Program-made: the position numbers and the translations under genes | Notes under the pieces: generated by a model | The model's database searches: none | Told to the model about the DNA's origin: nothing | What the model saw: the letters and a program-made list of their open reading frames with translations, nothing else | Part shown: piece after piece, positions 1 through 64,000 of the stretch | Layout of the letters: every line of letters starts with the position of its first letter | How positions within the stretch are numbered: the stretch's first letter is position 1 | DNA from: Deltaproteobacteria bacterium | GTDB taxonomy: Bacteria; Desulfobacterota; Desulfobulbia; Desulfobulbales; Desulfurivibrionaceae | Direction: 5' to 3' | Length of the DNA stretch: 64,000 bases | Assembly: GCA_026388735.1 (NCBI GenBank) | Contig: JAPLJG010000009.1 | Location: forward strand, 362 to 64,361

Positions 1-32
1 CTGGAATCTGCAGTGATGGATGAGCAGGGTCT

Positions 33-1433
33 TTATTGTGTGGAAGAAAGATCACCACTATCCAGCAACGGCGGTTGTTCCGCCGCCGTTGCCATGCCAG
101 TCGCGACTTCCTGGATGATTCCCATGCGCAGATAGATGGGCCGCACTTTCTCCCTGAGGTGGGGGAGGTGTCGGGCAAAAACTGCTGCTCCGACAAGGCA
201 GCCGAGGCAGCCAAGCAGCAAGGTGTCGCGTGGGCCGAAAATGCCCGCCATTGACCCGGCCCCGAGACTTCCGAACGGCGCCACCCCGATGAACGACATG
301 GTGAAAAAGCTCATCACCCGGCCGCGCTTGTCTTCATCCAAAATCGTTTGCAAAACCGTGTTGCAGGAAGCGACCAGGGTCATACCCCCAAATCCTGCCA
401 AGGCCAGGGCGACCAGCGAGAGGATAAGGTTGCGGGACACGGCAAAGGCGGCGATGCCGACCGCGAAAAAAATCGTCGCTTTCACAATCACCATGCCGAG
501 TCCGCGGACGCTTTGGCGGGAGGCGAGATAGAGAGTGCCGACCAGGGCACCGCTGCCTGCGGCAGTCATCAAGAAGCCAAAAGTGTGCGCCCCGCCGTGC
601 AGGATGTCCTTGGCAAAGACCGGCACCAGCACGGAATAGGGCATCCCCATGAGGCTGACCACGGCAAGCAGGAGCAGGATGCTTCGGATCGGGCCAAAAT
701 TATAGGCGTAGAGAAAGCCTTCGTAGAGTTCATGGCGCAGATTCCGCCTGGGGCGCGGGGCATGGGCAGCGGGCGGGATACGCATGGCCGCAAGGGCCAC
801 AATGACCGCCAGGTAGCTGAGGGCATTGAGGACAAAACAGATTCCTTCTCCCACCGAGGCTACGAGCAAGCCGGCGATGGCCGGGCCGATGAGACGGGCG
901 CCGTTCACCAGGGAGGAATTGAGGGCAATGGCGTTTCCCAGGTCCTCACGGTGTTCGACCATCTCGACCACAAAGGATTGGCGGATCGGGATGTCAAAGG
1001 CATTGACCACGCCCAGGATCAGGCTCAGCAGGATGATCTGCCAGACCTGCACGATCCCGGTCAGCACGATAAGGGCAAGAAAGGCCGCCTGCAACAGGGC
1101 CAGGGACTGGGTGGCAAGGAGAAGACGCCGCCGGTCCCAGCGGTCAGCGAGCACCCCGGCGACAGGGGAGATGAAGATGGTCGGGATTTGGCTGGTAAAA
1201 CCGACAACCCCCAAGAGCAAGACAGAACCGGTCAGGCGGTACACCAGCCAGCTCATGGCAACATGCTGCATCCAGGTCCCGACCAGGGACACGCCTTGCC
1301 CTGCGACGAAAAGGCGGTAGTTGCGGGAACGGAGCGCCCGTAAAAGATGGCGGAGGGATGTCCTCTTCTTTTCGACCAAGATCAAAGCCTCTTCCGGCGG
1401 CAAAAGGGACGTAATTGCTTGCGTGATTTCCAA
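33..1433 (-). CDS. MFS transporter (MFS_3 / EntS-like exporter family)
   Basis: 466-aa ORF that is hydrophobic throughout (about 12 helices). It has N-terminal RNYRLFVAGQGVSLVGTWM and an ADRWDRRRLL loop typical of this MFS subfamily. The start codon at 1433 is TTG, and there is no upstream in-frame ATG. Confidence 0.8.
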   Translation of the reverse strand: MEITQAITSLLPPEEALILVEKKRTSLRHLLRALRSRNYRLFVAGQGVSLVGTWMQHVAMSWLVYRLTGSVLLLGVVGFTSQIPTIFISPVAGVLADRWDRRRLLLATQSLALLQAAFLALIVLTGIVQVWQIILLSLILGVVNAFDIPIRQSFVVEMVEHREDLGNAIALNSSLVNGARLIGPAIAGLLVASVGEGICFVLNALSYLAVIVALAAMRIPPAAHAPRPRRNLRHELYEGFLYAYNFGPIRSILLLLAVVSLMGMPYSVLVPVFAKDILHGGAHTFGFLMTAAGSGALVGTLYLASRQSVRGLGMVIVKATIFFAVGIAAFAVSRNLILSLVALALAGFGGMTLVASCNTVLQTILDEDKRGRVMSFFTMSFIGVAPFGSLGAGSMAGIFGPRDTLLLGCLGCLVGAAVFARHLPHLREKVRPIYLRMGIIQEVATGMATAAEQPPLLDSGDLSSTQ

Positions 1434-1467
1434 GCAAGGCGACGGACATCAACCGAACAATCCAGAA

Positions 1468-2250
1468 TTAAGGACGATGTCCCTTTGGTTTTCGCACGGG
1501 GGCTTTTTTGTCAGTAGCGCCTTTGGCGGTAACTTTTCCCCACTCTGCTAAATGATGTTTGTTCAGCTGCTGAATATCGGAGTTGCAGGTGCGCTCAAGG
1601 GCTGCCAGCTTTTGGCGCTCGGTTGCCAGGATTTCGAGAAGTCTGAACCGATGTTCAAACGGTGTGGCTGGCGGCAGGTTTCTCCAGTATTCTTTTTCCG
1701 TTTTATCCATGGTTCCCGTATGGTCGATGAGTATTGTGACGATCTGCATCAATCGTTTCTCGTCTGTCTTGTTCAAAATCTCGGCTATTATGGCGCTCTT
1801 CGATGGTTCCGATGCCTCAATGGCGATAATATCGCGCTGGGTAAGCGATTGTTTTTTGGCGCCTTTCTCTTGTGCTTGCACACTGACGAGGGAGTCGAAT
1901 TTCTTCTGATAGTCATTTCGGGCGGCGGCCACTATCTTTGTGTCACGCTTTATTGACTTCAGCGTGGCTTCCAGGGTTTTCAGCCTATTCTTCAGTTGCT
2001 CGCGATTTGCCTGGGCAGACTTCTGATTTTTGGCGGCGAGGCGCGCAAGTTTTTTCTCAGTGGCTTTTTTCTCAAGTTCCAGTGCCTGTTGGTGTTCTTG
2101 GAGGGTAATTTCGGTCTGATGAATAATCTGGGCCGTTCCGGTATTCTCGGGGGCTACAGGTTTTTTGTGAGTGGCCGTTGCCTTCGTCTGTGCCTGCGAG
2201 TAGGCGGGAAAAGCGCAGATCAAGATCATAATTATCAGAAGCGCTCTCAT
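1468..2250 (-). CDS. hypothetical secreted coiled-coil protein
   Basis: 260-aa ORF with the signal peptide MRALLIIMILICAFPAYSQA. The remainder is Lys/Glu/Gln-rich and heptad-like. I recognise no family. The region is visibly lower in GC than its flanks. Confidence 0.55.
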   Translation of the reverse strand: MRALLIIMILICAFPAYSQAQTKATATHKKPVAPENTGTAQIIHQTEITLQEHQQALELEKKATEKKLARLAAKNQKSAQANREQLKNRLKTLEATLKSIKRDTKIVAAARNDYQKKFDSLVSVQAQEKGAKKQSLTQRDIIAIEASEPSKSAIIAEILNKTDEKRLMQIVTILIDHTGTMDKTEKEYWRNLPPATPFEHRFRLLEILATERQKLAALERTCNSDIQQLNKHHLAEWGKVTAKGATDKKAPVRKPKGHRP

Positions 2251-2415
2251 CGTGTATTCCCGGTTTTTGTATTTTCAGAATGAAGCATGGCATCCTCTTA
2301 ATATTGTGTCGCAAAAAAATGCCCAGCGTTCAGTGGCTGACGGGCGGCAAGGATTCTAGGGAGAATCAGGTGGATGGCATTTTGTCATCCACGAAGGCGA
2401 ACAGCAAGGCAGAAA

Positions 2416-3672
2416 TCAGAAAAAACTATACAGCAGGATTGCGTTTAATGCCGCAATGAACACGCCAATCCCCCACAGCATCCATTTTTCTATGCCCGTG
2501 TTGCGGTGGATGCCCATGACCCGCGTAGACGAGGTGAGCATGATGAGGCCAAAAATCGTCCACGGCAGTTGAATACTGAGGGCCACCTGGCTCCAGATCA
2601 ACCCCTGGAAGGGGTCGGTCAGGAAAAGGATGGCCAGGGCGGCAAGGCCGATGGAGAGCACGATCCCCAGCTTGGAGTGGCTGTCTGTCACATCCAGGGG
2701 TTCGCCGAAATATCCGGCAAAGATGCTGCCGCCAGCGAGAGCCGAGGAGATGGAGGAGGAGACCCCGGCAAAGAGCAAGGCGGTGGCAAAAATCAAGGCC
2801 GCACTGTTGCCGAGCAGGGGGCGTAAGGTCTCTTCCGCCTGGGCCAGCTCGGTTACCACGGTGTGGCCGGAGAAGAAAACCGCCGCAGCCATGATGATCA
2901 TGGCGCTGTTAATCGCCCAGCCTGCGAGCATGGCGGCGATGGTGTCGATATATTCATAGCGCAGGTGCTTTTTGATGCTTTCGGCATCGCCCAGATGCAG
3001 CTGGCGGCTCTGGATGATTTCCGAATGCAGGAAGATGTTGTGCGGCATGACCACCGCCCCGATCACAGCCATGATGATCATGATGGAGCCAGGGGGTACG
3101 CAGGGGACAAAAAGGCTTTTGGCCGTGGTCGGCCAGTTGACCTCGGCGAGGAAGAGCTCATAGATGAAGGAGAGGCCGATGAGCGAGACAAAGCCGATGA
3201 TGTAGCGCTCAATGGCGCGGTAGCCCTTGCCGAGGACCACCGCGACCACGACAACGGCGGTTAGGATTGTCCCCAGAGGAACAGGGATTTTGAACAGCAT
3301 ATTGAGCCCGATGGCCGCACCGAGCAGCTCCGCCAGGGAGGTGGAGATGGAGGCCAGCATCGCGCTGCCGAGCAGGAAGGCGCTCCAGCGTTTGCCGCTG
3401 AATTTGGCCACGGCCTCAGATAAGCACAGACCCGTGACGATGCCGAGATGGGCCGCGTTGTGCTGAACCAGGATAAGGATGAGGGTCGAAAGGGTTATCA
3501 CCCACAGCAGGCTGTAGCCGAACTGCGAGCCCGCTGCCACATTGGTCGCCCAGTTTCCCGGATCGATGAACCCAATGGTGACGATGAACCCTGGACCGAT
3601 GTACTTGAGGATCTCAAGGCCGCCGAGTTTGGGCCGGTGGCCGGAAAAGAATCGGTGCAGAAAGGATTTCAT
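2416..3672 (-). CDS. mntH: Nramp-family divalent metal (Mn2+/Fe2+) transporter
   Basis: 418 aa. It carries the Nramp signature GPGFIVTIGFIDPGNWATNVAAGSQFGY and about 11 transmembrane segments. Confidence 0.9.
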   Translation of the reverse strand: MKSFLHRFFSGHRPKLGGLEILKYIGPGFIVTIGFIDPGNWATNVAAGSQFGYSLLWVITLSTLILILVQHNAAHLGIVTGLCLSEAVAKFSGKRWSAFLLGSAMLASISTSLAELLGAAIGLNMLFKIPVPLGTILTAVVVVAVVLGKGYRAIERYIIGFVSLIGLSFIYELFLAEVNWPTTAKSLFVPCVPPGSIMIIMAVIGAVVMPHNIFLHSEIIQSRQLHLGDAESIKKHLRYEYIDTIAAMLAGWAINSAMIIMAAAVFFSGHTVVTELAQAEETLRPLLGNSAALIFATALLFAGVSSSISSALAGGSIFAGYFGEPLDVTDSHSKLGIVLSIGLAALAILFLTDPFQGLIWSQVALSIQLPWTIFGLIMLTSSTRVMGIHRNTGIEKWMLWGIGVFIAALNAILLYSFF

Positions 3673-3713
3673 TAGTGCTCCGTCACCGCAGGCGTTCTAT
3701 GTCTGGTTTTGGG

Positions 3714-5120
3714 TCAGCCGTTTTGCCTGTTCAGCTTGCTGTGGTGGATGGAGTACGAGAAATAGACGATAACCCCGATCACCAGCCAGACCGCGAAGCG
3801 CACCCAGGTAACCCAGGGCAAAAATGCCATGAGCGCACTACAGGAAAAGGCGCCGAGCAGCGGGAACACCGGGTTGAGCGGGTTTTTAAAGGGCCGGTGC
3901 AGGTGTGGCTGCCTGATGCGCAGGACGATTACCCCCAGGCAGACCAAGACAAAGGCGGCCAGGGTGCCGATGTTGACCAATTCGGCCAGTTCGCCCAAGG
4001 GGATGAACCCGGCGATTGCAGAGATCAGCAGGCCGCAGAGGCCGATGACCCGCACCGGGGTCTTGGTTTTGGGGTGGACCTCCGCGAAAAACGGCGACAG
4101 CAGGCCGTCTCTGGACATGGCGAAGAATACCCTGGTCAAGCCGTAGTAGAGGACAAGCATCACCGTGGTCAAACCGGCGATGACCCCGGTGGCTACCAGG
4201 GCCGAGGCCCAGTTGATCCCGATCAGTTGGAGGGAGTGGGCCACGGGTGAGGGCACGTTCAGCTGGGTGTAAGGGACAATCCCGGTGAGCAACCCGGCGA
4301 CCACGATGTAGATGGCGGTGCAGAAAACCAGGGAAAAGAGGATGCCGAAGGGCACGTCGCGCTGCGGGTTTTTTGCCTCCTCGGCGGCGGTGGAAACCGC
4401 GTCAAAGCCAACATAGGCGAAGAAAACCATGGCCGCGCCGGCCAGCACCCCGACCGGTTTGCCTTCCGGGCTGGTGCCGCTCCAGCCAAAGGGCATGAAC
4501 GGGCTCCAGTTTTCCGGGTTGACGTGGAATATGGCTACGCCGATGAAGACCGAGATGGTCAGCAGCTTGACAAAGACCATGACCATGTTGGTGCGGGCGC
4601 TCTCCCGCATGCCCAGCATCAGCAGGACCATGAGGATCAGGACGATGCCGGCGGCGGGCAGGTTGATGATCCCGCCCACGGAGGGGGCTTTGGTCAGGGC
4701 ATCCGGCAGGGCTATGCCCATGGCGGTGAGGGCGTTGTTGAAATATCCGGCCCAACCCGTGGCCACGGCGGCGGTGGCCACCCCGTATTCGAGGATCAGA
4801 TCCCAGCCGATGATCCAGGCGATCAGCTCACCGAAGGCCACATAGCTGTAACCATAGGCGCTGCCGCAACCGCCCACCGCAGAGGCGAGTTCGGCATAGG
4901 CCAGGGCCGCAAAGGCGCAGGCGATTCCGGCGACGACAAAGGACAATACCACCGCAGGCCCGGCCTGGGTAGCGGCGGCGATGCCGGTGAGCACAAAGAT
5001 ACCGGTGCCGATGATCGCCCCGATCCCGAGTAGGGTGAGATCAAAGGCGGTGAGGCATTTGTGCAGGCCGGTATGCTCCATGTCGTCCGGGGTGGTGCTT
5101 TTGGTGCGAAAAATTTTCAT
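3714..5120 (-). CDS. APC-superfamily amino acid permease (cationic amino acid transporter-like)
   Basis: Contains the LTAFDLTLLGIGAIIGTGIFVLTG motif and 12 or more transmembrane segments. I placed the start at the internal ATG (MKIFRTK). The track ORF extends to 5228 and would overlap the upstream SH3 gene. Confidence 0.88.
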   Translation of the reverse strand: MKIFRTKSTTPDDMEHTGLHKCLTAFDLTLLGIGAIIGTGIFVLTGIAAATQAGPAVVLSFVVAGIACAFAALAYAELASAVGGCGSAYGYSYVAFGELIAWIIGWDLILEYGVATAAVATGWAGYFNNALTAMGIALPDALTKAPSVGGIINLPAAGIVLILMVLLMLGMRESARTNMVMVFVKLLTISVFIGVAIFHVNPENWSPFMPFGWSGTSPEGKPVGVLAGAAMVFFAYVGFDAVSTAAEEAKNPQRDVPFGILFSLVFCTAIYIVVAGLLTGIVPYTQLNVPSPVAHSLQLIGINWASALVATGVIAGLTTVMLVLYYGLTRVFFAMSRDGLLSPFFAEVHPKTKTPVRVIGLCGLLISAIAGFIPLGELAELVNIGTLAAFVLVCLGVIVLRIRQPHLHRPFKNPLNPVFPLLGAFSCSALMAFLPWVTWVRFAVWLVIGVIVYFSYSIHHSKLNRQNG

Positions 5121-5175
5121 GCTCTTCCTTGTGTGCACGGATTGAATTGCCTGGCCGTAGGCCGGGTGAAGAGGA

Positions 5176-5613
5176 TTACCAGCCCCAGAGGGTGTCGCGC
5201 TCAACCCAGCCGGTGAGGCCGGATTCATGCTTCACCTGGACCCATCCATTTTTGTGCTTGATGGTCCGCAGGACCACGCCCCGGTTGGCGTTGCCCACAA
5301 CGCGTTGGCTTTCTCCTGGGCCATTGCGCAGGATGGTTTTTTTATCTTCAACAATCATGTAGGGCGTCTTGCCAACCTGTTTTGCGTTGACCCATCCCCC
5401 GTCCTCCTCGAAATCCGTGACCTTGAGCCAGCTGCCCTGACGGCTGACCACCTTCAGGGGGTAGCCCACGCCCAATTCAAATTTGGTCGGGAATTTTTCG
5501 CCGGGGCCGGTATACATCTTTGCCTTGGCGCGGCTGATGCTCACCATCTCCGCGTGGGCCGCCGAGGCGAAAACGAGCAGGAAAACGAGTCCGAAGCAGA
5601 GTCGGCGGATCAT
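5176..5613 (-). CDS. secreted tandem bacterial SH3 (SH3b) domain protein
   Basis: 145 aa with a signal peptide ending ASAAHA. There are two SH3b-like units, each ending in a W-x-V/W motif (GSWLKVTDFEEDGGWV and NGWVQVKHESGLTGWV). Confidence 0.75.
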   Translation of the reverse strand: MIRRLCFGLVFLLVFASAAHAEMVSISRAKAKMYTGPGEKFPTKFELGVGYPLKVVSRQGSWLKVTDFEEDGGWVNAKQVGKTPYMIVEDKKTILRNGPGESQRVVGNANRGVVLRTIKHKNGWVQVKHESGLTGWVERDTLWGW

Positions 5614-5641
5614 GGGAAAACCTCCAGGTACGGGGTGATTA

Positions 5642-6535
5642 TTATGGTTTGCTGGCAGGGGTCAGGCCCCTGTCGGGAACGGCCAAAGGAATGCCGCCTA
5701 TTTCCAGGGAGATGGCGTCGAACTTGCAGGCCTTGTTCATGCAGGCCAGGCAGGTAATGCACTCCGGGTCATCCGGGGATTCATTGAATTTGACCCCCAT
5801 GGGGCAGACATGGTGGCAGGCCTTGCAATTGGTGCATTTGGCTTCATCAAGGTGCAGCTTGATCAGTCGGACCTTGCTGAACAGCGCGTAAAAAGCGCCC
5901 AAGGGGCAGGCGGTTCGGCAAAAGGGTCGGCTGGAAAAGACAGCCCAGGTTAGAAAGAGGATCAGGATCACGAATTTGTTCAGGAACAGCAGGCCGATGG
6001 TGTTGCGGAGGTTGGGTTGAAGCAGGAGCATGGGCAGGCCTGCTTCCAGGGTTCCGGCTGGGCAGACGAACTTGCAGAACCAGGGGTGGCCAGTGCCGAA
6101 TTCATCAATCAGCACCAGGGGCAGAACAACGACAAAGAGGAGGAGGAACATGTATTTGCCGTAGGAGAGCATGCGCGGAATCCCGAATTTTCGGGAGGGA
6201 ATCTTGTGCAGGATCTCCTGGATAAAGCCAAAGGGGCAGGCCCAGCCGCAGATCAGCCTGCCGAATAGCCCGCCGAGCACGCCGATGGAGCCGAGCACCG
6301 AAAGGCCGAAATAATGCTGGCCGTTTTCCAGAGCAAAACGCAGGCCGCCCAGCAGTTGCTGGATCGAACCCAAGGGGCAGTAGGTGGTGGAGGCCGGGCA
6401 GGAGTAGCAGTTCAGGCCGGGGGCGCAGATTACCTTGAGCGGCCCCTGATAGATGGTCTTGGTAAAGGGGAAGGCCCAGGAGCTGTTGGTGAGAAAGCCG
6501 ATGATCACCTGAACCCATTTGCGAACGAATTCCAT
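5642..6535 (-). CDS. membrane-bound 4Fe-4S polyferredoxin (NapH/MauN-like)
   Basis: 297 aa with transmembrane helices interleaved with Cys motifs CPFGFIQE and CPAGTLEAG. It ends with two ferredoxin motifs, CTNCKACHHVCP and CITCLACMNKC. Confidence 0.8.
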   Translation of the reverse strand: MEFVRKWVQVIIGFLTNSSWAFPFTKTIYQGPLKVICAPGLNCYSCPASTTYCPLGSIQQLLGGLRFALENGQHYFGLSVLGSIGVLGGLFGRLICGWACPFGFIQEILHKIPSRKFGIPRMLSYGKYMFLLLFVVVLPLVLIDEFGTGHPWFCKFVCPAGTLEAGLPMLLLQPNLRNTIGLLFLNKFVILILFLTWAVFSSRPFCRTACPLGAFYALFSKVRLIKLHLDEAKCTNCKACHHVCPMGVKFNESPDDPECITCLACMNKACKFDAISLEIGGIPLAVPDRGLTPASKP

Positions 6536-6536
6536 C

Positions 6537-6707
6537 TCAGCCTATCCCTATGCAACTCAGGCAGACCTGCATTGCCTGTTCCAGAACCCGGGCCGGTTCG
6601 CCGGTGGCAACACCGATCAGCCAGAGGAGGAGAAAAGAGGGGATTACCACAAAGGGGGCCTTGCGGAGGGGTCTTTTTTTGCGGGGCTCGCGGGTGGTCT
6701 GGCTCAT
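6537..6707 (-). CDS. possible small membrane protein (56 aa, below the ORF-track cutoff)
   Basis: My own translation is MSQTTREPRKKRPLRKAPFVVIPSFLLLWLIGVATGEPARVLEQAMQVCLSCIGIG*. It has a basic N-terminus, one transmembrane helix and GC-rich third codon positions. Its TGA lies 1 nt before the ATG of the polyferredoxin gene (TGAGATG). The Shine-Dalgarno sequence is weak. Confidence 0.35.
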   Translation of the reverse strand: MSQTTREPRKKRPLRKAPFVVIPSFLLLWLIGVATGEPARVLEQAMQVCLSCIGIG

Positions 6708-6731
6708 GGTTGTGTTTGTCCGGGATTATTT

Positions 6732-7031
6732 TCAGGCGATGTGGGCCTGGACCGCAGCGGTTTTGTCGCCCAACTTCACCTCTTTGTCGCGCCGCTCGTC
6801 GAGCACCAACTGGGTCACGACCCGCTGTACCCCGTGGGCAAATGGCAGGGCATGCAGTCGGGCAGCCAGGGCAAGAAGCGCCTGGGGTTCGCCCTCGATG
6901 ATCGTCCCCATGTCGGTCAGGGTATGGGGGACGCCTTCTCTCTGCAACGCCAGCTCAATCTCGGCCACGTATTGACCCACGCTGGGGGTTTTGGTACCCA
7001 GGGGGATGATGGTCAACTGCATGATTGCCAT
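6732..7031 (-). CDS. MTH1187/YkoF-family (DUF77) thiamine-binding-like protein
   Basis: About 99 aa starting MAIMQLTIIPLGTKTPSVGQYVAEIE..., which is typical of the MTH1187 family. The track ORF's upstream 22 aa look non-coding. Confidence 0.75.
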   Translation of the reverse strand: MAIMQLTIIPLGTKTPSVGQYVAEIELALQREGVPHTLTDMGTIIEGEPQALLALAARLHALPFAHGVQRVVTQLVLDERRDKEVKLGDKTAAVQAHIA

Positions 7032-7109
7032 GGCTCTTTCTCTAACAGGTGTTGCAAATGAAAAAAAGAAAATAACGCAGAGAGGCAATGGGTGCAAAGT
7101 AAAAAGGCT

Positions 7110-7493
7110 TTATTCGTGCTCTTTGCTTTGGAAACTCTCGATCTGGGCGGAGAGTTCATCGTCCAGCGCGTCCGGGTTCTCGGAATTGTAGTAGAGGATA
7201 TTTTTCAGATGGAAAAAACTGTCCAGGTCCATCTCGTAAAAGTGCAGGGCCAGGCCATCCTCTTCCACCCGAACCACGGTGCCTTTCATCTTCAGGCTGA
7301 GATGGCTGGTTGAGCCCACCAGCCGCAAGGTGACCAGGCAGTTTTCCCCGATCTTGTGTCCGGTAACGCCAAGCACGAAGACCCCCTTGAGACTCAGGTC
7401 CTCGGTTTCGCACTCCGCATGGTTTTGATCTGGAAAATCCAGGCCGATGATGACCTGAAACGGCACTCTGCTGTTCTTTCGCTTGTTTTCCAT
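7110..7493 (-). CDS. PilZ-domain (c-di-GMP-binding) protein
   Basis: 127 aa. It has an N-terminal RKNSR (RxxxR-like) motif and a downstream DLSLKG (D/NxSxxG) motif, which together are the two PilZ signatures. Confidence 0.75.
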   Translation of the reverse strand: MENKRKNSRVPFQVIIGLDFPDQNHAECETEDLSLKGVFVLGVTGHKIGENCLVTLRLVGSTSHLSLKMKGTVVRVEEDGLALHFYEMDLDSFFHLKNILYYNSENPDALDDELSAQIESFQSKEHE

Positions 7494-7543
7494 GGTTGAC
7501 CCTCTTGTCCTGTGGCGTGGGTTGCCTGCTCTAGGCAGCGATC

Positions 7544-8566
7544 CTATTCCGGCATGAAGAGAAAGCCCTCTCGTTCGAGTAACTGGCTGATGTTCAGTAG
7601 TTGTAGCTCCTGGTCTTCCCCGAGTCGGGCGAGACCAAAAATGTCGCCATTTTTTGCCCGAGTCAGCGAGAGCAAAGGGGGCGTTTCCTGTTCAAGGCGG
7701 CGGCAGAGAATCACCCCGTGCCAGTTTCCGTTGCTGACCACCACCAGCATGGTGGCCTCTTCGTCGGGGATGTCGGTGAGACCAATGCCCCTGGGGATCA
7801 TGAGGGGCAGGATCAGTTTTTTCAGCTTGCCGTTTTTAAGCAGGGCAAGGGGGCCTTTCATCTGGCCGGACAGGCGGCGAAACCAGCCCCCCAGGTCCTT
7901 CAGGGGAATCTGGCTGCTTTGGATATATATTTTTCTCTTTTTTGGGGAGAGCGGTCTGATCAGGGCGATGTGTTCTTCGGCAATGGCCAGGGAGAGCTTG
8001 CCGATGGTGATGGCGCGGATCATGGCCCCAGGCAGGATTGGCAGGGGTTTTGCCTCTGCGGCTTTGGCCTGCACGGGAGCCTTGGCCGCAGGGCTTTGCT
8101 CGCTCTTGGCTTGGGTCGGCTTTGGGATGGCATCGTCCAGGGAAATTGGCTCTTCCCAGGAGTCTACTAAGTCGGCAGATGACCCGGCTGGCCTGGGAGT
8201 GGCCCCTTTTTCTGCGGCCACCTTTTCCTTGAGCTTGGTAAATTTGCTGTATACCCTTTTGAACACCTCGGCATCCCTGTCCGGGTCGAACTTGCCGTCC
8301 TCATACATGTTGACCACGTGGGCCATGGTTTCCTTGAGGAAATCGATGAATTCAGGGGGAATCTGGTCCTGCCGTTTCTGGGCGTAGAGTAAAATGCTGT
8401 CTGCCATGGTCAGAATGGCCAGGGCGTTTTTCCTGGTGTTGAAACGGTTTTTCAGGCAGGTAAAGGCCGCTTGAAGGGGCTCGATTTTTCTTGGAGACAG
8501 GCTCCAGTCCTGGGAAAGGATCTCTGTTTTTAGTTTCTGAATGGATTCGTCGAGGGAAAGAATCAC
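7544..8566 (-). CDS. hypothetical protein with possible C-terminal CheW-like domain
   Basis: 340 aa with a GTG start at 8566 and GGAG 8 nt upstream. The middle is an Ala/Pro/Lys-rich linker. The C-terminal ~150 aa (AITIGKLSLAIAEEHIALIRP...MLVVVSNGNWHGVILCRRLEQE) resembles a CheW fold pattern, but this domain call is tentative. Confidence 0.55.
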   Translation of the reverse strand: MILSLDESIQKLKTEILSQDWSLSPRKIEPLQAAFTCLKNRFNTRKNALAILTMADSILLYAQKRQDQIPPEFIDFLKETMAHVVNMYEDGKFDPDRDAEVFKRVYSKFTKLKEKVAAEKGATPRPAGSSADLVDSWEEPISLDDAIPKPTQAKSEQSPAAKAPVQAKAAEAKPLPILPGAMIRAITIGKLSLAIAEEHIALIRPLSPKKRKIYIQSSQIPLKDLGGWFRRLSGQMKGPLALLKNGKLKKLILPLMIPRGIGLTDIPDEEATMLVVVSNGNWHGVILCRRLEQETPPLLSLTRAKNGDIFGLARLGEDQELQLLNISQLLEREGFLFMPE

Positions 8567-8601
8567 TGGTAATACTCCACAGCCATTGGCTTTTATAAAG
8601 G

Positions 8602-8710
8602 GAACTGTTCAGCAGCACCGCATCTGCGTCGCAGTCTCGCTACGCTGCTGGATAGTTACAAAAAGGCAAGAATCCCCGCAGACTGTGAGGCGTCGGTCTT
8701 GCTCATGCAA
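8602..8710 (+). repeat. palindromic intergenic repeat, copy A (short variant)
   Basis: The arms GAACTGTTCAGCAG (8602-8615) and CTGCTGGATAGTTAC (8645-8659) form an imperfect inverted repeat. The core CACCGCATCTGCG and the tail CGTCGGTCTTGCTCATGCAA resemble copy B at 27028-27083. Confidence 0.6.
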
Positions 8711-8880
8711 TTTTTTCATTCCAGTCAGGGGGATGATCTTTTCAGGTCAAGCTGGGCCAATGGCCTATTGTGACTGGAAATTTTGTAGAGTACTATAGCA
8801 GAAATTTCTGCGGTTTGGCAACAGGCAGTTCCGTGGTGGCCTGGTAAAAAATCCCCGAGTCGGGCGAGGAAACACGACGC

Positions 8881-9663
8881 ATGGTTGAGAATACGGTTTC
8901 TATTTTTGTCGCCCTGTTCGGGGCTCTGGTCGGCAGCTTTCTCAACGTGGTCATCGTCCGGCTGCCCGAGGAAGGCGGTTCCGTGGTTTTTCCTGCCTCC
9001 CATTGCCTGGCCTGCAAAAAGGATATTGCCTGGTACGACAACATCCCCCTGGTGAGTTTTCTCCTGTTGTGCGGCAGGTGTCGGCAGTGCGGGGCGCGGA
9101 TCTCCTGGCGCTATCCCCTGGTCGAGGCGGCCATGGCGCTTTTGTCCCTGGCCCTGTATCTCCACTTTGGCCTTACCCTGCTCTTGCCCATCTATTTTGT
9201 CTTCTGCGCGGCCCTCATTGCGGTGATCTTCATCGACCTTCAGCACCAGATCATTCCCGATGTGATCAGCCTGCCCGGCGTTGTCCTCGGGTTTACCCTC
9301 TCCTTTGTCAATCCCTTCGTCACCTGGCAGGACGCCGGGTTGGGGGTTCTCTTCGGAGGGGGGAGCTTTTATCTGGTTGCCCTGGTCTATTACCTGCTCA
9401 CCAAGCGGGAAGGCATGGGCGGCGGCGACATCAAGCTGCTGGCCATGATCGGCGCTTTCCTGGGCTGGCAGTCCCTACCCTTTGTGGTGTTCGGCAGTTC
9501 GGTGATGGGGGTGGTGGCAGGCGTCTGGGCTATGGTCGAACAGCGCAAGGGCGGTAAAACCGTCATTCCCTATGGGCCATTCTTGGCCATTGCGGCTCTG
9601 CTCTATCTTTTCTTTCGGCGGGAGATTCTTTTCTTCTTTGTCCGCTATGTGCTGCACGGTTGA
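8881..9663 (+). CDS. pilD: type IV prepilin leader peptidase / N-methyltransferase (A24 family)
   Basis: 260 aa. It has the Cys-rich N-terminal segment CLACKKDIAWYDNIPLVSFLLLCGRCRQCG and a GGGDIKL active-site region. Confidence 0.9.
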   Translation: MVENTVSIFVALFGALVGSFLNVVIVRLPEEGGSVVFPASHCLACKKDIAWYDNIPLVSFLLLCGRCRQCGARISWRYPLVEAAMALLSLALYLHFGLTLLLPIYFVFCAALIAVIFIDLQHQIIPDVISLPGVVLGFTLSFVNPFVTWQDAGLGVLFGGGSFYLVALVYYLLTKREGMGGGDIKLLAMIGAFLGWQSLPFVVFGSSVMGVVAGVWAMVEQRKGGKTVIPYGPFLAIAALLYLFFRREILFFFVRYVLHG

Positions 9664-9823
9664 TCCCGACTCGGCTCGTTACTTTTTCGTTTTGATTTTC
9701 CGAAGATATGGGCACGGCATGGAGAACGAATGAGAAAAGCCAAAGGGTGATATATCTGGCTGTTTCGTGTGAAAGTGCGTGGCCGGTTTGATGGTTGGGT
9801 GTGATGTCCTGGGCGATACTATT

Positions 9824-12073
9824 TTATTTGGTATCCAAAACAGCGCGGATAGCCGCCGCCAGATCGTGGCTGGAAACCGGTTTCATCAAAAAGGCGCGAA
9901 TTCCAAATTGTTTTGCCGTCTCTTCGTCCATTGTCTCACTGAAACCGGTGCACATGATTATCGGCAGGTCTTTTCGCACGGTTAATAATTTCTGTGAAAG
10001 CAGTGCGCCGGTCATTTTCGGCATGGTCATGTCCGTAATAACGAGATCGAAACGGTTCGGTTCGTTGCTGAACAGGCTGAGCGCCTCAGCCGGATCGTTG
10101 CAGGAAGTCACCTGATACCCCAAGGTTTCGAGGAAAATCTGTCCGAGTTGGGTGATCTGCGCTTCGTCATCCACCAGGAGCAGTTTTTCTGTCCCGGTTT
10201 GCAGCGGTTTTTCGAGGCTTTCTTTTTCTTGGGGTGTTTCCTTGCTGACCACAGGCAGGTAAATATTGAAGCGCGTTCCCTTGCCAGGTTCGCTGTAAAC
10301 GTTAATTTCCCCCCCGTAATTTTTTACAATCCCATGCACAACCGCAAGGCCCAGGCCTGTTCCCTTCCCTTTTTCCTTGGTAGTAAAATAGGGTTCAAAA
10401 ATCCTTTTCAAGCTTTCTGGGTCTATGCCCTCGCCGCTATCTTCGACAACCAGTTTGAGATAATGGCCTGGCTGTAAGCCAACCTTGGAGGCGATATCCG
10501 CCTGTGCCAGTATGACCGGGGTAAGAGAGACGCTGATGATGCCCGACTGGCTCGTTATGGCCTGATAGGCGTTGGTGCAGAGGTTCATGATGATCTGATG
10601 AATCTGGACCGGATCGGCAAGGACCGCCCCGCCCTCCGGGTTGATGTTCTGTTGTATTTCAATGCTTGAGGGGATAGAACTGCGCAGCAGCTGTAACGCT
10701 TCTTTGATGACCGGTTGCACCATCAGCGGCGCCAGTTTATGTTCGGAGCGTCTGCTGAAGGTGAGAATCTGTTTGACAAGTTCTTTGGCCCGGTTGGCTG
10801 CGGTAAGAATTTCCTGAATCTGTTTTGTTACCGTACTGTTGGCGATCCGCTCCAGAAGGATCAATTCGGAGTAGCCAATGATGGGGCTCAGTAAGTTGTT
10901 GAAATCATGGGCGATCCCACCTGCCAGGGTGCCGATGGCTTCCATCTTTTGCCCCTGCCGGAGTTGGGTCTCCAGCTTTTCCTTTTCTGTCTCAGCCTGC
11001 TGACGGTCTGAAATATCTCGGGCCAACCCCTGCATATAGCGCTTATTTCCCTCCTCCACGAGAACGATGCGCACCTCAACCGGAAAGGTTGTGCCGTCCT
11101 TGCGGAGGTGGGTTCCATAGAGGGTCTGTGGATGTCCCGGGACCAAGGTGTCCCAGACGGTCTCTTTGGGCGATTCCTTCAGGGTATCCGCATCGATATC
11201 AAAAACGCTCATGCGGAGGAGTTCTTCTCGGGTGTATCCAAGGGAATCGCAGGCCCGTTCATTGACCTCAATAAACCTGCCATCAGAGTCATGGAGAAAA
11301 AAGGCGTCGCCTGCCTGGTCAAGCAGGGTTCGAAAGCGATTTTTGCTTTCCTGCAGAGCAAAATCCCTTTTTTCGATCTGCACCAGCATGTTGTTAAAGT
11401 CATCCACCAGGCACCCAATTTCGTCCTGGGATGATTGGGCAGGCGCTCGGACAGTATAGTCGTTTCTTTCTGCGACATGCCGGGTCAGGGCAGCCAGTTC
11501 GGCAATGGGCTGGGAGATGTTTTTCAGTGCTCTGCGGGAGAGGAGAAAGGCCATAAACAGAGTGATGATGGTGATGAGGACGGCGATGCTGGATTGCTCA
11601 AGAAGCTTATGGTTATACTGCGCAAGGTTTGTTTGGATATACACCATGCCCAGCTGTTTGCCGTCGAGGTTGATGGGCTCATATAGTCCAAAGCCATCAG
11701 TATTGAAGGTGTAAGAATAGGTTAGCGAAATTTGTTGGGGCCAATGCTCATGGTGCCCTTGCTTGATATAGGATGCAAATAAAGAGCTATCTGTAAGAAA
11801 AATTCCGGCCTCGTCAACCTGGGGCAGCAGCGAGAGGACCGCGAGATTTTCTGCGGCAGTTTTCTTGTCGTCAAAGATTATGGCGGCGGTGCTTCGGCTG
11901 GCAATGACCTTGGCAATGGTTGAGGCATGTTCCACCAACGCCGCACGGGTGTCCCGCCGCTGGTTGGCCAGAAACGCGATGCCGGCCAGGAGCAAAGCCG
12001 ACAGGCAGGTAGCCACCACAATCAGCGGCAATTTTTTTCTGATGGAGAGATTTGTAAATACGTTTTTCTTCAT
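9824..12073 (-). CDS. hybrid sensor histidine kinase/response regulator (periplasmic CHASE8-like sensor, HAMP, PAS, HisKA, HATPase, REC)
   Basis: 749 aa. Two transmembrane segments flank a ~130-aa periplasmic domain (ASRSTAAIIFDDKKTAAENLAVLSLLPQVDEAGIF). It has the H-box GGIAHDFNNLLSPI, the G-boxes DSGEGI and GTGLGLAVV, and a C-terminal receiver (LLLVDDE...VITDMTMPKMTG). Confidence 0.9.
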   Translation of the reverse strand: MKKNVFTNLSIRKKLPLIVVATCLSALLLAGIAFLANQRRDTRAALVEHASTIAKVIASRSTAAIIFDDKKTAAENLAVLSLLPQVDEAGIFLTDSSLFASYIKQGHHEHWPQQISLTYSYTFNTDGFGLYEPINLDGKQLGMVYIQTNLAQYNHKLLEQSSIAVLITIITLFMAFLLSRRALKNISQPIAELAALTRHVAERNDYTVRAPAQSSQDEIGCLVDDFNNMLVQIEKRDFALQESKNRFRTLLDQAGDAFFLHDSDGRFIEVNERACDSLGYTREELLRMSVFDIDADTLKESPKETVWDTLVPGHPQTLYGTHLRKDGTTFPVEVRIVLVEEGNKRYMQGLARDISDRQQAETEKEKLETQLRQGQKMEAIGTLAGGIAHDFNNLLSPIIGYSELILLERIANSTVTKQIQEILTAANRAKELVKQILTFSRRSEHKLAPLMVQPVIKEALQLLRSSIPSSIEIQQNINPEGGAVLADPVQIHQIIMNLCTNAYQAITSQSGIISVSLTPVILAQADIASKVGLQPGHYLKLVVEDSGEGIDPESLKRIFEPYFTTKEKGKGTGLGLAVVHGIVKNYGGEINVYSEPGKGTRFNIYLPVVSKETPQEKESLEKPLQTGTEKLLLVDDEAQITQLGQIFLETLGYQVTSCNDPAEALSLFSNEPNRFDLVITDMTMPKMTGALLSQKLLTVRKDLPIIMCTGFSETMDEETAKQFGIRAFLMKPVSSHDLAAAIRAVLDTK

Positions 12074-12651
12074 TGGATAACGGTGGCAATTTCCAGAAGT
12101 TTTGCGCTTATGGTCAGGCCGGCCTTTCGGGCGGCCCGGAGATTGATCTCCAGGCGAATCTTGCCCTCTTTGACAACAAAGGCGATTATCCCGTCATGTT
12201 GGGCAAAGCCATCCAGGTCGCTGACCGTGAGGATAGGCATTTGGGCGGTCTTCCTGAGAAGTTCCGTTGCGACACCCTGTTCTGATGCTGAAATGAAAAG
12301 AATCTGGCAGCTTTTTTTCTCCAGGGCACGGATGTCTTCGATGTACTCAATCGTGATGGTTCTGTCCTGGGTTTTCATGTGGGTTATGGGCTCAAGGAGC
12401 GAGCCAAAGGGGTTCTTGCCTAAAACGCAGATATTGATGGTTTGCGTGTTGCCCGGAAGCGTGGTGTCCGGCCACGAAACAAATTTGGTGAAGTTATAGA
12501 GGTATACCGCCTTAACCTTGTATTCTGAGGTCTGGTCTTCGGCATAGGCCGTCGTCTTGCAGATCAAGAACAGACTCAGGAACAGCAAGATGGTGCTCCT
12601 GAGGAGAGTGTGGGAGATTTTCAGAAGGGCGGAGCGCATTTTTAGTTTCAT
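12070..12651 (-). CDS. YfiR-family (DUF4154) periplasmic protein
   Basis: Contains YKVKAVYLYNFTKFVSWP, ILTVSD and RLEINLRAARKAGLTISAKLLEIA, which are DUF4154/YfiR hallmarks, plus a signal peptide. The start is set at the internal ATG (MKLKMRS). The stop overlaps the kinase ATG (ATGA). Confidence 0.75.
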   Translation of the reverse strand: MKLKMRSALLKISHTLLRSTILLFLSLFLICKTTAYAEDQTSEYKVKAVYLYNFTKFVSWPDTTLPGNTQTINICVLGKNPFGSLLEPITHMKTQDRTITIEYIEDIRALEKKSCQILFISASEQGVATELLRKTAQMPILTVSDLDGFAQHDGIIAFVVKEGKIRLEINLRAARKAGLTISAKLLEIATVIQ

Positions 12652-12757
12652 GGGATCACCCAAGAAACTAGCGGCAGGAGGTCTGCTGCGGAAAGATTCG
12701 GGGTCGGGATGATATCTGGTGGTGTGTTGGCAATTGATTTCATGTCGGCAGTGGTTT

Positions 12758-14719
12758 TCAGAAGGTATATTTGGCGCCGACAAGGAAATTTATGCCATCT
12801 CCGCCCGGAATCTCTCGAGGATTGTACTCCCCGATGTTCGGGCTGAGGATCTCTTCGTCCAGGACATTGCGCAGGGTGGCGAAGAGGGTAAGTCGGTCAA
12901 GTTTGTACTGATAATCGAGATTGAGCTGGGCCAAAGAGGCGGATGCCGCTCTGTGGCTGATCGTTCGCATGGAGGCGCCGATGCTCTGTCTGGGGAGGAA
13001 ATTATAGCTCAATCCCAGGGCGGTTGTCATTTTCGGGGCATAGATGGCGGTGGTGTCGGTTTCGTCGGTGCTGTTGCCTTGGGCATGGTAAGCGAGATTG
13101 GCAAAGAGTGTCCATTGTCTGGCAAGGACTCCCTGGTAATCAAGCTCTGCCCCGTACCGGTCGAAATCCGAGGCGTTGTAGAAATGGATGGTGCCGGTGG
13201 AGCGGTCGCTGACGATGAAATTTTGCGCTTTGAGATAAAAAATATTGGCCACGAACAGGTTGTTGCCCTTGGAATAGGAATAGGCCAGGTCCACGGTTTT
13301 GATTTTTTCCGGGGTTAACCCGGTGTTTCCTTGCACCTCGGGCAAATTGTCGGCTTTGAGCTGGGTGAAGCTTGGGGTGTTAAAGCCCACAGAGTACAAG
13401 AGCTTGAGGGATTGTTCGTCATCGATCTTGTAAACCGCCCCAAGCCTCGGCACGGAGTCTGTGCCGGTGATGCTGTTGTCGGTGAATCTGCCACCGAGGA
13501 GAAAACGCCATTTTTCCCCGAGGGTATAGTCGATCTGGCTGTAAAATGACCACTCCGAAAGGCCGAATTCCGGCATGAGCACGGCTGTCGTTGCATCGGT
13601 TACGGCATTGTAGACCTGGTATGCTCCGGTATGGCGCTCTTCGTATTCCACCCCGGCAAAGATAGAGAGGGCTTTGCTCCAGTGGTAATTTGCCGAAGTG
13701 CCAGAACGCCAGCGGAAGTTTTGCTCCCCATCGTCGGCAAAGCGGTAACCGCCCGGAATGTTGCTGCCGAATCGATCGAGGACGGTGTATTTCAGATAGA
13801 AGTTGTTGTAGTCGGTAAACAGCTTCCAGTCGGTATTGCCGGTGGTGTCGCCGTAATCGGCATGGAGGAGATAGCCGGTATAATCGAGGGTGTTGACGTT
13901 GTTGATCTGCCGTGGGCTTCCCAGGCCATTGGCCGAGGATTGAAAGGCCTGGGCCAGCAGATTGGCTTTTTTGTAGCGGAGCTTGGCCAGGACAGAATCC
14001 ATTTCTTCGGCTTTATTGATCGTACCACCAGGGTAGCCTGGATATGCCGGGTAGCGGGCATCATAGCCATTGTCCGATTGGGACTCAAAGGCAAGAGAGA
14101 GGCCGGTATCTTCATTGAAGGTGTGGTTGATGATGCCGCCACCGTTGAGCTTGTCGTTGGAACCGTAGGAAGCGGAGAGGCGGCTGTTGTTGGTGTCTTT
14201 TTTCGTGACCACGTTAATAACCCCGGCAGTGGCGTTGGTCCCGTAAAATACGGCGCCGGGTCCGCGGATGACCTCGATGTGGCTGATCGATTCAATGGGA
14301 ATCCCAGAGAGGGGAATTTCCGAGTGGGAAGGCATGAAGTAGGGAACCCCGTCCACCAGGAAAAGTACCTTCTGGTTGAACCCTTCATAGACGCCCCGCA
14401 TCATGACAATGGTTTGTCCGACCAGGTGGTCCTGCAGCACAACGCCGGGGATAAAGGAGAGGGCGTCCTTTAGGGTTCGCAGTCCCATGGCGCTCAAGGT
14501 TTCCATGTCGTAGCGGGAGACAATGGCCGGGGTCTCGATGATAGATTCCGGCCCGGTCGAGGCGACCGTTACCTTGAGGTCGGCCAGATCTTTAAGCTCC
14601 ATCCCCAGCATCTGTTCCACGGAGTATTCATCTGCCAGTTTTGCTTGAGAAAGGGATGGGATTGTGAGCGCGCTGAGACAGATGACGATGGTCCAGGAGT
14701 TTTTTGTGAGTTGCAACAT
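12758..14719 (-). CDS. TonB-dependent outer-membrane receptor
   Basis: 653 aa with a signal peptide and plug-domain motifs (IEVIRGPGAVFYGTNATAGVINVVTK). The beta-barrel body ends in the terminal aromatic ...GAKYTF. Confidence 0.9.
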   Translation of the reverse strand: MLQLTKNSWTIVICLSALTIPSLSQAKLADEYSVEQMLGMELKDLADLKVTVASTGPESIIETPAIVSRYDMETLSAMGLRTLKDALSFIPGVVLQDHLVGQTIVMMRGVYEGFNQKVLFLVDGVPYFMPSHSEIPLSGIPIESISHIEVIRGPGAVFYGTNATAGVINVVTKKDTNNSRLSASYGSNDKLNGGGIINHTFNEDTGLSLAFESQSDNGYDARYPAYPGYPGGTINKAEEMDSVLAKLRYKKANLLAQAFQSSANGLGSPRQINNVNTLDYTGYLLHADYGDTTGNTDWKLFTDYNNFYLKYTVLDRFGSNIPGGYRFADDGEQNFRWRSGTSANYHWSKALSIFAGVEYEERHTGAYQVYNAVTDATTAVLMPEFGLSEWSFYSQIDYTLGEKWRFLLGGRFTDNSITGTDSVPRLGAVYKIDDEQSLKLLYSVGFNTPSFTQLKADNLPEVQGNTGLTPEKIKTVDLAYSYSKGNNLFVANIFYLKAQNFIVSDRSTGTIHFYNASDFDRYGAELDYQGVLARQWTLFANLAYHAQGNSTDETDTTAIYAPKMTTALGLSYNFLPRQSIGASMRTISHRAASASLAQLNLDYQYKLDRLTLFATLRNVLDEEILSPNIGEYNPREIPGGDGINFLVGAKYTF

Positions 14720-14952
14720 GTTTTCCCTCTAAGGCGTTTATGAGAAAAAGGAAAAATCACAACTTGTCTCCGTGGACAAGAGCAAATAAAAAACGGCACA
14801 TCATCATTGTTAAGGCTATCACACGAAGATAGAAAAAAACAAACGGATTTTGGCGTTGCCAGAACTACCGACAGGAAGGGTCAAGAAAGCCTGCCGACAA
14901 AGAACGGTGCGTCCAGGGAGTGAGGAGCTAACCCCCCGTCGGGGGGCTGGTT

Positions 14953-16833
14953 TTAAAGGAGGTTTTCTTTCTTGAGATATACCTGAAGGATGGAGATGGC
15001 CGCCGGGGTGATCCCGGAGATTCTCGCTGCTTGGCCTAGAGTTCGGGGCTGGATCTTGGTGAGCTTTTCCACCACCTCGCGGGAAAGGCCGGACATGCTC
15101 TGGTAGGGGAGATCCCCCGGCAGGAGCACTGACTCCATGCGGCGGAAGCGGTCCACCTGCTCGCTTTGTCGTTCGATGTAGCCCTGGTATTTGATGGCCA
15201 GCTCGACTTCACGCGTGACCTCTTCCTCGGGCCGCGGCAAGGTGATGCCAATAAGCTGAGCCACGGTGTCAAGATCCATTTCCGGCCTGCGCAAAAGGTC
15301 GGCGGCGCTCACCACGGTTTTGAGGGTGGCGCTGCCCATGGCCACCAGGCGGTCGTTTATTTCCTGCTTGGGCCGGATCGTGGTGGCGTTGAACAGGGCA
15401 ATGGTTTCTTCGATGGCCTGTCTTTTGGCAACAAACAATCTGTAGGTCTCGTCCGTCACCAACCCCAAGTCGCGGCCAATCTCCCCCAGCCGCAGGTCGG
15501 CATTGTCTTCCCGCAACAGCAGCCGGTATTCCGCCCTGGAGGTGAAGAGTCGGTACGGCTCCTTGGTGCCCTTGGTGACTAGATCGTCGATCAGCACCCC
15601 GGTGTAGGCCTGGGAGCGGTCCAGGATCAGCGGCTCCTCCTCGCGCACGTACTTGACTGCGTTGATCCCGGCGATCAGCCCTTGGGCTGCGGCCTCTTCG
15701 TAGCCGGAGGTGCCGTTGATCTGCCCGGCCAGGAACAGGCCTTTCAGCCGCTTTGTTTCAAGGGATGGGTGCAGCTCCAGCGGATCGACATAATCGTATT
15801 CAATGGCATAGCCGGGCCGGATGATGGCGACATTCTCCAGCCCCTTGATGCTGCGGAGCATGGCGGTCTGCACATCCATGGGCAGGCTGGTGGGCAGGCC
15901 GTTGGGGTAGATCTCCACCGTGTCCAGGCCTTCGGGTTCCAGAAAGACCTGGTGGCGCTCCTTTTCCGGAAAGCGCATCACCTTGTCTTCCACCGAGGGG
16001 CAATACCTGGCCCCAACCCCTTCGATGATCCCGGTGTACATGGGAGAGCGGTCGGTGCCCGCCCGGATGATGGCATGGGTGGTGGGGTTGGTGTAGGTGA
16101 CATGGCAGGGCCGCTGCGGCAGCACCGGCTGCTTGCCCCGGTTGCTGAAGGAAAAGAGGTTGGGCGGCTCGTCGCTGTATTGGGCTTCGAGGTCCGTGTA
16201 ATTGATGGTGGTGGAGTCCAGACGCGGGGTGGTTCCGGTCTTCATCCGCCCCATGGCAAAGCCCAGCTCTTTGAGGTGCAGGGGCAGTGAAAGCGAGGGC
16301 ACGTCGCCTAGGCGACCGGCGGGAAAATTTTTCAGGCCAATATGGATCAGGCCGTTTAAGAAGGTGCCGGTGACGATAACCACGGCTCGGGCGGTGATCT
16401 CTTCTTCAAGAGAAGTGACCACCCCGGCGATTGCCCCGTCTTTTATGAGCAACCGGTCGGCAATGCCTTGCCGGATATGGAGATTTGCCTGTTGCTCCAG
16501 CACCGACTTCATCCGCAGCCGGTAGAGGAGCCGGTCGGCCTGGGCCCGGGAAGACCAGACCGCCGGGCCTTTGCGCGTGTTGAGGCGGCGGAACTGGATG
16601 CCGGTGGCGTCGATGTTTTTTGCCATCTCCCCGCCGAGTGCGTCGATCTCCTTGACCAGATGCCCCTTGGCCAAGCCGCCGATGGCCGGGTTGCAGCTCA
16701 TGGCGCCGATGGTGTCCACGTTGACCACCAGCACTGCGGTGCGGCAGCCCATGCGGGCGGCGGCTAAAGCGGCTTCGCAGCCGGCATGGCCCGCGCCGAT
16801 CACGATGACGTCGTATTGAAATGAGGTTGGCAT
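14953..16833 (-). CDS. mnmG: tRNA uridine 5-carboxymethylaminomethyl modification enzyme MnmG (GidA)
   Basis: 626 aa. The N-terminus [23 protein letters not shown] is the FAD motif, and the sequence is GidA-like over its full length. Confidence 0.95.
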
Positions 16834-16905
16834 GGTTATGAGTGGTTTGGGGTGTTCTCGTTTTTGCCACAGGAGCGGCCAGGTGCTGCCCCTGAAAAGT
16901 CTCGG

Positions 16906-16934
16906 ATTATAGCGGGGTTGACAGGAATATGCAA
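16906..16934 (-). promoter_or_regulatory. sigma-70-type promoter upstream of mnmG
   Basis: The minus strand reads TTGCAT, a 17-nt spacer, then TATAAT, about 70 nt upstream of the mnmG ATG. Confidence 0.5.
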
Positions 16935-16935
16935 A

Positions 16936-17751
16936 TCAACCGTCTGTGCGCCACCAGATGAGAGCCCAGCGGGGCGGGGTCTGCCTGGCTAACTGCCAGG
17001 AGCCATTGACGGTTTGGTTCAGGCGTGCGTCCACATAGGCAGCCAGCCGCTCTTCTTCCACGGCGGTAAGATCATCCACCATCCAGCGGTACGATTGCAG
17101 GGCTTCTTCCCGCGAGGTGTAAGTTCTTCTGCTGTCCAGGCTGATAAAATCCACCCGGGCTTGGATGCCAAGGGTGTAGAGGATGTTGAGCGTGAAGATA
17201 TAATCCGGGCCAGGCGCGAAATCGCGGCCAATGGCGGCAAAGAGATCCGGATCAAAAGGCCCGGCCCCGACCCGGTCCACCACATAGACGGCCTTGCTGG
17301 CCCAGGCGTTCAGCTTACGCAACGCCCCTTTCAGATCGTCCACAGACAGGGAGCGGGAGGCAATGGCCACCTCATGGCGGGGAATTTTCAATGCCTGCCA
17401 GTCATCGGTCCAGGAGGCCTGGACGGTGGTGATGTTCTGCAACCCTGCGATCTTGGCCCGCTTGTCCAACTCCCCAAGCATGGCGGCGGAATAGTCCAGG
17501 GCCGTTACCTGGCGTACCTGGCCGGCCAAGGGGATGGCCAGGGTACCGGGGCCGCAGCCTACATCGAGAACGGTCCAGTCCGGTTCGGTCTGGAGATGGG
17601 CCATGAATTGCGCGACAAAGGGCGAGTCGAGGTTGCGCTCGGCAAACCCGGCGGCCCGCTGATCCCAGTCGCTGCTTTTCTTCTTTTTCCAGGACTTGTG
17701 GGCTCTGGATTCGAGCCACATGGTGTCCCAGTCGATATCCTGATAGCGCAT
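16936..17751 (-). CDS. class I SAM-dependent methyltransferase
   Basis: 271 aa with SAM-binding motif I, VLDVGCGPGTLAIPLA. Confidence 0.8.
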   Translation of the reverse strand: MRYQDIDWDTMWLESRAHKSWKKKKSSDWDQRAAGFAERNLDSPFVAQFMAHLQTEPDWTVLDVGCGPGTLAIPLAGQVRQVTALDYSAAMLGELDKRAKIAGLQNITTVQASWTDDWQALKIPRHEVAIASRSLSVDDLKGALRKLNAWASKAVYVVDRVGAGPFDPDLFAAIGRDFAPGPDYIFTLNILYTLGIQARVDFISLDSRRTYTSREEALQSYRWMVDDLTAVEEERLAAYVDARLNQTVNGSWQLARQTPPRWALIWWRTDG

Positions 17752-17761
17752 CGCGAGTTTC

Positions 17762-18460
17762 TTAAGCCCGGCGGGTGAGCCGGTTGACGATGATGGTCAG
17801 ATCCTTGTCGTCGCTGCGCATCTTGCGGGCGTTGGTCGCGATCTCGTATTCCTTTTCCGCCAACCGGAGAAACTTGGGCAGGCTTTGACGGCGGGCATCG
17901 TGGGCCAGGTAGATGACGCCCTGGTCTGCCAGCAGTGAGCGGAAGATGTTCAAAAGCGGGGCGAAAAACTCTTCCCGAAAGAGGATTTCCGCGCCGATGA
18001 GGGTGTCGAAGCGCGGCAGGGTGGGCGGCTTCAGCCAGTCGAGCATCCGGCATTCCACCCCTTTGAGCGCGGTGGCCGCAGCGCTGACCCGTTGAAAATC
18101 AAGGATGTGGGGTTCGTAATCGGTCAGGGTCACCCGGTAGCCGGCAAGGGCGGCGGCAAGGCCTGGTGCGCCAAGGCCGGCGCCGAGTTCGAGCAGGGTT
18201 TGCCCCTCTTTGCTCGGCGGGGTGGTGAGCATGAGGTCCGCCAGGACCATGGCTGCTTCCCAGAGTTTTACCCAGAAGGGAAAGTCTTCCACGTTCTCGA
18301 AGGGATCTTTGCCGCCCAGGAGCGGCTCCAGGTCAGTGACTTGCAGCAACTGGATTTCCTTGCCGCGCAGGCGCAACGGCTCGAAGTCCACCTTGTATTT
18401 TTTTCGAATCTCCCGGAGCCGGGCATACTGTTTTTCAGGAAGCTGCGTAGGGTCCATCAT
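17762..18460 (-). CDS. SAM-dependent methyltransferase (Methyltransf_16 / protein-lysine MTase-like)
   Basis: 232 aa with LLELGAGLGAPGLAAALAGYRVTLTDY followed by LIGAEILF, the pattern of this family. Confidence 0.7.
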   Translation of the reverse strand: MMDPTQLPEKQYARLREIRKKYKVDFEPLRLRGKEIQLLQVTDLEPLLGGKDPFENVEDFPFWVKLWEAAMVLADLMLTTPPSKEGQTLLELGAGLGAPGLAAALAGYRVTLTDYEPHILDFQRVSAAATALKGVECRMLDWLKPPTLPRFDTLIGAEILFREEFFAPLLNIFRSLLADQGVIYLAHDARRQSLPKFLRLAEKEYEIATNARKMRSDDKDLTIIVNRLTRRA

Positions 18461-18493
18461 GGTCTCCAGGGCGGCGAAAAATGCCGGTGCGGT

Positions 18494-19306
18494 TCATCGT
18501 TGCAGAAAAAGGGCGATAAAGACCAGGGCCGCGAGCAGGAAGCGGTAGTAGGCGAAAATGGCAAAGCTCCTGGCCCGGATGTATTGCATGATGAAGGAAA
18601 TGAACAGGTAGCCGGAGATGGCGGCGGCAAGAAAACCGGAGACATAAAGGATGGTTTGTCCCTCCAGCATGCCGTTTTTGATGATTTTGGGTATTTCATG
18701 CACCCCTGCCCCGAAGATGATGGGGGCGGAAAGCAGAAAGGAGAAACGGATTGCCGCCTGGCGGGTGAGGCCCATGGCCAGGCCGCAGGTGATGGTGCTG
18801 CCGCTCCGTGACACGCCAGGGATGATGGCGCAGGCCTGGGAAAGGCCGATGAGCAGGGCGTCAATCAGGGTTATTTTTTCAAAATTGCGGGTGCGTTTTC
18901 CTGCGCGGTCGGCAAGGAGGAGAAGCAGCCCGGCCACGGCCAGCGCCGTCGCCACCATGGCCGGGTGGCGGAAATAGTCTTCTGCGGCTTTTCCCAGTAC
19001 GAGACCGGCCAAGGCTCCTGGGATGGTGGCAATGGTGATAAAAAGGGCCATCTTGCGCAACCGTTGTGTTTCCGAGGGCTCTGGGTGAAGGCCAAGGACG
19101 GCCTTGCCCATCTGCCAGAAATCATCCCGGAAATAGGCGAGGATTGCCAGCAGGGTGCCAAGATGCAGGGCCACGTCAAAGGCCAGATCGGATTCCTGGG
19201 TGCCGAGAAAATAATGGGTCAGCGCCAAGTGCGCGGAACTGGAGACGGGCAGGAATTCTGTAACTCCCTGGAGGATGCCGAATATGATTGCTTCAATGAG
19301 GTTCAT
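18494..19306 (-). CDS. uppP: undecaprenyl-diphosphate phosphatase
   Basis: 270 aa. It has N-terminal GILQGVTEFLPVSSSAHL and C-terminal PGVSRSGSTI, the BacA/UppP signatures. Confidence 0.92.
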   Translation of the reverse strand: MNLIEAIIFGILQGVTEFLPVSSSAHLALTHYFLGTQESDLAFDVALHLGTLLAILAYFRDDFWQMGKAVLGLHPEPSETQRLRKMALFITIATIPGALAGLVLGKAAEDYFRHPAMVATALAVAGLLLLLADRAGKRTRNFEKITLIDALLIGLSQACAIIPGVSRSGSTITCGLAMGLTRQAAIRFSFLLSAPIIFGAGVHEIPKIIKNGMLEGQTILYVSGFLAAAISGYLFISFIMQYIRARSFAIFAYYRFLLAALVFIALFLQR

Positions 19307-19376
19307 GGTCTGGCACTATACGAAAGGGTTGAGGAAAAGTAAATACTGATGGGGTGCGATGTGCCTCAATAAAAAA

Positions 19377-19399
19377 AGCCCGGCCAAAGGCCGGGCTTT
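19377..19399 (-). terminator. rho-independent terminator (bidirectional hairpin)
   Basis: GCCCGGCC-AAA-GGCCGGGC is a perfect 8-bp GC stem. It is followed by a T7 run on the minus strand and T4 on the plus strand, just downstream of the 77-aa gene. Confidence 0.75.
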
Positions 19400-19430
19400 T
19401 GCTGACCAAAACTTCGGTCTGGCAAGGGAA

Positions 19431-19664
19431 TTAGCAGCCCTCAACAGCCTTCTTCTTGGGAGCGATCTTGCCGTCTTTTACGGTAACCTTGTCGCCAACC
19501 TTGGCTGCACCCTCTACGGTCTCCATCTTACCGGCGCAATCTACGGTTACCTTGGTGCCCTCAACTGCGGTTACTTTGCAGTCAGCAGCAAAAGATACCG
19601 CTGCGGTGCCTGCTACGAATGCAACTGCCATTGCCAAAGAAATCATCTTCTTGCTCATCTTCAT
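19431..19664 (-). CDS. small secreted Cys-containing Lys/Val-rich protein (unknown family)
   Basis: 77 aa with a signal peptide ending SFA-ADC. The mature ~50 aa has 3 Cys, including the C-terminal residue. It has a strong terminator and a GGAGGAG Shine-Dalgarno sequence. Confidence 0.6.
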   Translation of the reverse strand: MKMSKKMISLAMAVAFVAGTAAVSFAADCKVTAVEGTKVTVDCAGKMETVEGAAKVGDKVTVKDGKIAPKKKAVEGC

Positions 19665-19778
19665 CTCCTCCTAAAGTATTATTTGGGAATATCCTGTTAT
19701 CCAAAACAGGAAATAATGAATCACCGTTCAGTAAATATACGACAGGAGCACAGGATGTCAACCGGAAAGTTGCTCCTG

Positions 19779-20285
19779 TTATTTGAGGATGGCGTTGAGG
19801 TCGTTTACCAGGGTCTGGTGGTCGACATAGCCGTCGTAGCGCTTGACCACATTGCCTTCCTTGTTCACCAGAAACGAGGTGGGGATGCCGAGGATGCCGC
19901 CGAAGGCCGTGGGGGTTTCCGAATCGCTCAGCAGAACGGGATAGTTGATCTCCATTTTCTGGGCGAATTTGTCAACCAGGGATGCTCCACCTTGGTCGGT
20001 GGAGATGCCGATCACGGTGAAGCCCTTCGGCCCGTACTCCTTCTGGAGCTTGATGAAGTCAGGGATTTCCTTGCGGCAGGGAGGACACCAGGTGGCGAAG
20101 AAATTGATCAGCATCGCCTGGCCCTGGTAGCCGCTGGACTTGACTGCGGCCCCATCCTTCACCGAAGGGAGGGTAAAGGCCGGCATCTTGGTGGCCGCTT
20201 GGGCAGCACCGGCCATCAGGCCGAAGAGGGCAAGGGTGATGGTGAGAAGGCGGGCTTTCGCCGCCAGGGATTTCATGATCTGCAT
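19779..20285 (-). CDS. TlpA-family periplasmic thiol:disulfide oxidoreductase
   Basis: 168 aa with a signal peptide and the thioredoxin fold motif FFATWCPPCRKEIP. Confidence 0.85.
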   Translation of the reverse strand: MQIMKSLAAKARLLTITLALFGLMAGAAQAATKMPAFTLPSVKDGAAVKSSGYQGQAMLINFFATWCPPCRKEIPDFIKLQKEYGPKGFTVIGISTDQGGASLVDKFAQKMEINYPVLLSDSETPTAFGGILGIPTSFLVNKEGNVVKRYDGYVDHQTLVNDLNAILK

Positions 20286-20406
20286 GGACTTCTCCTAGAT
20301 AAATGGTTGCCACCGGCACGAACGTAACATATTACCGAAACAGAGTCTTTTTACCCGCTTTTTCAGGGAAACAAAAGGGGAAATATCGGCCCGGTGGCTT
20401 CCGGGG

Positions 20407-21183
20407 TCAGGAGGGCATGGGCCCCTGGCGAAGGCGCTCACCCCGGGCGGAGATCACTACCTCCTGCACAGGGATGTTCTGGCCGGAGCGGGAAAGGGCC
20501 TGGGAAACAATATGGCGCATGTTGCTGCAGCAGGGCACCTCCATGATGGCCATGGTGATGCTCTTGATTCCGGCCGCGGCAAAGATTTCCGCGAACTTCT
20601 GGATGGTGCTTTCCACCTCGTCAAACTTCGGGCAGCCCAGCATGACCACCTTGCCGCTCAGGAGATCGCGGTGAAAGTCCGGATAGGCCACGGGCACGCA
20701 GTCGGCCGCGATCAGGAGGTCGGCGCCTTTGAGAAAGGGCGCGCTGGGCGGCACCAACCGGATCTGTACCGGCCAGTGGCTCAGTGCCGAGCCGGTGGTG
20801 GATCCGAGCTGAATCGGGGTATTGGCCGATTGGCAGGGGGTAGTGGGGGCGAAGGTCTGCAATTTGGCCGAGGGGCAGCCGCAAGCCAGTTGGGCAGGCG
20901 GGGCCGGGTGAGCCTGTGCCGTCTCTCGATGGCTGAGCAGCTCTTCCACCGCCTCTTCGTCAAAATCCTCCGCCTCCCGCTCGATGATGCGCAGGGCTCC
21001 GGTGGGGCAATGGCCCAGGCAGGCGCCCAGGCCGTCGCAATATTTTTCCGCAAGCATTCTGGCCTTGCCGTCCACGATCTGGAGGGCGCCTTCCGCGCAG
21101 TTGATAATGCACTCGCCACAGCCGTTGCAGAGGTTCTCGTCTATCTCAATAATCTTGCGCATTATTTTCATGGCTCTCTCCAT
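20407..21183 (-). CDS. 4Fe-4S dicluster-domain protein (FrdX-like, hcp-associated)
   Basis: 258 aa with N-terminal CNGCGECIINC and CDGLGACLGHCP. The C-terminal domain ends with a MEVPCC motif. Its start overlaps the upstream stop (TAATG). Confidence 0.8.
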   Translation of the reverse strand: MERAMKIMRKIIEIDENLCNGCGECIINCAEGALQIVDGKARMLAEKYCDGLGACLGHCPTGALRIIEREAEDFDEEAVEELLSHRETAQAHPAPPAQLACGCPSAKLQTFAPTTPCQSANTPIQLGSTTGSALSHWPVQIRLVPPSAPFLKGADLLIAADCVPVAYPDFHRDLLSGKVVMLGCPKFDEVESTIQKFAEIFAAAGIKSITMAIMEVPCCSNMRHIVSQALSRSGQNIPVQEVVISARGERLRQGPMPS

Positions 21184-21962
21184 TATCCCTTGAGCAGCAC
21201 TTTGGCTGCCAGGGCGGCTCCTGTCTTGGTGAGGAAGGAGCGGTCGATGATCTTTTGCAGATGGTCCGGCGGAGTGGGCGCATCCTTTTGTTTTTCTTCC
21301 AGGTTGGTGATCAGGTCCGCGTCATAGAGCACCTTGAAGTTCATGGTTTCCTCGGGCCTCGGCACATGGTGGTGGCCGATGATGTCGCAGACCTCGTCGA
21401 TGAGCGGTTGCGGCGCGCCGAGAGCGGTGAGGATATCCCTGGCCACCGGTGGCCCTTCGATATGTTGGTATTTGGGCGACGAGCTGTTGTGCTTGCGTTC
21501 ACCCTCCTTGATGCCGATGTCGTGGAGATAGGCGGTGATCTCCACCACCGCCGGGTTGCACTTTTCCTTGGCGGCGATATTCATGGCGTGGCGGGCCACT
21601 CGGCTGGCGTGGCCGATGCGGCGGAAGTCATCGCCAAAGTAGCGCTTCATCTCCACAGCCACCCGTTCCTTGAGCACTTCCTGTTTCTTGGCCAGCAACT
21701 CCGGAGGCAGGGAGCCCAGGCACTGCGCGGCATAGGGGCAGTACGAAGCGCAGCCGAAGTCGTTGTTGGGGTTGAGCATCTTGGCCCCGCACGTGCCGCA
21801 TTTGCGGCTGGAGTCGTCTTTGAAGAATTCGACGCTGCTCCCGCATTTCGGGCAGGTTGCCTCGAATACGGCATTGGCGTCCCAATAGCGGCTGTCTTGG
21901 CCGGGGCATTGCATGGTCGTTGTTCCTTTTTTCTGTTCGATCTGCCAGCGATCAGCCCTCAC
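21183..21962 (-). CDS. HD-domain phosphohydrolase with N-terminal Cys4 zinc-ribbon
   Basis: 259 aa. It has CPKCGS...CGTCGA followed by HASRVARHAM...YLHDIG (the HD motif). Confidence 0.8.
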   Translation of the reverse strand: MRADRWQIEQKKGTTTMQCPGQDSRYWDANAVFEATCPKCGSSVEFFKDDSSRKCGTCGAKMLNPNNDFGCASYCPYAAQCLGSLPPELLAKKQEVLKERVAVEMKRYFGDDFRRIGHASRVARHAMNIAAKEKCNPAVVEITAYLHDIGIKEGERKHNSSSPKYQHIEGPPVARDILTALGAPQPLIDEVCDIIGHHHVPRPEETMNFKVLYDADLITNLEEKQKDAPTPPDHLQKIIDRSFLTKTGAALAAKVLLKG

Positions 21963-21991
21963 TCTGGGCTGGTCGCTGGCAGCTTATTTTT

Positions 21992-23623
21992 TTATCCGAG
22001 AATGGCTTTCAAGTCCTCGGCTGGGGTGGTGACCGGCTGGATGGCGAAGTTCTGCACCAGCACATCCAGCACGTTGGGGGTGATGAAGGCGGGCAGGCTG
22101 GGTCCGAGCCGGATGTTCTTGATGCCCAGGTTCAGCAGGGTCAGCAGGATGACCACCGCCTTCTGCTCGTACCAGGAAAGCACCAGGGAGAGCGGCAGGT
22201 CGTTGACTCCGCACTCAAAGGCCCCGGCAAGGGCCACGGCGATCTGGATGGCCGAGTAGGCATCGTTGCACTGGCCCACATCGAGCAGACGGGGGATGCC
22301 GCCGATGTCGCCCAGTTTTTTGTCGAAAAAACGGAACTTGCCGCAGGCCAGGGTCAGGACCATGCAGTCCGTCGGAATCTGTTCCACCAGCTCGGTATAG
22401 TAGTTGCGCCCGGGCTTGGCGCCGTCACAGCCGCCCACCAGGAAGAAGTGGCGGATGGCCTTGGATTTTACCGCGGCGATGACCTTGTCGGCCACGCCCA
22501 GAACGGTGTTTCTGGCAAATCCCACCAGGACCGAATCCTTGTCCAGGGTATCGGTGAAACCGGGCAGAGCCAGGGCTCGGTTGATCACCGGGCTGAAATC
22601 CTTGTTCTCGCCGATATGCGCCACTTCGGGCCAACCGACCAGGCCGGTGGTGAAAACATTGGCTTTGTAGGAATCAAGGGGCTTCTGGATGCAGTTGGTG
22701 GTGAAAAGAATGGCCCCCGGAAATTCAGGCATTTCCTTATGCTGATTCTGCCAGGCCGTGCCGAAGTGGCCGTAAAAATGGCTGTGCTTCTTCAGCTCCG
22801 GGTAGCCGTGGGTGGGCAGCATCTCGCCATGGGTGTAGATGTTGATCCCCTTGCCCTTGGTCTGCTCCAGGAGCATGGCCAGATCCTTGAGGTCATGGCC
22901 GGTGACCAGGATACACTTGCCGGGGATATGCCCCAGCGGTACCGGGGTGGGGACCGGATGGCCGTAGGTGCCGGTGTTGCCCGCATCGAGCAGCTCCATG
23001 GCCTTGAGGTTCACCTCGCCGCATTTGAGAGCCAAGCCCACCAACTGGTCAAGACCGAGATCCTTGCGGGTCAGTTCGGCCATGGCCTCATGGATGTAGG
23101 CGTAAACCGTGTCGTCTTCCTTGCCGAGGATGGCGGCGTGGTCGGTATATGCGGCTAGGCCGCGCAAGCCGTACATGGTGATCTGCTTTAAGGATTGCAG
23201 ATCCGGGTTGGCATCCAGGGTGTTGATGAAGTTCAGAGCCGCGCCCTGGGCTTCCAGACCGGCAAGGGAGTCGGCCGGGGTAAAGGTGGCTGCCGGGATG
23301 GTGGACTCAACCTTGCCGCCTGCGGCTAGGACTCTTTTCTGCAAAGACTCGCGCAGCTCGACGGTCTTGCGGATCAGGACCTCAAAGCGGCTGGGGTCAA
23401 AATCCACATTGGTGAGACAGGAAAAGATCGCCTCGCAGGTGAAGCGGTCCACAGCGTTGTCCGCAACCCCAACCTTGCGGCCGGCGGTGGCCACCAGGGA
23501 CAACCCTTGGACAGCATGGGTCAGCAGGTCTTCGAGGCCAGCCAGGGGCGCGGTTTTTCCGCAGACTCCGATGGCGGTGCATCCGGTTCCCTTGGCGGTT
23601 TGTTCACATTGGTTGCAAAACAT
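21992..23623 (-). CDS. hcp: hydroxylamine reductase / hybrid-cluster protein
   Basis: 543 aa. The N-terminus MFCNQCEQTAKGTGCT is the classic Hcp Cys cluster, and the sequence is Hcp-like over its full length. Confidence 0.95.
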   Translation of the reverse strand: MFCNQCEQTAKGTGCTAIGVCGKTAPLAGLEDLLTHAVQGLSLVATAGRKVGVADNAVDRFTCEAIFSCLTNVDFDPSRFEVLIRKTVELRESLQKRVLAAGGKVESTIPAATFTPADSLAGLEAQGAALNFINTLDANPDLQSLKQITMYGLRGLAAYTDHAAILGKEDDTVYAYIHEAMAELTRKDLGLDQLVGLALKCGEVNLKAMELLDAGNTGTYGHPVPTPVPLGHIPGKCILVTGHDLKDLAMLLEQTKGKGINIYTHGEMLPTHGYPELKKHSHFYGHFGTAWQNQHKEMPEFPGAILFTTNCIQKPLDSYKANVFTTGLVGWPEVAHIGENKDFSPVINRALALPGFTDTLDKDSVLVGFARNTVLGVADKVIAAVKSKAIRHFFLVGGCDGAKPGRNYYTELVEQIPTDCMVLTLACGKFRFFDKKLGDIGGIPRLLDVGQCNDAYSAIQIAVALAGAFECGVNDLPLSLVLSWYEQKAVVILLTLLNLGIKNIRLGPSLPAFITPNVLDVLVQNFAIQPVTTPAEDLKAILG

Positions 23624-23715
23624 GGCGATTCTCCTTTGTTGTGATGTAAAGGTTGGTGTAACCCGTATTGGTGCGTTTGTTAAGGAGACTATAGCGATAA
23701 TTATCCTTCCGGGCG

Positions 23716-23729
23716 TTGACTTAAATCAA
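23716..23729. promoter_or_regulatory. CRP/FNR-family (HcpR-type) operator upstream of hcp
   Basis: TTGAC-TTAA-ATCAA compared with the FNR consensus TTGAT-N4-ATCAA. It is centred about 99 nt upstream of the hcp ATG. A GATAAT-like -10 hexamer lies about 20 nt downstream on the hcp strand. Confidence 0.55.
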
Positions 23730-23907
23730 GAAGAAAGATATTTTTTGTCCGCGTTGATTTTTTCTTTTTTAGGGCACGGCGGACAGCCGAAAGCTGAGTG
23801 CTGGCGGCGGAAAACAAAAAAATAAGCATGAAAAATGTTGCCTTGCAGTTTAGAGTTACGGGCGCATAGGCATCTTTTTTCATCCTTTATACTATGGCAG
23901 AGGTGGC

Positions 23908-24531
23908 ATGGAATATCTCTTGGTTCTCGGCTCGTATCTCATCGGCTCAATACCCTTTGGCCTGGTCTTGGGGAAAGTGGCAGGCGTTGACGTGCGCGCT
24001 GCGGGCAGCGGCAACATCGGCGCCACCAATGTCGCCCGGCTGGTCGGCAAAAAGCTCGGGGGGCTTACCCTGGTCTGTGATGCGCTCAAGGCTATTTTGC
24101 CGATGTTGGTCGCAACTTGGTTACTCGAAAACGGCAGTCGGCGGGAACTCTGGGTGGCGCTCTGCGGCGGCGCGGCTTTTCTTGGACATCTCTATCCGCT
24201 GTATCTGAGATTTCGGGGCGGCAAAGGCGTGGCAACGGCGCTGGGCATTTTTCTCTATCTTGCGCCGGTGGTCGCGGTTATCGACCTACTGATTTTTGTC
24301 GGGGTGGTCTACAACTGGGGCTATGTGTCCCTTGGCTCGCTCACCGCGGCCATGATGATGCCGGGATTGGTCTGGTTGCTGACCGGTTCGTTGAGCAACT
24401 CCGTGCTGGCTTTTGGGATCGGGGTGTTGATCTGGGTTAAGCATTGGGACAACATCGTACGGCTCATGCAGCACGAGGAAAAGAGCTGGAGAAAAGACAC
24501 GCCGGGGCAGGACGCGCATGACCAACGATGA
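23908..24531 (+). CDS. plsY: glycerol-3-phosphate acyltransferase PlsY
   Basis: 207 aa with GSIPFGLVLGKVAGVDVRAAGSGNIGATNVAR and RFRGGKGVAT motifs. Confidence 0.92.
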   Translation: MEYLLVLGSYLIGSIPFGLVLGKVAGVDVRAAGSGNIGATNVARLVGKKLGGLTLVCDALKAILPMLVATWLLENGSRRELWVALCGGAAFLGHLYPLYLRFRGGKGVATALGIFLYLAPVVAVIDLLIFVGVVYNWGYVSLGSLTAAMMMPGLVWLLTGSLSNSVLAFGIGVLIWVKHWDNIVRLMQHEEKSWRKDTPGQDAHDQR

Positions 24532-24844
24532 ATGGAAAAAAATCGTGGTGGCCAAGAATCTCTTGGGCCTGCCGGATCAGGCGACCTTGGCGGAGATAAA
24601 AAAGGCCTACCGCCGCCTCTCCAAAAAGCACCATCCCGATCTTGCCCAGCACAGGGAAGATCGGGCGGAGGGGTCGAAGTTGGAGATGCACCGGCTTACT
24701 GAGGCGTGTCAGATTTTGTTGGAATACGGGAAAAGGTGCAAAATTCCCCTGGTGCCTGGGGAGGATCAGCCCCTTGAGGGGGAAGATTGGTGGATGGAGC
24801 GCTTTGGGGATGATCCGCTCTGGGGGCCGGGCCGCAGTACATAA
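24518..24844 (+). CDS. J-domain (DnaJ-like) protein
   Basis: 108 aa. LAEIKKAYRRLSKKHHPDL contains the HPD tripeptide. The start overlaps the end of plsY. Confidence 0.75.
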   Translation: MTNDEWKKIVVAKNLLGLPDQATLAEIKKAYRRLSKKHHPDLAQHREDRAEGSKLEMHRLTEACQILLEYGKRCKIPLVPGEDQPLEGEDWWMERFGDDPLWGPGRST

Positions 24845-25118
24845 TTTGCTGATTATCAAGTAATCTCAGCAGCCAGAAGAATACGTTTCGTTTTTCTGTT
24901 CATTTCTTTGCTTGCCCAAAGAAACGAACCAAAGAAAGGGCACCCTGTGTCCCTTGTCCCGCCGAAGGCGGGATTCCCTGTGCTCCTCGATGCTGCCGGG
25001 GCTTTGCAAACTCGGCTTCGCCTCAAACAGTGCAAATCCCCTTTTCGGCAGCCTCTCCGGTGCTCGGCTGCGTGCCAATGGGGTTTTAACTGCTATAACG
25101 CCAGAGGATTTGGTTGAT

Positions 25119-27011
25119 CTATTCCGTGAATTTCTTGTCGGTGGTGATCTTGGCCTGGCTTTGCAGGTATGCGAGCCAGGAGCCCATGACCTGCATCTGT
25201 TTTTCCTGGGTCAGCATTTTGCGGAGCGCTTCTTTCTGGCTGGCAAATGCTTCTTCGCTAGCCGGTTTGTCTTCCTTGAAATGGAGTACATAGAAAGTGC
25301 TGCCGTTCTCGCCGATTTCTTTGCCATAGGGTGAGGCGGCGCTGAGTTTCAGGCCCTGTGCGGCAACAGGGGCGGGCAAGCCGCTGGTCGCCTGCTGGCT
25401 TCTTGTGAAAAAGGCAGTCTCAAGCACCTTGCCCTTTACCTTTTCCGCCTCGGCGGCAAGGGAGCCTTCTTTTTTTGCCTGGGCCAACAGGACCACGGCC
25501 GCATCCTTGGCCTTGGCCTGGGCCTGATCGTCAAGGAAATCCTTTTCCACCTTGGCGCGAACCTCCGCCAACGGCGGAACCTGGGGCTCCTTCACCTCGT
25601 CAAGGAACAAGATGGCGTAGCCGCCTTTGATCTCAAGCAGCGAGCTCAGTTCGCCTTTTTTCAAGCTAAAGATGGTTTTGAGCAGGGCGGGCTGGCCCGC
25701 CAGCGCCGAGGGAGGGGTGGCTTGGGTAAAGTAATCGGTGGTCTGCACCGGAGTCGCTGCGTTGGTTGCATACTTATCCAGGCTACCGGCTTGGATAATC
25801 CCCTCGTAGGCCTGGTTTGCCAACTGGAAAGTAAGATCCTTGCCGCGTTGGGCTTTGAGTTCAGCGATGATCTGTTCCCGGGCTGCAGCTAAGGTGGTCA
25901 CGTTTGCCGGCCTGATTTTCTCAAGCTTGATCAGGTGGAGGCCGAATTGGGTTTCCACGATTGGGCTGACCTCTCCTTCCTTGAGGCTAAAGGCTGCCTC
26001 GGCAAAGGGCGGGACCATCTGTCCCTTGCTGAAAAAGCCCAGGTCACCGCCGTTTTTTCCGCTTGCATCCTCGGAGTTTTCCTTGGCCAGTTGGCCGAAA
26101 TCCTTACCCGCCTTGGCCAGCGCCAGGATGGCCTCCAGTTTTTTGCGTTTGGCAGCTTGCAGCTCGGCGCTCTCCTTGGCATCCGACCTCAGCAGGATGT
26201 GCCTGGCCTGGCGAAGCTCTGGGGCGGAAAATTTGTCTGGGTTCATTTTATAGTACTGCTCGACCTCCTGATCGCTTACCTGGGTGGCGGCCATGGCCTG
26301 TGCATTAAGAAAGGTGATGTATCTGAGCTTGACCTGGGGTTCGGTCAGGTAGGCGGACTTACGGCCTTCGAAGAAAACAGTCAGCGCCTCATCGGCAACC
26401 GGGCCTGAGCTCCGGAAACTATCCGCGCTGAAGGCGACATACTCGAGCTTGAGCTGATCGTTGTCAAAGGCGAACCGGTCTTTGAGCTCGCTGTCGGATA
26501 TCCGGGCAAACCGGGAAAGATGGGTGAGGATCTTGGTGTGGAGGAGGTCGGTGCGCACATTATTTTCAAAATCAGCTGTGGTCATCCGTGAGGAGGCCAG
26601 CAGCTTTTTGTAGCGGTCGAGCTTGAAGATCCCTTCCTCCCGGAAGGCGTCCATATTTTGGATAACCTTGCGCACCTCGTCGCTGCCCACGATCAGGCCG
26701 GCTTCCTTGGCGCCCTGCTGCATAACCTGCTCCTGGATCATCTGGTTCAACACCTGCGCCTTCAGGTTCAAGGCTTCAAGAAGCCCCGAGGGTAGGGTGC
26801 CGCCGAACTGCTCCTGGTATCGGCTGATGGTCTGGTTATAGGCCCGTTGGTACTGTTGCGAGGAAATGCTGTGGCCGTTGACCGTGGCAATGGCGTCGGG
26901 GCCGCCTTTCTGGCTTTTCCCAACCCCCCAGAAGACAAAAACCAGAACAACGACGAGGATGGTGGCCTGGATATAGGTCGATTGGGCCTTGCGGCGCATA
27001 AAGTCGAGCAT
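25119..27011 (-). CDS. ppiD: periplasmic chaperone / peptidyl-prolyl isomerase PpiD
   Basis: 630 aa. It has an N-terminal anchor (MLDFMRRKAQSTYIQATILVVVLVFVFWG), a SurA-N-like region and a parvulin domain (RHILL...GGDLGFFSKGQMVPPF). Confidence 0.85.
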   Translation of the reverse strand: MLDFMRRKAQSTYIQATILVVVLVFVFWGVGKSQKGGPDAIATVNGHSISSQQYQRAYNQTISRYQEQFGGTLPSGLLEALNLKAQVLNQMIQEQVMQQGAKEAGLIVGSDEVRKVIQNMDAFREEGIFKLDRYKKLLASSRMTTADFENNVRTDLLHTKILTHLSRFARISDSELKDRFAFDNDQLKLEYVAFSADSFRSSGPVADEALTVFFEGRKSAYLTEPQVKLRYITFLNAQAMAATQVSDQEVEQYYKMNPDKFSAPELRQARHILLRSDAKESAELQAAKRKKLEAILALAKAGKDFGQLAKENSEDASGKNGGDLGFFSKGQMVPPFAEAAFSLKEGEVSPIVETQFGLHLIKLEKIRPANVTTLAAAREQIIAELKAQRGKDLTFQLANQAYEGIIQAGSLDKYATNAATPVQTTDYFTQATPPSALAGQPALLKTIFSLKKGELSSLLEIKGGYAILFLDEVKEPQVPPLAEVRAKVEKDFLDDQAQAKAKDAAVVLLAQAKKEGSLAAEAEKVKGKVLETAFFTRSQQATSGLPAPVAAQGLKLSAASPYGKEIGENGSTFYVLHFKEDKPASEEAFASQKEALRKMLTQEKQMQVMGSWLAYLQSQAKITTDKKFTE

Positions 27012-27027
27012 GTGTCACCTGATGATG

Positions 27028-27160
27028 GTAACTGTCCCGCAGCACCACATCTGCTTTGTCAGCGGCCTGCTCATGTGCAATAGCACACTTCGCAGACCTC
27101 TTCCGCGCATCTGCGGCACTGCTGAACAGTTACGTTTTGTTGTTTACGATCCTTTCCGGT
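27028..27160 (-). repeat. palindromic intergenic repeat, copy B (full-length, inverted relative to copy C)
   Basis: The left arm GTAACTGTCCCGCAGCACC (from 27028) and the right arm GGCACTGCTGAACAGTTAC (to 27133) are inverted repeats. The reverse complement of 27061-27160 aligns almost base-for-base with 63903-64000. Confidence 0.7.
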
Positions 27161-27283
27161 TTCGAATCTGGATAGTTGTATTAATGCGAATGCGTTTTGT
27201 TAAAAATTCAGGACGTTATCCTAATTTTTTTCGTGCAGACCGTCAACCGATTTAAGCAGAGTGGGTGGCATGGGGCCTTGGCC

Positions 27284-29962
27284 CTACACCTTGGCCAGAT
27301 TTTCCCCCACCACCGTGTTCACCACCAGAGGGACATCAAGCTGCATCACCCCTTCCATGGCCTCCTTGACCACACCCTTGGTCGCCTCGATTTCCGCAGC
27401 CGGAACCTCAAAGACCAGCTCGTCATGGATCTGGAGCAGGAGTTTTGCGCCCAGGCCCTGTTCGCTGAGCCGCCGGGTGGCAGCGATGGTGGCTAGTTTG
27501 ATAATGTCGGCGGCTGTGCCCTGGATGGGGGTGTTGATCGCGGTGCGCTCGGCAAATTCGCGGCTGACCTTATTGCTGCTGTTGATATCGGGCAACAGGC
27601 GGCGCCGATTGAGCAGGGTGGTGACAAAGCCGTCCTGTCGCGCTTTTTCGACGATCTCTTCCATGAAGCGCTTCACCCCGGCATAGTGGGCGAAGTAGCG
27701 CTCGATGAAGGTGGCGGCTTCCTTGCGGCTCAGGTTGAGTTGGGCGGCCAGGCCAAAGGCGCTTATCCCGTAAATAATGCCGAAATTGATGGTCTTGGCC
27801 ACCCGCCGCATCTCCGGGGAGATAAAGGCGGCATTGACCCGGAAGATCTCGGCCGCGGTCTGGTTGTGCACGTCCTGGCCCGTGCGGAAGGCGGTGAGCA
27901 GAGCCGGATCTTTAGCATAATGGGCCATGACCCGCAGGTCGATCTGTGAATAGTCGGCAGAGAGAAAGAGCTGGCCTGGCGCGGCCACGAAAGCGGCCCG
28001 GATTTTCTGGCCCTCGGGGGTGCGGATCGGGATATTTTGCAGGTTGGGGTTGCTGCTGCTCAAGCGGCCGGTGGCGGTGACGGTCTGGTTGAACGAGGTG
28101 TGAACCCGCCCGGTTTTGGGGTGAATGAGCTCCGGCAGTTTGTCCACATAGGTGTTCTTGAGCTTGCTCAAGGTCCGGTGGGCCAGGATCGCCGCAGGCA
28201 GATCGTGCTGCCGGGCCAGACTTTCCAGTACTTTGACATCGGTGGAATAGCCGGTTTTGGTTTTGCGGCCCTGGGGCAGTCCCAGCTTGGCAAAGAGGAT
28301 CTCGCCGAGCTGGCGGGTGGAATTGATGTTGAACTCCTCCCCGGCCAGGGCATAGATGGCCTTTTCCAGCTCAGCCAGCTGGAGGCCGAAATCCTCGGAC
28401 AGGTGCTGCAACTGGGCCTGGTCCACGGTGATGCCGGTCCGCTCCATCTGGACCAGAATGGGGACCAGCGCCATCTCCAGGTCGGAGAAAAGCTCCCAGA
28501 GGCCAAGCTTTTCGAGCTGTGGCCGGAACTGTTGCCAGAGCAGGAAGGCCCCGATCACATCCTCGCAGGAATAGTCCTTGGCCGCCTCCGGGGCAACATA
28601 GGCAAAGCTGTCCGACCGCTTGTCGTTGTCGGTGACTTCGCCGAAGCTGGTCAACCGTTTGCCGAGCATATCCAGGCACAGGTCGTCGAGCTTTTGCGAC
28701 CGGCGGGAGGGGTCAAGGAGGTACGAGGCGATCATGGTGTCCCAGAGGGGGCCGGACAGCCGGAGACCGTGGTTTTCCAGGATGGGCAGATCGAATTTGA
28801 GATTGTGGCCGAGCTTGGGCAGGTCGGGGTCGGAAAAAAGCAGGGTCAGGCTTTTTTGGACCAGGGACAGGGGCAGCTGATTGGCCACGAGGCCTCCGTC
28901 ACTATCCCGATGGTCAATGGGTAGGTAATAGGCCTCCTCGGCTGTGGTGCAGAGGGAGATGCCCACTAGCTTGGCCACCAGCGGGTCAAGGGAGGTGGTT
29001 TCCGTGTCCAGCACCAGCAAGGGGGCGGTGGCCATCTGTTGGCAGACCTTCTGGAGCTGGTCCTCCGTGCTGATCAGCTGGAAGCCCTTGGTCTCAAGGG
29101 CAACGGCCTTAGAGGTCGGGGCCTTGAGCAGGCGGCTGAAATCGAGAAAGGTGTAGAGTTCCTGAAGTTTTTCCTCGTTGGGCTCAGGGATTGCGTATTC
29201 TTGGAGTTCTGGGGTGGCCAGATCTTCCTTGAGGGCGATGAGCTGGCGGGAGAGAAAGGCGTTCTCTCGACTGGCCAGAAGTTTTTCTTTGAGCTTTGCC
29301 TGGGAGAGGGTTTCGATATTTTGATAGAGGCCCTCCAGCGAACCGTATTCATTGATCAGTTTTTCTGCGGTTTTTGGGCCGATACCAGCCACGCCGGGCA
29401 CGTTATCCGAGCTGTCGCCCATCAGGGCGAAAAAATCCAGGAGCTGTTGCGGCGGGATATTGTATTTTTTCTGCACTGCGGCGGGGTTCATGAACACGTC
29501 CCGCATGGGGTCCCAGACGGTGATGGTCTCCGAAACCAGCTGGAGCAGGTCTTTGTCCCCGGAGACCAGGATTACCGGGTGCCCTTGGGCTGCGAGCTTT
29601 TTGGCCGCAGAGGCCAACAGGTCATCGGCCTCATAGCCTTGGCGCTCCAGGCAGGCGAAATTGTGGGCGGCGACGATCTCTTTAATGTAAGGGATCTGGC
29701 AGGCAAGGTCGTCGGGCATGGACGGACGATTTGCTTTGTAGGCCTGGTACATTTCATGGCGGAAGTTGGGGCCCCGCACATCAAAGGCGATGCCGATAAA
29801 CCTGGGCGCCTTCTCCCGCAGGACCCGGAGCAGGATGTTGGTGAACCCATACACCGCATGGGTGGGCAGGCCATTCTTGTTGGTGAGCGGAGCGATGGCA
29901 TGGTAGGCCCGGTAGATATAGGCGCTGGCGTCGATGAGGTACACAGGTTCTTGCTGGATCAT
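27284..29962 (-). CDS. polA: DNA polymerase I
   Basis: Contains 5'-nuclease, 3'-5' exonuclease and polymerase domains, including motif A (LSADYSQIDLRV) and motif B (RRVAKTINFGIIYG). The start is set at MIQQEPVYLIDASAY. The track ORF adds 8 aa upstream. Confidence 0.95.
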   Translation of the reverse strand: MIQQEPVYLIDASAYIYRAYHAIAPLTNKNGLPTHAVYGFTNILLRVLREKAPRFIGIAFDVRGPNFRHEMYQAYKANRPSMPDDLACQIPYIKEIVAAHNFACLERQGYEADDLLASAAKKLAAQGHPVILVSGDKDLLQLVSETITVWDPMRDVFMNPAAVQKKYNIPPQQLLDFFALMGDSSDNVPGVAGIGPKTAEKLINEYGSLEGLYQNIETLSQAKLKEKLLASRENAFLSRQLIALKEDLATPELQEYAIPEPNEEKLQELYTFLDFSRLLKAPTSKAVALETKGFQLISTEDQLQKVCQQMATAPLLVLDTETTSLDPLVAKLVGISLCTTAEEAYYLPIDHRDSDGGLVANQLPLSLVQKSLTLLFSDPDLPKLGHNLKFDLPILENHGLRLSGPLWDTMIASYLLDPSRRSQKLDDLCLDMLGKRLTSFGEVTDNDKRSDSFAYVAPEAAKDYSCEDVIGAFLLWQQFRPQLEKLGLWELFSDLEMALVPILVQMERTGITVDQAQLQHLSEDFGLQLAELEKAIYALAGEEFNINSTRQLGEILFAKLGLPQGRKTKTGYSTDVKVLESLARQHDLPAAILAHRTLSKLKNTYVDKLPELIHPKTGRVHTSFNQTVTATGRLSSSNPNLQNIPIRTPEGQKIRAAFVAAPGQLFLSADYSQIDLRVMAHYAKDPALLTAFRTGQDVHNQTAAEIFRVNAAFISPEMRRVAKTINFGIIYGISAFGLAAQLNLSRKEAATFIERYFAHYAGVKRFMEEIVEKARQDGFVTTLLNRRRLLPDINSSNKVSREFAERTAINTPIQGTAADIIKLATIAATRRLSEQGLGAKLLLQIHDELVFEVPAAEIEATKGVVKEAMEGVMQLDVPLVVNTVVGENLAKV

Positions 29963-30137
29963 GGGGCAAGATACTACCAGCCGCATGGTGGTTTGGCAAC
30001 ATTGTCCCGTGTCCTGTTGCGCAACGTATGTGGTCGGAAGTGTGTCTTGTCGAGGGAAACGAGGTCGAGAATCGGGAGGTAGATGCTTGGTTTCCGGTTG
30101 AATTACGGTGGTTTTTCGAGGGATGGTTTTTTTATTT

Positions 30138-30163
30138 TAAGTTTGTAATCAAAAGGCCGATAT
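30138..30163 (+). promoter_or_regulatory. sigma-28 (FliA) promoter upstream of flgM
   Basis: TAAGTTT-N11-GCCGATAT compared with the consensus TAAAGTTT-N11-GCCGATAA. It lies about 100 nt upstream of the flgM ATG. Confidence 0.6.
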
Positions 30164-30264
30164 GATAATTACAAAGGTGTAGGTGCATGGGGGGCATGGT
30201 CTTCCCGGCGCTTCAATTTCTACGAACGGCTGCAAATAAACTGCAGAGAAACAAGGATCTGGTC

Positions 30265-30564
30265 ATGAAACTAACAGGTATTTTCCCTCCGATTAAAACA
30301 GAGAAGGTTCAGGTTAAGAAAACTGAAGGCTCTGCCGCTGCTAAGGCTGACAGCACCGCCCTGCCAACGGATCGTGTGGTGCTGTCTGTTGGTTCCCTGG
30401 ACGTGCAGAAGGTTCGGGATATTCTTGAGCAGACGCCGGAAGTTCGTGCGGACAGGGTTCAGGCCCTCAAGGACGAAATCGCCCGCGGCGAATATCAGGT
30501 TGATCCTTCCCGGCTTGCCGATAAAATGATGGGCAGCCTGCTCTCCGAGACCTTGGTGGAGTAA
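30265..30564 (+). CDS. flgM: anti-sigma-28 factor FlgM
   Basis: 99 aa from MKLTGIF. The C-terminus RVQALKDEIARGEYQVDPSRLADKMM is the FlgM signature. The track ORF starts at 30187, and I consider the shorter form more likely (AAGGA Shine-Dalgarno sequence). Confidence 0.8.
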   Translation: MKLTGIFPPIKTEKVQVKKTEGSAAAKADSTALPTDRVVLSVGSLDVQKVRDILEQTPEVRADRVQALKDEIARGEYQVDPSRLADKMMGSLLSETLVE

Positions 30565-30626
30565 CGCCCAGCCGTTCTTCATTCCTTTCTCTTCTTCGTC
30601 TTTCCCCAAAGTAGGACCTTTCTGAA

Positions 30627-30655
30627 CCCCGGCTTTTGCCGGGGTGATAGTTTTT
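30627..30655 (+). terminator. rho-independent terminator after flgM
   Basis: CCCCGGC-TTTT-GCCGGGG hairpin followed by TGATAGTTTTT. Confidence 0.5.
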
Positions 30656-30713
30656 GCAAGCGCCTCAGTATTTCCGGCTTTTTCTCGCATTTTTGTCCCT
30701 TGCCGTTGCCCAA

Positions 30714-31199
30714 TTATTCCGCCGAATCCGTGGTGAAAACGGGCCAGCAGGCATCGTATCGCATGGGATCCTGCAATACCTGTTTGGCTAGACGCGTCTG
30801 GGGGTTGAGCGCCACCGGGCCGAGGAGGTTGGCCGTCATCCCTTCGGTGTTCTCCTTGGGGATGGTCAGGATGAGCAGGATTTCCAGGGGTTGTTCCGGC
30901 GAGCCTTGCAGTTCCTGCCGGGTCAGGCTGGAGATTTCCGGCTGGTATTGCGGGATCAGGAGGGCGGCCTGAATAGCCACAAAGGCGAGCTTTGGGTCAT
31001 CCAGGGACTGGAGCCAGAGAAACGGTGATTCTTCTCCGTGCGGCTTGACGATGAACCGTTTTGAATCAGGGAAGCCCAGAAAAGGGGAGGTCATGCTGAT
31101 GATCTTCTCCGGGTTCACTGACAGTTGGCCAAAACGGCTGGTGGACACCGTGATTTCCCCATGTTTTTCCGTGCAGGTTGTTGTGGTCATGGCGAGCAT
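30714..31199 (-). CDS. fliW: flagellar assembly factor FliW
   Basis: 161 aa. FGQLSVNPEKIISMTSPFLGFPDSKRFIV...FLWLQSLDDPKLAFV is typical of FliW. Confidence 0.9.
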   Translation of the reverse strand: MLAMTTTTCTEKHGEITVSTSRFGQLSVNPEKIISMTSPFLGFPDSKRFIVKPHGEESPFLWLQSLDDPKLAFVAIQAALLIPQYQPEISSLTRQELQGSPEQPLEILLILTIPKENTEGMTANLLGPVALNPQTRLAKQVLQDPMRYDACWPVFTTDSAE

Positions 31200-31295
31200 T
31201 ATCCTTTTCTCCTTCGTGGCTGAAGAGCAGTGTGACGGCGTGCGGTTGTTCCCATCTGGTGTCCCCGCCTGAATTTTCGCTTGTTCGTATCTTTT

Positions 31296-31562
31296 TTATT
31301 TGCCGCCTTTCAGCGGCGGTTTGGTCCGGGCCTTGTCTCCGCCAAAAACAGAAGCAAGGGAAGAAAGATCCGCAGGAGCCTCCGCTGCAGCTCTAGTGTT
31401 TTCTTCCAGGATGCGGAGGTAGATTTCTTCGCGGTGGACCATGATCTCGGTTGGGGCCTCGACCCCGATCTTCACCTGTCCGCCCTTTATCTCAAGAACC
31501 CGAATCTTTATGCCATCGCCAATGGCAATGGCTTCGCCTGGTTTTCTGGTAAGTATGAGCAT
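31296..31562 (-). CDS. csrA: carbon storage regulator CsrA (long C-terminal, FliW-partner type)
   Basis: The sequence [48 protein letters not shown], plus a ~30-aa C-terminal extension. Confidence 0.95.
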
Positions 31563-31647
31563 GGTGTTCGCCCTCCCTGGCGTTATTGATGACTGATACG
31601 CTCTTCCCTGAACGTATTCTCCTTTTTTTACGAAGAGAAAACAATGC

Positions 31648-34600
31648 CTACTTGAGAAAGTCTACCAGGCTCAGCTGCATGGTTTTGGCGGCGGCCGACA
31701 AGGCCGCTTGGTAGGCTGTTTCTTTGCCTTTGAGTTCCAGCAAGGCCTTTGTAATATCGGTGTCTTCCTTTTCCGAGAGATTTGTCTTGGTGGACAGCTC
31801 AAGGTTTGAATAAATCTGCTGTTGGACAATGATCCGGTTCGCCCGGGCGCCAAAATCGGAGACCTGGGTAGTCAGATTCTGCATGAGGTCATCCAGCCCG
31901 GCAATGGACTTGCTGATATTGCTGACTTGGGCGTTGTCCGTTTCGCAGCCTGTGACCCGCAGGAAATTGCTGGTGTCGCCGGAGAGAGCAAAGGTGTAGC
32001 GTTCCGGGTCATTGCTGCTGATCTGGAGATGTCCGTCTGCCGACCAAGACGCGGAGATGCCGGGCACCCCATTGATGCGGCTGGCGATGTCTGACAGGGA
32101 ATCCTTGGCGGTGTCAATATTGATGGGCACCGAACTTGTTGTGGCCGGGCTGGTGTCGTGGTTGCTCACCGCAATGGTGAATGAGCCATTTTGTAATTCG
32201 TTCTCAAGTGTAAGTCCTGTTTTGCCGCTGTTCATGAAAGCGCTGGCGTCGAGAGCCTTGGCCGCGCCGTCAAGCGTTGTATAATTTTGTCCTCGCAAGG
32301 CATCCTGGAGACTTTTGAGGATAGTGAAAATGCCGGTATCCATGACAGCGGACTGGCCGTTTTTGCCCACGTCTATCGTGCTTTGCTGGCCGACCTTGAC
32401 TGCGAAATCATTTTTTCGGTCTCCGGCGTAACGGACATAGCCATTTTCGTATTCGATCTTGTTGACGAAGATTTTGCCGTCATCGGCGGTGTCTCCCGTT
32501 TGTCCGGTGACAGGGGCTCCTCCGGCAAGTCCAAGAGCGTTAAAGCCGGTTTCGTAATTTGTAACCGCTCCCACCGTGGTGGTGTTGCTGTTCATGAAGA
32601 ATTCCTTGCCGCCCCACAGGCGGAGCTCGCCGAAGTAAACCTGGTCTTGGGGGGCGGTGCCACCGTTGAGCTGAGTGACTTTTTCGCCAAGGGCACTGGT
32701 CTGGATATGAAGGTTGCGTCCGTCCATGGCAGAGAGAATAATCTGCCCGATATTGTTTCTCCCAGCCTTGATCCCGGTTTGGTCCGTTTTTGCGTTGATG
32801 GCGTTGATCAGGGTATTGCTGCTATCTCCAGAGGTTATGGCCGTTGCGTGTGAAAATATATCTATTCCGTTGATGGTGAGGTCTCCGCTTTTCAGGTAGA
32901 TCGGGGTGGAGCCATATTCGAGGGTGCCGTCCGCTGCGATATCTCCGGTGATGCCGGTGTTGGTTTCCCCGCCGCCCAGATTAAGGCCGTCAAGGATGGA
33001 ATCATCGAGAGGGTGGGTAGGACTCGAGAGCTGAAAGGCCGTTGCCGAGGAAAAGGAAACGCTGCCGGTGTTGTGTGTGGCATCGGCAGCTTGGTTGACA
33101 TTGGAGAGGCCGGTGCGCGCTATTTCAGTCGCGCTCAACCCTGCCACCACGATGGGGCTTTCGTCGCCGGTTAGGGAATTGTAAAGGACGAGAGAATCGG
33201 TAATGCCGCCATTGGTGCCGGTGCCGGTGGTGGCCATCACTCCTGTCTGCTTGCTCACTGCGTTGATGGCGCTCATCACTTGTGAGGCCACGGCGTTGTC
33301 TGTCAGCCCCGAGGCATTGACGCTGACAGTCACGCCATTGATGGTGAAGCTCGCCGCCGAAGAACCGAGGGCGGTATGGTCGGCCTTCACGCCGCTGGAG
33401 TACAGGGTGGTGAGGGAGGCGGTCACCCCGGTGGAGCCGCTGGCGGCATTGATGGCCTGTTTGGTATTATCCGCCATGCCCATATTGAGGCCATTGGTGA
33501 CGGCGCCGGCGGCAATGGCGCCCAGGGCAACGCCGTTGATGGCAAGATCGCCGGCGAGGATGCCGATGTTCTGTGGGGTGGCGACGAGTTTGCTCGTCTC
33601 GGTGCCGCTGGCCACTGCGGCAACCGCAGTGATGCTGGTGGGGGCCACGGTGGCGGAAACGCCGGTCTGGCTGGTGGCGTTGTTGATGGCTGCGGCCTTG
33701 GCCGTGGCCGAGATGTCTTGGTAGACGTCGGAGATGCCGTCGGCTACGGTGGTGATAGCCGTGCCGTTGATGTCAAGATCTCCGGAGCCTAGACGGGAAC
33801 CGTAGAGTAGAGTCCCATCGCCGGCGTTGTCGGCAAAGCCCTGGAGCCCGCCTCCCAGACCGAGAAGGTTGAGGACGGTGTCGTTCGCTGTGCTGGTGGT
33901 GATTTCAAATGCAGAGGTGGATGAGAGAGAAAGTGTGCCTGTATTGTTGTTGTTGCCAATCGCTTGGTTGATGTTGCCAAGGCCGGTTGTGGAGGCTCCG
34001 GCCACCGCATATCCGGTAATAATGATGTTTGAGTCGTTTCCGGCCAGGGTGTTGTGTAACACCACGGAATCCGCTATCCCGCCGTTGGCGCCGGTGCCTC
34101 GCGCCGCAGTGACTCCGGTACGATCACTTATGCTGTTGATGGCAGCCACAGTGGCATTGGCGGCGGCGGTGGTGGTGAGGTTGTCGTCTATGCTCACGTT
34201 GACCGGCACCCCATTGAGGTAAAAGAAGGCGTTGGTGGTGGTGCCTGGGGCGCCGCCAGGGACAGTTGCTGCTGCGCCTGCGGAGAGGGTGGTCAGCTTG
34301 GCGGTTACCCCCTCAGTGGCTTTATTGTCGGAAAGGCCGGTGATGGTCTTTTCCGTAGCGTTGAGGCCGGTGATGGTCATGGCCGAACCGTCATTCGAGC
34401 GGAGGATGATGGCATTGGCCTCCCCGCCGTTGGCGCCGGTGCCTTTGCTGGCGGTGATCGTGGAGCTGGCGAGATTGATGGCAGTGACCATTTTGTCGGC
34501 CACGGTACTGGCGTTATCCCCCGCGACGGTGGTCACATCGATTAGGTCACTATTGAGGTAAAAGGCCACCCGGGAGGCGGTGCCCGTGCCGGTTGCCGCC

Positions 34601-35346
34601 ACACCTGCGTAAGGCGAGGCAAGGGTGTCGCTGACTCCGGTCTGGGAGATGACCTTCTGATTGTTGATGGCGCTGGCGGCGTTGAAGACGCCGTCCATGT
34701 TCAGGCCGTTGACCCCGGCGTTGGTGATATCGATTGTGCCAGCAATATTTGCCACATCCACCCCGTTGATCAGCAGGTTTGTCGCAGCAATATCGACCGC
34801 CGCGCCAGTGGGGACCGTGCTGGTTAACCGGGTGGTGCTGCTGTCTGGCATGCGGCCGCCGCTGACAAAGTATCCGTCCCTGGCATCTTGAACAAAGGGG
34901 GCGGGCTCGGTCTTGGTGTAGCCGGTGGTGCGGAAGCCGCCAAAGGTGTACTTGCCGTTGACCGAGGTGTTGCCCAGAGTGATTGCCGACTCGAAAAGGT
35001 GTTGCACTTCTTCCGCAGCACTCAATCTGTTTTCCGGAGTCACGGAGGCATTGGCCAGTTGGATGGCCAGTACCTTGGCCCGGGAGGCGAGCTCCTTCAT
35101 CTGGGTGAGAGAGTTTTCCGCAGCGGTGATGGTCTTGTCGCCGAACTTGAGATTGTCCTGGTACGAGGTGATTTGGGTGAGACTGCTCCTGAGCCCAAGG
35201 GCTGTCACCAGGTTGACCGGATCATCGGAGATTGTGGACATCTGCTTTCCCGAGGAGATCTGGTTGTTGACCCGGTTCATATCCGTGGTGAGCTGGTTGA
35301 GATTCGTCAGGATATTGTTGTGGATGGACTGCATGGTGATTCGCAT
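31648..35346 (-). CDS. flgL: flagellar hook-associated protein 3 FlgL, greatly expanded (1232 aa)
   Basis: The N-terminus [15 protein letters not shown] matches the FlgL/flagellin-N pattern, and the C-terminal helix is flagellin-C-like. The gene lies directly downstream of flgK. A ~950-aa repeat-rich insert sits between the conserved termini. Confidence 0.85.
32758..34566 (-). repeat. coding tandem repeats inside flgL (three copies of one module, the first partial)
   Basis: R0 spans 34324-34566 (partial), R1 spans 33646-34227 and R2 spans 32758-33351. All three align by eye at the protein level (see findings). Confidence 0.75.
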
Positions 35347-35358
35347 GGGTTCCTCCTT

Positions 35359-38196
35359 TTACACCGCATCAAGCAGGGTCTTAAGCATCTCGTCCGACAT
35401 GGTGATGAGACGGGCGGCGGCGGTGTAGGCGTGCTGGTATTTGATCAGATTCGCCATCTCTTCATCCAGGGAAACGCCGGAGACCGAATCGCGCATTTCG
35501 CTCACCTGTTTGTTGACCAGCACCGTGGAATCGTAGGATTGGCTGACGGTGCGTGAGGTGTTGGCAACCTGGCCGACCAGGGTATTGTAAAAGCCATCTA
35601 AAGTATTCTGGGTACCGCCGGTGAAGGTAACATACTCATCGTGCTGGGCGTTCGTGATCTTGAGGGAGTTGGTGTTGTCTCCGCTATATATTTCCCCCAG
35701 TGAGTTAACGGTGGCTGCTGCCAGATTGTTGAGGTTACTCGTAATCATACTGTTCAGACCGATACTTGCCGCGCTGTTGCCGGAGAAAAAGGTGTTGAGT
35801 CCGGCAACCTGGAGAAAGTTTGAGGTGTCGTTGGCAAAGGCGAACTGGTGGGTGGCGTCCGGGGTGAGACGCAGGCTGTTGTCGGAGTTTGAGGCCGTTA
35901 CCCAGCCGCTGCTGTTGGTGGCCGCGGCAACCGTTTTATTGATGATGTTGGTGACGTCATTCAGGCTGTAAGCCCGGTCCAGGGAAATGGTGACGGGCTT
36001 GGGCATGGCCAGTGTGCCGTCGTCCTTGTTGTAGATCCAGATATCGAAACTGCCTTTGTCCGTGCTCAGTTGGTTAAAGTATTTATATCCGGAGAGCAAG
36101 GGACCTTCGGGGCCATCTTCATAGGTGAAGGTGAATTTTCCATCGTTGGCAACCGTGTCGCCAGCTACCTTGCCTACCTGAGCGGTGAAATTTCCGAAGC
36201 CGAAGATGGCACCGTTGCCCATCGTGGTGGTGAAGCTGTCCACCACGATGGGGGTGTTGTCGCCGGACGCGTTGTTCTCAAAATGGATTTTGCCGTTGAC
36301 GAGGCTCACCGTGATGGCCGGAGGTGGGGCTGGAGCGGCATTGATTCCTGCTTGGACCGCAGCCACTAGTTGGGTGGCTGACTGGTTGGCAAGAGCATTC
36401 ACCGTAATCGGTTTTCCGTTGAGATTGAAAGTGATGGTAGTGAGCGGGTTGGTGGAAGTGTTATCCACGGTGCCGCCATCATAAAAGGTGGTGGCCTGAT
36501 TGCCGCCGCCCATGCCGAGTTGTGCTAGGGTATAGTCATTGGGGCCGGCATCAACAGTGATGGTACTGGTGGAAAATAGAGTGATCTCTCCGGTGTTGTG
36601 GCTGGCATCGGCGTTGTAGGTGCCTGCGGTGAGACCGGTGGATGCTGCAAGGCCGGCCACGGAGGAGGTCAGGTTGTCAATAACGATATTTGACTCATCG
36701 CCGGGGTTGGTATTTTTCAGAACAATGGAGTTCGCCGCTCCGCCATTGGTTCCATCCCCGACTACGGCTTCGATGGTGATGGGATTGGCGGTGGTGGGCA
36801 ACGCATTATAGGTGTTCAGGGCGCTGGTGATGGCGCCGACCAGATGGCCGGCAAAGGTGGCAACATTTCCTGCCCCCACATCGCCAGCCACTACAGGGTA
36901 GCTGACCGTGACGCCGTTGATATCAAAGGAGATGGTCTTACCGATATTGGCAACACCGGGATCTGTCACTGCTGTGCCTGCCGTCAGTGTTGTCAATCGT
37001 GCTTCGACCCCGGCCTCCGCTGCGTTGATGGCGGTCACGGCATTGGCTGCCTTGGTCATGGCCAGACCCTTTACCGCTACGCCGCCAATAATCTCGCCGA
37101 CAGGCCGGTCATTGATGGTGATGGTGCCCGCCGGGATGGCCATGTTCGCAGTGGAAGCGTCTACAGGAGTTGTCAATCGCGCCACATTTTCTACCTGTTC
37201 CGAACCGGTCAGAGAATCGCCGAACACGGTTAGGCCAACCCCCTGGGAATGTTGTTGGTTGATCTCGCGGATCAGGGAGTTGGCAAATGCGTCCAGGCGG
37301 CCAAGGAAATTGTTTGGGTCGCCTTCGGCCAGATTACCGCGGACCTCGAGCCAGCCTCCGATTTTGCCGCCTAGTTCCGCTCCAGCACCAATGGGTTGGC
37401 TGGTTTCGGCGCCTTTGTTGTCTTTGCTTATCCAAAGGAGTTTGTTGTTTGCCCAGTCCACCTTTGAGGTTTGATTGCCGTCCACCAGGGTGTGGCCGTC
37501 GGCCATGAGAACAGTGTATCCGCCGTTTTTATCCTCGAAATAGGTGACGTCAAGCAGGCTGGAAAGATTCTGGACTAGGGTGTCTCTTTTGTCGCGTAAG
37601 TCGTTGGCTTGGCCTGCCGAAGATTCCGCCCCGGAAATCTGTACGTTGAGATCGGCGATCTGGCTGGTGATGGAGTTGACGTCGCCGACAGCCGTGTCAA
37701 GACTGGTGCTGATATCGAATTTGGCCTGGACCATTTGACTGGCCATGGAATGCAGCTGATCAACGATCAGCTGGGAGGACTGGATCACAGCCTGTCTGGT
37801 CGCAGGTACGTCTGGGTTGTCGGCCAAGCCTTGCCAACTGCCCCAGAATTTGCTCATCAGGTCGTTGATGGCAAGGCCCGGCGCTTCATTGAATACGGTT
37901 TCCACCAGTTTCATGGAGTCCTGCTGCGCCTGGAGGCTGCCCAGGCTTGATTCCTGGTTGGCAAGGCGTTGCACCATGAACTGGTCGTAGTTCCTCAGGA
38001 TTTTTGTGCCCGTCACGCCGCCGCCCAGCATGCCGGCGCTGATGGGGGTCGCATTGTTGGCTTCCAGTTGCAGCGATTGTCTGGTGTAGCCGGGGGTGTC
38101 AACGTTGGCGATATTGTTCGATGCCACCTGGATCGAAAGCTGGTGGGTGAGGAGCGCCTCCTTGGCGATGCTCAGTACATGGGAGATGCCGGCCAT
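35359..38196 (-). CDS. flgK: flagellar hook-associated protein 1 FlgK, expanded (945 aa)
   Basis: N-terminus LSIAKEALLTHQLSIQVASNNIANVDTPGYTRQ and C-terminus GVSLDEEMANLIKYQHAYTAAARLIT are FlgK hallmarks. The central insert contains the same module as FlgL. Confidence 0.9.
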   Translation of the reverse strand: MAGISHVLSIAKEALLTHQLSIQVASNNIANVDTPGYTRQSLQLEANNATPISAGMLGGGVTGTKILRNYDQFMVQRLANQESSLGSLQAQQDSMKLVETVFNEAPGLAINDLMSKFWGSWQGLADNPDVPATRQAVIQSSQLIVDQLHSMASQMVQAKFDISTSLDTAVGDVNSITSQIADLNVQISGAESSAGQANDLRDKRDTLVQNLSSLLDVTYFEDKNGGYTVLMADGHTLVDGNQTSKVDWANNKLLWISKDNKGAETSQPIGAGAELGGKIGGWLEVRGNLAEGDPNNFLGRLDAFANSLIREINQQHSQGVGLTVFGDSLTGSEQVENVARLTTPVDASTANMAIPAGTITINDRPVGEIIGGVAVKGLAMTKAANAVTAINAAEAGVEARLTTLTAGTAVTDPGVANIGKTISFDINGVTVSYPVVAGDVGAGNVATFAGHLVGAITSALNTYNALPTTANPITIEAVVGDGTNGGAANSIVLKNTNPGDESNIVIDNLTSSVAGLAASTGLTAGTYNADASHNTGEITLFSTSTITVDAGPNDYTLAQLGMGGGNQATTFYDGGTVDNTSTNPLTTITFNLNGKPITVNALANQSATQLVAAVQAGINAAPAPPPAITVSLVNGKIHFENNASGDNTPIVVDSFTTTMGNGAIFGFGNFTAQVGKVAGDTVANDGKFTFTYEDGPEGPLLSGYKYFNQLSTDKGSFDIWIYNKDDGTLAMPKPVTISLDRAYSLNDVTNIINKTVAAATNSSGWVTASNSDNSLRLTPDATHQFAFANDTSNFLQVAGLNTFFSGNSAASIGLNSMITSNLNNLAAATVNSLGEIYSGDNTNSLKITNAQHDEYVTFTGGTQNTLDGFYNTLVGQVANTSRTVSQSYDSTVLVNKQVSEMRDSVSGVSLDEEMANLIKYQHAYTAAARLITMSDEMLKTLLDAV

Positions 38197-38199
38197 GGC

Positions 38200-38719
38200 C
38201 TAGACCTCCCTGCTGATCAAGGAAGGTTGGTTCAAGGAAGACTTCCTGCTGAGGCCGGTGAGGCCGTACATGGGTCGGTCCGCTATCCCGCTGGTGATGA
38301 GCAATATGGCGTCGTTCAGATATGTTTTTACATCCTCGGCAAAATGCCTGTTGATCTGGTTGCGGCTGAGGATGTCTTCCCGCAGCCCTGCCAGCTTTTT
38401 CCGATTGGCCGAGTTTGTTCCCTTCTTCCGGGTTGAGCAGGGGAATGAGGGCGGCAAGTCTTGCCGGTTTGCCGGTTGCTTCCGGGTTGAACTCTGCGGC
38501 CAGGTTGGCGAGCAGGGAGTCCAGGACCTGGATGCGGCTCAGCCTGTTTTCTTTCTTGCCGCTCAAGCGGATGAGGGCCTGCATGTCCATGGCCACCAGG
38601 GCTTTTTGTTCTTCGCTCAAGATGGCGAGCATGTCCTGGGAAAGAAGGATTTCTTGGTCCAGAGCCTCGAAGAATTTGGCGGGCAGGGAGCGGTGCCCTG
38701 TGGTCTTTGAGTGTTGCAT
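38200..38719 (-). pseudogene. flgN: flgN (flagellar export chaperone) interrupted by a 1-nt frameshift
   Basis: The N-terminal ~100 aa (FFEALDQEILLSQDMLAILSEEQKALVAMDMQAL...) are in the frame starting at 38719. The plausible C-terminus (NRKKLAGLREDILSRNQINRHFAEDVKTYLNDAI...) is in the +1 frame and ends with TAG at 38200-38202, 3 nt before the flgK ATG. The switch lies around 38385-38425, which includes a T5/A5 run at 38396-38400. Confidence 0.6.
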
Positions 38720-38722
38720 GGC

Positions 38723-39043
38723 CTATTTCTCCTTGCTCGTTGAACTCGGTGGGACATGGGCTTGGGACAGCTGCCGGTAGAGCATTTCGCCAAAGCCGAG
38801 ACCTTTGCTGCCCGCCATTTTCTGGGCTATCTGGTCGTCGTGGATGGACTGGAACATTTCCTCGCCATAGCCGCCATCAATCAGGCCGCCTTTGGGAACG
38901 CTCTGGTGGGCCAGGGTTAGAATCTGCTTGAGCATCAGAGCCTCAAATCCGGCACAGGCCTCGCGGAGTTTCCCCTTCTTGACCGTATCGGTCGAATTGG
39001 TGTTTCCCTTGAGTCCGGTTGTTGCTTCGCTGATAATATCCAT
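38723..39043 (-). CDS. flgJ: rod-binding protein (single-domain FlgJ, no muramidase domain)
   Basis: 106 aa. LREACAGFEALMLKQIL...MFQSIHDDQIAQKMAGSKGLGFGEMLYRQL matches the Rod_binding family. Confidence 0.8.
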   Translation of the reverse strand: MDIISEATTGLKGNTNSTDTVKKGKLREACAGFEALMLKQILTLAHQSVPKGGLIDGGYGEEMFQSIHDDQIAQKMAGSKGLGFGEMLYRQLSQAHVPPSSTSKEK

Positions 39044-39120
39044 GGCCGTTTCCTAATCCCGATAAACGGGGTAAGTGCGTTAACGAAATTATTTCCTGCC
39101 AGAAAATAATTTCTGACTTG

Positions 39121-40236
39121 CTAAATTATCTCCAAATCCGCCTGTAGGGCGCCTGCGGCCTTGATGGCCTGGAAGATGGCGATGAGTTCGCGGGGGGCGA
39201 CTCCCACCGAGTTCAAGGCCCGCACCACCTCGCCTAAGGTCACGCCCGGTTGCAGGGTTACCACCTTCTGGCCGACCTTGACCGTGTCAACCGGAGCATT
39301 GGCCGCAGAAGAGCCGGGCTGGGGCGGAGGCTTGACCTGTAGGCTCAGGTTGCCGTGGGAAAGGGCAAACTGGTTGAGGGTGACATTGTCGCCCATGACC
39401 ACCGTGCCGGTTCGTTCGTTCAGCACTACTCTGGCCTTATGCTCCGGGTTGATCTCGATATTTTCCAGGGCCGCCAGCAGGGCAACTTCCTGGGCCTTGT
39501 ATTTTGCCGGGACGGCGACATCCACCGAGGCGGCGTCCTTGGCCGTGGCATATTTGCCGCCCAGATAGGTGTCAATGGCGGTTTTCATCAGGGAGATGGT
39601 GGTGAAATCCGGCGAGGCCAGGCTGATGGTGATGCTCTCCTTGTTGGCAAAGCTCATTGGCACTTCCCGCTCCACCGAGGCGCCGTTGGTAATCCGGGCC
39701 ACGGTCAGGTGATTTGCCTGCTTGGCCGGGCCGCGGGCTGTGGGATCGCCGCCGGTACTGATCGCTCCCTGGGCCATGGCATAGACGTTGTTATCCAGAC
39801 CTTTGAGCGGGGTGACCAGCAGGGTGCCGCCCTGTAAGGAAGTGGCGTCGCCCACTGAAGAAAGGGTCACGTCGATGGTTTGTCCCGCCTTGAAAAATGG
39901 CGGCAGGGTGGCGGTTACCATGACACTGGCGATATTCTTCACCTTGGTGGCGTCCGGGTCCACCTTGACCCCGAGATTGTTGAGCATATTGGTGAGGCCC
40001 TGGCCGGTAAAGGCGGCCTTGTTGCCGTCGCCCGTGCCGTTGAGGCCGACTACAATGCCGTAGCCCACCAGTTGGTTGTTGCGTACGCCTTTCACCGTGG
40101 CCAGGTCTTTGAGGCGGACGGCATGGGCAAGTCCGACGTTTGCGAGAAGTCCGAGCAGCAGCGCACCGACAAAGAGCAGAGTGGTGGGTCGGATGGTCTG
40201 CTCAGGGTTGTTTTTGGCTACAGTTGTTGTTTGCAT
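39121..40236 (-). CDS. flgI: flagellar P-ring protein FlgI
   Basis: VRLKDLATVKGVRNNQLVGYGIVVGLNGTGD is the FlgI signature. The start is set at MQTTTVAK because the track's 40-aa extension contains a consensus sigma-54 promoter. Confidence 0.93.
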   Translation of the reverse strand: MQTTTVAKNNPEQTIRPTTLLFVGALLLGLLANVGLAHAVRLKDLATVKGVRNNQLVGYGIVVGLNGTGDGNKAAFTGQGLTNMLNNLGVKVDPDATKVKNIASVMVTATLPPFFKAGQTIDVTLSSVGDATSLQGGTLLVTPLKGLDNNVYAMAQGAISTGGDPTARGPAKQANHLTVARITNGASVEREVPMSFANKESITISLASPDFTTISLMKTAIDTYLGGKYATAKDAASVDVAVPAKYKAQEVALLAALENIEINPEHKARVVLNERTGTVVMGDNVTLNQFALSHGNLSLQVKPPPQPGSSAANAPVDTVKVGQKVVTLQPGVTLGEVVRALNSVGVAPRELIAIFQAIKAAGALQADLEII

Positions 40237-40284
40237 GGAGCTGTCCTCGGCGCCTCTTCTCCGGAGCCTGTATCTTGATATCTT

Positions 40285-40300
40285 AGCAAGCAGTGTGCCA
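40285..40300 (-). promoter_or_regulatory. sigma-54 promoter upstream of flgI
   Basis: The minus strand reads TGGCAC-ACTGC-TTGCT, an exact match to TGGCAC-N5-TTGC. It lies about 50 nt upstream of the flgI ATG at 40236. Confidence 0.65.
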
Positions 40301-40411
40301 CGGGAGAGGCAAGTGTTGTAATGTGCCATTTTTAAAGGGAATATTCTTTTTTTCATGAACTCACCTCGGGAGAGAAAGGAATATTTTTCCTAGCACTGCT
40401 CACTGTCATCC

Positions 40412-41113
40412 TTAAAACGGCCAAACGCTGTCCAGAGCCCTGGCAAACCAGCCCGGCCGCTGTTTGTCGCCGAGTGCCCCCTGGCCACTGTATTCGATCC
40501 GGGCGTCGGCAACATGGGTCGAGAGGACCGAGTTGTCCTGGGCCACATCCTGCGGGCGGATGATGCCGGAAAGAATGATGTGCTGGGTTTCGTCGTTGAC
40601 CTTCACCTCTTGGTAGCCGCGGATGTTCAGGTTGCCGTCGGTGGTGATGTCGATGACTCTGGCGGAGATGGTGGCGGTCACGTTGCTTTTTCGGTCGGTC
40701 TTGGCCTTGCCCTCGAAATCGTTGGTCAGGCTGGCATTCAGCTCGGTGAGCGAAGGGGTAAAGCGATGGTTGTTGTCCGCCAGCCAGGTCTCAAAGCCGA
40801 AGAGGGCGCCAATGCCACCGGTTGCGGTGGAAGTCCTCTGGGTTTTGGTGTTGGCTTCCTTGTTGGCCTTGGAGGTTTCCACGATGCGGACCAGGACGAT
40901 ATCGCCGACCCTTTTTGCCCGGCTGTCGGCGTAGAGGTCAAGACCGCTGGTGCTGGCGGCATAAATCGTCCCCTCCGCCTGGGCTTGCGCGGCCTTGGGC
41001 GGGGCGGGAAGGGTGTAACGCTCCGGCAGGGCCGACTGGCTGCCTGTGCCGGCGCAGCCGGAAAGTCCGGCGAGCAGCAGGATGACGGTGGTGGCGTGAA
41101 GTATCGTGCGCAT
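40412..41113 (-). CDS. flgH: flagellar L-ring lipoprotein FlgH
   Basis: 233 aa with the lipobox LLAGLSGC. VGDIVLVRIVE...ITTDGNLNIRGYQEVKVNDE is typical of FlgH. Confidence 0.95.
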   Translation of the reverse strand: MRTILHATTVILLLAGLSGCAGTGSQSALPERYTLPAPPKAAQAQAEGTIYAASTSGLDLYADSRAKRVGDIVLVRIVETSKANKEANTKTQRTSTATGGIGALFGFETWLADNNHRFTPSLTELNASLTNDFEGKAKTDRKSNVTATISARVIDITTDGNLNIRGYQEVKVNDETQHIILSGIIRPQDVAQDNSVLSTHVADARIEYSGQGALGDKQRPGWFARALDSVWPF

Positions 41114-41146
41114 AATCTTCTCCTTTGCTGGATGAAGTATATTTCC

Positions 41147-41875
41147 TTAGAATTCGGTTTCCACGACGCCGGGGCTCAGAACCCGGGCCTGGATTTCGCG
41201 GCGGCTGGTGAGGTTTTTGACCCGGATCATCTCGCCGAGCGCCCCGGAATTTCTGGCCTCGCCGGGTGCGGTTATCTGGATTGCCTGCGATTTCGCCATG
41301 ATGGTCACCCGCTCGCCCCGGTTTACCAGGGGAGGGGCGTCAATGGACTGGGCATAGAGGATGGCCCCGGCCGGCAGTGAGACTTTGAGCTTTTGCCCGA
41401 TCGCCTGTTTGGGGTCTTGGATGAGTCCGGCATCCAGCATGGAGATGTCCTGCCGCCTTTGAGTGACGTCCTCGTTGCCGATGATCTCGTTGCGGTTCAA
41501 CCGTTTTGTCGCGTTGACCACCATGCCGAAAAGCCTCAGGTCGCCGCTCATATTCACCTGGCCCTGCTCCTTCCCATCTTTCAGGATGGCGGCGCTGACA
41601 TTTTTCTTGCCGGGGCGGGAGTCATTCGGTTTTTGGATGATCCGGTAGTCAAAACCGCCCACTGGCAGGGACATGGCCAGGGGGCGGACGCTGAAATTGG
41701 TGATCTTGAGATCCTCCTTGGGCCAGGGGGAATTCTGGAGCACAACCTCGCTGAAGATGTTTTCCAACGCGGCAAGGTCCGGGGGTGCAATCTTTTCCGC
41801 CGTTTGTCCGGGAGAAGGACAGGCAAGACAGCACAGCACAGCAACCATGAACAGGCGCGACAGTCGCAGTAGCAT
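41147..41875 (-). CDS. flgA: flagellar basal-body P-ring formation chaperone FlgA
   Basis: 242 aa with a signal peptide and a SAF-like C-terminal region (VNRGERVTIMAKSQAIQITAPGEARNSGALGEMIRVKN). Confidence 0.85.
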   Translation of the reverse strand: MLLRLSRLFMVAVLCCLACPSPGQTAEKIAPPDLAALENIFSEVVLQNSPWPKEDLKITNFSVRPLAMSLPVGGFDYRIIQKPNDSRPGKKNVSAAILKDGKEQGQVNMSGDLRLFGMVVNATKRLNRNEIIGNEDVTQRRQDISMLDAGLIQDPKQAIGQKLKVSLPAGAILYAQSIDAPPLVNRGERVTIMAKSQAIQITAPGEARNSGALGEMIRVKNLTSRREIQARVLSPGVVETEF

Positions 41876-41889
41876 CTCAGATATTCCTT

Positions 41890-42672
41890 TTAGCGGACCA
41901 GGGTGTTCGCTATTTCCAGCAGTTTGTCTGCGGTGGTGACTGTCTTGGAGTTTACCTCGTAGGCCCGCTGGGTGATGATCATGTTGACCAGTTCCTCGGT
42001 GACATCCACGTTGGAGACCTCGATGAAACGCTGCTGGATGGTGCCGAGGCCATCCTTGCCTGGGTTGGCCTCGGTTGGAGCGCCGGAGGCAAGGGCTTCT
42101 TGGAAAAGATTGGCTCCGTAACTGCGCAGGCCGCCGGGATTGATGAAGCTGTGCAGGGTGAGCTGGACTGTGGCAAGAGTCTGCTGCTGGGCATCCGTGG
42201 CGGTGAGCAGCCCATTGTTATCGATGGCGATCTTGGTTGTCCCCTGAGGCACGGTAAATTCGGGCTGCAATCTGTCGCCGTTCTGGGTGACCACATTGCC
42301 GTTGGCGTCAAGACTGAAAGAGCCGGCCCGGGTAAAGTAATCTTGGCCGTCGCGGAGCACCTTGAAAAAGCCAGCCCCCTCAATGGCAAAATCCAGGTCG
42401 TTGCCCGTTTCGGTGAGGCTGCCCTGGGTGAAGATTTTTTGCACCGAGGTGGGGCGGACACCGAGGCCGACCTGGATACCGGCAGGTACCCGGCCGCCAT
42501 CGGCGGTTTCGGTGCCCATGGCCCGGAGTTCCTGGTAGTAGAGATCCTCGAACTGGGCCCGGCTTTTTTTGAAGCCGGCGGTGTTGACGTTGGCCAAGTT
42601 GTTGGCGATGGTGTCCAGCTGCAACTGCTGGCCGGTCATGCCGGTGCGTCCCGAGAATAATGCGCGGATCAT
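41890..42672 (-). CDS. flgG: flagellar basal-body distal rod protein FlgG
   Basis: 260 aa. N-terminus LDTIANNLANVNTAGFKK and C-terminus IQQRFIEVSNVDVTEELVNMIITQRAYE are rod-protein signatures. Confidence 0.95.
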   Translation of the reverse strand: MIRALFSGRTGMTGQQLQLDTIANNLANVNTAGFKKSRAQFEDLYYQELRAMGTETADGGRVPAGIQVGLGVRPTSVQKIFTQGSLTETGNDLDFAIEGAGFFKVLRDGQDYFTRAGSFSLDANGNVVTQNGDRLQPEFTVPQGTTKIAIDNNGLLTATDAQQQTLATVQLTLHSFINPGGLRSYGANLFQEALASGAPTEANPGKDGLGTIQQRFIEVSNVDVTEELVNMIITQRAYEVNSKTVTTADKLLEIANTLVR

Positions 42673-42748
42673 GCTGGTCCCCTTGTGTTGATGTTTAGGA
42701 GCCGTTCCGACTCCTTGCGCCGCAATTTTTTGTTACGACGGCTAGCGG

Positions 42749-43474
42749 TTATCCGTTCAGGCTGCCGACCTTGCTCACGGCAAGGGTGTCCAGGGAGTCT
42801 ACGGCTTGGATCATTTTTTGTTGCCCTTCATAGGCGCGGTACAGATCGATCATTTCCGTCATTTCTGTGACGGTGTTGACGTTTGATTTTTCCAGATGTC
42901 CTTGCATGAGCTGAGAATTAGGGGAGGCTTCTTCCGCGGCCCCATCTACAAGGCGGAAAAGGTTTTCGCCTTCTTTTTTCAGGGCTTTCGGGTCAGCGGT
43001 GACCACGGTCAGGCGGTTGACCTGGACGCCATCGACATAGAGGCGACCATCGCTGGCCACATCGACCTTGGCGCCGGTGATGGTGACGGGTCCGGCTTCG
43101 CCGAGTACGGGGTAGCCATTGGCTGTGACCAACAGACCTTCGTTGTTGCGCTGGAAGTTGCCCGCTCTGGTATAGCGGACGCCCGCCGGTGTTTCGACTT
43201 TGAAAAAACCATCTCCGGAAATGGCCAGATCAAAGGGGGCGTCAGTTTTTTGAACAACACCCTGCTGGTGGATTGTGTCGATACGCAGTCCTTTGCCGAC
43301 CCTCTGGCGGGAGCGGTTGGCCTGATAGAGCATCTCGTCGAAGGTGACGGTTTCCTTCTTGAACCCCGGCGTATCTACATTCGCCAGGTTGTTTGATACC
43401 TGATTGAGCCGTTGTTCCTGGTTGATCAGAGTTTCAACGCTTTCTATTAGTCCGAGCCTGTTGTTGATGAACAT
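42749..43474 (-). CDS. flgF: flagellar basal-body rod protein FlgF
   Basis: 241 aa. It contains VSNNLANVDTPGFKK and GHLEKSNVNTVTEMTEMIDLYRAYE, and it sits upstream of flgG. Confidence 0.9.
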   Translation of the reverse strand: MFINNRLGLIESVETLINQEQRLNQVSNNLANVDTPGFKKETVTFDEMLYQANRSRQRVGKGLRIDTIHQQGVVQKTDAPFDLAISGDGFFKVETPAGVRYTRAGNFQRNNEGLLVTANGYPVLGEAGPVTITGAKVDVASDGRLYVDGVQVNRLTVVTADPKALKKEGENLFRLVDGAAEEASPNSQLMQGHLEKSNVNTVTEMTEMIDLYRAYEGQQKMIQAVDSLDTLAVSKVGSLNG

Positions 43475-43506
43475 GGCATACCTCTCATGTGTTTGTGCTT
43501 TGTTGT

Positions 43507-43522
43507 TGCAAGAGGCGTGCCG
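43507..43522 (-). promoter_or_regulatory. sigma-54 promoter upstream of flgF
   Basis: The minus strand reads CGGCAC-GCCTC-TTGCA, with GG/GC spacing exactly as in TGGCAC-N5-TTGC. It lies about 35 nt upstream of the flgF ATG, and a GAGAGG Shine-Dalgarno sequence lies between them. Confidence 0.55.
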
Positions 43523-43708
43523 GGATTGTTTTGAGGTGGAGGCGGAGGCGATGGTGCTGTGGTAAAGCTAATAAATACAGGAGGATGTGTGTCTTGTTGC
43601 AAGCTGGTTTGGCGGGGAGGCGGGCGTCAAAAAAATGGATGCGTTCGCGGGATGGCCGGTATATTTTTCCTAGCGGTGATGGGCGGGGTGAAAATGGGAT
43701 TTTGGTTG

Positions 43709-43987
43709 CTATGAAGGGGTCATCTTGGTGTTGGCCCGATAGATAAAGGCGAGGATTTCTGCCACCACCAGATAGGTGTCTGGGGGGATATCGGCATTCA
43801 GATCCAGCTTGGCCAAAATCTCGACCAGATCGGCATCTTCCTGGATGGGGATGCCATGCTCCATGGCCAGGGCGATGATTTTTTCAGCAATTTCTCCCGT
43901 TCCTTTGGCGACAAGCTTGGGCGCGGCATCTCGGGATGTATCGTAGCGAAGGGCAACAGCCTTTTTTTTTGTTGGGATATCTGGCAT
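43709..43987 (-). CDS. FlhB C-terminal-domain-like protein (EscU/YscU family, YlqH-like)
   Basis: 92 aa. KKAVALRYDTSRDAAPKLVAKGTGEIAEKIIALAMEHGIPIQEDADLV matches the FlhB cytoplasmic domain pattern. Confidence 0.8.
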   Translation of the reverse strand: MPDIPTKKKAVALRYDTSRDAAPKLVAKGTGEIAEKIIALAMEHGIPIQEDADLVEILAKLDLNADIPPDTYLVVAEILAFIYRANTKMTPS

Positions 43988-44069
43988 TATGGGCGCTGTG
44001 TTAATGGTTGCATGAGTGTGTGGTCACAGGGGCAGTTGCTGCAATTATACCCGACATCAATCGGAGCGG

Positions 44070-44801
44070 ATGAAAAAAATGCAATTCGGACAGACCTTGC
44101 AGTCGGGAAGGCTTATCTTGCGGTACAAGCGGTTTCTTGCCGACGTGGAAATGGACGATGGCCGCCTGCTCACCGTGCATTGCCCGAATTCCGGCAGCAT
44201 GTCGGGCTGCAAGGAGCCTGGCAGCCCGGTGCTCATCTCCCTGGCGGACAACCCCAAGCGCAAATATCCTCATACCCTGGAGATGGTGCGGGTGGGCACG
44301 ACCTGGGTGGGGATCAACACCGCCCGCACCAATGGATTGGTCTCCGAGGCTATTCAAGCCGGGGTGGTGGCGGAACTGGCCGGGATCGAGACGATCCGGC
44401 CTGAGATTAAGGTGTCGAATAAGAGTCGGTTGGACTTTTTGCTTACCCGCGGGGAGGAGAAGATCTATCTGGAGGTGAAGAATTGTAGCCTGGCCCTGGG
44501 TAGGGCGGCCATGTTTCCCGATGCCGTGACCACCCGGGGCGCGAAGCATCTGGCCGAGCTGCTGACCCTGCGCCAAACCGGCTGTCGGGCCGTGGTTTTT
44601 TTCTGTGTCCAGCGGGAGGATGTGGATTATTTCTCTCCGGCCGGTCACATCGATCCGGGCTATGCGCAGGCTCTGCGGGAGGTGGCGGCCCTGGGGGTGG
44701 AGGTGCTGGCCTATGGCGCGGCCTTGAGCCCGGAGGCGATCACCATTGTCCGGAAGTTGCCGGTTTTTCTTGCCTCCCCTCCCTCGACGGGAGGGGATTG
44801 A
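44070..44801 (+). CDS. sfsA: sugar fermentation stimulation protein / DNA-binding nuclease SfsA
   Basis: The sequence RYKRFLADVEMDDGRLLTVHCPNSGSM...NKSRLDFLL...EVKNC is characteristic of SfsA. The start is set at MKKMQF. Confidence 0.9.
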   Translation: MKKMQFGQTLQSGRLILRYKRFLADVEMDDGRLLTVHCPNSGSMSGCKEPGSPVLISLADNPKRKYPHTLEMVRVGTTWVGINTARTNGLVSEAIQAGVVAELAGIETIRPEIKVSNKSRLDFLLTRGEEKIYLEVKNCSLALGRAAMFPDAVTTRGAKHLAELLTLRQTGCRAVVFFCVQREDVDYFSPAGHIDPGYAQALREVAALGVEVLAYGAALSPEAITIVRKLPVFLASPPSTGGD

Positions 44802-44972
44802 GGGGAGGGTGAAGTTGCCGAGAGCCTCGCCTGTGGCAAGCACCCCCACTCCCGCAGGGGGCGGGGGACTTTGTCACATAATGTATACTCGAATTTTCTC
44901 AGCTTGCTTCGCGGCAACCCTTACAATGGAGTGGGAACAGAAACTGCCGCATGGCGCGGCAACGGGAGATAT

Positions 44973-45668
44973 ATGATGCAGGAAAAACGAAAAGCCGTGG
45001 TGCTTTTGAGTGGCGGGCTTGATTCGGCCACGGTCCTGGCCATGGCCATGGCCGAGGGCTATGAGTGTTGCTGTCTCAGTTTCGCCTACGGTCAGCGCCA
45101 GCAGGTGGAGCTGGAGCGGGCCAAGGCCAATGTAGCCCGGAGGGGGATCGCAAAGCATCTCATCCTTCGCCTTGATCTCGACGCCATCGGCGGCTCGGCC
45201 CTGACCACGGATACCGCAGTGCCCAAGGGGCGCAGTCAAGCGGAGATGAACGCTTCCATCCCCATCACCTATGTGCCGGGCCGCAACACGATCTTTTTGT
45301 CCTATGCCATGGCCTGGGCCGAGGTGCTGGGCGCGGGCGATGTGTTCCTCGGGGTCAATGTCATGGATTACAGCGGCTATCCCGACTGCCGCCCGGAATT
45401 TCTCGAGGCCTTTGAGCGCATGGCCAATCTCGCCACCAGGACCGGAGTGGAAGGGGAAACCCGTTTCCGGGTCCATGCCCCGCTCCTCAAGCTGACCAAG
45501 AGGGAGATCATCGAAAAGGGGTTCGAACTCGGGGTGGATTACGGTCTGACCCATAGCTGTTATGACCCGGACCAAAAGGGCCGGGCCTGCGGCTCCTGCG
45601 ACAGCTGCCTGTTGCGGCTCAAGGGGTTTGCCGAGGCCGGGCGGGTTGATCCGGTGGAGTATCAGTGA
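44973..45668 (+). CDS. queC: 7-cyano-7-deazaguanine synthase QueC
   Basis: Contains [16 protein letters not shown] (PP-loop) and the C-terminal Zn motif [20 protein letters not shown]. The start is set at MMQEKRK. Confidence 0.95.
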
Positions 45669-46696
45669 AAATGCCCAAATGTGAAAGCAGAGAGGAAACC
45701 ATGAAGAATGCATTGGGCGGCCTGTTTATGGTCGGCCTGCCTGGGACGGAGTTGGATGATTCCACCCGCAACCTCATTAATATGTATGGGATCAATAATT
45801 TCATTCTCTTCAAGAGAAACGCCGAGAGCCCGGAGCAGATCCGCACCCTCTGTCGCGGGCTGGCTGATGCCTGCCGCGCCGCCGGGCTGGGCGCGCCGCT
45901 GATCTCCATTGATCAGGAGGGCGGCACCGTGGCCCGGCTTAAATCCCCCCATTTCACCAAATTTCCCGATGCCAGGGCGCTGGCGGAAAGCGACCGGGCC
46001 GAGGAGCTGCTGACCGATTATGCCCGGATCTGCGCCAAGGAGCTGCTGGCGGTGGGGATCAACATGAACCTGGCCCCGGTGCTGGATGTGAGCCCGGCCG
46101 GGCTGGGGTTGTTCATGGAACGACGGAGTCTGGGCGGAACCCCGGAGCAGGTGGCCCGCTTGGGTGCGCTGGTGATTGCGACCATGCAGGAGAACGGCTT
46201 GGCTGCCTGCGCCAAGCATTTTCCCGGCTTAGGCGGAGCAACCCTGGACCCCCATAAGGTACTGCCCGTGGTGGATCGTTCGCTGGCAGAGCTGCGCGGG
46301 TGTGATCTGGTGCCGTTTGCCGAGGCGATACGGGCGGGGGTGGCCGGGGTGATGACTTCCCACACCGTGTATCCGCAGCTTGATCCCGATCTGCCAGCCA
46401 CCCTGTCGCCGCAGATTTTGGGCGGAGTGCTTCGTGACGAGTTGGGCTATGACGGGATGGTGGTTACTGACGACCTGGAGATGGGGGCCATCGAGAATGA
46501 AGGCACTGTGGCGGATGCCGCCTTGGTCGCTTTTAAGGCCGGGGCGGATATGCTGCTGATCTGCCATGAGTATTCGAAGATTATTGCGGCACATAAACTA
46601 TTAAGTAAGGTGGTTGGTGGGGAGATTTCCGAGGAGAGGGTACGGAGGTCATTGGCGCGGATTGGTGCGGTACGTAGGCGGTTTGCAGGGGATTGA
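45665..46696 (+). CDS. nagZ: beta-N-acetylhexosaminidase NagZ (GH3)
   Basis: Contains [27 protein letters not shown] and [10 protein letters not shown], which are GH3/NagZ motifs. Confidence 0.85.
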
Positions 46697-46764
46697 GATT
46701 GGGGTCTTGGGTATTTGGAGAAGTAGTGTGCTTTGTTAGATATGCAAAGAATATAGGGGGTTTT

Positions 46765-47364
46765 ATGTGGTCTTGGAAACGATTTTCAGTGACGGCAACT
46801 CTTGTCATAACCACCGCTGGTATAACCTGGGCTGTCGCTGAGAATGTGCTTGTAAAGCCTCTTGAGTTGCAACTCAATCAAGCGAGGCAGGAAAAACATG
46901 GTGGGAGTCAGCCGGGAAACAGTAACGGCATAAATATTCAGGTTAATGCTAACTCTGGCAATGCCCCCAGTTCTAATGGACTGCAAGTAGGTCAGCAGGC
47001 AACTAATGTCTCCGGTTTTAAAAAATCTCATATGACTCAGCAACCAGATGTGGCAGATAGCAATCGTGAATTAAAAACAAAAAACACTCCGAATGAGTCC
47101 CCTAATCAAGGAGATAATCTTAGAACAGATAAGCAAAGAATATTGCAATCTTATTTGGAGCGTTATTTGGCAAATTATTCAAATATAGATCTTCGTCATG
47201 AGATTCAGTGTGATGAGAAATATATGGACCGTTATCGTGAAGCAAAAGACTATATTGATTTAATAGAGGCGCAAGCTAAGGATTTAAACCGAAAAGATAT
47301 CCTTGATTTCGTTAGGCAGAAGAAGGCCGGGGTCCACATTATCACGGGTGATTGCACTAAATGA
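46765..47364 (+). CDS. hypothetical membrane-anchored protein (orphan, AT-rich)
   Basis: About 199 aa from MWSWKRF. It has one N-terminal transmembrane helix, then an Asn/Gln/Ser-rich low-complexity region and a charged helical C-terminus. I recognise no family. The region is visibly AT-rich relative to the window. Confidence 0.5.
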   Translation: MWSWKRFSVTATLVITTAGITWAVAENVLVKPLELQLNQARQEKHGGSQPGNSNGINIQVNANSGNAPSSNGLQVGQQATNVSGFKKSHMTQQPDVADSNRELKTKNTPNESPNQGDNLRTDKQRILQSYLERYLANYSNIDLRHEIQCDEKYMDRYREAKDYIDLIEAQAKDLNRKDILDFVRQKKAGVHIITGDCTK

Positions 47365-47662
47365 ACATAAGGCAAAAAACAGGGTCGGATTTATTTTTTG
47401 TCGAATCCCAAAAATCTCGAAGGCGAGCAGGTCGGCTGTCCTGCTATGTTCTTTTGCTAGCCTTTTAACCGTAACATTCTGCCCATGAAAAACCGGTCTG
47501 ATCGTGGGCCAAATCCCGCCTCTTCCTTCCCGGTTTTTTTCTTGCACCTCCCACGAAGAGAAGCTGTTTTTTCGCCTGGCATCGTGGTAGAATACAATCG
47601 AAAGCTCTCCAGTCGGCTGCCCCTGCGGGCGGCAATTTAATCACTTGTGATGGAGGAATTGC

Positions 47663-48196
47663 ATGGAACTACAAGTTGAAGGACGGAACCTGGAAATTCG
47701 TAAGGTTTGGCAGGAAAAAATCGAAGAGGAGAAGGGGCGCCTTGATCGCCATCATCCCGGGCTTGTTCACCATCTGCGCATCTCCATTGAGGAGACCGCC
47801 GGGCATAAGACGGGCGGCCATGAGGTCCGCCTGGTTGCTTCCGTTCCCAATGACACCGTGGTTGTGAAAAGAAAAGGCGAGGCGGTGCGGCCTCTGTTGG
47901 TCGAGGCGTTTGACACCTTGGGCCTCCAGTTGAAGGAGATGCAGCGCAAGCGGCGGCAGAACGGCAAGGAGCCAGAGGCTGGGGCTGTCGGACCGGCCAT
48001 GGGCACCATCAAGAGCCTGTTCCCCTATGAGTCCTACGGGTTTCTCATGACCCCGGACGGCCAGGAGGTATATTTTCACGAGAACGCTCTCAAGGACGTG
48101 ACCATGGCCCAGTTGGCCGAAGGCGACGGGGTTCGCTTTGGCGAGGGCGAAGGGGATAAAGGGCCGACGGCGGCTTGGGTAAAGCTGGCTAAATAA
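47663..48196 (+). CDS. HPF/RaiA ribosome-associated factor fused to a cold-shock-like (CSD/OB) domain
   Basis: The N-terminal ~100 aa are S30EA/HPF-like (MELQVEGRNLEIRKVWQEKIEE...). The C-terminal ~60 aa (GTIKSLFPYESYGFLMTPDGQEVYFHENAL...GDKGPTAAWVKL) align by eye with CspA ([27 protein letters not shown]...GAKGPAAGNV). Confidence 0.8.
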   Translation: MELQVEGRNLEIRKVWQEKIEEEKGRLDRHHPGLVHHLRISIEETAGHKTGGHEVRLVASVPNDTVVVKRKGEAVRPLLVEAFDTLGLQLKEMQRKRRQNGKEPEAGAVGPAMGTIKSLFPYESYGFLMTPDGQEVYFHENALKDVTMAQLAEGDGVRFGEGEGDKGPTAAWVKLAK

Positions 48197-48222
48197 GCAA
48201 GCGAACGCGGAGTAGCACACAG

Positions 48223-48257
48223 GGCGCAAAGATACCAGGAAAAGAGATCTTTGCGCC
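48223..48257 (+). terminator. hairpin terminator candidate after the HPF-CSD gene
   Basis: GGCGCAAAGAT, a 13-nt loop, then ATCTTTGCGCC form a perfect 11-bp stem, followed by TTGGTATAT. Confidence 0.45.
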
Positions 48258-48305
48258 TTGGTATATCCGCGGTACATAAAATTTTCGGGAGAGAAGGACA
48301 GACCG

Positions 48306-49397
48306 ATGACCGTGTTGCAGCAGGTTGAGCTTGGCTCGGAATACCTGCAAGAAAAAGAAGAAATAATCTGCCAAAGGATTGCCGCCCGCAAGAAAGAGCT
48401 GGGCGGCAATCTTTTGATTTTGGGGCACCACTACCAGCAGGAGGCGACCTTCCAGTTCGCCGATCTGACCGGGGATTCCCTCAAGCTTGCCCGTAATGCC
48501 GCCGCGGCCAAGGACCGGAAGTACATCGTTTTTTGCGGCGTGCATTTCATGGCCGAATCCGCCGACATCCTGACCTCTGCGGACCAGGTGGTTATCCTTC
48601 CCGATCTCCGGGCCGGTTGCCCCATGGCCGACATGGCCGATAGCGACGAGGTGGCCTCGGCCTGGCAGGAGCTGACCGGTGTGGATACAGGCCGGGTCAT
48701 TCCCGTGACCTATGTCAACTCCTCGGCCCGGATCAAGGCCTTTGTCGGGACGCGGGGCGGTTCGGTCTGCACCTCGTCCAACGCCGAGCGGGTGCTGACC
48801 TGGGCACTCTCCCAGGGGGACAAGGTCTTTTTCTTTCCTGACGAGCATCTGGGCCGCAACTCTGCCAGCGCCTTGGGGATTCCCGAAGATGAGGTGGTGC
48901 TCTGGCAACGCGGCATGCCCTTGGGCGGCAACACCCTGGAGGCGCTGCGCAAAGCCAAGGTTATTCTCTGGAATGGCTACTGCACAGTGCACATGGAGTT
49001 TACCGCTGCCCTGTTGGACCAGTGGCGTGAGCGGGTTCCGGGAATCCGAATCATCGTGCATCCCGAGTGCCGCAACGAGGTGATGAGTCGGGCCGATCAG
49101 TATGGCTCCACCGAGGCGATTATCAAGGCGGTGGCCGACTCTTCGCCGGGTAGCAAATGGGCTATCGGTACCGAGGTCAATCTGGTGAACCGGCTCAAGA
49201 GTCAGTATCCGGATCGGGAGATCCATCTGCTTGCCCCGTCTCCGTGCCTTTGCGAGACCATGTACCGCATCCGACCGGCCAGCCTTCTCTGGGTGCTCGA
49301 CAATCTGGCCCAAGGGCGGATTGTTAATCAGATCACGGTGCCGCTCGATGTGGCGGCGGATGCTAAACTTGCCCTGGACCGGATGCTGCGGATATAA
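48306..49397 (+). CDS. nadA: quinolinate synthase NadA
   Basis: LILGHHYQQEATFQFADLTGDSLKLAR...FCGVHFMAESADIL is the NadA pattern. The start could be MTVLQQ (48306) or the upstream GTG/ATG at 48258. Confidence 0.9.
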   Translation: MTVLQQVELGSEYLQEKEEIICQRIAARKKELGGNLLILGHHYQQEATFQFADLTGDSLKLARNAAAAKDRKYIVFCGVHFMAESADILTSADQVVILPDLRAGCPMADMADSDEVASAWQELTGVDTGRVIPVTYVNSSARIKAFVGTRGGSVCTSSNAERVLTWALSQGDKVFFFPDEHLGRNSASALGIPEDEVVLWQRGMPLGGNTLEALRKAKVILWNGYCTVHMEFTAALLDQWRERVPGIRIIVHPECRNEVMSRADQYGSTEAIIKAVADSSPGSKWAIGTEVNLVNRLKSQYPDREIHLLAPSPCLCETMYRIRPASLLWVLDNLAQGRIVNQITVPLDVAADAKLALDRMLRI

Positions 49398-49439
49398 CCG
49401 GACGTTTTGTTCCTGATATGACGTAACAAGGATTTTGCC

Positions 49440-51284
49440 ATGTGTGGAATAGTTGGGTATGTGGGGCAGCGGCATGTGCTGCCCATTCTTTTGGAAGGTT
49501 TGAAGCGCCTGGAGTACCGGGGCTATGATTCGGCCGGGGTGGTGTATGTGCACGGCGGCAAGCTCCAGAAACACCGGGCTGCGGGCAAACTCGGCAAGCT
49601 CGAAGAGCTGCTGGAGACGGTGCGGGACCGCGACAGCCATATCGGCCTGGGCCATACCCGCTGGGCAACCCACGGCGCGCCTTCCGAGATCAATGCCCAT
49701 CCGCATTGCGACTGTAGCGGCGACTTGGTTGTGGTTCACAACGGGATCATCGAGAATTACCATACCCTCCGGGAAGAGCTGAAGGGACGCGGGCATGTCT
49801 TCTGCTCGGAAACCGACACCGAGGTGTTGGCCCATCTCATCGAGGAAGAGCTCTCCTCCGGCGATCTGGTTAAGGCGGTGCGCCAGGCCCTGAAAAAGGT
49901 GGAAGGCTCCTACGCCATCGGGGTTTTGTGGGCTGGCCAGCCGGACAGGCTGGTGGCGGTGAGACACCAAAGCCCGTTGGTTCTGGGGATTGCCGAGGGA
50001 GGAGGCTGCCTGATGGCCTCCGACATCCCGGCCCTGCTTCCCTACACCAATCAGGTGGTTTTTCTGGAGGATGGGGAGCTTGCCGTCCTGAAGCAGGGGG
50101 ACTGGCAGGTGATGGGTCTGGCCAGCGGCAAGAAGGTGGCCAAGGAGATCAAGACCATCGAGTGGAACGCGGCCATGGCCGAGAAGGGCGGGTATCGGCA
50201 TTTCATGCTCAAGGAGATCTTCGAGCAGCCCCAGGCCATCCTTAACACCTTCCGGGGTCGGCTCGATCCGGAAACCGGCCAGGTGCAACTGCCCGAGATT
50301 GGTCTGAGCGCGGCGGAGCTGAAAAAGATCAGCCGCATCTCCCTGGTGGCCTGCGGCACCTCCTGGCATGCGGCCCTGGTGGCCAAATACTGGCTGGAAA
50401 AATGGGTGGGCATCCCGGTGGAGGTGGATATCGCCTCGGAGTTCCGTTACCGTCGCCTGTTGCTGGACGAAACCGTGATGGTGGTGCCCATCTCCCAGTC
50501 CGGTGAAACCGCCGACACCCTGGCAGGCTTACGGCTGGCTAAGAAGATGGGGGCCAAGGTCATCGCCATCTGTAACGTCTTGGGCAGTACCATCACCCGT
50601 GAGTCCCATGGCACGATTTACACCCATGCCGGGCCGGAGATCGGGGTGGCCTCCACCAAGGCCTTCACCTGCCAGCTCACGGCCCTGTTGCTGTTCACTC
50701 TCTTTTTGGGCGAGCGCCGCAAGACTATTGCCCCCAAGGACCGCAAGGCCATTGGCCAGGCCCTCCTCGACCTGCCCGCCCTTATGGAGCAGGAGCTGCC
50801 CCGATTGCAGGAGGAAACCGCCTGCATCGCCGAGGCCTTTGCCCAGAGCCGGGATTTTCTTTATTTGGGCAGGGGAAGCAATTTCCCCATCGCCCTGGAA
50901 GGGGCCTTGAAACTCAAGGAGATATCGTACATCCATGCCGAAGGCTATGCGGCAGGCGAACTCAAGCACGGCCCCATCGCCCTCATCGACCGGGATATGC
51001 CGGTTCTGGCATTGGCCCCTCGCGACAGTGTCTACGAAAAGGTCATTTCCAACGTGGAAGAGATCAAGGCCAGAAACGGCAGGATCATTCTCGTTGCCAA
51101 TGCGGACGACAAAAACTGCAAGCGCATCGCCGAAAAGGTGATCACGGTGCCGGTCTGCCACGAGGAGTTGACCCCGATCCTCTTTGTATTGCCCTTGCAG
51201 CTGCTGGCCTATGAGATTGCCATTCTGCGCGGCTGTGATGTGGATCAGCCACGTAACCTGGCCAAGAGCGTCACGGTGGAATAG
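49440..51284 (+). CDS. glmS: glutamine--fructose-6-phosphate aminotransferase GlmS
   Basis: 614 aa. It begins MCGIVGYVG, has two SIS domains and ends ...NLAKSVTVE. Confidence 0.97.
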   Translation: MCGIVGYVGQRHVLPILLEGLKRLEYRGYDSAGVVYVHGGKLQKHRAAGKLGKLEELLETVRDRDSHIGLGHTRWATHGAPSEINAHPHCDCSGDLVVVHNGIIENYHTLREELKGRGHVFCSETDTEVLAHLIEEELSSGDLVKAVRQALKKVEGSYAIGVLWAGQPDRLVAVRHQSPLVLGIAEGGGCLMASDIPALLPYTNQVVFLEDGELAVLKQGDWQVMGLASGKKVAKEIKTIEWNAAMAEKGGYRHFMLKEIFEQPQAILNTFRGRLDPETGQVQLPEIGLSAAELKKISRISLVACGTSWHAALVAKYWLEKWVGIPVEVDIASEFRYRRLLLDETVMVVPISQSGETADTLAGLRLAKKMGAKVIAICNVLGSTITRESHGTIYTHAGPEIGVASTKAFTCQLTALLLFTLFLGERRKTIAPKDRKAIGQALLDLPALMEQELPRLQEETACIAEAFAQSRDFLYLGRGSNFPIALEGALKLKEISYIHAEGYAAGELKHGPIALIDRDMPVLALAPRDSVYEKVISNVEEIKARNGRIILVANADDKNCKRIAEKVITVPVCHEELTPILFVLPLQLLAYEIAILRGCDVDQPRNLAKSVTVE

Positions 51285-51287
51285 AGG

Positions 51288-52745
51288 TTACTCCCTCTCG
51301 GCGCAACCACTTCCTCGGAGGCCGAAAAAGAATTTGAGGCCCTTGCGCACGGGTGCGGAAAAGATTTTTTTGGCAAAAACCGCGCCTGCCACCCGTTTGT
51401 TAATTTCGCCCAAGGTGGGGTAGGGGTGGATGGCCGAGGCAATCTTTGCCAGCCCCACCCCGCAGTTCATCACCGCCACCCACTCGCCCAGAAGCTCCCC
51501 GGCCTGGGGGCCGAGAATCTGCACGCCAAGGGGGTTCCCCCTGTGGTCGAGCAGCAGCTTGATCCTCCCGACACTTTCTCCCTCGGCCAGCCCCCGATCA
51601 TTATCCGTGAACTCCTCCCGCCAGACCGTGTAGTCGATCCCGGCATTTTGGGCGCGTTTTTCGTTTAAGCCGATGCTGGCCAGGGCCGGATGGGCATAGG
51701 TGCACCAAGGCACCAGGCTGTAATCGGCTTTTTGGGGCAGATGGAAAACCGCATTACGTAACACCACTCCCCCTTCATACCCGGCGACATGGGTGAATTG
51801 ATAGCCGCCGATGACGTCGCCTGCTCCATAAATATGGCGGTGGCTGGTCCGCAGATAGCTGTTCACTTTGAGTCCTTTATGGTCGAAGGGGATATCGATT
51901 TTTTCCAGACCCAGGCCAGCCATGTTGGGAGCGCGGCCCAGGGCAATCAGGATCGCCTCGGCTTTGAGAGTCATGGTCTCGCCCGCCGCATTTTTCACCA
52001 CCACCTCCCGCTCCCGGCCCAGATCACCCACCCGGACCACTGTGGTGTTCAGGAGAAAGGTTACACCTTCTTCCTCCAGCGCCTGCTGGACGATTTCTGC
52101 CATGTCCCGGTCTTCCTTGCTTAATATCTGGCCGCTGCGCTGGATCACCGTTACCTTGGTGCCAAGGCGGCAGAAGGCCTGGGCCAGTTCCACGGCAATG
52201 GGTCCTGCGCCGAGAATGATCATCGAGGCGGGCAGCGCGTCGAGCGAGAAGAGGTCGCGGTTGGTCAGATAGGGTGTTGCCGTTAGGCCCTCGATGGCTG
52301 GAATTTCCGGGGATGAACCGGTGGCGATGATCCAGGCGCGGGCGGAGATGTTTTTTCCGCCCAGGGCAATGGCATGTTCGTCGGTGAATATCGGGTTGCC
52401 GAATTCCACCCGGGCGCCGAGCTTGCAAAACCGCGCCACCGAGTCGTGCTCCTGAATGGCGTTGATCACCGAGTTGATCCGGGCGGAGACCTGCCGAAAA
52501 TCCACGGCAGGCGGGGTAATGGCCGGCAGGCCGAATTTGGGTCCGTTTTTCATTAGGTGATAGACATGGGCGGTCTTGAGCAGGGTCTTGCTCGGCACGC
52601 AGCCATAGTGGAGGCAATCGCCGCCTAGCGCCGCCTCCTTTTCCACCAGCAAGGTCTTGGCCCCAAGCTGCGCCGCGCCGGAAGCCACCGTGAGCCCTGC
52701 GGCGCCGCCGCCGATGATGCCGAGATCGTAATCATAGTTGGCCAT
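51288..52745 (-). CDS. pyridine nucleotide-disulfide oxidoreductase (dihydrolipoyl dehydrogenase / mercuric reductase-like)
   Basis: Contains YDLGIIGGGAAGLTVA (FAD), the redox disulfide GGDCLHYGCVPSK, an NAD motif and a dimerisation domain. The start is set at MANYDYD. The track adds 57 aa upstream. Confidence 0.85.
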   Translation of the reverse strand: MANYDYDLGIIGGGAAGLTVASGAAQLGAKTLLVEKEAALGGDCLHYGCVPSKTLLKTAHVYHLMKNGPKFGLPAITPPAVDFRQVSARINSVINAIQEHDSVARFCKLGARVEFGNPIFTDEHAIALGGKNISARAWIIATGSSPEIPAIEGLTATPYLTNRDLFSLDALPASMIILGAGPIAVELAQAFCRLGTKVTVIQRSGQILSKEDRDMAEIVQQALEEEGVTFLLNTTVVRVGDLGREREVVVKNAAGETMTLKAEAILIALGRAPNMAGLGLEKIDIPFDHKGLKVNSYLRTSHRHIYGAGDVIGGYQFTHVAGYEGGVVLRNAVFHLPQKADYSLVPWCTYAHPALASIGLNEKRAQNAGIDYTVWREEFTDNDRGLAEGESVGRIKLLLDHRGNPLGVQILGPQAGELLGEWVAVMNCGVGLAKIASAIHPYPTLGEINKRVAGAVFAKKIFSAPVRKGLKFFFGLRGSGCAERE

Positions 52746-52949
52746 GCTGTTTTTTCTCCGTCTTGTCGGGTTTATGGCAGCGTTGGCTTGAGAATTTGCT
52801 GCTTCCATAGTAGGATGTGCCGCAGATATAGATCCGGCGAGCAGCGCAGCGTGTGCTCCATGGGTTCTGGATAAAGTATACAGCATTATTCTGCCGCCAG
52901 GCCAAGGCAAAATCAACTGGGCTTGCAGCGGCGTGCATTAGGAGCGAAG

Positions 52950-54077
52950 ATGAAGAAAAAAGCATTGATTACCGGGGTGACAGGGCAGGACGGTGCCTAT
53001 CTGGCGGAATTTCTCCTGGAGAAAGGCTACGAGGTGCATGGCCTGAAACGGCGGACCTCCCTGTTCAACACCGATCGCATCGACCATATCTTTCAGGACC
53101 CCCATGAAACAGATGTAGCCTTTATCCTGCACCATGGTGATATGACCGATTCCAGCAGCCTGATTCGGATCATCCAAAAGGTGCAGCCCGATGAGGTGTA
53201 CAACCTCGCTGCCCAGAGCCATGTGGCCGTCTCCTTCGAGGAGCCGGAATACACCGCGGATTCCGATGCCCTCGGCGCCTTGCGGATTCTGGAGGCGATC
53301 CGGATTCTGGGGCTGGAGAAAAAGACCAGATTCTACCAGGCCTCGACCTCGGAGCTGTTCGGCAAGGTGCAGGAGACCCCGCAGCGGGAAACTACCCCGT
53401 TTTATCCCCGGTCGCCCTACGCGGTGGCCAAGCTCTATGCCTACTGGATCACGGTGAACTACCGGGAGGCCTATGGGATCTATGGCTGTAACGGGATTCT
53501 GTTCAACCACGAATCCCCCATCCGCGGCGAAACCTTTGTCACCCGAAAAATCACCCGTGGCCTTGCCCGGATCGCCGTTGGCCTGCAGAGTTGCATCTAT
53601 CTCGGTAACATGAATGCCCTGCGGGACTGGGGACATGCCAAGGATTTCGTCGAGATGCAGTGGCTCATGCTCCAGCAGGAGAGCCCGGAGGATTTCGTGA
53701 TCGCCACGGGCGAACAGCACAGTGTGCGGGAGTTTGTCGAGGTGGCGGCCGGGGAGCTTGGGGTTCGGCTCCGCTGGGAGGGTGAAGGGGTTGGTGAGAT
53801 CGGTATCGTGGCCTCGCTGGCCGATGCCCCGGAAGGCACCGGCTTCACTGTGGGGCAGGCCATTGTCCGGGTGGATGCCCGCTACTTCCGGCCCACGGAG
53901 GTGGAAACCCTGTTGGGCGACCCGACTAAGGCTAAGGAAAAGCTGGGCTGGACCCCAAAGATCACCTTTGCCCAGCTGGTAACCGAGATGGTGCACGAAG
54001 ATCTTTCGATCGCTCGGCGGGATAAAATGTGCCAGCAGAGCGGATTCAAGGTTTTCAACCGGCACGAACAGCCGTAA
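52950..54077 (+). CDS. gmd: GDP-mannose 4,6-dehydratase
   Basis: [31 protein letters not shown]...[10 protein letters not shown] is classic Gmd. Confidence 0.95.
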
Positions 54078-54089
54078 TCTCTCTGGGCG

Positions 54090-55025
54090 ATGAAGATGAA
54101 GGTTCTGATAACCGGCGGCAATGGCCTGGTCGGGCGCAATTTTCGGGAGCATCCGGCGGCGGCCGGGTTCGAGATTCTGGCCCCCTCCAGCAGCGAGCTC
54201 AACCTGCTCGATTACGGGCAGGTCGCGCAGTATCTTGCCGAGCACCGGCCCGAGGTGATCATCCACGCCGCAGGCCGGGTTGGCGGGATTGAGGCGAATC
54301 TGCGGGAGCCGGTTCGGTTTTTTCTGGATAATCTCGACATGGGCCGCAATCTGGTTTGGGCCGCCCGCCAGCAGGGCGTGCCCCGCCTTATCAATCTCGG
54401 CAGCTCCTGCATGTATCCGCGCAACGCCGCCAATCCCCTGCGGGAGGAGATGATCCTCCAAGGGGAGCTGGAGCCGACCAACGAAGGCTATGCTCTGGCC
54501 AAGATCGCCACAGCCCGCCTCTGTCAGTATATCGCTCGAGAAGACCGCGGCTATGCCTATAAGACCCTGATCCCCTGCAACCTCTACGGCCGCCATGATA
54601 ATTTCGACCCGGCCAGCTCCCATCTCATCCCGGCTGTTATCCACAAGATGCACCGGGCCAGGCAGGAGAATAGGGAGACGGTGGAAATCTGGGGCGACGG
54701 CCTTGCCCGGCGGGAGTTCATGTCTGCCGGCGACCTGGCCGATTGCCTGGTCAAAGCGGTGTGCGCTTACGAAAGCCTGCCGGAGATGATGAACGTGGGG
54801 ATCGGGCAGGATTGCACCATCCTCGAATATTACCAAACGGTTGCCGAGGTGGTCGGTTTCCGGGGCACCTGTGTGCACAATCTGGCCAAGCCCGTGGGCA
54901 TGCAGCGCAAACTCGTCGATGTGACCCGGGCAGCCGCTTGGGGCTGGACCGCCCAAACCTCGCTTAAGCACGGCATCGGGCAGGCGTATGACTATTACTT
55001 GCAACAGCAGGAGCACGGAGCATGA
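54090..55025 (+). CDS. GDP-4-keto-6-deoxy-hexose epimerase/reductase (GDP-L-fucose synthase family; Fcl or ColC)
   Basis: 311 aa. GSSCMYP, EPTNEGYALAKI and SSHLIPAVI match the Fcl/WcaG catalytic motifs. The adjacent colD-like gene suggests a ColC role. Confidence 0.85.
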   Translation: MKMKVLITGGNGLVGRNFREHPAAAGFEILAPSSSELNLLDYGQVAQYLAEHRPEVIIHAAGRVGGIEANLREPVRFFLDNLDMGRNLVWAARQQGVPRLINLGSSCMYPRNAANPLREEMILQGELEPTNEGYALAKIATARLCQYIAREDRGYAYKTLIPCNLYGRHDNFDPASSHLIPAVIHKMHRARQENRETVEIWGDGLARREFMSAGDLADCLVKAVCAYESLPEMMNVGIGQDCTILEYYQTVAEVVGFRGTCVHNLAKPVGMQRKLVDVTRAAAWGWTAQTSLKHGIGQAYDYYLQQQEHGA

Positions 55026-56203
55026 GCAGATATCCCTTGGCATGTACCTCCTGGGACGAGGCGGAATATGAGGCCATGGCCCAGGTTGTTCAATCCGGCA
55101 GATTTTCCATGGGCGAGCATGTCGCAGGCTTTGAGCAGGAGTTTGCCCTCCATTTCGGCTCGCGCTTCTGCGTCATGGTCAATTCCGGTTCTTCGGCGAA
55201 CCTGCTCATGGTGGCAGCCCTCTTTTACCGGGAAAACAAGGCAGAGCGGCTGGCGGCTGGGGACGAGGTCATCGTGCCTGCGGTTTCCTGGAGCACCACC
55301 TATTTTCCTCTGCATCAGTATGGCTTGAAGCTCAAATTTGTCGATATCGATCCTGCCACCCTGAATTATGACCTTGCCCAGCTTGCCGATGCCGTAAGCG
55401 AGCGGACCCGGTTGGTCATGGCGGTGAACCTTCTGGGAAACCCCAACGATTTTGCCGCGATTCAGACGATCCTGGCAGGCAAGGGTGTGATCCTCATCGA
55501 AGACAACTGCGAGTCCATGGGCGCGGCCTTTGAAGGGAAGATGGCAGGAACCTTTGGCCTCATGGGCAGTTTCAGCTCGTTTTTCAGTCACCACATCTCC
55601 ACCATGGAAGGAGGGATGATCCTCACCGACGACGAGGAGTTGGCCCATATCCTCCTCAGTCTCCGGGCCCACGGCTGGACCAGAAACCTGCCTAAGGTGA
55701 ACAGGGTTTGCGGCGTGAAGGGGGATAATCCTTTCGAGGAGTCTTTCCGTTTTGTGCTGCCCGGCTACAACGTGCGCCCCCTGGAACTCAGCGGCGCCCT
55801 GGGGATGACCCAGATACGCAAGCTCTCGGAATTCGTAAGAGTCCGCCGGGAGAATGCCGCCAAATTCCTCCGCCTCATGGAGGCCTTTCCGCAGCTCCAG
55901 GTCCAGCGCGAGATCGGGGCAAGCAGTTGGTTCGGCTTCAGTCTGGTGGTGCGGGAGGATGCACGGTTTTCCCGGGAGGATGTGGTCCGAACCCTGGATG
56001 GCCATGGCATTGAGTGTCGCCCGATCGTGGCGGGTAATTTTGCTCGCTGCGAGGCCGTGCGCTGGCTCGATGCCACGAACCACGGTTCTCTTGCCCAGGC
56101 GGACTGGATTGACCGCAACGGTCTTTTTATTGGCAATCACCACTACCCGTTGGATGAACAGTTTGCGCTTCTCGGCGAGGCGCTCAAAAAATTGCCCTGC
56201 TGA
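55022..56203 (+). CDS. PLP/PMP-dependent DegT-family sugar 3-dehydratase, ColD-like
   Basis: 393 aa with a DegT/DnrJ/EryC1 fold. At the usual Schiff-base position the sequence reads SFFSHHISTMEGG, which has no Lys and a His pair instead. This is the feature reported for ColD and E1 (RfbH) dehydratases. Confidence 0.75.
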   Translation: MSRYPLACTSWDEAEYEAMAQVVQSGRFSMGEHVAGFEQEFALHFGSRFCVMVNSGSSANLLMVAALFYRENKAERLAAGDEVIVPAVSWSTTYFPLHQYGLKLKFVDIDPATLNYDLAQLADAVSERTRLVMAVNLLGNPNDFAAIQTILAGKGVILIEDNCESMGAAFEGKMAGTFGLMGSFSSFFSHHISTMEGGMILTDDEELAHILLSLRAHGWTRNLPKVNRVCGVKGDNPFEESFRFVLPGYNVRPLELSGALGMTQIRKLSEFVRVRRENAAKFLRLMEAFPQLQVQREIGASSWFGFSLVVREDARFSREDVVRTLDGHGIECRPIVAGNFARCEAVRWLDATNHGSLAQADWIDRNGLFIGNHHYPLDEQFALLGEALKKLPC

Positions 56204-56241
56204 CAGGGCCTCGATATTCCCACAACGGCCCCGTTGCCATT

Positions 56242-56922
56242 ATGAAAACAATCTGGTCCGCTCCCCCGCAAGAGTCCTTGCCGAACAAAAAGCCCCCGGT
56301 CCTTTTCCTGCCCGGCTGGGGATTTTCCGGGCAGGTTCTCGATCTGGCCGGAAAGCCTTGCCACCGCTGGCTAAGACCGTCTGCCCCGCTGGACCCGGCC
56401 ACCGCCCTACCAGAGATTCTCGCCTTTCTTACTCAACACCATCTTGATGCAATCCAACTGGTCGGCTGGTCCCTGGGCGCTTTCCTGGCTTTTGATTGTG
56501 CCTGTGCCTTTCCCGAAAAGGTTACGAGTTTGACCCTGCTGGGCATGCGGGCTTCCTGGCCTTCCTCGGAAATCGAGACCATTCGCCAGGGTCTTGCGAC
56601 CGATCCTGCGGCATTCTTGCGGGATTTTTACCGAAAAAGTCTTTTGGGTTATAAAAAAGAATCCCGGCGGTTTGTGGCCGAACAGCAGGAGGCGCTTCTG
56701 GAATCTCTGGACATGCAGGTCCTTGGCCGGGGCCTCGATTATCTGGCCCAATGGCGTCTGCCTGCGCACGGGCCGCAATGTCCGGTTTCCTGTTGGCATG
56801 GCCGGCGGGATATCATTGCGCCGGTGGCGGAGCAGGCTATGATCCCTGGAGCCAGCACCACCATCATTGAGTATGGCGGGCATGCGCTTTTTCTTGACCG
56901 GGAGTTTGCCCCAGGTGAGTGA
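56242..56922 (+). CDS. alpha/beta hydrolase, probable pimeloyl-ACP methyl ester esterase (BioH-like by context)
   Basis: 226 aa with the nucleophile elbow GWSLG. It lies immediately upstream of bioC-bioD and overlaps bioC. Confidence 0.65.
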   Translation: MKTIWSAPPQESLPNKKPPVLFLPGWGFSGQVLDLAGKPCHRWLRPSAPLDPATALPEILAFLTQHHLDAIQLVGWSLGAFLAFDCACAFPEKVTSLTLLGMRASWPSSEIETIRQGLATDPAAFLRDFYRKSLLGYKKESRRFVAEQQEALLESLDMQVLGRGLDYLAQWRLPAHGPQCPVSCWHGRRDIIAPVAEQAMIPGASTTIIEYGGHALFLDREFAPGE

Positions 56923-57703
56923 GTCCAGGAAACAAAGAATTCGGCAACGGTTTTCCCGTGCCGCCGGGACCTATGACGCCCATGCCGAGGTGCAGAAGGA
57001 GTTGGCGGTTCGCCTGCTGCGGGAGCTTCCTGAGGGTTGCGGGGGCGAAGGCATCGAACGTATCCTGGAGATCGGCTGCGGTACTGGGCGTTTCACCGCG
57101 ATGCTTGCCGAACGCTACCCAAAGGCCCGGATCGTTGCCCTTGATTTTGCCGAAGGCATGGCGCAGCTGGCCGGAAAGCGGTTGGCAGACAAGGGTAATG
57201 TCTCCGTGCTCTGTGAGGATGGGGAACGCTTCCTGGCCAGTTGCCCCGATACCTTTGATCTGATCTGCGCCAATTCCACCTTGCAATGGTTTGACGACCT
57301 CGGGGCGGCCCTGGGGCAGATTGGCCGGCTGCTTTCCGATCAAGGCCGTTTTGTCGGGGTGCTGTTCGGCCCTCGGACCTTCAGCGAGCTGACCCAGGGG
57401 TTGGGCCAGGTCTTTGGTCAGGAAGTGCACCTGCCGCCCCATGGTTTTCCAACAGGGGAGCGCCTGGAGGCCATGCTGGCGGAGATTTTTCCGCAGTTTT
57501 CCGTGCAGGAAGAGCTGAAGCGCAGAAATTATGGGGCGCTTCTTGACCTGCTGGACCACATCCGCAAGACCGGCACCGGCGGGGGCCAGCTGCCCGGCGC
57601 TTTGACCAGGGGGCGATTGCGCCAGCTTGATGCCTGGTTTCAGGCAACCCATGGCGGGTATTCTGCCACCTATCAGGCCTTTGTCGTCAGGGGGGAGAAA
57701 TGA
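56915..57703 (+). CDS. bioC: malonyl-ACP O-methyltransferase BioC
   Basis: Begins QRIRQRFSRAAGTYDAHAEVQ, as BioC N-termini do, and has the SAM motif ILEIGCGTGRFT. The start is uncertain: either GTG at 56915, overlapping the upstream stop (GTGAGTGA), or ATG at 56867. Confidence 0.8.
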   Translation: MSESRKQRIRQRFSRAAGTYDAHAEVQKELAVRLLRELPEGCGGEGIERILEIGCGTGRFTAMLAERYPKARIVALDFAEGMAQLAGKRLADKGNVSVLCEDGERFLASCPDTFDLICANSTLQWFDDLGAALGQIGRLLSDQGRFVGVLFGPRTFSELTQGLGQVFGQEVHLPPHGFPTGERLEAMLAEIFPQFSVQEELKRRNYGALLDLLDHIRKTGTGGGQLPGALTRGRLRQLDAWFQATHGGYSATYQAFVVRGEK

Positions 57704-58389
57704 ACGCGATCTTTGTTGCCGGCACGGACACCAATGTGGGCAAGACCCATGTCTGCGGGCTGCTTCTTGATTTTCTGCGAAAAAACGGGAGCGATGCCGG
57801 GTATCAGAAATGGGCGGCAACCGGGCCGGAATTTCCGCCAGCGGATTTGGCGGAATGCCTGCGCATGGCGGGTCTCCCCCTTGAGCCGGAGTTGGTCAGT
57901 CGTCAGGTGGTCTATCATTTTGCCCTGCCCGCCTCACCCCACCTCGCTGCCGAGCAACAAGGAGCGGTTGTTGATCCGGCCTTGATCCGCGCCCGGTATC
58001 AGGAGATGCTGGCCCGCCATGAGTTGCTCATTGTCGAGGGGGTCGGCGGGTTGATGGTGCCGCTCAACCGGGAGTTGCTGCTGGTGGATCTGCTGGGGGA
58101 GTTGAAGATTCCCACCCTGATCGTGGCGAGGAGTGGTCTTGGCACCATCAACCACACCTTGCTGACCCTGGAGGCCTTGCGGCACAGAGGGATTCCGGTT
58201 CTGGGGGTGGTATTTTCCGATGCCGTAGACGAGGAAGATGAGCTGCTGGTTGCAGACAATATGCACACCATCGCCGAAATGGGGCGGGTGCAAGTCTTTG
58301 GCCGCCTGCGGCGTTGCGTTGATCCAGCCCAAGCCCGGTTGGATTTTATTCCGGTGGGCCTGGCAATTGCCGAAGCCTTTGGGCGGTAA
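57700..58389 (+). CDS. bioD: dethiobiotin synthase BioD
   Basis: IFVAGTDTNVGKTHVCGLL (P-loop) and EGVGGLMVPL motifs are present. The start overlaps the bioC stop (ATGA). Confidence 0.9.
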   Translation: MNAIFVAGTDTNVGKTHVCGLLLDFLRKNGSDAGYQKWAATGPEFPPADLAECLRMAGLPLEPELVSRQVVYHFALPASPHLAAEQQGAVVDPALIRARYQEMLARHELLIVEGVGGLMVPLNRELLLVDLLGELKIPTLIVARSGLGTINHTLLTLEALRHRGIPVLGVVFSDAVDEEDELLVADNMHTIAEMGRVQVFGRLRRCVDPAQARLDFIPVGLAIAEAFGR

Positions 58390-58402
58390 TTGCCAGGAAG
58401 AT

Positions 58403-58621
58403 TTACTTCTGGCAGCAGCCTTGGCCTGGACGGCTTTCTGGCACCCCGAGTTTTTTGAGGATAAAGGCCATCGGGCAGGATTTGCTGAAGCCGTACTGGA
58501 AGAGGTTGGCCCCGACAAGGGCGGTGAAAAAGAGCCAGTAGGGGTGGACCCAGGTTCCCAGGGCCAGGCTGATCAGAATGAAGGCGCCGGCAACAACATG
58601 AACCCAGTCTGTGATGGTCAT
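58403..58621 (-). CDS. DUF2892 (YgaP C-terminal-like) small membrane protein
   Basis: About 72 aa from MTITDW with two transmembrane helices. ALVGANLFQYGFSKSCPMAFILKKLG is the DUF2892 pattern. Confidence 0.7.
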   Translation of the reverse strand: MTITDWVHVVAGAFILISLALGTWVHPYWLFFTALVGANLFQYGFSKSCPMAFILKKLGVPESRPGQGCCQK

Positions 58622-58673
58622 GGTGCAGTCTCCTGTGTGGTGCTGGTGCGGCAACGGGTATATCAGATGAAAA

Positions 58674-58961
58674 TCAGGGTACCTGGCAGAAAAGTTCCCG
58701 CATGTTTTTGATCAATTCGGTCACCCGGCCTTCTGCGATCCGGTTGAAGATGAAATTGGCATCCTTGCGGTAGGCGATGATTCCCTGGTTGCGGAGGATG
58801 GAGAGATGCTGGGAGACATTGGCATTGGTGGTGTGCACCTCTTTGTGGAGATCGCCCACGGTCATTTCCTTGTCTTGTAACAGGCAGAGGATCTTCAGGC
58901 GGATGGGGTGCGACATGGTCTTGAGGAGTTTGGCCATATCATCGATGTGATTGTCCTGCAT
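58674..58961 (-). CDS. ArsR/SmtB-family transcriptional regulator
   Basis: 95 aa with the wHTH HPIRLKILCLLQDKEMTVGDLHKEVHTTNANVSQHLSILRNQGII. Confidence 0.85.
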   Translation of the reverse strand: MQDNHIDDMAKLLKTMSHPIRLKILCLLQDKEMTVGDLHKEVHTTNANVSQHLSILRNQGIIAYRKDANFIFNRIAEGRVTELIKNMRELFCQVP

Positions 58962-59033
58962 GGGGCTGTTTCCTTACCTGAAGTTAAGCTGTAAATCTAA
59001 TCCTGGGTCGTCTTGTCTGTAAACAGAAAAAGT

Positions 59034-59846
59034 TTACCCTTCCTTTCCTCGTGTCACCCGTACGGGATCATCCACCTCTGCCCCCAGAATCCGGGCGGCA
59101 TTTCCATTGGCCACTGCCAGTTCAAGGTAGCCGCGGCTGCCGATGAGCGCCAGAAACCGCCCGTTCGGCCCAGAGGCGTAATCGCTTGTCAGGCCGGTAA
59201 CTTGCTGCTGCTTATGAAAGATCTGGATGGATGCCGGATCGGCTGTCAAACCGGCAAGATCACGCTGGTGGATATTCGTGGTCAGATTGCCGAAATGATC
59301 GATGTGGATCACGGACCCGGCTATGTTGCCATGAATCCGATCAATTTGCAAGGTGGGGGATGCAAGTTTTATAAGTTTTTCCTTAAGCGTCCGGTTGCCA
59401 AGGCTGGAGAGCCCGATGCCATTGGCCAGGGCCGCCGCGATAGGGGCGAGGATATCGCGGCCATGGAAGGTGGCGCTGAGTGGGGTAAGATAGTGCTCCG
59501 GGCAATCAATATAGATGGCTTCTTCAAAAAGCGGGTCGTGCAGGAAGGGACTCAGGATGCCGTTGTCCGGCCCGAGAAAAAACTGGCCCATGGCCCGGAC
59601 CGCCAGGAGCTGCCTATTGGTGCCCACCCCCGGATCGACAATGGCCAGATGGATGGTGCCTTTGGGGAAATACGGGGCTGCCGCCTGAAGGATAAAGGCG
59701 GCCTGCCGGACATCTTGGGGCCGGATGGTGTGGCACAGGTCGATGAGTCGTGCCTGCGGAGCCAGACCGAGGATGACCCCTTTGAGTACGCCGACGTATT
59801 CATCTTCTAGGCCGAAATCCGTGGTCAGGGTGATAATGGCAGGCAT
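59034..59846 (-). CDS. SAM hydrolase / SAM-dependent halogenase family protein (DUF62)
   Basis: 270 aa with the N-terminus ITLTTDFGLEDEYVGVLKGVI and AIVDPGVGT. Confidence 0.85.
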   Translation of the reverse strand: MPAIITLTTDFGLEDEYVGVLKGVILGLAPQARLIDLCHTIRPQDVRQAAFILQAAAPYFPKGTIHLAIVDPGVGTNRQLLAVRAMGQFFLGPDNGILSPFLHDPLFEEAIYIDCPEHYLTPLSATFHGRDILAPIAAALANGIGLSSLGNRTLKEKLIKLASPTLQIDRIHGNIAGSVIHIDHFGNLTTNIHQRDLAGLTADPASIQIFHKQQQVTGLTSDYASGPNGRFLALIGSRGYLELAVANGNAARILGAEVDDPVRVTRGKEG

Positions 59847-59858
59847 GACATCACCGAA

Positions 59859-60827
59859 TCAATGGACAAGGCGGGAGACCCCGACCATCTCGGTGCGGGT
59901 GCGCAATTGGCTCTGGTAGCGGCGCAGGGCCTCCACCGTGGCCGGGTAGGGGTGGCCGATGCCCACGGCCTGGCCATGCTCTCCGGCAAGCCGGATCAGG
60001 AGGTCAATCTGGGCCATGATCTTGTCCGGGTTCTGGTCGTTGTCCAGAAAAACGGTGCGGTGTTCTGTCTTGACGCCCATGGCAATGGCAAGATCATAGG
60101 CCACACTGTTGGCGGCGGTCATGCTGTCCAGGAAAAAAAGGCCGCGGGTCCGCACCAGGGCCAGCAGGGTCCGCATGGCCACACTGTTGGCGGTGAAGCG
60201 TGAACCCATGTGGTTGTTGACCCCGATGGCTTTGGGCACTGCTTGCAGGTCTTCGTGAAAGCGGGCCTTCATGGCCTCCGGGTCCATGGCCGTGCTCAGG
60301 GCACCGGGGCCTGGGTTTGCTTTTGGGTTCATGGGCTCAAGGGGTAGGTGGAGGAGGATGTCGCGGCCCCTGGCCTGGGCTTCCTGTTGCAGCTCTTCGG
60401 AAAAGGGGGTGAAGGGCAGAAAGGCGAAGGAGAGGGGCAGATCAAGGGCGAGGAGGGCCTTGCCGGTATTTTGCCGGTAGCCCATATCGTCGATGACGAT
60501 GGCCACCAGGGGTCTGCCCGGCAGAGGCTTTTTTTCTGGCTTCTTGCTGTGGGTTGCAACCGGTGGTGCTTGATGGGGCAGGGCCGGTTCTTCGTAGAGC
60601 GGGGTAGGCTGCGGTTCGACTTCCTGATGCAGGGGCTTTTTCTTGGCCTGCCCGCTCAAGGTGGGCAACGGGAGCCCCGGCGGCTTGCCGGGATAGAGCA
60701 CCATGAAATAGAATCCAGCAGCCAGGGTCGCGGCCACAAAGAGAAAGAGGCAGAAGAGGCCAAGACGTCTTCCTGGTTTTTTTTTTGCGCTTTTCCGAGC
60801 GGATTTTTTTGGAGAAACCTTGGGCAT
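59859..60827 (-). CDS. divergent polysaccharide deacetylase (YibQ family)
   Basis: 322 aa with an N-terminal basic anchor and a Pro-rich linker. VAIVIDDMGY...LLHLPLEP...NNHMGS are YibQ motifs. Confidence 0.85.
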   Translation of the reverse strand: MPKVSPKKSARKSAKKKPGRRLGLFCLFLFVAATLAAGFYFMVLYPGKPPGLPLPTLSGQAKKKPLHQEVEPQPTPLYEEPALPHQAPPVATHSKKPEKKPLPGRPLVAIVIDDMGYRQNTGKALLALDLPLSFAFLPFTPFSEELQQEAQARGRDILLHLPLEPMNPKANPGPGALSTAMDPEAMKARFHEDLQAVPKAIGVNNHMGSRFTANSVAMRTLLALVRTRGLFFLDSMTAANSVAYDLAIAMGVKTEHRTVFLDNDQNPDKIMAQIDLLIRLAGEHGQAVGIGHPYPATVEALRRYQSQLRTRTEMVGVSRLVH

Positions 60828-60829
60828 GC

Positions 60830-61810
60830 CTATTTGTCGCGGCTCAAGACATAATGAGCCAGACCGGTCAGAGGCTCTTTGGCCGGAGCCTCGCCAAAGA
60901 TGGTCAGACCGGACAGGGCTTCGGCGAGCAGTGCCTCAGCCTGCGCTCTGGCCAGGGCAAAACCCTGATATTTTTCCATCAGCTCTTGGGCTGTGGCCAG
61001 TTTTTGGCTGCGCTCCTGCGGGGTTGCCTTGAGCAGGGCAAGAAGTGTCTCGCGGTCCTCGGTGTTGGCCCGAGCCAGGGTCTTGATCAGGGGCAGGGTC
61101 ATCTTGCCTTCCTGAAAATCATTGCCCACTGTCTTGCCGGTTTTTGCCGGGTCGCCGAGATAATCCAGCAGGTCGTCCACGATTTGGAAGGCCAGCCCTA
61201 GGTTGGTCCCGTAGGTGCGCAGGGCGAGACGCTGCTCGGCGGAACCCTGGTTGTGGGCAATGCCCGCCTCGCAGGCTGCGGCAATGAGGGCGGCGGTTTT
61301 GCCCATTAGGACCTGAAAGTATTTCTCCTCGGAGATGAGGATCTCGCTGGCGTTGTGCATCTGCATGAATTCCGACTCGACCATCGCCGCAGTGGCGCGG
61401 CCGATCAGGGCCATGGCTGTCGGGCCGCCCACCTCGCTGGCCAGGGCCATGGCATGGGCATGGAGATAATCTCCGGCCAGGATCACCGGCTCAATGCCCC
61501 AGATGGTGTTGGCGGTTTTCGCACCCCGCCGCAGGGTGGCATGGTCGATGACATCGTCGTGCAAGAGGCTTGCCGCGTGGAGATACTCGAAAGAAATGGC
61601 CAAGCGCTGGGTGTCGGCGGGGGGATTGCCCACCAGGCTTGCGGCCAGCAGGGTGAGCAGGGGCCGGATGCGTTTACCGCCTTGGAAGATGGCATGGCGG
61701 ATAATCTCGGCCAGGAGCGGACTTTCGACGATGGCCAGATCCTTTTCCATCACCGCATCGATGCGGGCACCCTTTTCTTTGAGGGTGGCAAGCAGCTCGC
61801 CGTTGTTCAT
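60830..61810 (-). CDS. polyprenyl diphosphate synthase (IspB-like, long-chain)
   Basis: 326 aa with the first DDxxD region LLHDDVIDHATLRRG and the second, FQIVDDLLDY. Confidence 0.9.
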   Translation of the reverse strand: MNNGELLATLKEKGARIDAVMEKDLAIVESPLLAEIIRHAIFQGGKRIRPLLTLLAASLVGNPPADTQRLAISFEYLHAASLLHDDVIDHATLRRGAKTANTIWGIEPVILAGDYLHAHAMALASEVGGPTAMALIGRATAAMVESEFMQMHNASEILISEEKYFQVLMGKTAALIAAACEAGIAHNQGSAEQRLALRTYGTNLGLAFQIVDDLLDYLGDPAKTGKTVGNDFQEGKMTLPLIKTLARANTEDRETLLALLKATPQERSQKLATAQELMEKYQGFALARAQAEALLAEALSGLTIFGEAPAKEPLTGLAHYVLSRDK

Positions 61811-63774
61811 GGTCGTTCCTCCTGGAAAAAATCCCGTACCGGAGCAATCTCGCGGCAGATCGGGCTTGGGGGCAGGCTTTTCAGGAAGAGTCTGCCGTAC
61901 TGCTTGCTGAAAAGACGGACATCGCAGATGGCCAGGACCCCCCGGTCGGTGGAGCTGCGCATCAACCGGCCCACGCCCTGGCGCAGGGTCAGGATGGCGC
62001 GAGGGATTTGAAAATCGTAGAATGGGTTGCCGCCCTCGTTTTTGATCCGATCCATGCGGGCCATAATAACAGGGTCTGAGGGGACTTCAAACGGAAGTTT
62101 GTCGATGATCACGCAGCTCAGCGATTCGCCCACCACATCCACCCCCTCCCAGAAGCTGGCCACTGCCAAGAGAACGGAATGGGTCTGTTCCCGGAACTGC
62201 TCTAGCAGCTTGGCCTTGGGCGCCTCCCCCTGCATCAGTATCGGAAATGGCAGGCGGGCGAGAAGAACCTCGTGGGCAGCGCGCATGGCGCTGATGCTGG
62301 TGAACAGCAGCAGCGCCCGGCCATTGGCAGCCATGATCAACTCCTGCATCAGTTGTTGGCTGGCCCGTGGAAACTCCCGGTCCGCGGGTTCGGGAAAGCC
62401 CTTGCCCGGCACGAACAACAGGGTGCGCTGTGCGTAATCAAAGGGGGTGGTCAGGGTCAGGGTCGGGGTGTCTGAGGGCAGGCCGAGGCGGCTGAAAAAG
62501 TAGGTGAAGGTGTTGTCCGTGGTAAGCGTAGCCGAGGTGAAAATCACATTCCTGGTCTGCTCGTAGAGAAAATCCTGCAACTCGCCGGCGATGTCGATGG
62601 GCGAGGCGGACAGGGCCACGGTTTTTTCCCGCCGCTCGTACCAGTAGACCGAGGATGGATTCCGCGCTTCGGTGATGGCGGTGAAGGCAGCGAGCATCTC
62701 TTCCGCCCGCCGCTGCATGCCCAGCCAGGACTCCCCGCCCATGGCCGCCTTGGCCAGTTGATTGCAGAGGCCCTTGATCTGGTCGGCCAGGCGCTGCCGC
62801 TCTTCTTCCCAGCCGGGGAACCGTTCGATGAATTGCAGCAGGGAAAACCGGCCCCGCTCCCAGGGAAAGAGCTCGGTAAAGAGATCGACCTGTTTGGCCA
62901 GCGCCCTGGCGGTTTGCACCACCCCCTCCTTGGCGCGGCCCTTCAGATCGGCCTGGGCCGCAGTTTCCAGGTCTTTCACCAGATCGATCACCTGGTAATG
63001 GCTGAAGGAGGTGCCGAAGTACTGGGTTGCCACCCCTTCCAGATGGTGGGCCTCATCAAAGATCACCGATTCGTAGCGGGGCAGGACCTCGGCATGCCCG
63101 AAACGGCGCAGGGCCAGATCGGAAAAGAAGAGGTGATGGTTGACCACCAGCAGCTGGGCCTGGCCCGCCTTTTTGCGCAGTCGGGTGATAAAGCATTGGG
63201 AGGCGTCCGGGCAGTTGGAGCCCAGGCATTGGCTGGCCGAGGCGGTGATTGCCTGCCAGAGCGGGGCGTTGTCTGCCAGCCAGGAGAGTTCGCTGCGGTC
63301 GCCGGTTTCGGTTTCTTCAAGCCAATCGGTGACCCGCTGGGTATCGCGGTCATCGGCAAAGAGATTGCGCTGGGGTGAGGCGAGGAACTGATACCAGCGG
63401 TAGAGGCAGAGGTAGTTCTGCCTGCCCTTGATGCAAAGGGCGTTCAGCCTCGGGGCCAGGTGTTTCTCGATGAAGGGGATTTCCTTGGTAAGTATCTGAT
63501 CCTGGAGGTTCAGGGTGTTGGTGGAAACCACCACCTTCTGGCCGCTCAGGATGGCCGGGACCAGATAGGCCAGGGTCTTGCCGGTGCCGGTGCCCGCTTC
63601 AACCGCCAGCATCCCCGGCTGACTTGGTTCGTCTTCCGGCAGCCCCAAAGTGGCACCAATGGCTTCGGCCATGCGCAGTTGGCTGGGGCGGGATTCGTAG
63701 CCCGGCAGTTTGTCGGCCAGGATGCCGCCTTGGGCAAAGATCTCGGCCATGGCCTCGGACAGGGAAGTGGACAT
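61807..63774 (-). CDS. dinG: ATP-dependent DNA helicase, DinG/XPD (Rad3) family with Fe-S domain
   Basis: 655 aa. It has Walker A (EAGTGTGKTLAY), the DEAH box (FDEAHHLE) and an Fe-S domain with Cys residues (for example CLGSNCPDASQCF). Confidence 0.85.
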   Translation of the reverse strand: MSTSLSEAMAEIFAQGGILADKLPGYESRPSQLRMAEAIGATLGLPEDEPSQPGMLAVEAGTGTGKTLAYLVPAILSGQKVVVSTNTLNLQDQILTKEIPFIEKHLAPRLNALCIKGRQNYLCLYRWYQFLASPQRNLFADDRDTQRVTDWLEETETGDRSELSWLADNAPLWQAITASASQCLGSNCPDASQCFITRLRKKAGQAQLLVVNHHLFFSDLALRRFGHAEVLPRYESVIFDEAHHLEGVATQYFGTSFSHYQVIDLVKDLETAAQADLKGRAKEGVVQTARALAKQVDLFTELFPWERGRFSLLQFIERFPGWEEERQRLADQIKGLCNQLAKAAMGGESWLGMQRRAEEMLAAFTAITEARNPSSVYWYERREKTVALSASPIDIAGELQDFLYEQTRNVIFTSATLTTDNTFTYFFSRLGLPSDTPTLTLTTPFDYAQRTLLFVPGKGFPEPADREFPRASQQLMQELIMAANGRALLLFTSISAMRAAHEVLLARLPFPILMQGEAPKAKLLEQFREQTHSVLLAVASFWEGVDVVGESLSCVIIDKLPFEVPSDPVIMARMDRIKNEGGNPFYDFQIPRAILTLRQGVGRLMRSSTDRGVLAICDVRLFSKQYGRLFLKSLPPSPICREIAPVRDFFQEERP

Positions 63775-63902
63775 CGGGCTATGCTCTGTGCGGATTCAAG
63801 GGGAAGTCTCTCCTGTTGACAAGGGGAAAAGCATTCTGCTAGCCTGATCATGGAGAGAGGATAATACGACCAAGTCGCGGTCGTGGCTAAAGCTTGTTTG
63901 GG

Positions 63903-64000
63903 GGCCGGAAAGTGGCGGAACCCAAGAAACGTAACTGTTCAGCAGTGCCGCAGATGCGCGAAAGAGGCCTGCGAGCTATAGTCAATCTATGCGAACAGGC
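63903..64000 (+). repeat. palindromic intergenic repeat, copy C (truncated by window end)
   Basis: GGCCGGAAAG...AAACGTAACTGTTCAGCAGTGCCGCAGATGCGCGAAAGAGGCCTGCGAG... matches the reverse complement of 27061-27160, with only scattered substitutions in the core. Confidence 0.7.

Follow-up and report, generated by a model that had tools for sequence, protein, structure and literature searches.

To our knowledge, the hook-filament junction of the bacterial flagellum has been solved only in Salmonella, where FlgL has no outer domains, and in Campylobacter at low resolution, where one bulky region is seen. The FlgL of Salmonella (317 aa; PDB 9go6, 2d4x) has a D0/D1 core, and its gene follows flgK. 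In C. jejuni and H. pylori FlgL is also enlarged (~750-830 aa; PDB 9gsx), with a bulky outer region set on a canonical D0/D1 core; in C. jejuni FlgL, a 'bulky D2 domain' is visible at the junction by cryo-EM (PMC12221982). FlgLs of 750-930 aa have already been tabulated for Campylobacter and Helicobacter. The proteins of Xanthomonas campestris and Legionella pneumophila (PDB 5ziz, 7c7z, 5yti) likewise carry one outer domain that is exposed and variable; reinforcement of the junction has been suggested as the role of FlgL D2, and a quasi-homotypic contact between the D2 domains of FlgK and FlgL has been proposed in Burkholderia (PMC6155364).

Enlargement by tandem outer-domain repeats is also known from the giant flagellins of Bermanella and Oleibacter, which are associated with thick flagella (PMC6248924). 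These are defined as proteins of more than 1000 aa with pf00669 that are classed as flagellin rather than FlgL (Thomson et al. 2018) and, unlike FlgL, they build the filament itself, with thousands of copies in each. The study removed FlgLs from its set on purpose, and its survey table includes Desulfobulbales members, among them the FlgL of Desulfurivibrio alkaliphilus and a 1126-aa relative (PMC6248924). A recurrent outer module of flagellar proteins is the Flagellin_IN unit, of which one to five per protein are usual according to a review (PMC9751261).

Here we describe a FlgL enlarged by such modules, encoded in a 64,000-nucleotide stretch of DNA (the window) from a deltaproteobacterium of the family Desulfurivibrionaceae, order Desulfobulbales.

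Identity and genomic context of the enlarged FlgL

The open reading frame at 31648-35346 encodes a genuine hook-filament junction protein FlgL of 1232 aa, about four times the enterobacterial size, as the first-pass annotation of the window had proposed. It passes the NCBIfam FlgL equivalog TIGR02550 (175.1 bits, cutoff 127.2), with two stretches matched. Pfam Flagellin_N covers aa 6-137 (56 bits) and Flagellin_C covers aa 1149-1231, the latter marginally (23.1 bits, cutoff 23.0); the two matches bear out the normal FlgL N-terminus and flagellin-like C-terminus that had been read from the letters. The first 164 residues align with Salmonella FlgL 9go6 in phmmer (E = 3e-10), and in Foldseek ~120 core residues of the whole AF2 model fit onto Salmonella FlgL, as solved in situ, with an rmsd of 3-4 A. 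Identity as a flagellin was rejected: flagellin models reach at best 26-42 bits against cutoffs of 347-752 and match one internal unit or the N-terminus only. The protein has the size and the pf00669 domain of the giant flagellins of Thomson et al. (2018) but, being a FlgL, falls outside their flagellin class. Models of large FlgLs of the Campylobacterota type (NF006265 and NF011282) align only with aa 1-140 and score 71 and 42 bits, far from their cutoffs of 749 and 878.

The gene has an uninterrupted reading frame with a perfect Shine-Dalgarno sequence and is the next gene after flgK in a late flagellar operon that includes flgN (Table 1). The gene order flgF-G-A-H-I-J-N-K-L-csrA-fliW is identical in D. 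alkaliphilus and Thiovibrio sp. JS02, and flgL follows flgK in the same order on one metagenomic contig. The flgN gene is apparently frameshifted near 38405-38412, where tblastn with the Thiovibrio FlgN produces matches in two frames; if real, the frameshift would cast doubt on a working flagellar system in the source genome. Within the window, IN-type modules are carried by FlgL and FlgK only. Pfam scans of flanking genes, covering parts of the window, found no flagellin and no glycosylation genes. A search for the sigma-28 promoter pattern gave no matches, sigma-70 and terminator scans stayed at chance level, and a sigma-54-like pattern occurs 14 times against 8.2 expected, with none of the matches convincingly placed.

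Table 1. Positions of flgL, its neighbours and the parts of the encoded protein within the window.
Feature	Position	Strand	Description
fliW	30714..31199	-	161 aa; Pfam FliW, 108.6 bits
csrA	31296..31562	-	88 aa; called with PF02599 on the identical contig L007, position transferred to the window
flgL	31648..35346	-	1232 aa, 125 kDa, ATG start, stop codon included; ORF, TIGR02550 and synteny
FlgL aa 1136-1232, C-terminal D1/D0 helix	31651..31941	-	Flagellin_C; single long helix in AF2, model residues 1104-1198
FlgL aa 151-1135, outer-domain insert	31942..34896	-	98.4 kDa, net charge -38, pI 4.39
Unit U8, aa 1055-1113	32008..32184	-	best Pfam Flagellin_IN stretch; also similar to FlgK aa 715-802
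Supermodule copy B, aa 623-861 (U5/U6, beta domain, U7)	32764..33480	-	BLAST, AF2, Foldseek
Supermodule copy A, aa 337-565 (U3, beta domain, U4 start)	33652..34338	-	~41-47% identical to aa 623-861
Partial supermodule copy, aa 216-340 (U1-U2)	34327..34701	-	BLAST, 35-40% identity to aa 346-460 and 621-749
FlgL aa 1-150, N-terminal D0/D1 helices and start of beta-hairpin	34897..35346	-	Flagellin_N, AF2 helices, phmmer to 9go6
Shine-Dalgarno AAGGAGG	35352..35358	-	spaced 5 nt from the flgL ATG and abutting the flgK stop (35359-35361); sequence read
flgK	35359..38196	-	945 aa, enlarged; TIGR02492, 334 bits
flgN	38200..38719	-	export chaperone for FlgK/FlgL; Pfam FlgN

Architecture of the outer-domain insert

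Between the two halves of D1 lies an insert of ~985 aa, which has no counterpart in Salmonella and is composed of eight IN-type units and beta-rich spacers. As had been noted at first reading, it is rich in Thr, Gly, Ala and Asn; over aa 151-1050 the composition is 13.8% A, 12.9% T, 12.7% G, 8.6% S and 8.3% N. The units are of the Flagellin_IN type, again as supposed: PF07196 is passed at 39 bits (cutoff 22.7) in two stretches, the best being aa 1055-1113. The first-pass annotation had counted at least seven segments of the form A-I-N-x(4-6)-T-G-[VI]. The five examples that it quoted are present (aa 402, 553, 631, 693 and 849), but strict matches number five, and relaxing the spacing to x=7 adds a sixth at aa 226. 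This is far above chance, as 2000 shuffled FlgL sequences contained a mean of 0.005-0.007 and a maximum of 1-2 matches. AIN tripeptides number eight, the one at aa 602 belonging to the 'LAING' strand of U5 and not to an AINxxxxTGV helix. A custom HMM built from the units finds seven of them, and AF2 secondary structure shows eight, including degenerate ones at ~aa 258-312 and 1052-1105. The structure prediction that had been suggested is confident, with pLDDT 86.9 and pTM 0.80 for aa 33-1232 and pLDDT 89.4 and pTM 0.80 for aa 590-905 modelled separately.

Self-similarity within the insert reveals ~2.5 copies of a supermodule of ~290 aa, and the internal copies are ~45% identical as protein. 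The insert grew by tandem duplication of this supermodule. A homologous segment is present in FlgK (aa ~340-670; BLAST and HMM), and this common module of FlgK and FlgL parallels the D2 contact proposed for Burkholderia.

The FlgL modules are also homologous to the outer domains of flagellin and FliD. Searches with the module alone match in Foldseek the flagellin outer domains of Sphingomonas p5, C. jejuni, H. pylori and P. aeruginosa as well as H. pylori FliD (PDB 6x80, 9ygu, 9yh1, 8erm, 2zbi, 6iwy), which have the same fold, and phmmer aligns aa 821-941 with residues 249-368 of H. pylori flagellin. The motif INGxxx...AINxxxxTGVxA is common to these proteins and the units described here. In the window, however, the IN domains sit on FlgL and not on flagellin or cap, and eight stand in tandem where one to five would be usual.

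The resemblance to other large FlgLs is more limited. The whole model matches C. jejuni FlgL (9gsx_A) with a Foldseek probability of 0.98, but the protein is 1.5-1.65 times longer than its Campylobacter and Helicobacter counterparts, its insert has no sequence similarity to their models beyond aa ~140, and no FlgL chain is among the top 50 matches of the module-only search. Therefore, the enlargement seen here and that in Campylobacter and Helicobacter look independent. The Xanthomonas and Legionella proteins match through D1 only and have one D2 in place of the eight units.

Distribution of large FlgL proteins in Desulfobulbales

The first-pass annotation had regarded a junction protein of this size as an unusual architecture. 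Within the clade it is the norm: FlgL forms ~100 clusters in Desulfobulbales with lengths of 657-1812 aa, in which steps in length track the number of units (2 to 12). Oversized FlgL is thus routine and conserved across the order. A set of 99 clusters recovered as FlgL lies entirely within 808-1812 aa, and cultured members are among them, such as D. alkaliphilus (983 aa), D. dismutans (875 aa) and Thiovibrio sp. JS02 (1220 aa). The annotation had also allowed that the find would lose its novelty if such proteins were both routine in the clade and already characterised; the former is the case, and our literature search found no paper characterising the large FlgLs of Desulfobulbales or devoted to FlgLs of more than 1000 aa.

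Orthologues of 1199-1245 aa share 55-79% identity with the protein from the window, and the closest named genome is the complete genome of Thiovibrio sp. JS02, whose syntenic orthologue is 60% identical; a scan of genome contigs with FlgL added relatives at 44-54% identity. Among orthologues with seven units the insert is 45-88% identical, only slightly under the core, and identity is mosaic along it. Unit number varies even between very close relatives, as in the pairs P0037 (6 units, 1130 aa) and P0020 (12 units, 1812 aa) or P0110 (2 units) and P0078 (4 units). IN-type modules are also found in proteins that lack flagellin termini.

Other axial proteins of these bacteria are large as well. 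FlgK has 838-955 aa in every related locus examined, Thiovibrio sp. JS02 encodes a separate flagellin of 814 aa with an IN unit, and D. alkaliphilus has a second Flagellin_N protein of 933 aa. D. dismutans has been described with '1-2 thick subpolar flagella' (PMC12142623). The sizes of these proteins and the thick flagella of D. dismutans form the context in which a role of FlgL in a thick flagellum can be considered.

Possible functions of the insert

We consider it probable (roughly 0.6) that the giant FlgL contributes to a structural collar around the junction. By analogy with the junctions of Salmonella and Campylobacter, its terminal helices would form the usual D0/D1 core, and the protein would be exported via the flagellar type III system and then assemble into a single layer of 11 subunits between FlgK and the filament. 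The insert is predicted to fold into eight small alpha/beta IN units with beta-rich spacers, and units of this type should lie outside, in keeping with the surface exposure that the first-pass annotation had supposed. We infer that eleven copies would surround the junction with ~1.1 MDa of acidic protein, to which FlgK would add ~0.5 MDa. The outer domains of both proteins could then form a collar that carries the outer layer of a thick flagellum on past the junction and stiffens or protects the connection between hook and filament. The bulky domain of C. jejuni FlgL and the reinforcing role suggested for FlgL D2 offer precedents. Besides the apparent flgN frameshift, two observations count against this proposal. 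Close relatives differ between 2 and 12 in their number of FlgL units, with FlgK remaining at 838-955 aa, which argues against a strict geometric fit. Additionally, the flagellin of Thiovibrio sp. JS02, the nearest cultured relative, has only one strong IN unit in common with FlgL, which makes a continuous lattice of like domains conjectural.

An adhesive or ligand-binding role appears unlikely. In this view minerals, elemental sulfur, polysaccharide or other surfaces would be bound by the acidic outer domains, and the base of the filament would serve in attachment. The charge of the insert (Table 1) would suit it, as would the occurrence of the modules outside flagellin-type proteins. In Foldseek the whole model best matches a flagellin from a sulfur reducer, Geovibrio thiophilus; adhesion to positively charged minerals has been proposed for the negatively charged surface of that flagellin (PMC11532411). 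The best module-level match, Sphingomonas p5, is a cell-surface alginate-binding flagellin with one Flagellin_IN motif (PMC9751261). However, the Pfam scan found no recognisable binding site or carbohydrate-binding domain, only ~11 copies would be available, near the cell and on a rotating part, and acidity is typical of ordinary flagellar outer domains and is seen in FlgK here as well.

Less likely still is a changeable surface coat, whose modules would turn over in number and sequence to evade flagellotropic phages or grazers or would carry glycans, so that their exact structure matters little. The different unit numbers of very close relatives and the mosaic identity of the insert fit such turnover, and Ser and Thr make up 21.9% of the insert; in Campylobacter, flagellin outer domains are heavily O-glycosylated. 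Unlike hypervariable flagellin domains, however, the insert comes close to the core in conservation when proteins of one length class are compared, the scanned parts of the window hold no glycosylation genes, and next to the filament the junction offers a very small target.

It is very improbable that the protein is a giant flagellin forming many layers of the proximal filament instead of a single junction layer. Some homologues are labelled 'flagellin' in databases, and modelling in Salmonella accommodates a double FlgL layer without clash (PMC12221982), but the profile scores given above separate it clearly from flagellins, the gene directly follows flgK in all genomes examined, and Thiovibrio sp. 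JS02 has its flagellin besides. Finally, the view that the length stems from misassembled repeats, a possibility raised in the first-pass annotation, or from a decaying gene is effectively refuted. The region is repetitive at the protein level and adjoins a flgN that is apparently frameshifted, but the divergent copies contain no long near-identical DNA repeats, the identical 1232-aa protein occurs on 9 contigs (each of the three shown stems from a sequencing run of its own), orthologues have the same length, one of them in a complete genome, and the intact frame has a strong ribosome-binding site.

Returning to the collar, a more far-reaching version of it is doubtful, though worth stating. 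Desulfobulbales might build the largest known junction, a rigid, strongly acidic, 11-fold FlgL/FlgK collar of ~1.5 MDa made from a common duplicating module, with its size tuned by rapid gain and loss of modules (2 to 12) and a dedicated function beyond joining, either as a mechanical hub of a thick filament or in attachment to sulfur or minerals.

The giant FlgL widens the known diversity of flagella and introduces no new principle. In Desulfobulbales the flagellar gene set is otherwise constant, while the outer units of FlgL run in a natural series from 2 to 12, and several members of the clade are in culture (Desulfurivibrio, Thiovibrio). This opens to direct test both the role that outer domains play at the junction and the way in which axial proteins grow by duplication of modules and by their exchange between neighbouring genes.

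An enlarged FlgL at the hook-filament junction locus

The flgL reading frame is uninterrupted, begins with ATG 5 nt downstream of an AAGGAGG Shine-Dalgarno sequence and lies 12 nt from the flgK stop codon. Pfam detects Flagellin_N at aa 6-137, Flagellin_IN, and Flagellin_C at aa 1149-1231 (barely over threshold), and the protein scores 175 bits against the NCBIfam FlgL equivalog TIGR02550 (cutoff 127). An assembly artefact as the source of the length was rejected as having almost no likelihood: internal copies are ~35-47% identical as protein, repeats in the DNA are only short and weak, the identical 1232-aa protein is present on nine further contigs (the three displayed represent three separate sequencing runs), and orthologues of 1199-1245 aa (55-79% identity) include one of 1220 aa from Thiovibrio sp. 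JS02, whose genome is complete. The giant FlgL is real and well supported.

On the minus strand the window encodes flgF, flgG, flgA, flgH, flgI, a rod-binding flgJ-like gene, flgN, flgK, flgL, csrA and fliW, beyond which lie flgM and then polA. Flagellar gene order is identical in Desulfurivibrio alkaliphilus and Thiovibrio sp. JS02, and the order shared with Thiovibrio also takes in polA together with SurA-like and prismane-family genes, so the source organism is Thiovibrio-like and belongs to the Desulfobulbales. The csrA/fliW/flgM arrangement also matches JS02; FliW-CsrA is a classic partner-switch set that controls flagellin translation elsewhere. No flagellin gene was found in the window, nor any gene with FlgL-type modules other than flgL and flgK. 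Thiovibrio FlgN aa 3-98 and aa 100-166 match different frames of the window flgN, the second of which ends in SLISREV and a stop just ahead of the flgK start. The break, at CAA T CGG outside any homopolymer, reflects either genuine disruption of the gene or a mistake in the assembly.

Coordinates of junction-related genes and of long candidate ORFs in the window
Feature	Position	Strand	Length	Remark
flgM	30187-30564	+		opposite strand, just past fliW
csrA	31296-31562	-	88 aa	between flgL and fliW
flgL	31648-35346	-	1232 aa	
flgK	35359-38196	-	945 aa	
flgN	38200-38719	-		FlgK/FlgL chaperone gene; apparent frameshift, break near 38405-38412
candidate ORF	44001-44849			no Pfam match at E <= 1e-5
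candidate ORF	44874-45713			no Pfam match at E <= 1e-5
candidate ORF	48189-50369	-	726 aa	no Pfam match at E <= 1e-5
candidate ORF	52938-55043	-	701 aa	no Pfam match at E <= 1e-5

Domain composition of the insert

The insert was described in the first-pass annotation as rich in Thr, Gly, Ala and Asn, which its composition bears out (A, T and G ~13% each; S and N 8-9%). All five quoted examples of the A-I-N-x(4-6)-T-G-[VI] motif were located. The strict pattern has 5 matches (6 with x=7) against ~0.005 in shuffled FlgL sequences, so the motif is real; the claimed count of at least seven fails for this pattern but holds for Flagellin_IN-type (IN) units, with 7 by HMM and 8 by predicted structure. 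Units and beta-rich spacers form a repeated supermodule of ~290 aa, with two copies at aa 337-565 and aa 623-861 (~45% identity) and a third, partial copy at aa 216-340. AlphaFold2 modeling of aa 33-1232, using an alignment with 51 homologues (mean pLDDT 86.9, pTM 0.80), predicts helical termini that flank eight beta-alpha-beta IN units, with beta-rich segments between the units; aa 590-905 modeled separately reached pLDDT 89.4. The pTM suggests that the domains are packed in a defined way, not as beads on a string.

By sequence, H. pylori flagellin residues 249-368 align with FlgL aa 821-941. In fold comparison, the module model resembles the beta-domain of Sphingomonas flagellin p5 (the Flagellin_IN structure that was solved first), the outer domains of C. 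jejuni and H. pylori flagellins and of H. pylori FliD, and D2/D3 of P. aeruginosa FliC; no FlgL chain is among the 50 module fold matches listed. The best match to the whole FlgL model is the Geovibrio thiophilus flagellin. Salmonella FlgL matches the core of the window FlgL model at 3-4 A, and Helicobacter/Campylobacter FlgL models cover only aa 1-140. The flagellin/FliD matches and this limited coverage indicate an outer region made of flagellin/FliD-type domains, which appears to have been gained independently of the enlargement of Campylobacterota FlgL, where a 'bulky D2' of C. jejuni FlgL is visible in the junction-cap complex (PMC12221982).

Four proteins (P0120, P0121, P0140 and P0141; 968-1452 aa) carry several IN-type units and have no match to the flagellin N-/C-terminal region, so the module is not limited to flagellar axial proteins. 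P0121 has additional weak matches to sulfatase-modifying-factor/GldK-like models.

Distribution and turnover of the units

All 99 FlgL clusters obtained by homology search belong to Desulfobulbaceae, Desulfurivibrionaceae and Thiovibrio and have lengths of 808-1812 aa; an architecture first regarded as unusual is thus routine in the clade. The insert, searched against 1.84 billion cluster representatives, matched only 128 proteins at E <= 1e-3. Besides FlgLs of 614-660 aa, these include giant flagellins, a FlgK and a small number of proteins that lack flagellin termini. Across homologs, FlgL length goes together with the number of IN units counted by HMM.

FlgL length by number of IN units
IN units	FlgL length	Remark
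2	~650 aa	
4	~880 aa	
5	~990 aa	
6	~1110 aa	
7	~1230 aa	class of window FlgL
8	1355-1492 aa	
12	1812 aa	

One to five IN motifs are reported per hook-associated protein or flagellin (PMC9751261). A survey table of giant flagellins includes a 983-aa D. alkaliphilus FlgL, a second D. alkaliphilus protein of 933 aa and a 'Deltaproteobacteria' protein of 1126 aa, and that study excluded FlgLs from analysis by filter (PMC6248924). We found no paper on FlgLs of such size; the giant FlgL is a new architectural form of a known kind of protein.

In a neighbor-joining tree of FlgL cores the window protein falls within a 7-unit clade that has a 6-unit subclade nested inside it, and unit number differs between close sisters. 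Pairs of homologs with near-identical cores (P0037 and P0020, 1130 vs 1812 aa; P0110 and P0078, 657 vs 873 aa; P0028 and P0077, 992 vs 1470 aa) differ by 2 to 6 units, which indicates that modules have been gained or lost recently and repeatedly. Among FlgLs of the 7-unit class, conservation of the insert comes close to that of the core and is mosaic along the length of the insert: identity to the window FlgL over aa 346-520 and aa 521-655 is 59% and 87% for the homolog P0002, and the opposite, 78% and 59%, for P0003. This pattern suggests that modules or lineages have exchanged sequence by recombination or gene conversion.

FlgK is enlarged too (enteric FlgK has ~550 aa). Its aa ~340-670 are homologous to the FlgL supermodule (~40% identity), its aa 715-802 resemble the last FlgL unit (U8; aa 1054-1136), and its insert is of 46.7 kDa with a pI of 4.35. 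The shared modules imply exchange or common origin between the adjacent genes.

Proposed role

We consider it probable (roughly 60%) that this FlgL is an ordinary junction subunit of a thick flagellum, whose outer arms would form a collar around the junction that, jointly with the homologous FlgK module, may reinforce or shield the hook-filament connection; its identity and anatomy are demonstrated by the results above, and its stoichiometry, orientation and mechanical role are what we infer here. FlgL outer domains are variable, and reinforcement of the junction has been proposed as their role (PMC6155364); giant flagellins build thick filaments (PMC6248924), and '1-2 thick subpolar flagella' are described for D. 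dismutans (PMC12142623). Flagellins of the wider phylum commonly have 800-1160 aa, and the Thiovibrio flagellin (814 aa) has one strong IN unit. A strict structural fit is disfavoured by two observations: FlgK stays near-constant in relatives (838-955 aa) whereas the number of FlgL units is labile, and flagellin has only one unit type in common with FlgL.

The insert is strongly acidic (98.4 kDa, net charge -38, pI 4.39) and could instead serve as an adhesive hub, which we regard as unlikely. Slightly less likely still is a fast-changing or glycan-bearing coat, a reading favoured by the labile unit numbers and disfavoured by an insert nearly as conserved as the core. A giant flagellin forming the filament is very improbable: all NCBIfam flagellin models fall far under their own cutoffs, and flagellin identity was rejected.

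Most useful is the natural series of FlgLs that cultivable relatives provide, with unit numbers from 2 to 12.

Follow-up and report, generated by a model that had tools for sequence, protein, structure and literature searches.

We show that the central, non-conserved part of a giant FlgL protein from Desulfobulbia (∼aa 185–976) is a chain of related units built from one module of ∼160 aa, and we consider it probable, at roughly 70%, that these duplicated outer-domain modules, together with related ones in the neighbouring FlgK, make up arms that form a collar at the hook-filament junction and stiffen or buffer it. The flgL gene (hook-associated protein 3, 1232 aa) lies at 31648..35346 on the minus strand of the window, that is, the whole 64,000-nucleotide stretch of DNA that was analysed. 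It is located directly downstream of flgK (hook-associated protein 1, 945 aa; 35359..38196, minus strand), within a flagellar cluster with the minus-strand gene order flgF-flgG-flgA-flgH-flgI-(short ORF)-flgN-flgK-flgL-csrA-fliW; flgM is found on the opposite strand. The flgL open reading frame scores 175.1 bits against TIGR02550, the NCBIfam equivalog model for FlgL (cut-off 127.2 bits), in an alignment split into two stretches of which the best covers aa 2–197, and it matches Flagellin_N (PF00669; aa 6–137, 56.2 bits, cut-off 26.6) and, marginally, Flagellin_C (PF00700; aa 1149–1231, 23.1 bits, cut-off 23.0). Judged by its sequence, the giant 1232-aa protein is FlgL, the hook-filament junction protein, and it is encoded in identical form on nine independent contigs. 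FlgK scores 334 bits against TIGR02492 (cut-off 171 bits) and contains the Pfam domains FlgK_D1, Flg_bb_rod, and Flg_bbr_C.

An earlier note on this DNA had described a tandem super-repeat of ∼195 aa inside FlgL, made up of two blocks, R1 (aa 374–567) and R2 (aa 666–863), and preceded by a partial third copy. The coordinates given for the two blocks (nt 32758–34227, aa 374–863) and for the partial copy (nt 34324–34566, aa 261–341) are correct, and the similarity between R1 and R2 is real: their Smith-Waterman score is 357 (87 of 199 columns identical, 44%), compared with a mean of 65 (sd 10, maximum 104) for shuffled sequences. Because this amounts to z = 29 against the shuffles, the similarity is far better than that of shuffled low-complexity sequence; when only the core modules are compared (aa 373–530 versus 665–829), the score is 332 and z = 31. 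What did not hold is the unit length and the adjacency of the copies. The module is ∼160 aa long and the R1/R2 diagonal is offset by 291 aa in a windowed diagonal scan, with 98 aa (568–665) between the two blocks and two units consisting only of an IN motif separating the full copies, and the final ∼45 aa of each 195-aa block (aa 525–569 and 824–863) in fact belong to the following unit, as its IN motif. In the DNA self-comparison that had been proposed as a check, the repeat is seen only as short matches of 62%–77% identity at a spacing of 873–876 nt, and Tandem Repeats Finder returned nothing relevant to the FlgL repeat. At the protein level, blastp self-comparisons of FlgL and FlgK reported no internal high-scoring pairs. 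The internal copies were therefore mapped by the diagonal scan and iterated hidden Markov models (HMMs).

The module comprises three segments: an IN motif (β-β-α-β), a strand pair with the GxGxNGG loop (GTGxNGG), and a strand set with the HNTG and LGLGGG loops. In FlgL, there are two full copies, three units with the IN motif only, a partial copy, and a divergent copy, all on the minus strand. Starting from the N-terminal side, the first is an IN-type unit (unit 0; aa 190–245, 34612..34779; LLINGVDV...NGLNM...AINNQ), which resembles IN units 2 and 3 (z = 5.7 and 4.9, respectively) and shows the β-β-α-β pattern in the large AlphaFold2 model described below. It is followed by the partial copy (aa 260–355, 34282..34569), which was borne out by a match to positions 1–101 of the module HMM (58 bits) and by z = 8.4 against R1 and 9.6 against R2; it has the IN motif and the GTGANGG segment and is without the HNTG and LGLGGG segment. 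The full copy R1 (aa 373–530, 33757..34230) scores 180 bits with the module HMM, with z = 31 against R2. Two IN-only units come next: IN unit 2 (aa 525–569, 33640..33774; HMM positions 4–46, 18 bits), which is the tail of the earlier R1 block, and IN unit 3 in the R1-R2 spacer (aa 601–649, 33400..33546; LAINGVALG...NGLNM; HMM positions 3–48, 15 bits), with z = 7.8 against an IN unit in FlgK (aa 362–410). The full copy R2 (aa 665–829, 32860..33354; 194 bits) is followed by the divergent “type A” copy (aa 821–976, 32419..32886; HMM positions 4–146, 75 bits; z = 8.2 against R2), which lacks the GTGxNGG and HNTG motifs and whose IN motif had formed the end of the earlier R2 block. FlgK carries 1.5 copies of the same module, also on the minus strand: one full copy (aa 422–573, 36478..36933; 105 bits; z = 15 against R2 and 11 against R1) and one partial copy (aa 588–676, 36169..36435; HMM positions 1–93, 32 bits; z = 7.0 against R2).

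The module as a whole had been left unassigned in the earlier note, and this can now be narrowed down, since its first ∼50 aa (only a third of the module) correspond to Flagellin_IN (PF07196; gathering threshold 22.7 bits) and the predicted fold is flagellin- or FliD-like; for the remainder beyond the IN motif, the Pfam search found no family. FlgL passes PF07196 as a whole (39 bits). Unit by unit, the R2 piece (15.3 bits), IN unit 2 (14.3 bits), and IN unit 3 (17.7 bits) stay under the cut-off, and the type A copy (28.6 bits) and a C-terminal IN motif in the conserved part of FlgL, outside the repeat (aa 1055–1113, 32008..32184, minus strand; 37.6 bits), are above it; no PF07196 match was obtained with single pieces of R1 (E ≤ 1) or the partial copy, and IN unit 0 had no match when searched alone against Pfam. 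Across the family, 30 of 58 module sequences match PF07196 at E ≤ 0.01. A match of R2 to FIST_N (PF08495; 25.2 bits, cut-off 23.2) was treated as due to chance and rejected because just 4 of the 58 family members match and because the fold searches return flagellar domains.

For a single module (R2, aa 658–835, 178 residues), the structure prediction proposed in the earlier note proved confident (AlphaFold2, pLDDT 88). Foldseek ranks the Sphingomonas A1 surface flagellin first (2zbi_B; probability 1.00, E = 1.9e-3), with an rmsd of 3.2 Å over 104 columns, about 30%–31% identity, and a query TM score of about 0.4, which reflects partial coverage of the module. Other matches are to outer domains of Campylobacter, Helicobacter, and Pseudomonas flagellins; the single-module matches span ∼75–105 of the 178 residues (E = 2e-3 to 0.35, TM score 0.27–0.42), and the third segment of the module (HNTG to LGLGGG) is without a clear counterpart in them. 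The large model (aa 185–975) has a pLDDT of 92.6 and a pTM of 0.88, a value that rests on a gap-rich alignment of 56 sequences and may overstate rigidity. All seven of its Foldseek matches at E ≤ 1e-3 are flagellin or FliD; phage tail and unrelated proteins are found among those with weaker scores. For the module and the whole arm taken together, the best Foldseek matches are 2zbi and 3k8v (Sphingomonas A1), C. jejuni FlaA (6x80), H. pylori FlaA/FlaB (9ygu/9yh1), P. aeruginosa FliC D2/D3 (8erm), and H. pylori FliD (6iwy). It is thus predicted with high confidence that every module adopts the fold of flagellin and FliD outer domains, and, with equal confidence, that the units pack as one rigid multi-domain body rather than as flexible beads on a string. 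At the sequence level, matches to epsilon-proteobacterial flagellins are limited to the divergent type A copy (aa 821–909 versus positions 260–349 of PRK13588, flagellin B, E = 6.7e-11; aa 822–898 versus PRK12584, flagellin A, E = 8.7e-9), and PDB sequences searched with either the module profile or the 490-aa region yielded chance matches only (LacI and fibronectin, E > 0.2).

The hook-filament junction consists of 11 FlgK and 11 FlgL subunits with exposed D2 domains (PMC12221982). In the arrangement that we favor, the conserved D0/D1 termini would build the junction tube, in which a ring of 11 FlgL subunits is stacked on one formed by 11 FlgK; the ∼800-aa FlgL insert would point outward at the position of domain D2, and ∼350 aa of FlgK (aa ∼362–676) with the same kind of units would add to the arms. 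Eleven rigid multi-domain arms of this type would give a bulky collar, whose most likely role would be to stiffen or buffer the hook-to-filament transition under load. We infer the collar and its mechanical role by analogy, the closest parallel being FlgK1 (HAP1) of Rhodobacter sphaeroides, for which such a role has been reported. FlgK1 is a 1363-aa protein with an 860-aa non-conserved central region containing IN motifs and internal repeats, in which the HAP region is visibly bulky and 100-aa deletions in the insert impair swimming (PMC7277832). As in FlgK1, which is enlarged ∼threefold, a junction protein has grown by a central insert. In R. sphaeroides, however, the giant is FlgK, whereas here it is mainly FlgL (1232 aa, with relatives of up to 1812 aa), with FlgK carrying the FlgL module too; the likeness to FlgK1 is drawn from its published description, and R. 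sphaeroides is an alpha-proteobacterium with a gamma-type flagellar set. It should be noted that many relatives have a single canonical module copy, and extra copies are thus not essential for junction function as such.

The module is not restricted to flagellar proteins: it is found in full in Desulfobulbaceae proteins with DUF4347, FG-GAP, cadherin-like, and PD40 domains, a domain make-up that is adhesin-like, and its paralogues show almost no variation in the GxGxNGG and HNTG loops. That these conserved loops are common to the non-flagellar DUF4347 proteins hints at a specific binding or contact function. A pure bulk-and-stiffness model leaves the loop conservation unexplained. One alternative to the mechanical collar, which we regard as unlikely, is that the modules serve to bind or adhere to a ligand (polysaccharide, a mineral surface, or metal) and have been multiplied to raise the avidity of a sticky collar, with stiffening as a secondary effect. 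The near-invariant loops are what a functional site would be expected to show, and the presence of the module in adhesin-like proteins points the same way, as does the best structural match, the Sphingomonas A1 cell-surface flagellin (2zbi, 3k8v), which is described as having a part in gathering alginate on the surface of the cell (PMC9751261). That match, however, extends over just ∼100 of the 178 residues (E ∼2e-3), and Gly/Asn loops may be conserved purely as turns in the structure. A flagellum has only 11 FlgL subunits, located at the cell-proximal end of the filament, which is a poor position for adhesion. A broader version, in which the module is an extracellular interaction domain of Desulfobulbia shared by FlgL, FlgK, and the DUF4347/FG-GAP proteins, the loops are a putative binding site, and the junction is a rigid platform for attachment or sensing, is in our view a long shot; if true, the 11 × (4+2) modules would not reinforce the junction passively but would serve attachment to, or sensing of, a mineral, a sheath, or a partner cell.

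As to distribution, an exhaustive profile search of 1.84 billion representatives yielded only 80 clusters, and the named ones among those examined belong to Desulfobulbaceae. A word-index search with R2 alone returned no homologues, a null that we ascribe to low sensitivity, given that full-length and profile searches do find the family. The scan for related loci used the pattern [QT]x[AV]D[AN][TA]HNTG, derived from an alignment of eight sequences, which restricts matches to close relatives and therefore says little on distribution outside Desulfobulbia.

Whole-unit gain and loss explain the length classes of FlgL in Desulfobulbia, as shown by a comparison of 99 homologues (858–1812 aa), in which length tracks the number of modules and a profile derived from the copies detects 1 to 5 further copies in every protein. 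Proteins of ∼880 aa have one canonical (F-type) and one divergent (type A) copy; those of ∼990 aa have partial + F + A, those of ∼1110 aa 2 F + A, those of ∼1230 aa partial + 2 F + A, those of ∼1360 aa 3 F + A, and those of ∼1475 aa partial + 3 F + A, and the 1812-aa protein reads F-A-F-F-F-A. In nearly all homologues, type A is the last copy. The FlgL of the cultured Thiovibrio sp. JS02 is 1220 aa long, and that of Desulfurivibrio alkaliphilus 983 aa. In the copy tree, the nearest relatives of R1 are first copies in other species and those of R2 second copies (R2 is placed in a clade of 21 second-of-two copies), with 56%–84% identity between positional counterparts, higher than the 44%–48% between R1 and R2 themselves; partial copies are orthologous across length classes, and those closest to the FlgL partial copy, in other species, are 74%–87% identical to it. 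The view put forward in the earlier note, that FlgL expanded as a composite module was duplicated within it, is thus upheld by the significant similarity of the copies, the relation between copy number and length, and the copy tree, all of which agree. Because third codon positions of R1 and R2 are at chance (37% identical, 35% expected) and both copies have positional orthologues in other species, the sequences show the duplication to be ancient, older than the saturation of synonymous sites. A recent, strain-variable tandem repeat was also considered, and is ruled out by the negative Tandem Repeats Finder result, the DNA identity of ∼54% between R1 and R2, the third codon positions, and the occurrence of the identical protein on nine contigs.

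These data also bear on a further alternative, in which domains can be gained or lost in the exposed D2 inserts as near-neutral surface variation, possibly driven by flagellotropic phage or grazing, and copy number is without specific mechanical meaning. Copy number does vary from 2 to 6 among the relatives, with several independent duplications and losses, as this would lead one to expect. The copies have, however, stayed intact since synonymous-site saturation, positional copies are conserved between species at the identities given above, and the architecture is stable in all relatives of at least 66% identity, which together indicates purifying selection on every unit; moreover, the R. sphaeroides FlgK1 deletions that impair swimming lie in the equivalent region (PMC7277832). 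We therefore regard near-neutral variation as rather improbable. Finally, we give virtually no credence to the similarity being a compositional or assembly artefact: the region is 58% Ala, Gly, Thr, Ser, or Asn and the word-index search with the module came back empty, but compositional similarity is refuted by the shuffle tests (z = 29–31 with composition preserved) and by the in-register alignment over ∼160 aa with conserved motifs, and mis-assembly of a recent repeat by an architecture common to homologues from many independent assemblies and a protein identical on nine contigs, as well as by a 52%–56% protein difference between copies, which an assembler cannot collapse or expand.

In its mode of growth, the FlgL chain resembles the giant flagellins of Oceanospirillales, which carry DE regions in tandem as well as a DX insert (Thomson et al., 2018, PMC6248924). 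In both cases, the outer region is internally duplicated with a spacer between copies, length classes follow copy number, and the copies are vertically inherited, with phylogenies congruent with that of the host protein. Giant flagellins, however, form the filament, in thousands of copies that give thick filaments, whereas FlgL sits at the junction in 11 copies; the DE region has been described as without homology to D2 and D3 (PMC6248924), and we liken it to the FlgL module by duplication mechanism. Read in this way, FlgL is an internally duplicated outer region of a flagellar axial protein, a large and tidy example of an ordinary route of growth, and the understanding of how flagella work is unchanged by it. 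What it adds is that the junction, usually seen as a small invariant adaptor, has been enlarged ∼fourfold by a kind of domain duplication known from flagellin filaments, and that FlgL and FlgK of one lineage drew on the same module. The ∼160-aa domain family extends the poorly understood Flagellin_IN motif to a full fold, which is useful for annotation, and the FlgL family, with 2 to 6 modules per protein (858–1812 aa), is a naturally graded series. Its members include proteins of the cultured Thiovibrio sp. JS02 and Desulfurivibrio alkaliphilus.

The repeat lies in a 1232-aa ORF (31648-35346, minus strand) that is identified as FlgL by the NCBIfam equivalog TIGR02550 (175 bits; cut-off 127) and in which Pfam recognizes Flagellin_N (aa 6-137), Flagellin_IN, and Flagellin_C (aa 1149-1231). 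The coordinates of an earlier note, which described two consecutive blocks of ~195 aa, R1 (aa 374-567) and R2 (aa 666-863), convert exactly to aa 374-863, and those of a partial copy ahead of them to aa 261-341. Aligned with each other, R1 and R2 score 357 (identities 87/199, z = 29), far above composition-preserving shuffles (65 ± 10, maximum 104), and their likeness is thus not that of any sequence of the same composition. The blocks are not adjacent, however: a diagonal scan of FlgL gives a single long diagonal displaced by 291 aa (387-488 to 678-779), with units consisting only of the IN motif (Flagellin_IN, PF07196) between the two full copies. At the DNA level, we found only short matches of 62-77%, spaced 873-876 nt; TRF detected nothing in the repeat DNA, and a codon alignment of the copies shows 48% protein identity and 54% DNA identity, with 37% of third codon positions identical compared with 35% expected from composition. 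With so little DNA likeness left and third positions near expectation, the duplication must be old, and the likeness of the copies is maintained at the protein level.

A profile seeded with R1, R2, and the corresponding part of FlgK settled, after iteration over homologues, on a 161-position module. In FlgL it resolves the partial copy (aa 260-355; profile positions 1-101, 58 bits), R1 (aa 375-529, 180 bits), two IN-only units (aa 525-569 and 601-649), R2 (aa 666-828, 194 bits), and a divergent copy (aa 824-961, 75 bits). FlgL also has another IN-type unit (aa 190-245) and, matched by Pfam, a conserved IN motif (aa 1055-1113). FlgK, encoded directly upstream (35359-38196, minus strand; TIGR02492 at 334 bits), has one copy at aa 422-573 (105 bits) and a partial one at aa 588-676; no other ORF in the window contains the module. 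All tested unit pairings exceed shuffles (z = 4.4-31). The repeat is therefore confirmed and expansion by internal duplication supported, with the spacing corrected and the ~195-aa unit redefined as a ~160-aa module followed by the IN motif that belongs to the next unit. The IN motif, the only part of the module covered by Pfam (and above threshold in only some units), is thus the first third of a larger domain, which is new. R2 alone (FlgL aa 665-829; 32860-33354, minus strand) also matches the Pfam FIST N domain at 25.2 bits (threshold 23.2), probably by chance, as only 4 of 58 family members score in this way.

Searches of PDB sequences with the repeat region and the module profile gave no match beyond chance. 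An AlphaFold2 model of R2 (58 module sequences, pLDDT 88) finds as its best Foldseek match in the PDB the Sphingomonas A1 cell-surface flagellin (2zbi/3k8v; probability 1.0, E ~2e-3, ~100 aligned residues, ~30% identity), followed by flagellin outer domains of C. jejuni, H. pylori, and P. aeruginosa and some phage sheath proteins. In a model of aa 185-975 (56 full-length homologues, pLDDT 92.6), a strand-strand-helix-strand / strand-strand-helix / strands pattern recurs in every unit, and significant PDB matches are exclusively to flagellin or FliD outer domains; the pTM of 0.88, so high for 791 residues, implies a fixed packing between the predicted domains. By sequence, aa 821-909 match models of epsilon-proteobacterial flagellin B (E 7e-11) and A (9e-9).

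A full-length search returned 99 FlgL homologues, the named ones from Desulfobulbaceae, Desulfurivibrio, Thiovibrio, or Thermodesulfobacteriota, and 28 loci were recovered from species genomes by a scan whose pattern admits close relatives only. Almost all of these loci are labelled as Desulfobulbia, Thermodesulfobacteriota, or older delta-proteobacterial/Proteobacteria MAGs; Hydrosulfovibrio ferrireducens is a further source, and none is indicated outside this group. Homologue lengths fall into classes ~115-125 aa apart, each with one string of canonical (F), divergent (A), and partial copies: F + A at ~880 aa, partial + F + A at ~990 aa, F + F + A at ~1110 aa, partial + F + F + A at ~1230 aa (the window FlgL), three F-like + A at ~1360 aa, and partial + three F-like + A at ~1475 aa; an 1812-aa FlgL reads F-A-F-F-F-A. 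To our knowledge, the window FlgL is among the largest, with relatives of up to 1812 aa, and so clean a copy-number series is new. R1 is closest to first copies in other species (56-84% identity) and R2 to second copies (61-82%). A neighbour-joining tree places R2 in a clade made up of 21 second-of-two copies, whereas the additional copies of other lineages branch elsewhere, so that duplication occurred several times independently. Since the partial copies of the 992-, ~1230-, and ~1475-aa classes are mutual closest relatives, the partial unit is old, and was lost or moved rather than repeatedly truncated. Of strain-level copy-number variation, a check proposed in the earlier note, there is no sign, because close relatives (66-79% identity) share the window architecture and nine contigs from different runs encode the identical protein. 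In two orthologues, P0005 (1199 aa) and P0009 from Thiovibrio sp. JS02 (1220 aa), the second full copy is cut off at profile position ~115, without the LGLGGG end, so units are trimmed as well as gained and lost whole.

When 1.84 billion representative proteins were searched exhaustively with the module profile, only 80 clusters matched at E <= 1e-3. These include FlgL and FlgK of the window's lineage and some true flagellins of ~700-1100 aa with weaker full-length matches; four metagenomic examples (Flagellin_N + Flagellin_C; P0123 of 1103 aa, P0124, P0125, and P0153) have 2-8 weaker copies of the module or its IN part, so in some relatives the filament, too, may be built of proteins that grew in this way. 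Unexpectedly, the clusters also include several large non-flagellar proteins with DUF4347 (PF14252), FG-GAP, cadherin-like, or PD40 domains, and a Desulfobulbaceae MAG is the source of at least one; four of these large proteins (P0117, P0119, P0122, and P0115) contain the full ~150-aa module at 81-102 bits. It seems that adhesin-like proteins acquired a flagellar outer domain, or that the transfer went in the opposite direction.

In the hook-filament junction, 11 FlgL subunits form a ring on 11 FlgK, with D0 and D1 buried and D2 inserts facing outward (PMC12221982). The ~800-aa FlgL insert and ~350 aa of FlgK with the same units (aa ~362-676) would project as rigid arms and jointly surround the junction with a collar of some 11 x 1150 residues that reinforces or buffers the hook-to-filament transition; by analogy, a mechanical role is most likely. 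R. sphaeroides FlgK1 has a comparable insert, also with IN motifs and internal repeats, which produces a bulky HAP region, and 100-aa deletions in it impair swimming (PMC7277832). Less likely than the mechanical reading are an adhesive or ligand-binding role, to which the conserved GxGxNGG and HNTG loops, the DUF4347 proteins, and the Sphingomonas flagellin match point, and near-neutral surface variation. The way in which the window FlgL has grown matches that described for giant flagellins, with a DE-DX-DE architecture and duplication followed by vertical descent (PMC6248924), and also that of FlgK1. Here, however, the enlarged junction protein is mainly FlgL rather than FlgK; this, and a module common to FlgK and FlgL, are new.

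Upstream of flgK-flgL lie flgN, flgI, flgH, flgA, flgG, and flgF; downstream are csrA (31296-31562) and fliW (30714-31199), with flgM (30187-30564, plus strand) directly past fliW and facing it on the opposite strand. Directly past flgM, polA (DNA polymerase I; 27284-29986, minus strand) delimits the flagellar cluster on that side. The flgN-like ORF (38099-38719, minus strand; FlgN Pfam match aa 15-103) overlaps flgK by 98 nt. Because its C-terminal ~100 aa are Arg/His/Pro/Gln-rich and unlike protein, and a second minus-strand frame (38200-38457), stopping 4 nt ahead of the flgK ATG, reads as a plausible FlgN C terminus, the sequence points to a frameshift in flgN, whether genuine or introduced by sequencing.

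Follow-up and report, generated by a model that had tools for sequence, protein, structure and literature searches.

The window analysed here is a stretch of 64,000 nucleotides in which two flagellar genes lie side by side and co-oriented on the minus strand: flgK (35359-38196), with a product of 945 aa, and directly downstream of it flgL (31648-35346), with a product of 1232 aa. The FlgK product is matched by the model for hook-associated protein 1 (TIGR02492, 334.1 bits against a cut-off of 170.75) and the FlgL product by that for hook-associated protein 3 (TIGR02550, 175.1 bits against 127.2). FlgK also matches PF22638 (E=3.5e-51), PF06429 and PF00460, with FlgK_D1 at residues 97-323 and Flg_bbr_C at residues 905-943, and the termini of FlgL match Flagellin_N (PF00669) and Flagellin_C (PF00700). 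Thiovibrio sp. JS02, a cultured carrier of the cassette described below, has the same flgK-flgL synteny, with a FlgK of 955 aa and a FlgL of 1220 aa; in T. frasassiensis, also in culture, FlgK has 846 aa. Both proteins of the window are true orthologues of FlgK and FlgL. The flagellin and the hook protein of the organism are not encoded in the window.

A full-length AlphaFold model of FlgK (pLDDT 84.1) gave the FlgK structures 5xbj, 9go6 and 9gsx_L as its top Foldseek matches. Searches with the whole protein were dominated by the conserved core, and the cassette described below was consequently modelled separately. The outer region of FlgK is inserted after FlgK_D1, between the D1 helical domain and the C-terminal core, and the outward-facing domains of FlgK occupy this same place in solved structures.

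Architecture of the shared outer region

The unit shared by the two proteins is an "A+B" cassette, in which an IN-motif unit of ~75 aa (A) is followed by a module of ~140 aa (B). The units run in the order A-B-C-D in FlgK and A-B(partial)-B-A-A-B-C-D in FlgL, at the following positions:

36937..37164, minus strand: FlgK unit A (aa 345-420), short IN-motif unit, ITINDRPVG...AINAAEAGVEARLTTL; hhalign 99.5% to FlgL A3 and 98.3% to FlgL A1; weak Pfam Flagellin_IN match (E=0.015)
36481..36936, minus strand: FlgK unit B (aa 421-572), motifs GDGTNGG, HNTG and LGxGGG; hhalign 100% to FlgL B (E=2.9e-45); HMM 188.8 bits
36097..36444, minus strand: FlgK unit C (aa 585-700), degenerate second B-like copy; hhalign 98.6% to FlgL B and 96.6% to FlgK B
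35779..36063, minus strand: FlgK unit D (aa 712-806), outer domain common to FlgL unit D; BLASTP E=4e-6, hhalign 99.8% (E=8e-28)
34579..34800, minus strand: FlgL unit A1 (aa 183-256); hhalign 98.3% to FlgK A and 99.7% to A3
34231..34581, minus strand: FlgL unit B1 (aa 256-372), truncated B copy with the tail of an A unit behind it; B-HMM 25.1 bits, profile positions 4-106
33811..34230, minus strand: FlgL unit B2 (aa 373-512), repeat R1 of the first-pass annotation; B-HMM 138.8 bits
33577..33795, minus strand: FlgL unit A2 (aa 518-590); hhalign 96.9% to A3 and 96.7% to unit C
33355..33561, minus strand: FlgL unit A3 (aa 596-664); hhalign 99.5% to FlgK A; Flagellin_IN E=0.0036
32947..33354, minus strand: FlgL unit B3 (aa 665-800), repeat R2 of the same annotation; B-HMM 150.3 bits
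32467..32895, minus strand: FlgL unit C (aa 818-960), ancestral-type IN-motif outer domain; Flagellin_IN 28.7 bits
31939..32199, minus strand: FlgL unit D (aa 1050-1136), Flagellin_IN at residues 1055-1113; hhalign 99.8% to FlgK D

Similarity between the two proteins is seen with both pairwise and profile methods. The best BLASTP match joins FlgK 312-646 to FlgL 554-888 (33% identity over 358 columns, E=7e-14) and contains FlgL B3; two further matches join FlgK 391-548 to FlgL 341-482, the R1 region (E=2e-9), and FlgK 340-524 to FlgL 173-349, which covers B1 (E=3e-8). When the FlgK module family was compared with the FlgL module family, hhalign returned a probability of 100% (E=2.9e-45). In shuffle controls, FlgK residues 340-650 scored 60.8 bits against 18.8 +/- 2.3 (maximum 26.9) for 100 shuffles, and residues 422-622 scored 38.9 bits against a shuffled maximum of 23.5. 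Because the shuffles (all below 27 bits) stay far below the real score, the similarity is not an effect of composition, and an artefact of Ala/Gly/Ser/Thr/Asn-rich sequence is ruled out. The first-pass annotation, which had proposed that one module occurs in both junction proteins, was thus right on this point, and the HMM-HMM similarity that it had named as a test is significant. The span it gave, 36331-36933 on the minus strand, indeed corresponds to FlgK residues 422-622, the peptides it quoted are present, and FlgK has the stated 945 aa. This span takes in the B module and the first third of the next unit; what is shared, however, is wider, and includes the upstream A (FlgK 345-420, 99.5%) and also the downstream D (712-806 against FlgL 1050-1136, 99.8%).

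Domain class and fold of the cassette

Hook-associated proteins and flagellins carry one to five IN motifs (PMC9751261). As in the corresponding family PF07196 (Flagellin_IN), each unit here starts with a strand, the 'IN' helix and a strand, and the ~75-aa A unit is made up of a beta strand, this helix and strands. Whole FlgL scores 39 bits against Flagellin_IN over four stretches, and its units C (28.7 bits) and D lie above the gathering score of 22.7. That threshold is not reached by FlgK A (15.9 bits), FlgL A3 (17.9 bits) or B (15.0 bits at best), and FlgK B does not match PF07196 at all. B also differs from the family in extending ~90 aa past the 55-aa motif, in having motifs of its own (GDGTNGG, HNTG, LGxGGG) and in its rarity as a sequence family, with only 38 clusters in 1.84 billion proteins.

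Direct assignment of B by sequence to a Pfam family or a solved structure gave nothing significant, and the link was therefore made through FlgL C and a fold search. FlgL C aligns with B in hhalign (97.9%, E=5.9e-13) and is matched by phmmer to H. pylori FlaA (9ygu, E=1.2e-7) and C. jejuni FlaA (6x80, E=1.8e-5). An AlphaFold model of A+B (pLDDT 92.4, pTM 0.87) predicts that A and B fold together as a single compact body. Its best Foldseek matches are C. jejuni FlaA (6x80, E=8e-6) and H. pylori FlaA (9ygu, E=2e-5) and FlaB (9yh1, E=5e-5), each with probability 1.00, followed by outer domains of FliD, FliC and FlgE. Over D2-D4 of C. jejuni FlaA the TM-score is 0.28-0.32, with an rmsd of ~11 A over ~250 columns; at a TM-score of ~0.3, the likeness would be one of domain class, not of domain arrangement. 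Like the D2-D4 domains of these flagellins (6X80, 9YGU, 9YH1), the units here are tandem, internally duplicated beta/alpha domains, predicted to lie on an axial surface. Unlike them, they are carried by 11+11 junction subunits and not by a filament protein with its thousands of copies; the sequences are 14-19% identical.

B is a diverged, lineage-specific outer domain of the Flagellin_IN beta/alpha type, and the cassette is probably an old relative of the domains that make up the outer part of flagellins in Campylobacter and Helicobacter. The first reading of the module must be qualified in one respect: it is not an orphan, given the hhalign probability of 97.9% to FlgL C and the Foldseek probability of 1.00. 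The class has been described structurally, and its role is only partly known, so that the objection foreseen by the first-pass annotation, a match to a characterised domain family of known role, applies by half only. Matches of single units to FIST_N (E=5e-4) and a CAF17 beta-barrel (E=0.002) were below threshold and unreproduced in homologues, and were set aside as chance.

Two further flagellins are of use for comparison. That of Geovibrio thiophilus (9AU6; PMC11532411) is a precedent for outer domains derived from recombined domains of flagellar genes: its D4 is related to FliD D2, its D5 duplicates D4, and the fold of its D2 is seen in hook-associated proteins (PMC11532411). There, however, the recipient is the flagellin and not the junction proteins, the domains are different, and no spread to non-flagellar proteins is reported; 9au6 matches the full-length FlgK model weakly in Foldseek (E=3e-6, probability 0.57, TM-score 0.08). 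The beta-domain of flagellin p5 of Sphingomonas sp. A1 (2ZBI, 3K8W) has one IN motif, weak matches to FlgL C (E=0.02) and weak structural matches, and resembles phage baseplate and sheath decoration domains, as does the module here. It is, in contrast, a single domain in an alginate-binding flagellin, and the likeness is marginal. In BFVD the only matches were weak ones, to decoration domains of phage baseplates and sheaths; they are in line with published work and say nothing on function.

Distribution and history of the cassette

Word-indexed searches returned 6 matches for the module and 1 for the profile, because low-complexity words filled the candidate list, and they were replaced by HMMER, run exhaustively on 1.84 billion proteins. 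The B module family was found in only 38 clusters, and all those that could be placed taxonomically belong to Desulfurivibrionaceae or to Thiovibrio relatives. About 22 clusters are FlgL (up to 5 copies and up to 1812 aa), about 8 are FlgK, and 4 are non-flagellar giants with DUF4347. No flagellin was found among the matches to the module profile in the 1.84 billion proteins. The carriers are also organisms with thick flagella and a life on solid sulfur.

The two junction proteins differ in copy number. Each FlgK cluster has one full copy, without exception, and A-B-D is present in 32/32 FlgKs; unit C is restricted to the ~945-aa class of FlgK and is missing from FlgKs of ~840 aa. Every FlgK found in Desulfurivibrionaceae and Thiovibrio relatives has the order core-A-B-(B')-D-core. 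Among 29 FlgLs, the smallest (650-691 aa, 5 species) have A-C-D and the largest has 1447 aa, and another FlgL reaches 1812 aa; those without a B module are at loci of related genomes (e.g. 650 aa). In its minimal form FlgL is core-A-C-D-core; tandem duplication has supplied it with 0 to 5 A+B cassettes, and loss has removed them again. Since five species have no B in FlgL, the FlgL copies are dispensable. Across 67 FlgKs, identity is 58% in A, 50% in B and 62% in D, compared with 62-64% in the axial core. These values indicate that A, B and D of FlgK are under purifying selection, unlike typical hypervariable flagellin domains.

Because flgK and flgL are adjacent and co-oriented, recent or ongoing exchange of the module between them by gene conversion, as the first-pass annotation had envisaged, would be conceivable, and a species with two sister FlgL copies (L032) indicates that recent duplication within FlgL does occur. 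However, blastn with word size 7 found nothing longer than ~39 nt between the two genes, and matches between and within them are short (27-65 nt, 71-100% identity). Identity between FlgK and FlgL modules averages 37% and never exceeds 50%, and in all genomes sampled the FlgK copies (36 sequences) group as a single clade, separate from every FlgL copy (bootstrap 55/60). Recent gene conversion is ruled out by the blastn result, and we consider the whole idea of recent or ongoing exchange very improbable. Instead, the missing DNA similarity and the separate FlgK clade indicate that the sharing is ancient, with FlgK and FlgL copies having probably split once and been inherited vertically since.

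A further question is whether an insertion took place at all. In one reading, FlgK A-B-D and FlgL A-C-D go back to one ancient event in which the outer region as a whole took shape, and the B modules of FlgL are later internal products. The minimal FlgL, A-C-D, is indeed colinear with FlgK A-B-D, and homology is detected at each position (A 99.5%; B/C 97.9%, for FlgL B against FlgL C; D 99.8%). In a tree rooted on C, moreover, FlgL B is nearer to C (distance 2.05 vs 2.77) and the FlgK clade is nested among FlgL copies. That rooting comes from ~130 saturated columns and neighbour-joining only, and it hints, weakly, at an origin of the module in FlgL. However, FlgL B is far nearer to FlgK B (E=2.9e-45) than to FlgL C (E=5.9e-13), so that B must still have passed from one gene to the other at a later time, at least once. 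Descent from one colinear ancestor is thus a possibility that we hold tentatively, as the less probable course of events.

The cassette is also found outside the flagellum, in the giant proteins P0154-P0156 and P0158 and in a 2474-aa ORF of L035. These carriers are of DUF4347, FG-GAP, PD40 and cadherin-like types, and their genes adjoin OEP/HlyD (TolC/HlyD-type) export genes. In one such protein the 230 aa lie cleanly inside a loop of the repeat domain, which bears out the notion of the cassette as a transferable insert. It was inserted once into a loop of the DUF4347/FG-GAP/cadherin-like giants.

Proposed role at the hook-filament junction

The hook-filament junction is known to hold 11+11 subunits (PMC12221982). 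As in the two-layer 11+11 junction of Campylobacter (FlgK 608 aa, FlgL 750 aa; 9GSX, PMC12221982), the proteins described here exceed those of Salmonella (FlgK 553 aa, FlgL 317 aa) by additional outer domains. They are, however, far larger (945 and 1232 aa, with relatives of up to 1812 aa), and one amplified cassette is common to both; only the cores align with the Campylobacter proteins by sequence.

We consider it probable, with moderate confidence, that the cassette is a lineage-specific outer-domain unit that forms a structural collar at the hook-filament junction. Like other outer domains, it would leave the cell in unfolded form by the flagellar type III channel and would fold outside; from topology alone (insertion after FlgK_D1), it is expected to project radially from the D0/D1 core. 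Together, 11 FlgK and 11 FlgL subunits would contribute ~16,000 extra residues (roughly 1.6 MDa), giving a thick, acidic collar whose size would be set by the FlgL copy number. Such a collar could carry the outer layer on from the hook to a thick filament and reinforce it, much as the additional domains of FlgE, FlgK and FlgL do in Campylobacter. The cultured relative Desulfurivibrio dismutans is reported to have 'thick' flagella (PMC12142623), and the construction of flagellar outer domains from domains of other flagellar genes is known (PMC11532411). A purely mechanical role does not, however, explain the presence of the same cassette in non-flagellar, adhesin-like proteins.

These proteins are the starting point for a different reading, in which the cassette serves for binding or adhesion (to elemental sulfur, a mineral or a polysaccharide), the junction is an adhesive collar, and the sharing with secreted giant adhesins follows from this function. 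A+B is found in the DUF4347, FG-GAP, PD40 and cadherin-like giants beside OEP/HlyD genes, the loop motifs GxGxNGG and HNTG are kept in FlgK, FlgL and non-flagellar copies, and the modules are acidic (pI ~4.1). For the Geovibrio flagellin, mineral adhesion has been proposed for a negatively charged flagellar surface (PMC11532411), and Sphingomonas flagellin p5, with its IN-motif beta-domain, binds alginate (PMC9751261); the carriers themselves disproportionate sulfur and use solid S0. However, the conserved Gly/Asn motifs may be mere structural turns, no ligand or binding site was found, and domains of giant adhesins are often only spacers. With 22 subunits per flagellum, at the cell-proximal end of the filament, the position is also a poor one for an adhesin. 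We therefore regard adhesion as unlikely, and as distinctly unlikely the more specific proposal that A+B is a functional binding module (e.g. for elemental sulfur/polysulfide, a mineral surface or exopolysaccharide) deployed by sulfur-disproportionating Desulfurivibrionaceae both on the junction collar and on secreted giant adhesins. If it were true, the junction would be an attachment or contact-sensing device and not a passive adaptor.

The cassette could also serve mainly as a carrier of O-linked glycans or as a variable antigenic surface, as outer domains do in the flagellins of Campylobacter and Helicobacter. The flagellin outer domains of C. jejuni and H. pylori, which are its best structural matches, are indeed heavily glycosylated, Ser and Thr together make up 20-27% of the modules, the FlgL copy number is highly variable, and sugar-nucleotide genes (GDP-mannose dehydratase, epimerase, DegT aminotransferase) lie 15-18 kb away. 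However, the axial core is equally rich in Ser/Thr (17-20%), and the module comes close to the core in conservation, which speaks against diversifying selection. No glycosyltransferase or Maf/Pse-type gene was found in the Pfam-scanned parts of the window, the flagellar cluster included. We hold this role to be more doubtful still than a binding function. On the present analysis, a structural role for the cassette, as in the proposed collar, appears the most likely.

The cassette is a new example of a known route of flagellar growth and not a new kind of system; the finding is at present descriptive and demonstrates no new mechanism. The junction is usually seen as a small, invariant adaptor; in these bacteria, more than 1.5 MDa of additional, conserved surface domains are predicted to sit on it. 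The FlgL copy number of 0 to 5 in related species is a natural series for the function of junction outer domains (mechanics, attachment, glycan display). The clean insertion into adhesin-like proteins indicates that flagellar outer domains can leave the flagellar system, and such escape bears on the evolution of the domain repertoires of flagella and surface proteins.

Flagellar operon and its surroundings

The flagellar operon that holds the shared module lies on the minus strand of the window, in the order flgF, flgG, flgA, flgH, flgI, a rod-binding flgJ-like gene, flgN, flgK, flgL, csrA and fliW, with flgM on the opposite strand and polA beyond flgM.

Genes of the junction-protein end of the operon
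35359-38196, minus strand: flgK
31648-35346, minus strand: flgL
31296-31562, minus strand: csrA, directly downstream of flgL
30714-31199, minus strand: fliW, after csrA

Gene order is identical in the complete genome of Thiovibrio sp. JS02 (FlgK 955 aa, 70% identity to the window FlgK; FlgL 1220 aa), including csrA and fliW downstream of flgL, a partner-switching pair that controls flagellin translation in several bacteria. Close relatives are all Desulfurivibrionaceae, Thiovibrio or Desulfobulbia genomes. The flgN product is the export chaperone of FlgK and FlgL. In the window, flgN (38203-38719, minus strand) is apparently frameshifted, with the frame changing near 38400-38406 at 'ggccaa-t-cggaaaaag': residues 3-98 of Thiovibrio JS02 FlgN match one frame and residues 100-166 the next, where the alignment stops just short of the flgK ATG. 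The listed 206-aa flgN ORF instead extends 98 nt into flgK, with an Arg/His/Pro-rich tail. Either a mistake in the assembly or a genuine indel may explain the frameshift.

A plus-strand sugar-nucleotide cluster (52923-56203; GDP-mannose 4,6-dehydratase, NAD-dependent epimerase and DegT/EryC1 aminotransferase) lies downstream of GlmS (49440-51284) and may be connected with glycosylation of the flagellum. Four long minus-strand ORFs lacking Pfam matches (48189-50369, 52938-55043, 54995-56143 and 44001-45713) overlie well-supported plus-strand genes (GlmS, Gmd, DegT and QueC); in this GC-rich genome such antisense ORFs are probably spurious.

A module shared by FlgK and FlgL

The first-pass annotation held that FlgK and FlgL carry the same insert, and the peptides it cited in FlgK are present (window 36331-36933, FlgK residues 422-622). 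Both proteins are bona fide members of their families. By BLASTP, FlgK 312-646 aligns to FlgL 554-888 over 358 columns with 33% identity (E=7e-14), two more FlgL regions match FlgK (E=2e-9 and 3e-8), and a separate C-terminal pair was found (FlgK 702-802 and FlgL 1043-1136, E=4e-6). The FlgK segment scored 60.8 bits, versus at most 26.9 bits in 100 shuffles. The HMM-HMM comparison that the annotation had proposed, of the FlgK and FlgL module families, gave a probability of 100% (E=2.9e-45). Four kinds of related unit compose the outer regions of both proteins.

Units of the FlgK and FlgL outer regions
Unit A, ~75 aa: xLxINGxxIG...AIN...TGVxAxLTTL
Unit B, ~140 aa: the module first annotated; F.INGV.V, a long helix, then strands with loop motifs
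Unit C, ~143 aa: related to B, but more canonical
Unit D, ~90 aa: C-terminal outer domain common to FlgK and FlgL

Three loop motifs on the strands of unit B are invariant: GxGxNGG, HNTG and D..L..LGxGGG. FlgK is built as A-B-C'-D, its C' being a degenerate copy of B (hhalign 98.6%), and FlgL as A-B(partial)-B-A-A-B-C-D. Because units A (99.5%) and D (99.8%) are also common to both proteins by hhalign, the shared region extends past the interval first annotated. The entire FlgK outer region is colinear with the final four FlgL units.

Neither Pfam nor the PDB gave a significant sequence match to module B. The connection to known flagellin domains runs through FlgL unit C, which exceeds the Pfam Flagellin_IN cut-off (28.7 vs 22.7 bits), matches the outer domains of FlaA from H. 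pylori (9ygu, E=1.2e-7) and from C. jejuni (6x80, E=1.8e-5), and aligns with B over 124 columns (97.9% probability). AlphaFold gave confident models, with a pLDDT of 84.1 for full-length FlgK (80-96 across the insert) and 92.4 for the cassette of A followed by B alone (pTM 0.87). The best Foldseek matches of this cassette in the PDB were the flagellins of C. jejuni (FlaA) and, after it, H. pylori (FlaA and FlaB), all at probability 1.00 and E 8e-6 to 5e-5. TM-scores were low (~0.3), so the match is one of domain class, not of domain arrangement. Next came FliD of H. pylori, FliC of P. aeruginosa and FlgE of C. jejuni, and decoration domains of phage sheaths or baseplates were also among the fold matches. 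The module falls within an already described structural class of flagellar outer domain. Hook-associated proteins and flagellins contain one to five IN motifs (PMC9751261), and domains of other flagellar genes can build flagellar outer domains (PMC11532411).

Distribution and history

When the B profile was run exhaustively with HMMER against 1.84 billion representative proteins, only 38 reached E<=1e-3: ~22 FlgL, ~8 FlgK, a few fragments and four non-flagellar proteins, with no flagellin, FliD or FlgE among them. The non-flagellar carriers (P0154, P0155, P0156, P0158 and a 2474-aa ORF in the related genome locus L035, 6329-13753, plus strand) combine an N-terminal DUF4347, FG-GAP or PD40 repeats, cadherin-like repeats and an acidic tail, which in these giant proteins terminates in LLQC[NK]. 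All of them bear a single A+B cassette of flagellar type, set cleanly into a repeat loop as a 230-aa insertion. The L035 gene is flanked by a FecR-domain gene, a gene for a TolC-like OEP protein and three genes of the HlyD family, including a fusion to an M50 peptidase domain. In the L035 protein the cassette splits one copy of a repeated domain; once it is cut out in silico, that copy aligns without a break to two paralogous repeats (score 354 instead of 210 for one, 279 instead of 191.5 for the other). On this evidence the cassette is a self-contained insertion domain and has left the flagellar system on at least one occasion.

In FlgK, A-B-D is present in every protein recovered, with a second B-like unit in 8/32. 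Relatives' FlgKs fall into two length classes, ~840 aa and ~945 aa, differing by an extra degenerate B-like unit (FlgK aa 585-700, window 36097-36444); the window FlgK is of the long class. FlgL architecture is highly variable among relatives.

FlgL forms among relatives
A-C-D: no B module, 650-691 aa, five species scattered over the tree
A-B-A-C-D: ~900 aa
A-B-A-A-B-C-D: ~1115 aa

The largest FlgLs in related loci have 1433-1447 aa (L012, L037), and a metagenomic FlgL of 1812 aa (P0128 is among the large homologues) has four full B modules and two C-type units. Junction proteins of solved structure are all far smaller than these FlgLs of 1433-1812 aa.

No nucleotide similarity beyond short matches was found between or within flgK and flgL. 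A tree was built from 83 B modules, covering 38 related genome loci as well as the window. All FlgK copies (36/36) fall into a single clade (bootstrap 55/60) and the four non-flagellar copies into a second (58/60); FlgL copies are paraphyletic. Mean identity is 52% among FlgK copies, 45% among FlgL copies and 37% between the two. Taken together, the lack of DNA similarity, the single FlgK clade and the low FlgK-FlgL identity place the divergence of the FlgK and FlgL copies in one event, before the sampled species separated. The first-pass annotation was thus confirmed and extended as an observation and was partly right in its interpretation: the insert is modular and common to both proteins, but recent or ongoing exchange between the adjacent genes is contradicted by the tree, the identities and the nucleotide comparison, and the sharing is ancient. 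FlgL copies of B group in position-specific clades, showing that FlgL duplications are mostly old, and sister FlgL copies within one species indicate recent duplication there. With C-unit rooting, FlgL copies lie nearer the root than FlgK copies, a weak signal hinting that B originated in FlgL and then moved to FlgK.

Proposed role at the junction

The FlgK insert sits after the D1 helical domain, the site of outward-facing domains in solved FlgK structures, and is acidic (pI ~4.1); it lacks Cys and is rich in Ser/Thr/Asn/Gly. Across 67 FlgKs, identity is 58% in A, 50% in B and 62% in D, against 62-64% in the axial core; conservation almost like that of the core points to purifying selection rather than hypervariability. 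Given a junction of 11+11 subunits (PMC12221982), the outer regions would add ~16,000 residues, which would make up a thick collar where the hook meets the filament; FlgL copy number would tune its size. "Thick" flagella have been described for a cultured relative (PMC12142623). We favor a structural role for the cassette, in bracing or diameter-matching, by analogy with the enlarged Campylobacter axial proteins. A binding role is a less likely candidate, suggested by the presence of the cassette in adhesin-like proteins, where the loop motifs are conserved too. A glycan carrier is possible, but the flagellar cluster yielded no glycosylation genes.

The shared module is a lineage-restricted variant of a known phenomenon, in which flagellar axial proteins gain outer domains and duplicate them. 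What is unusual is that the amplification is located in the junction proteins, and that the cassette has spread to giant non-flagellar surface proteins.
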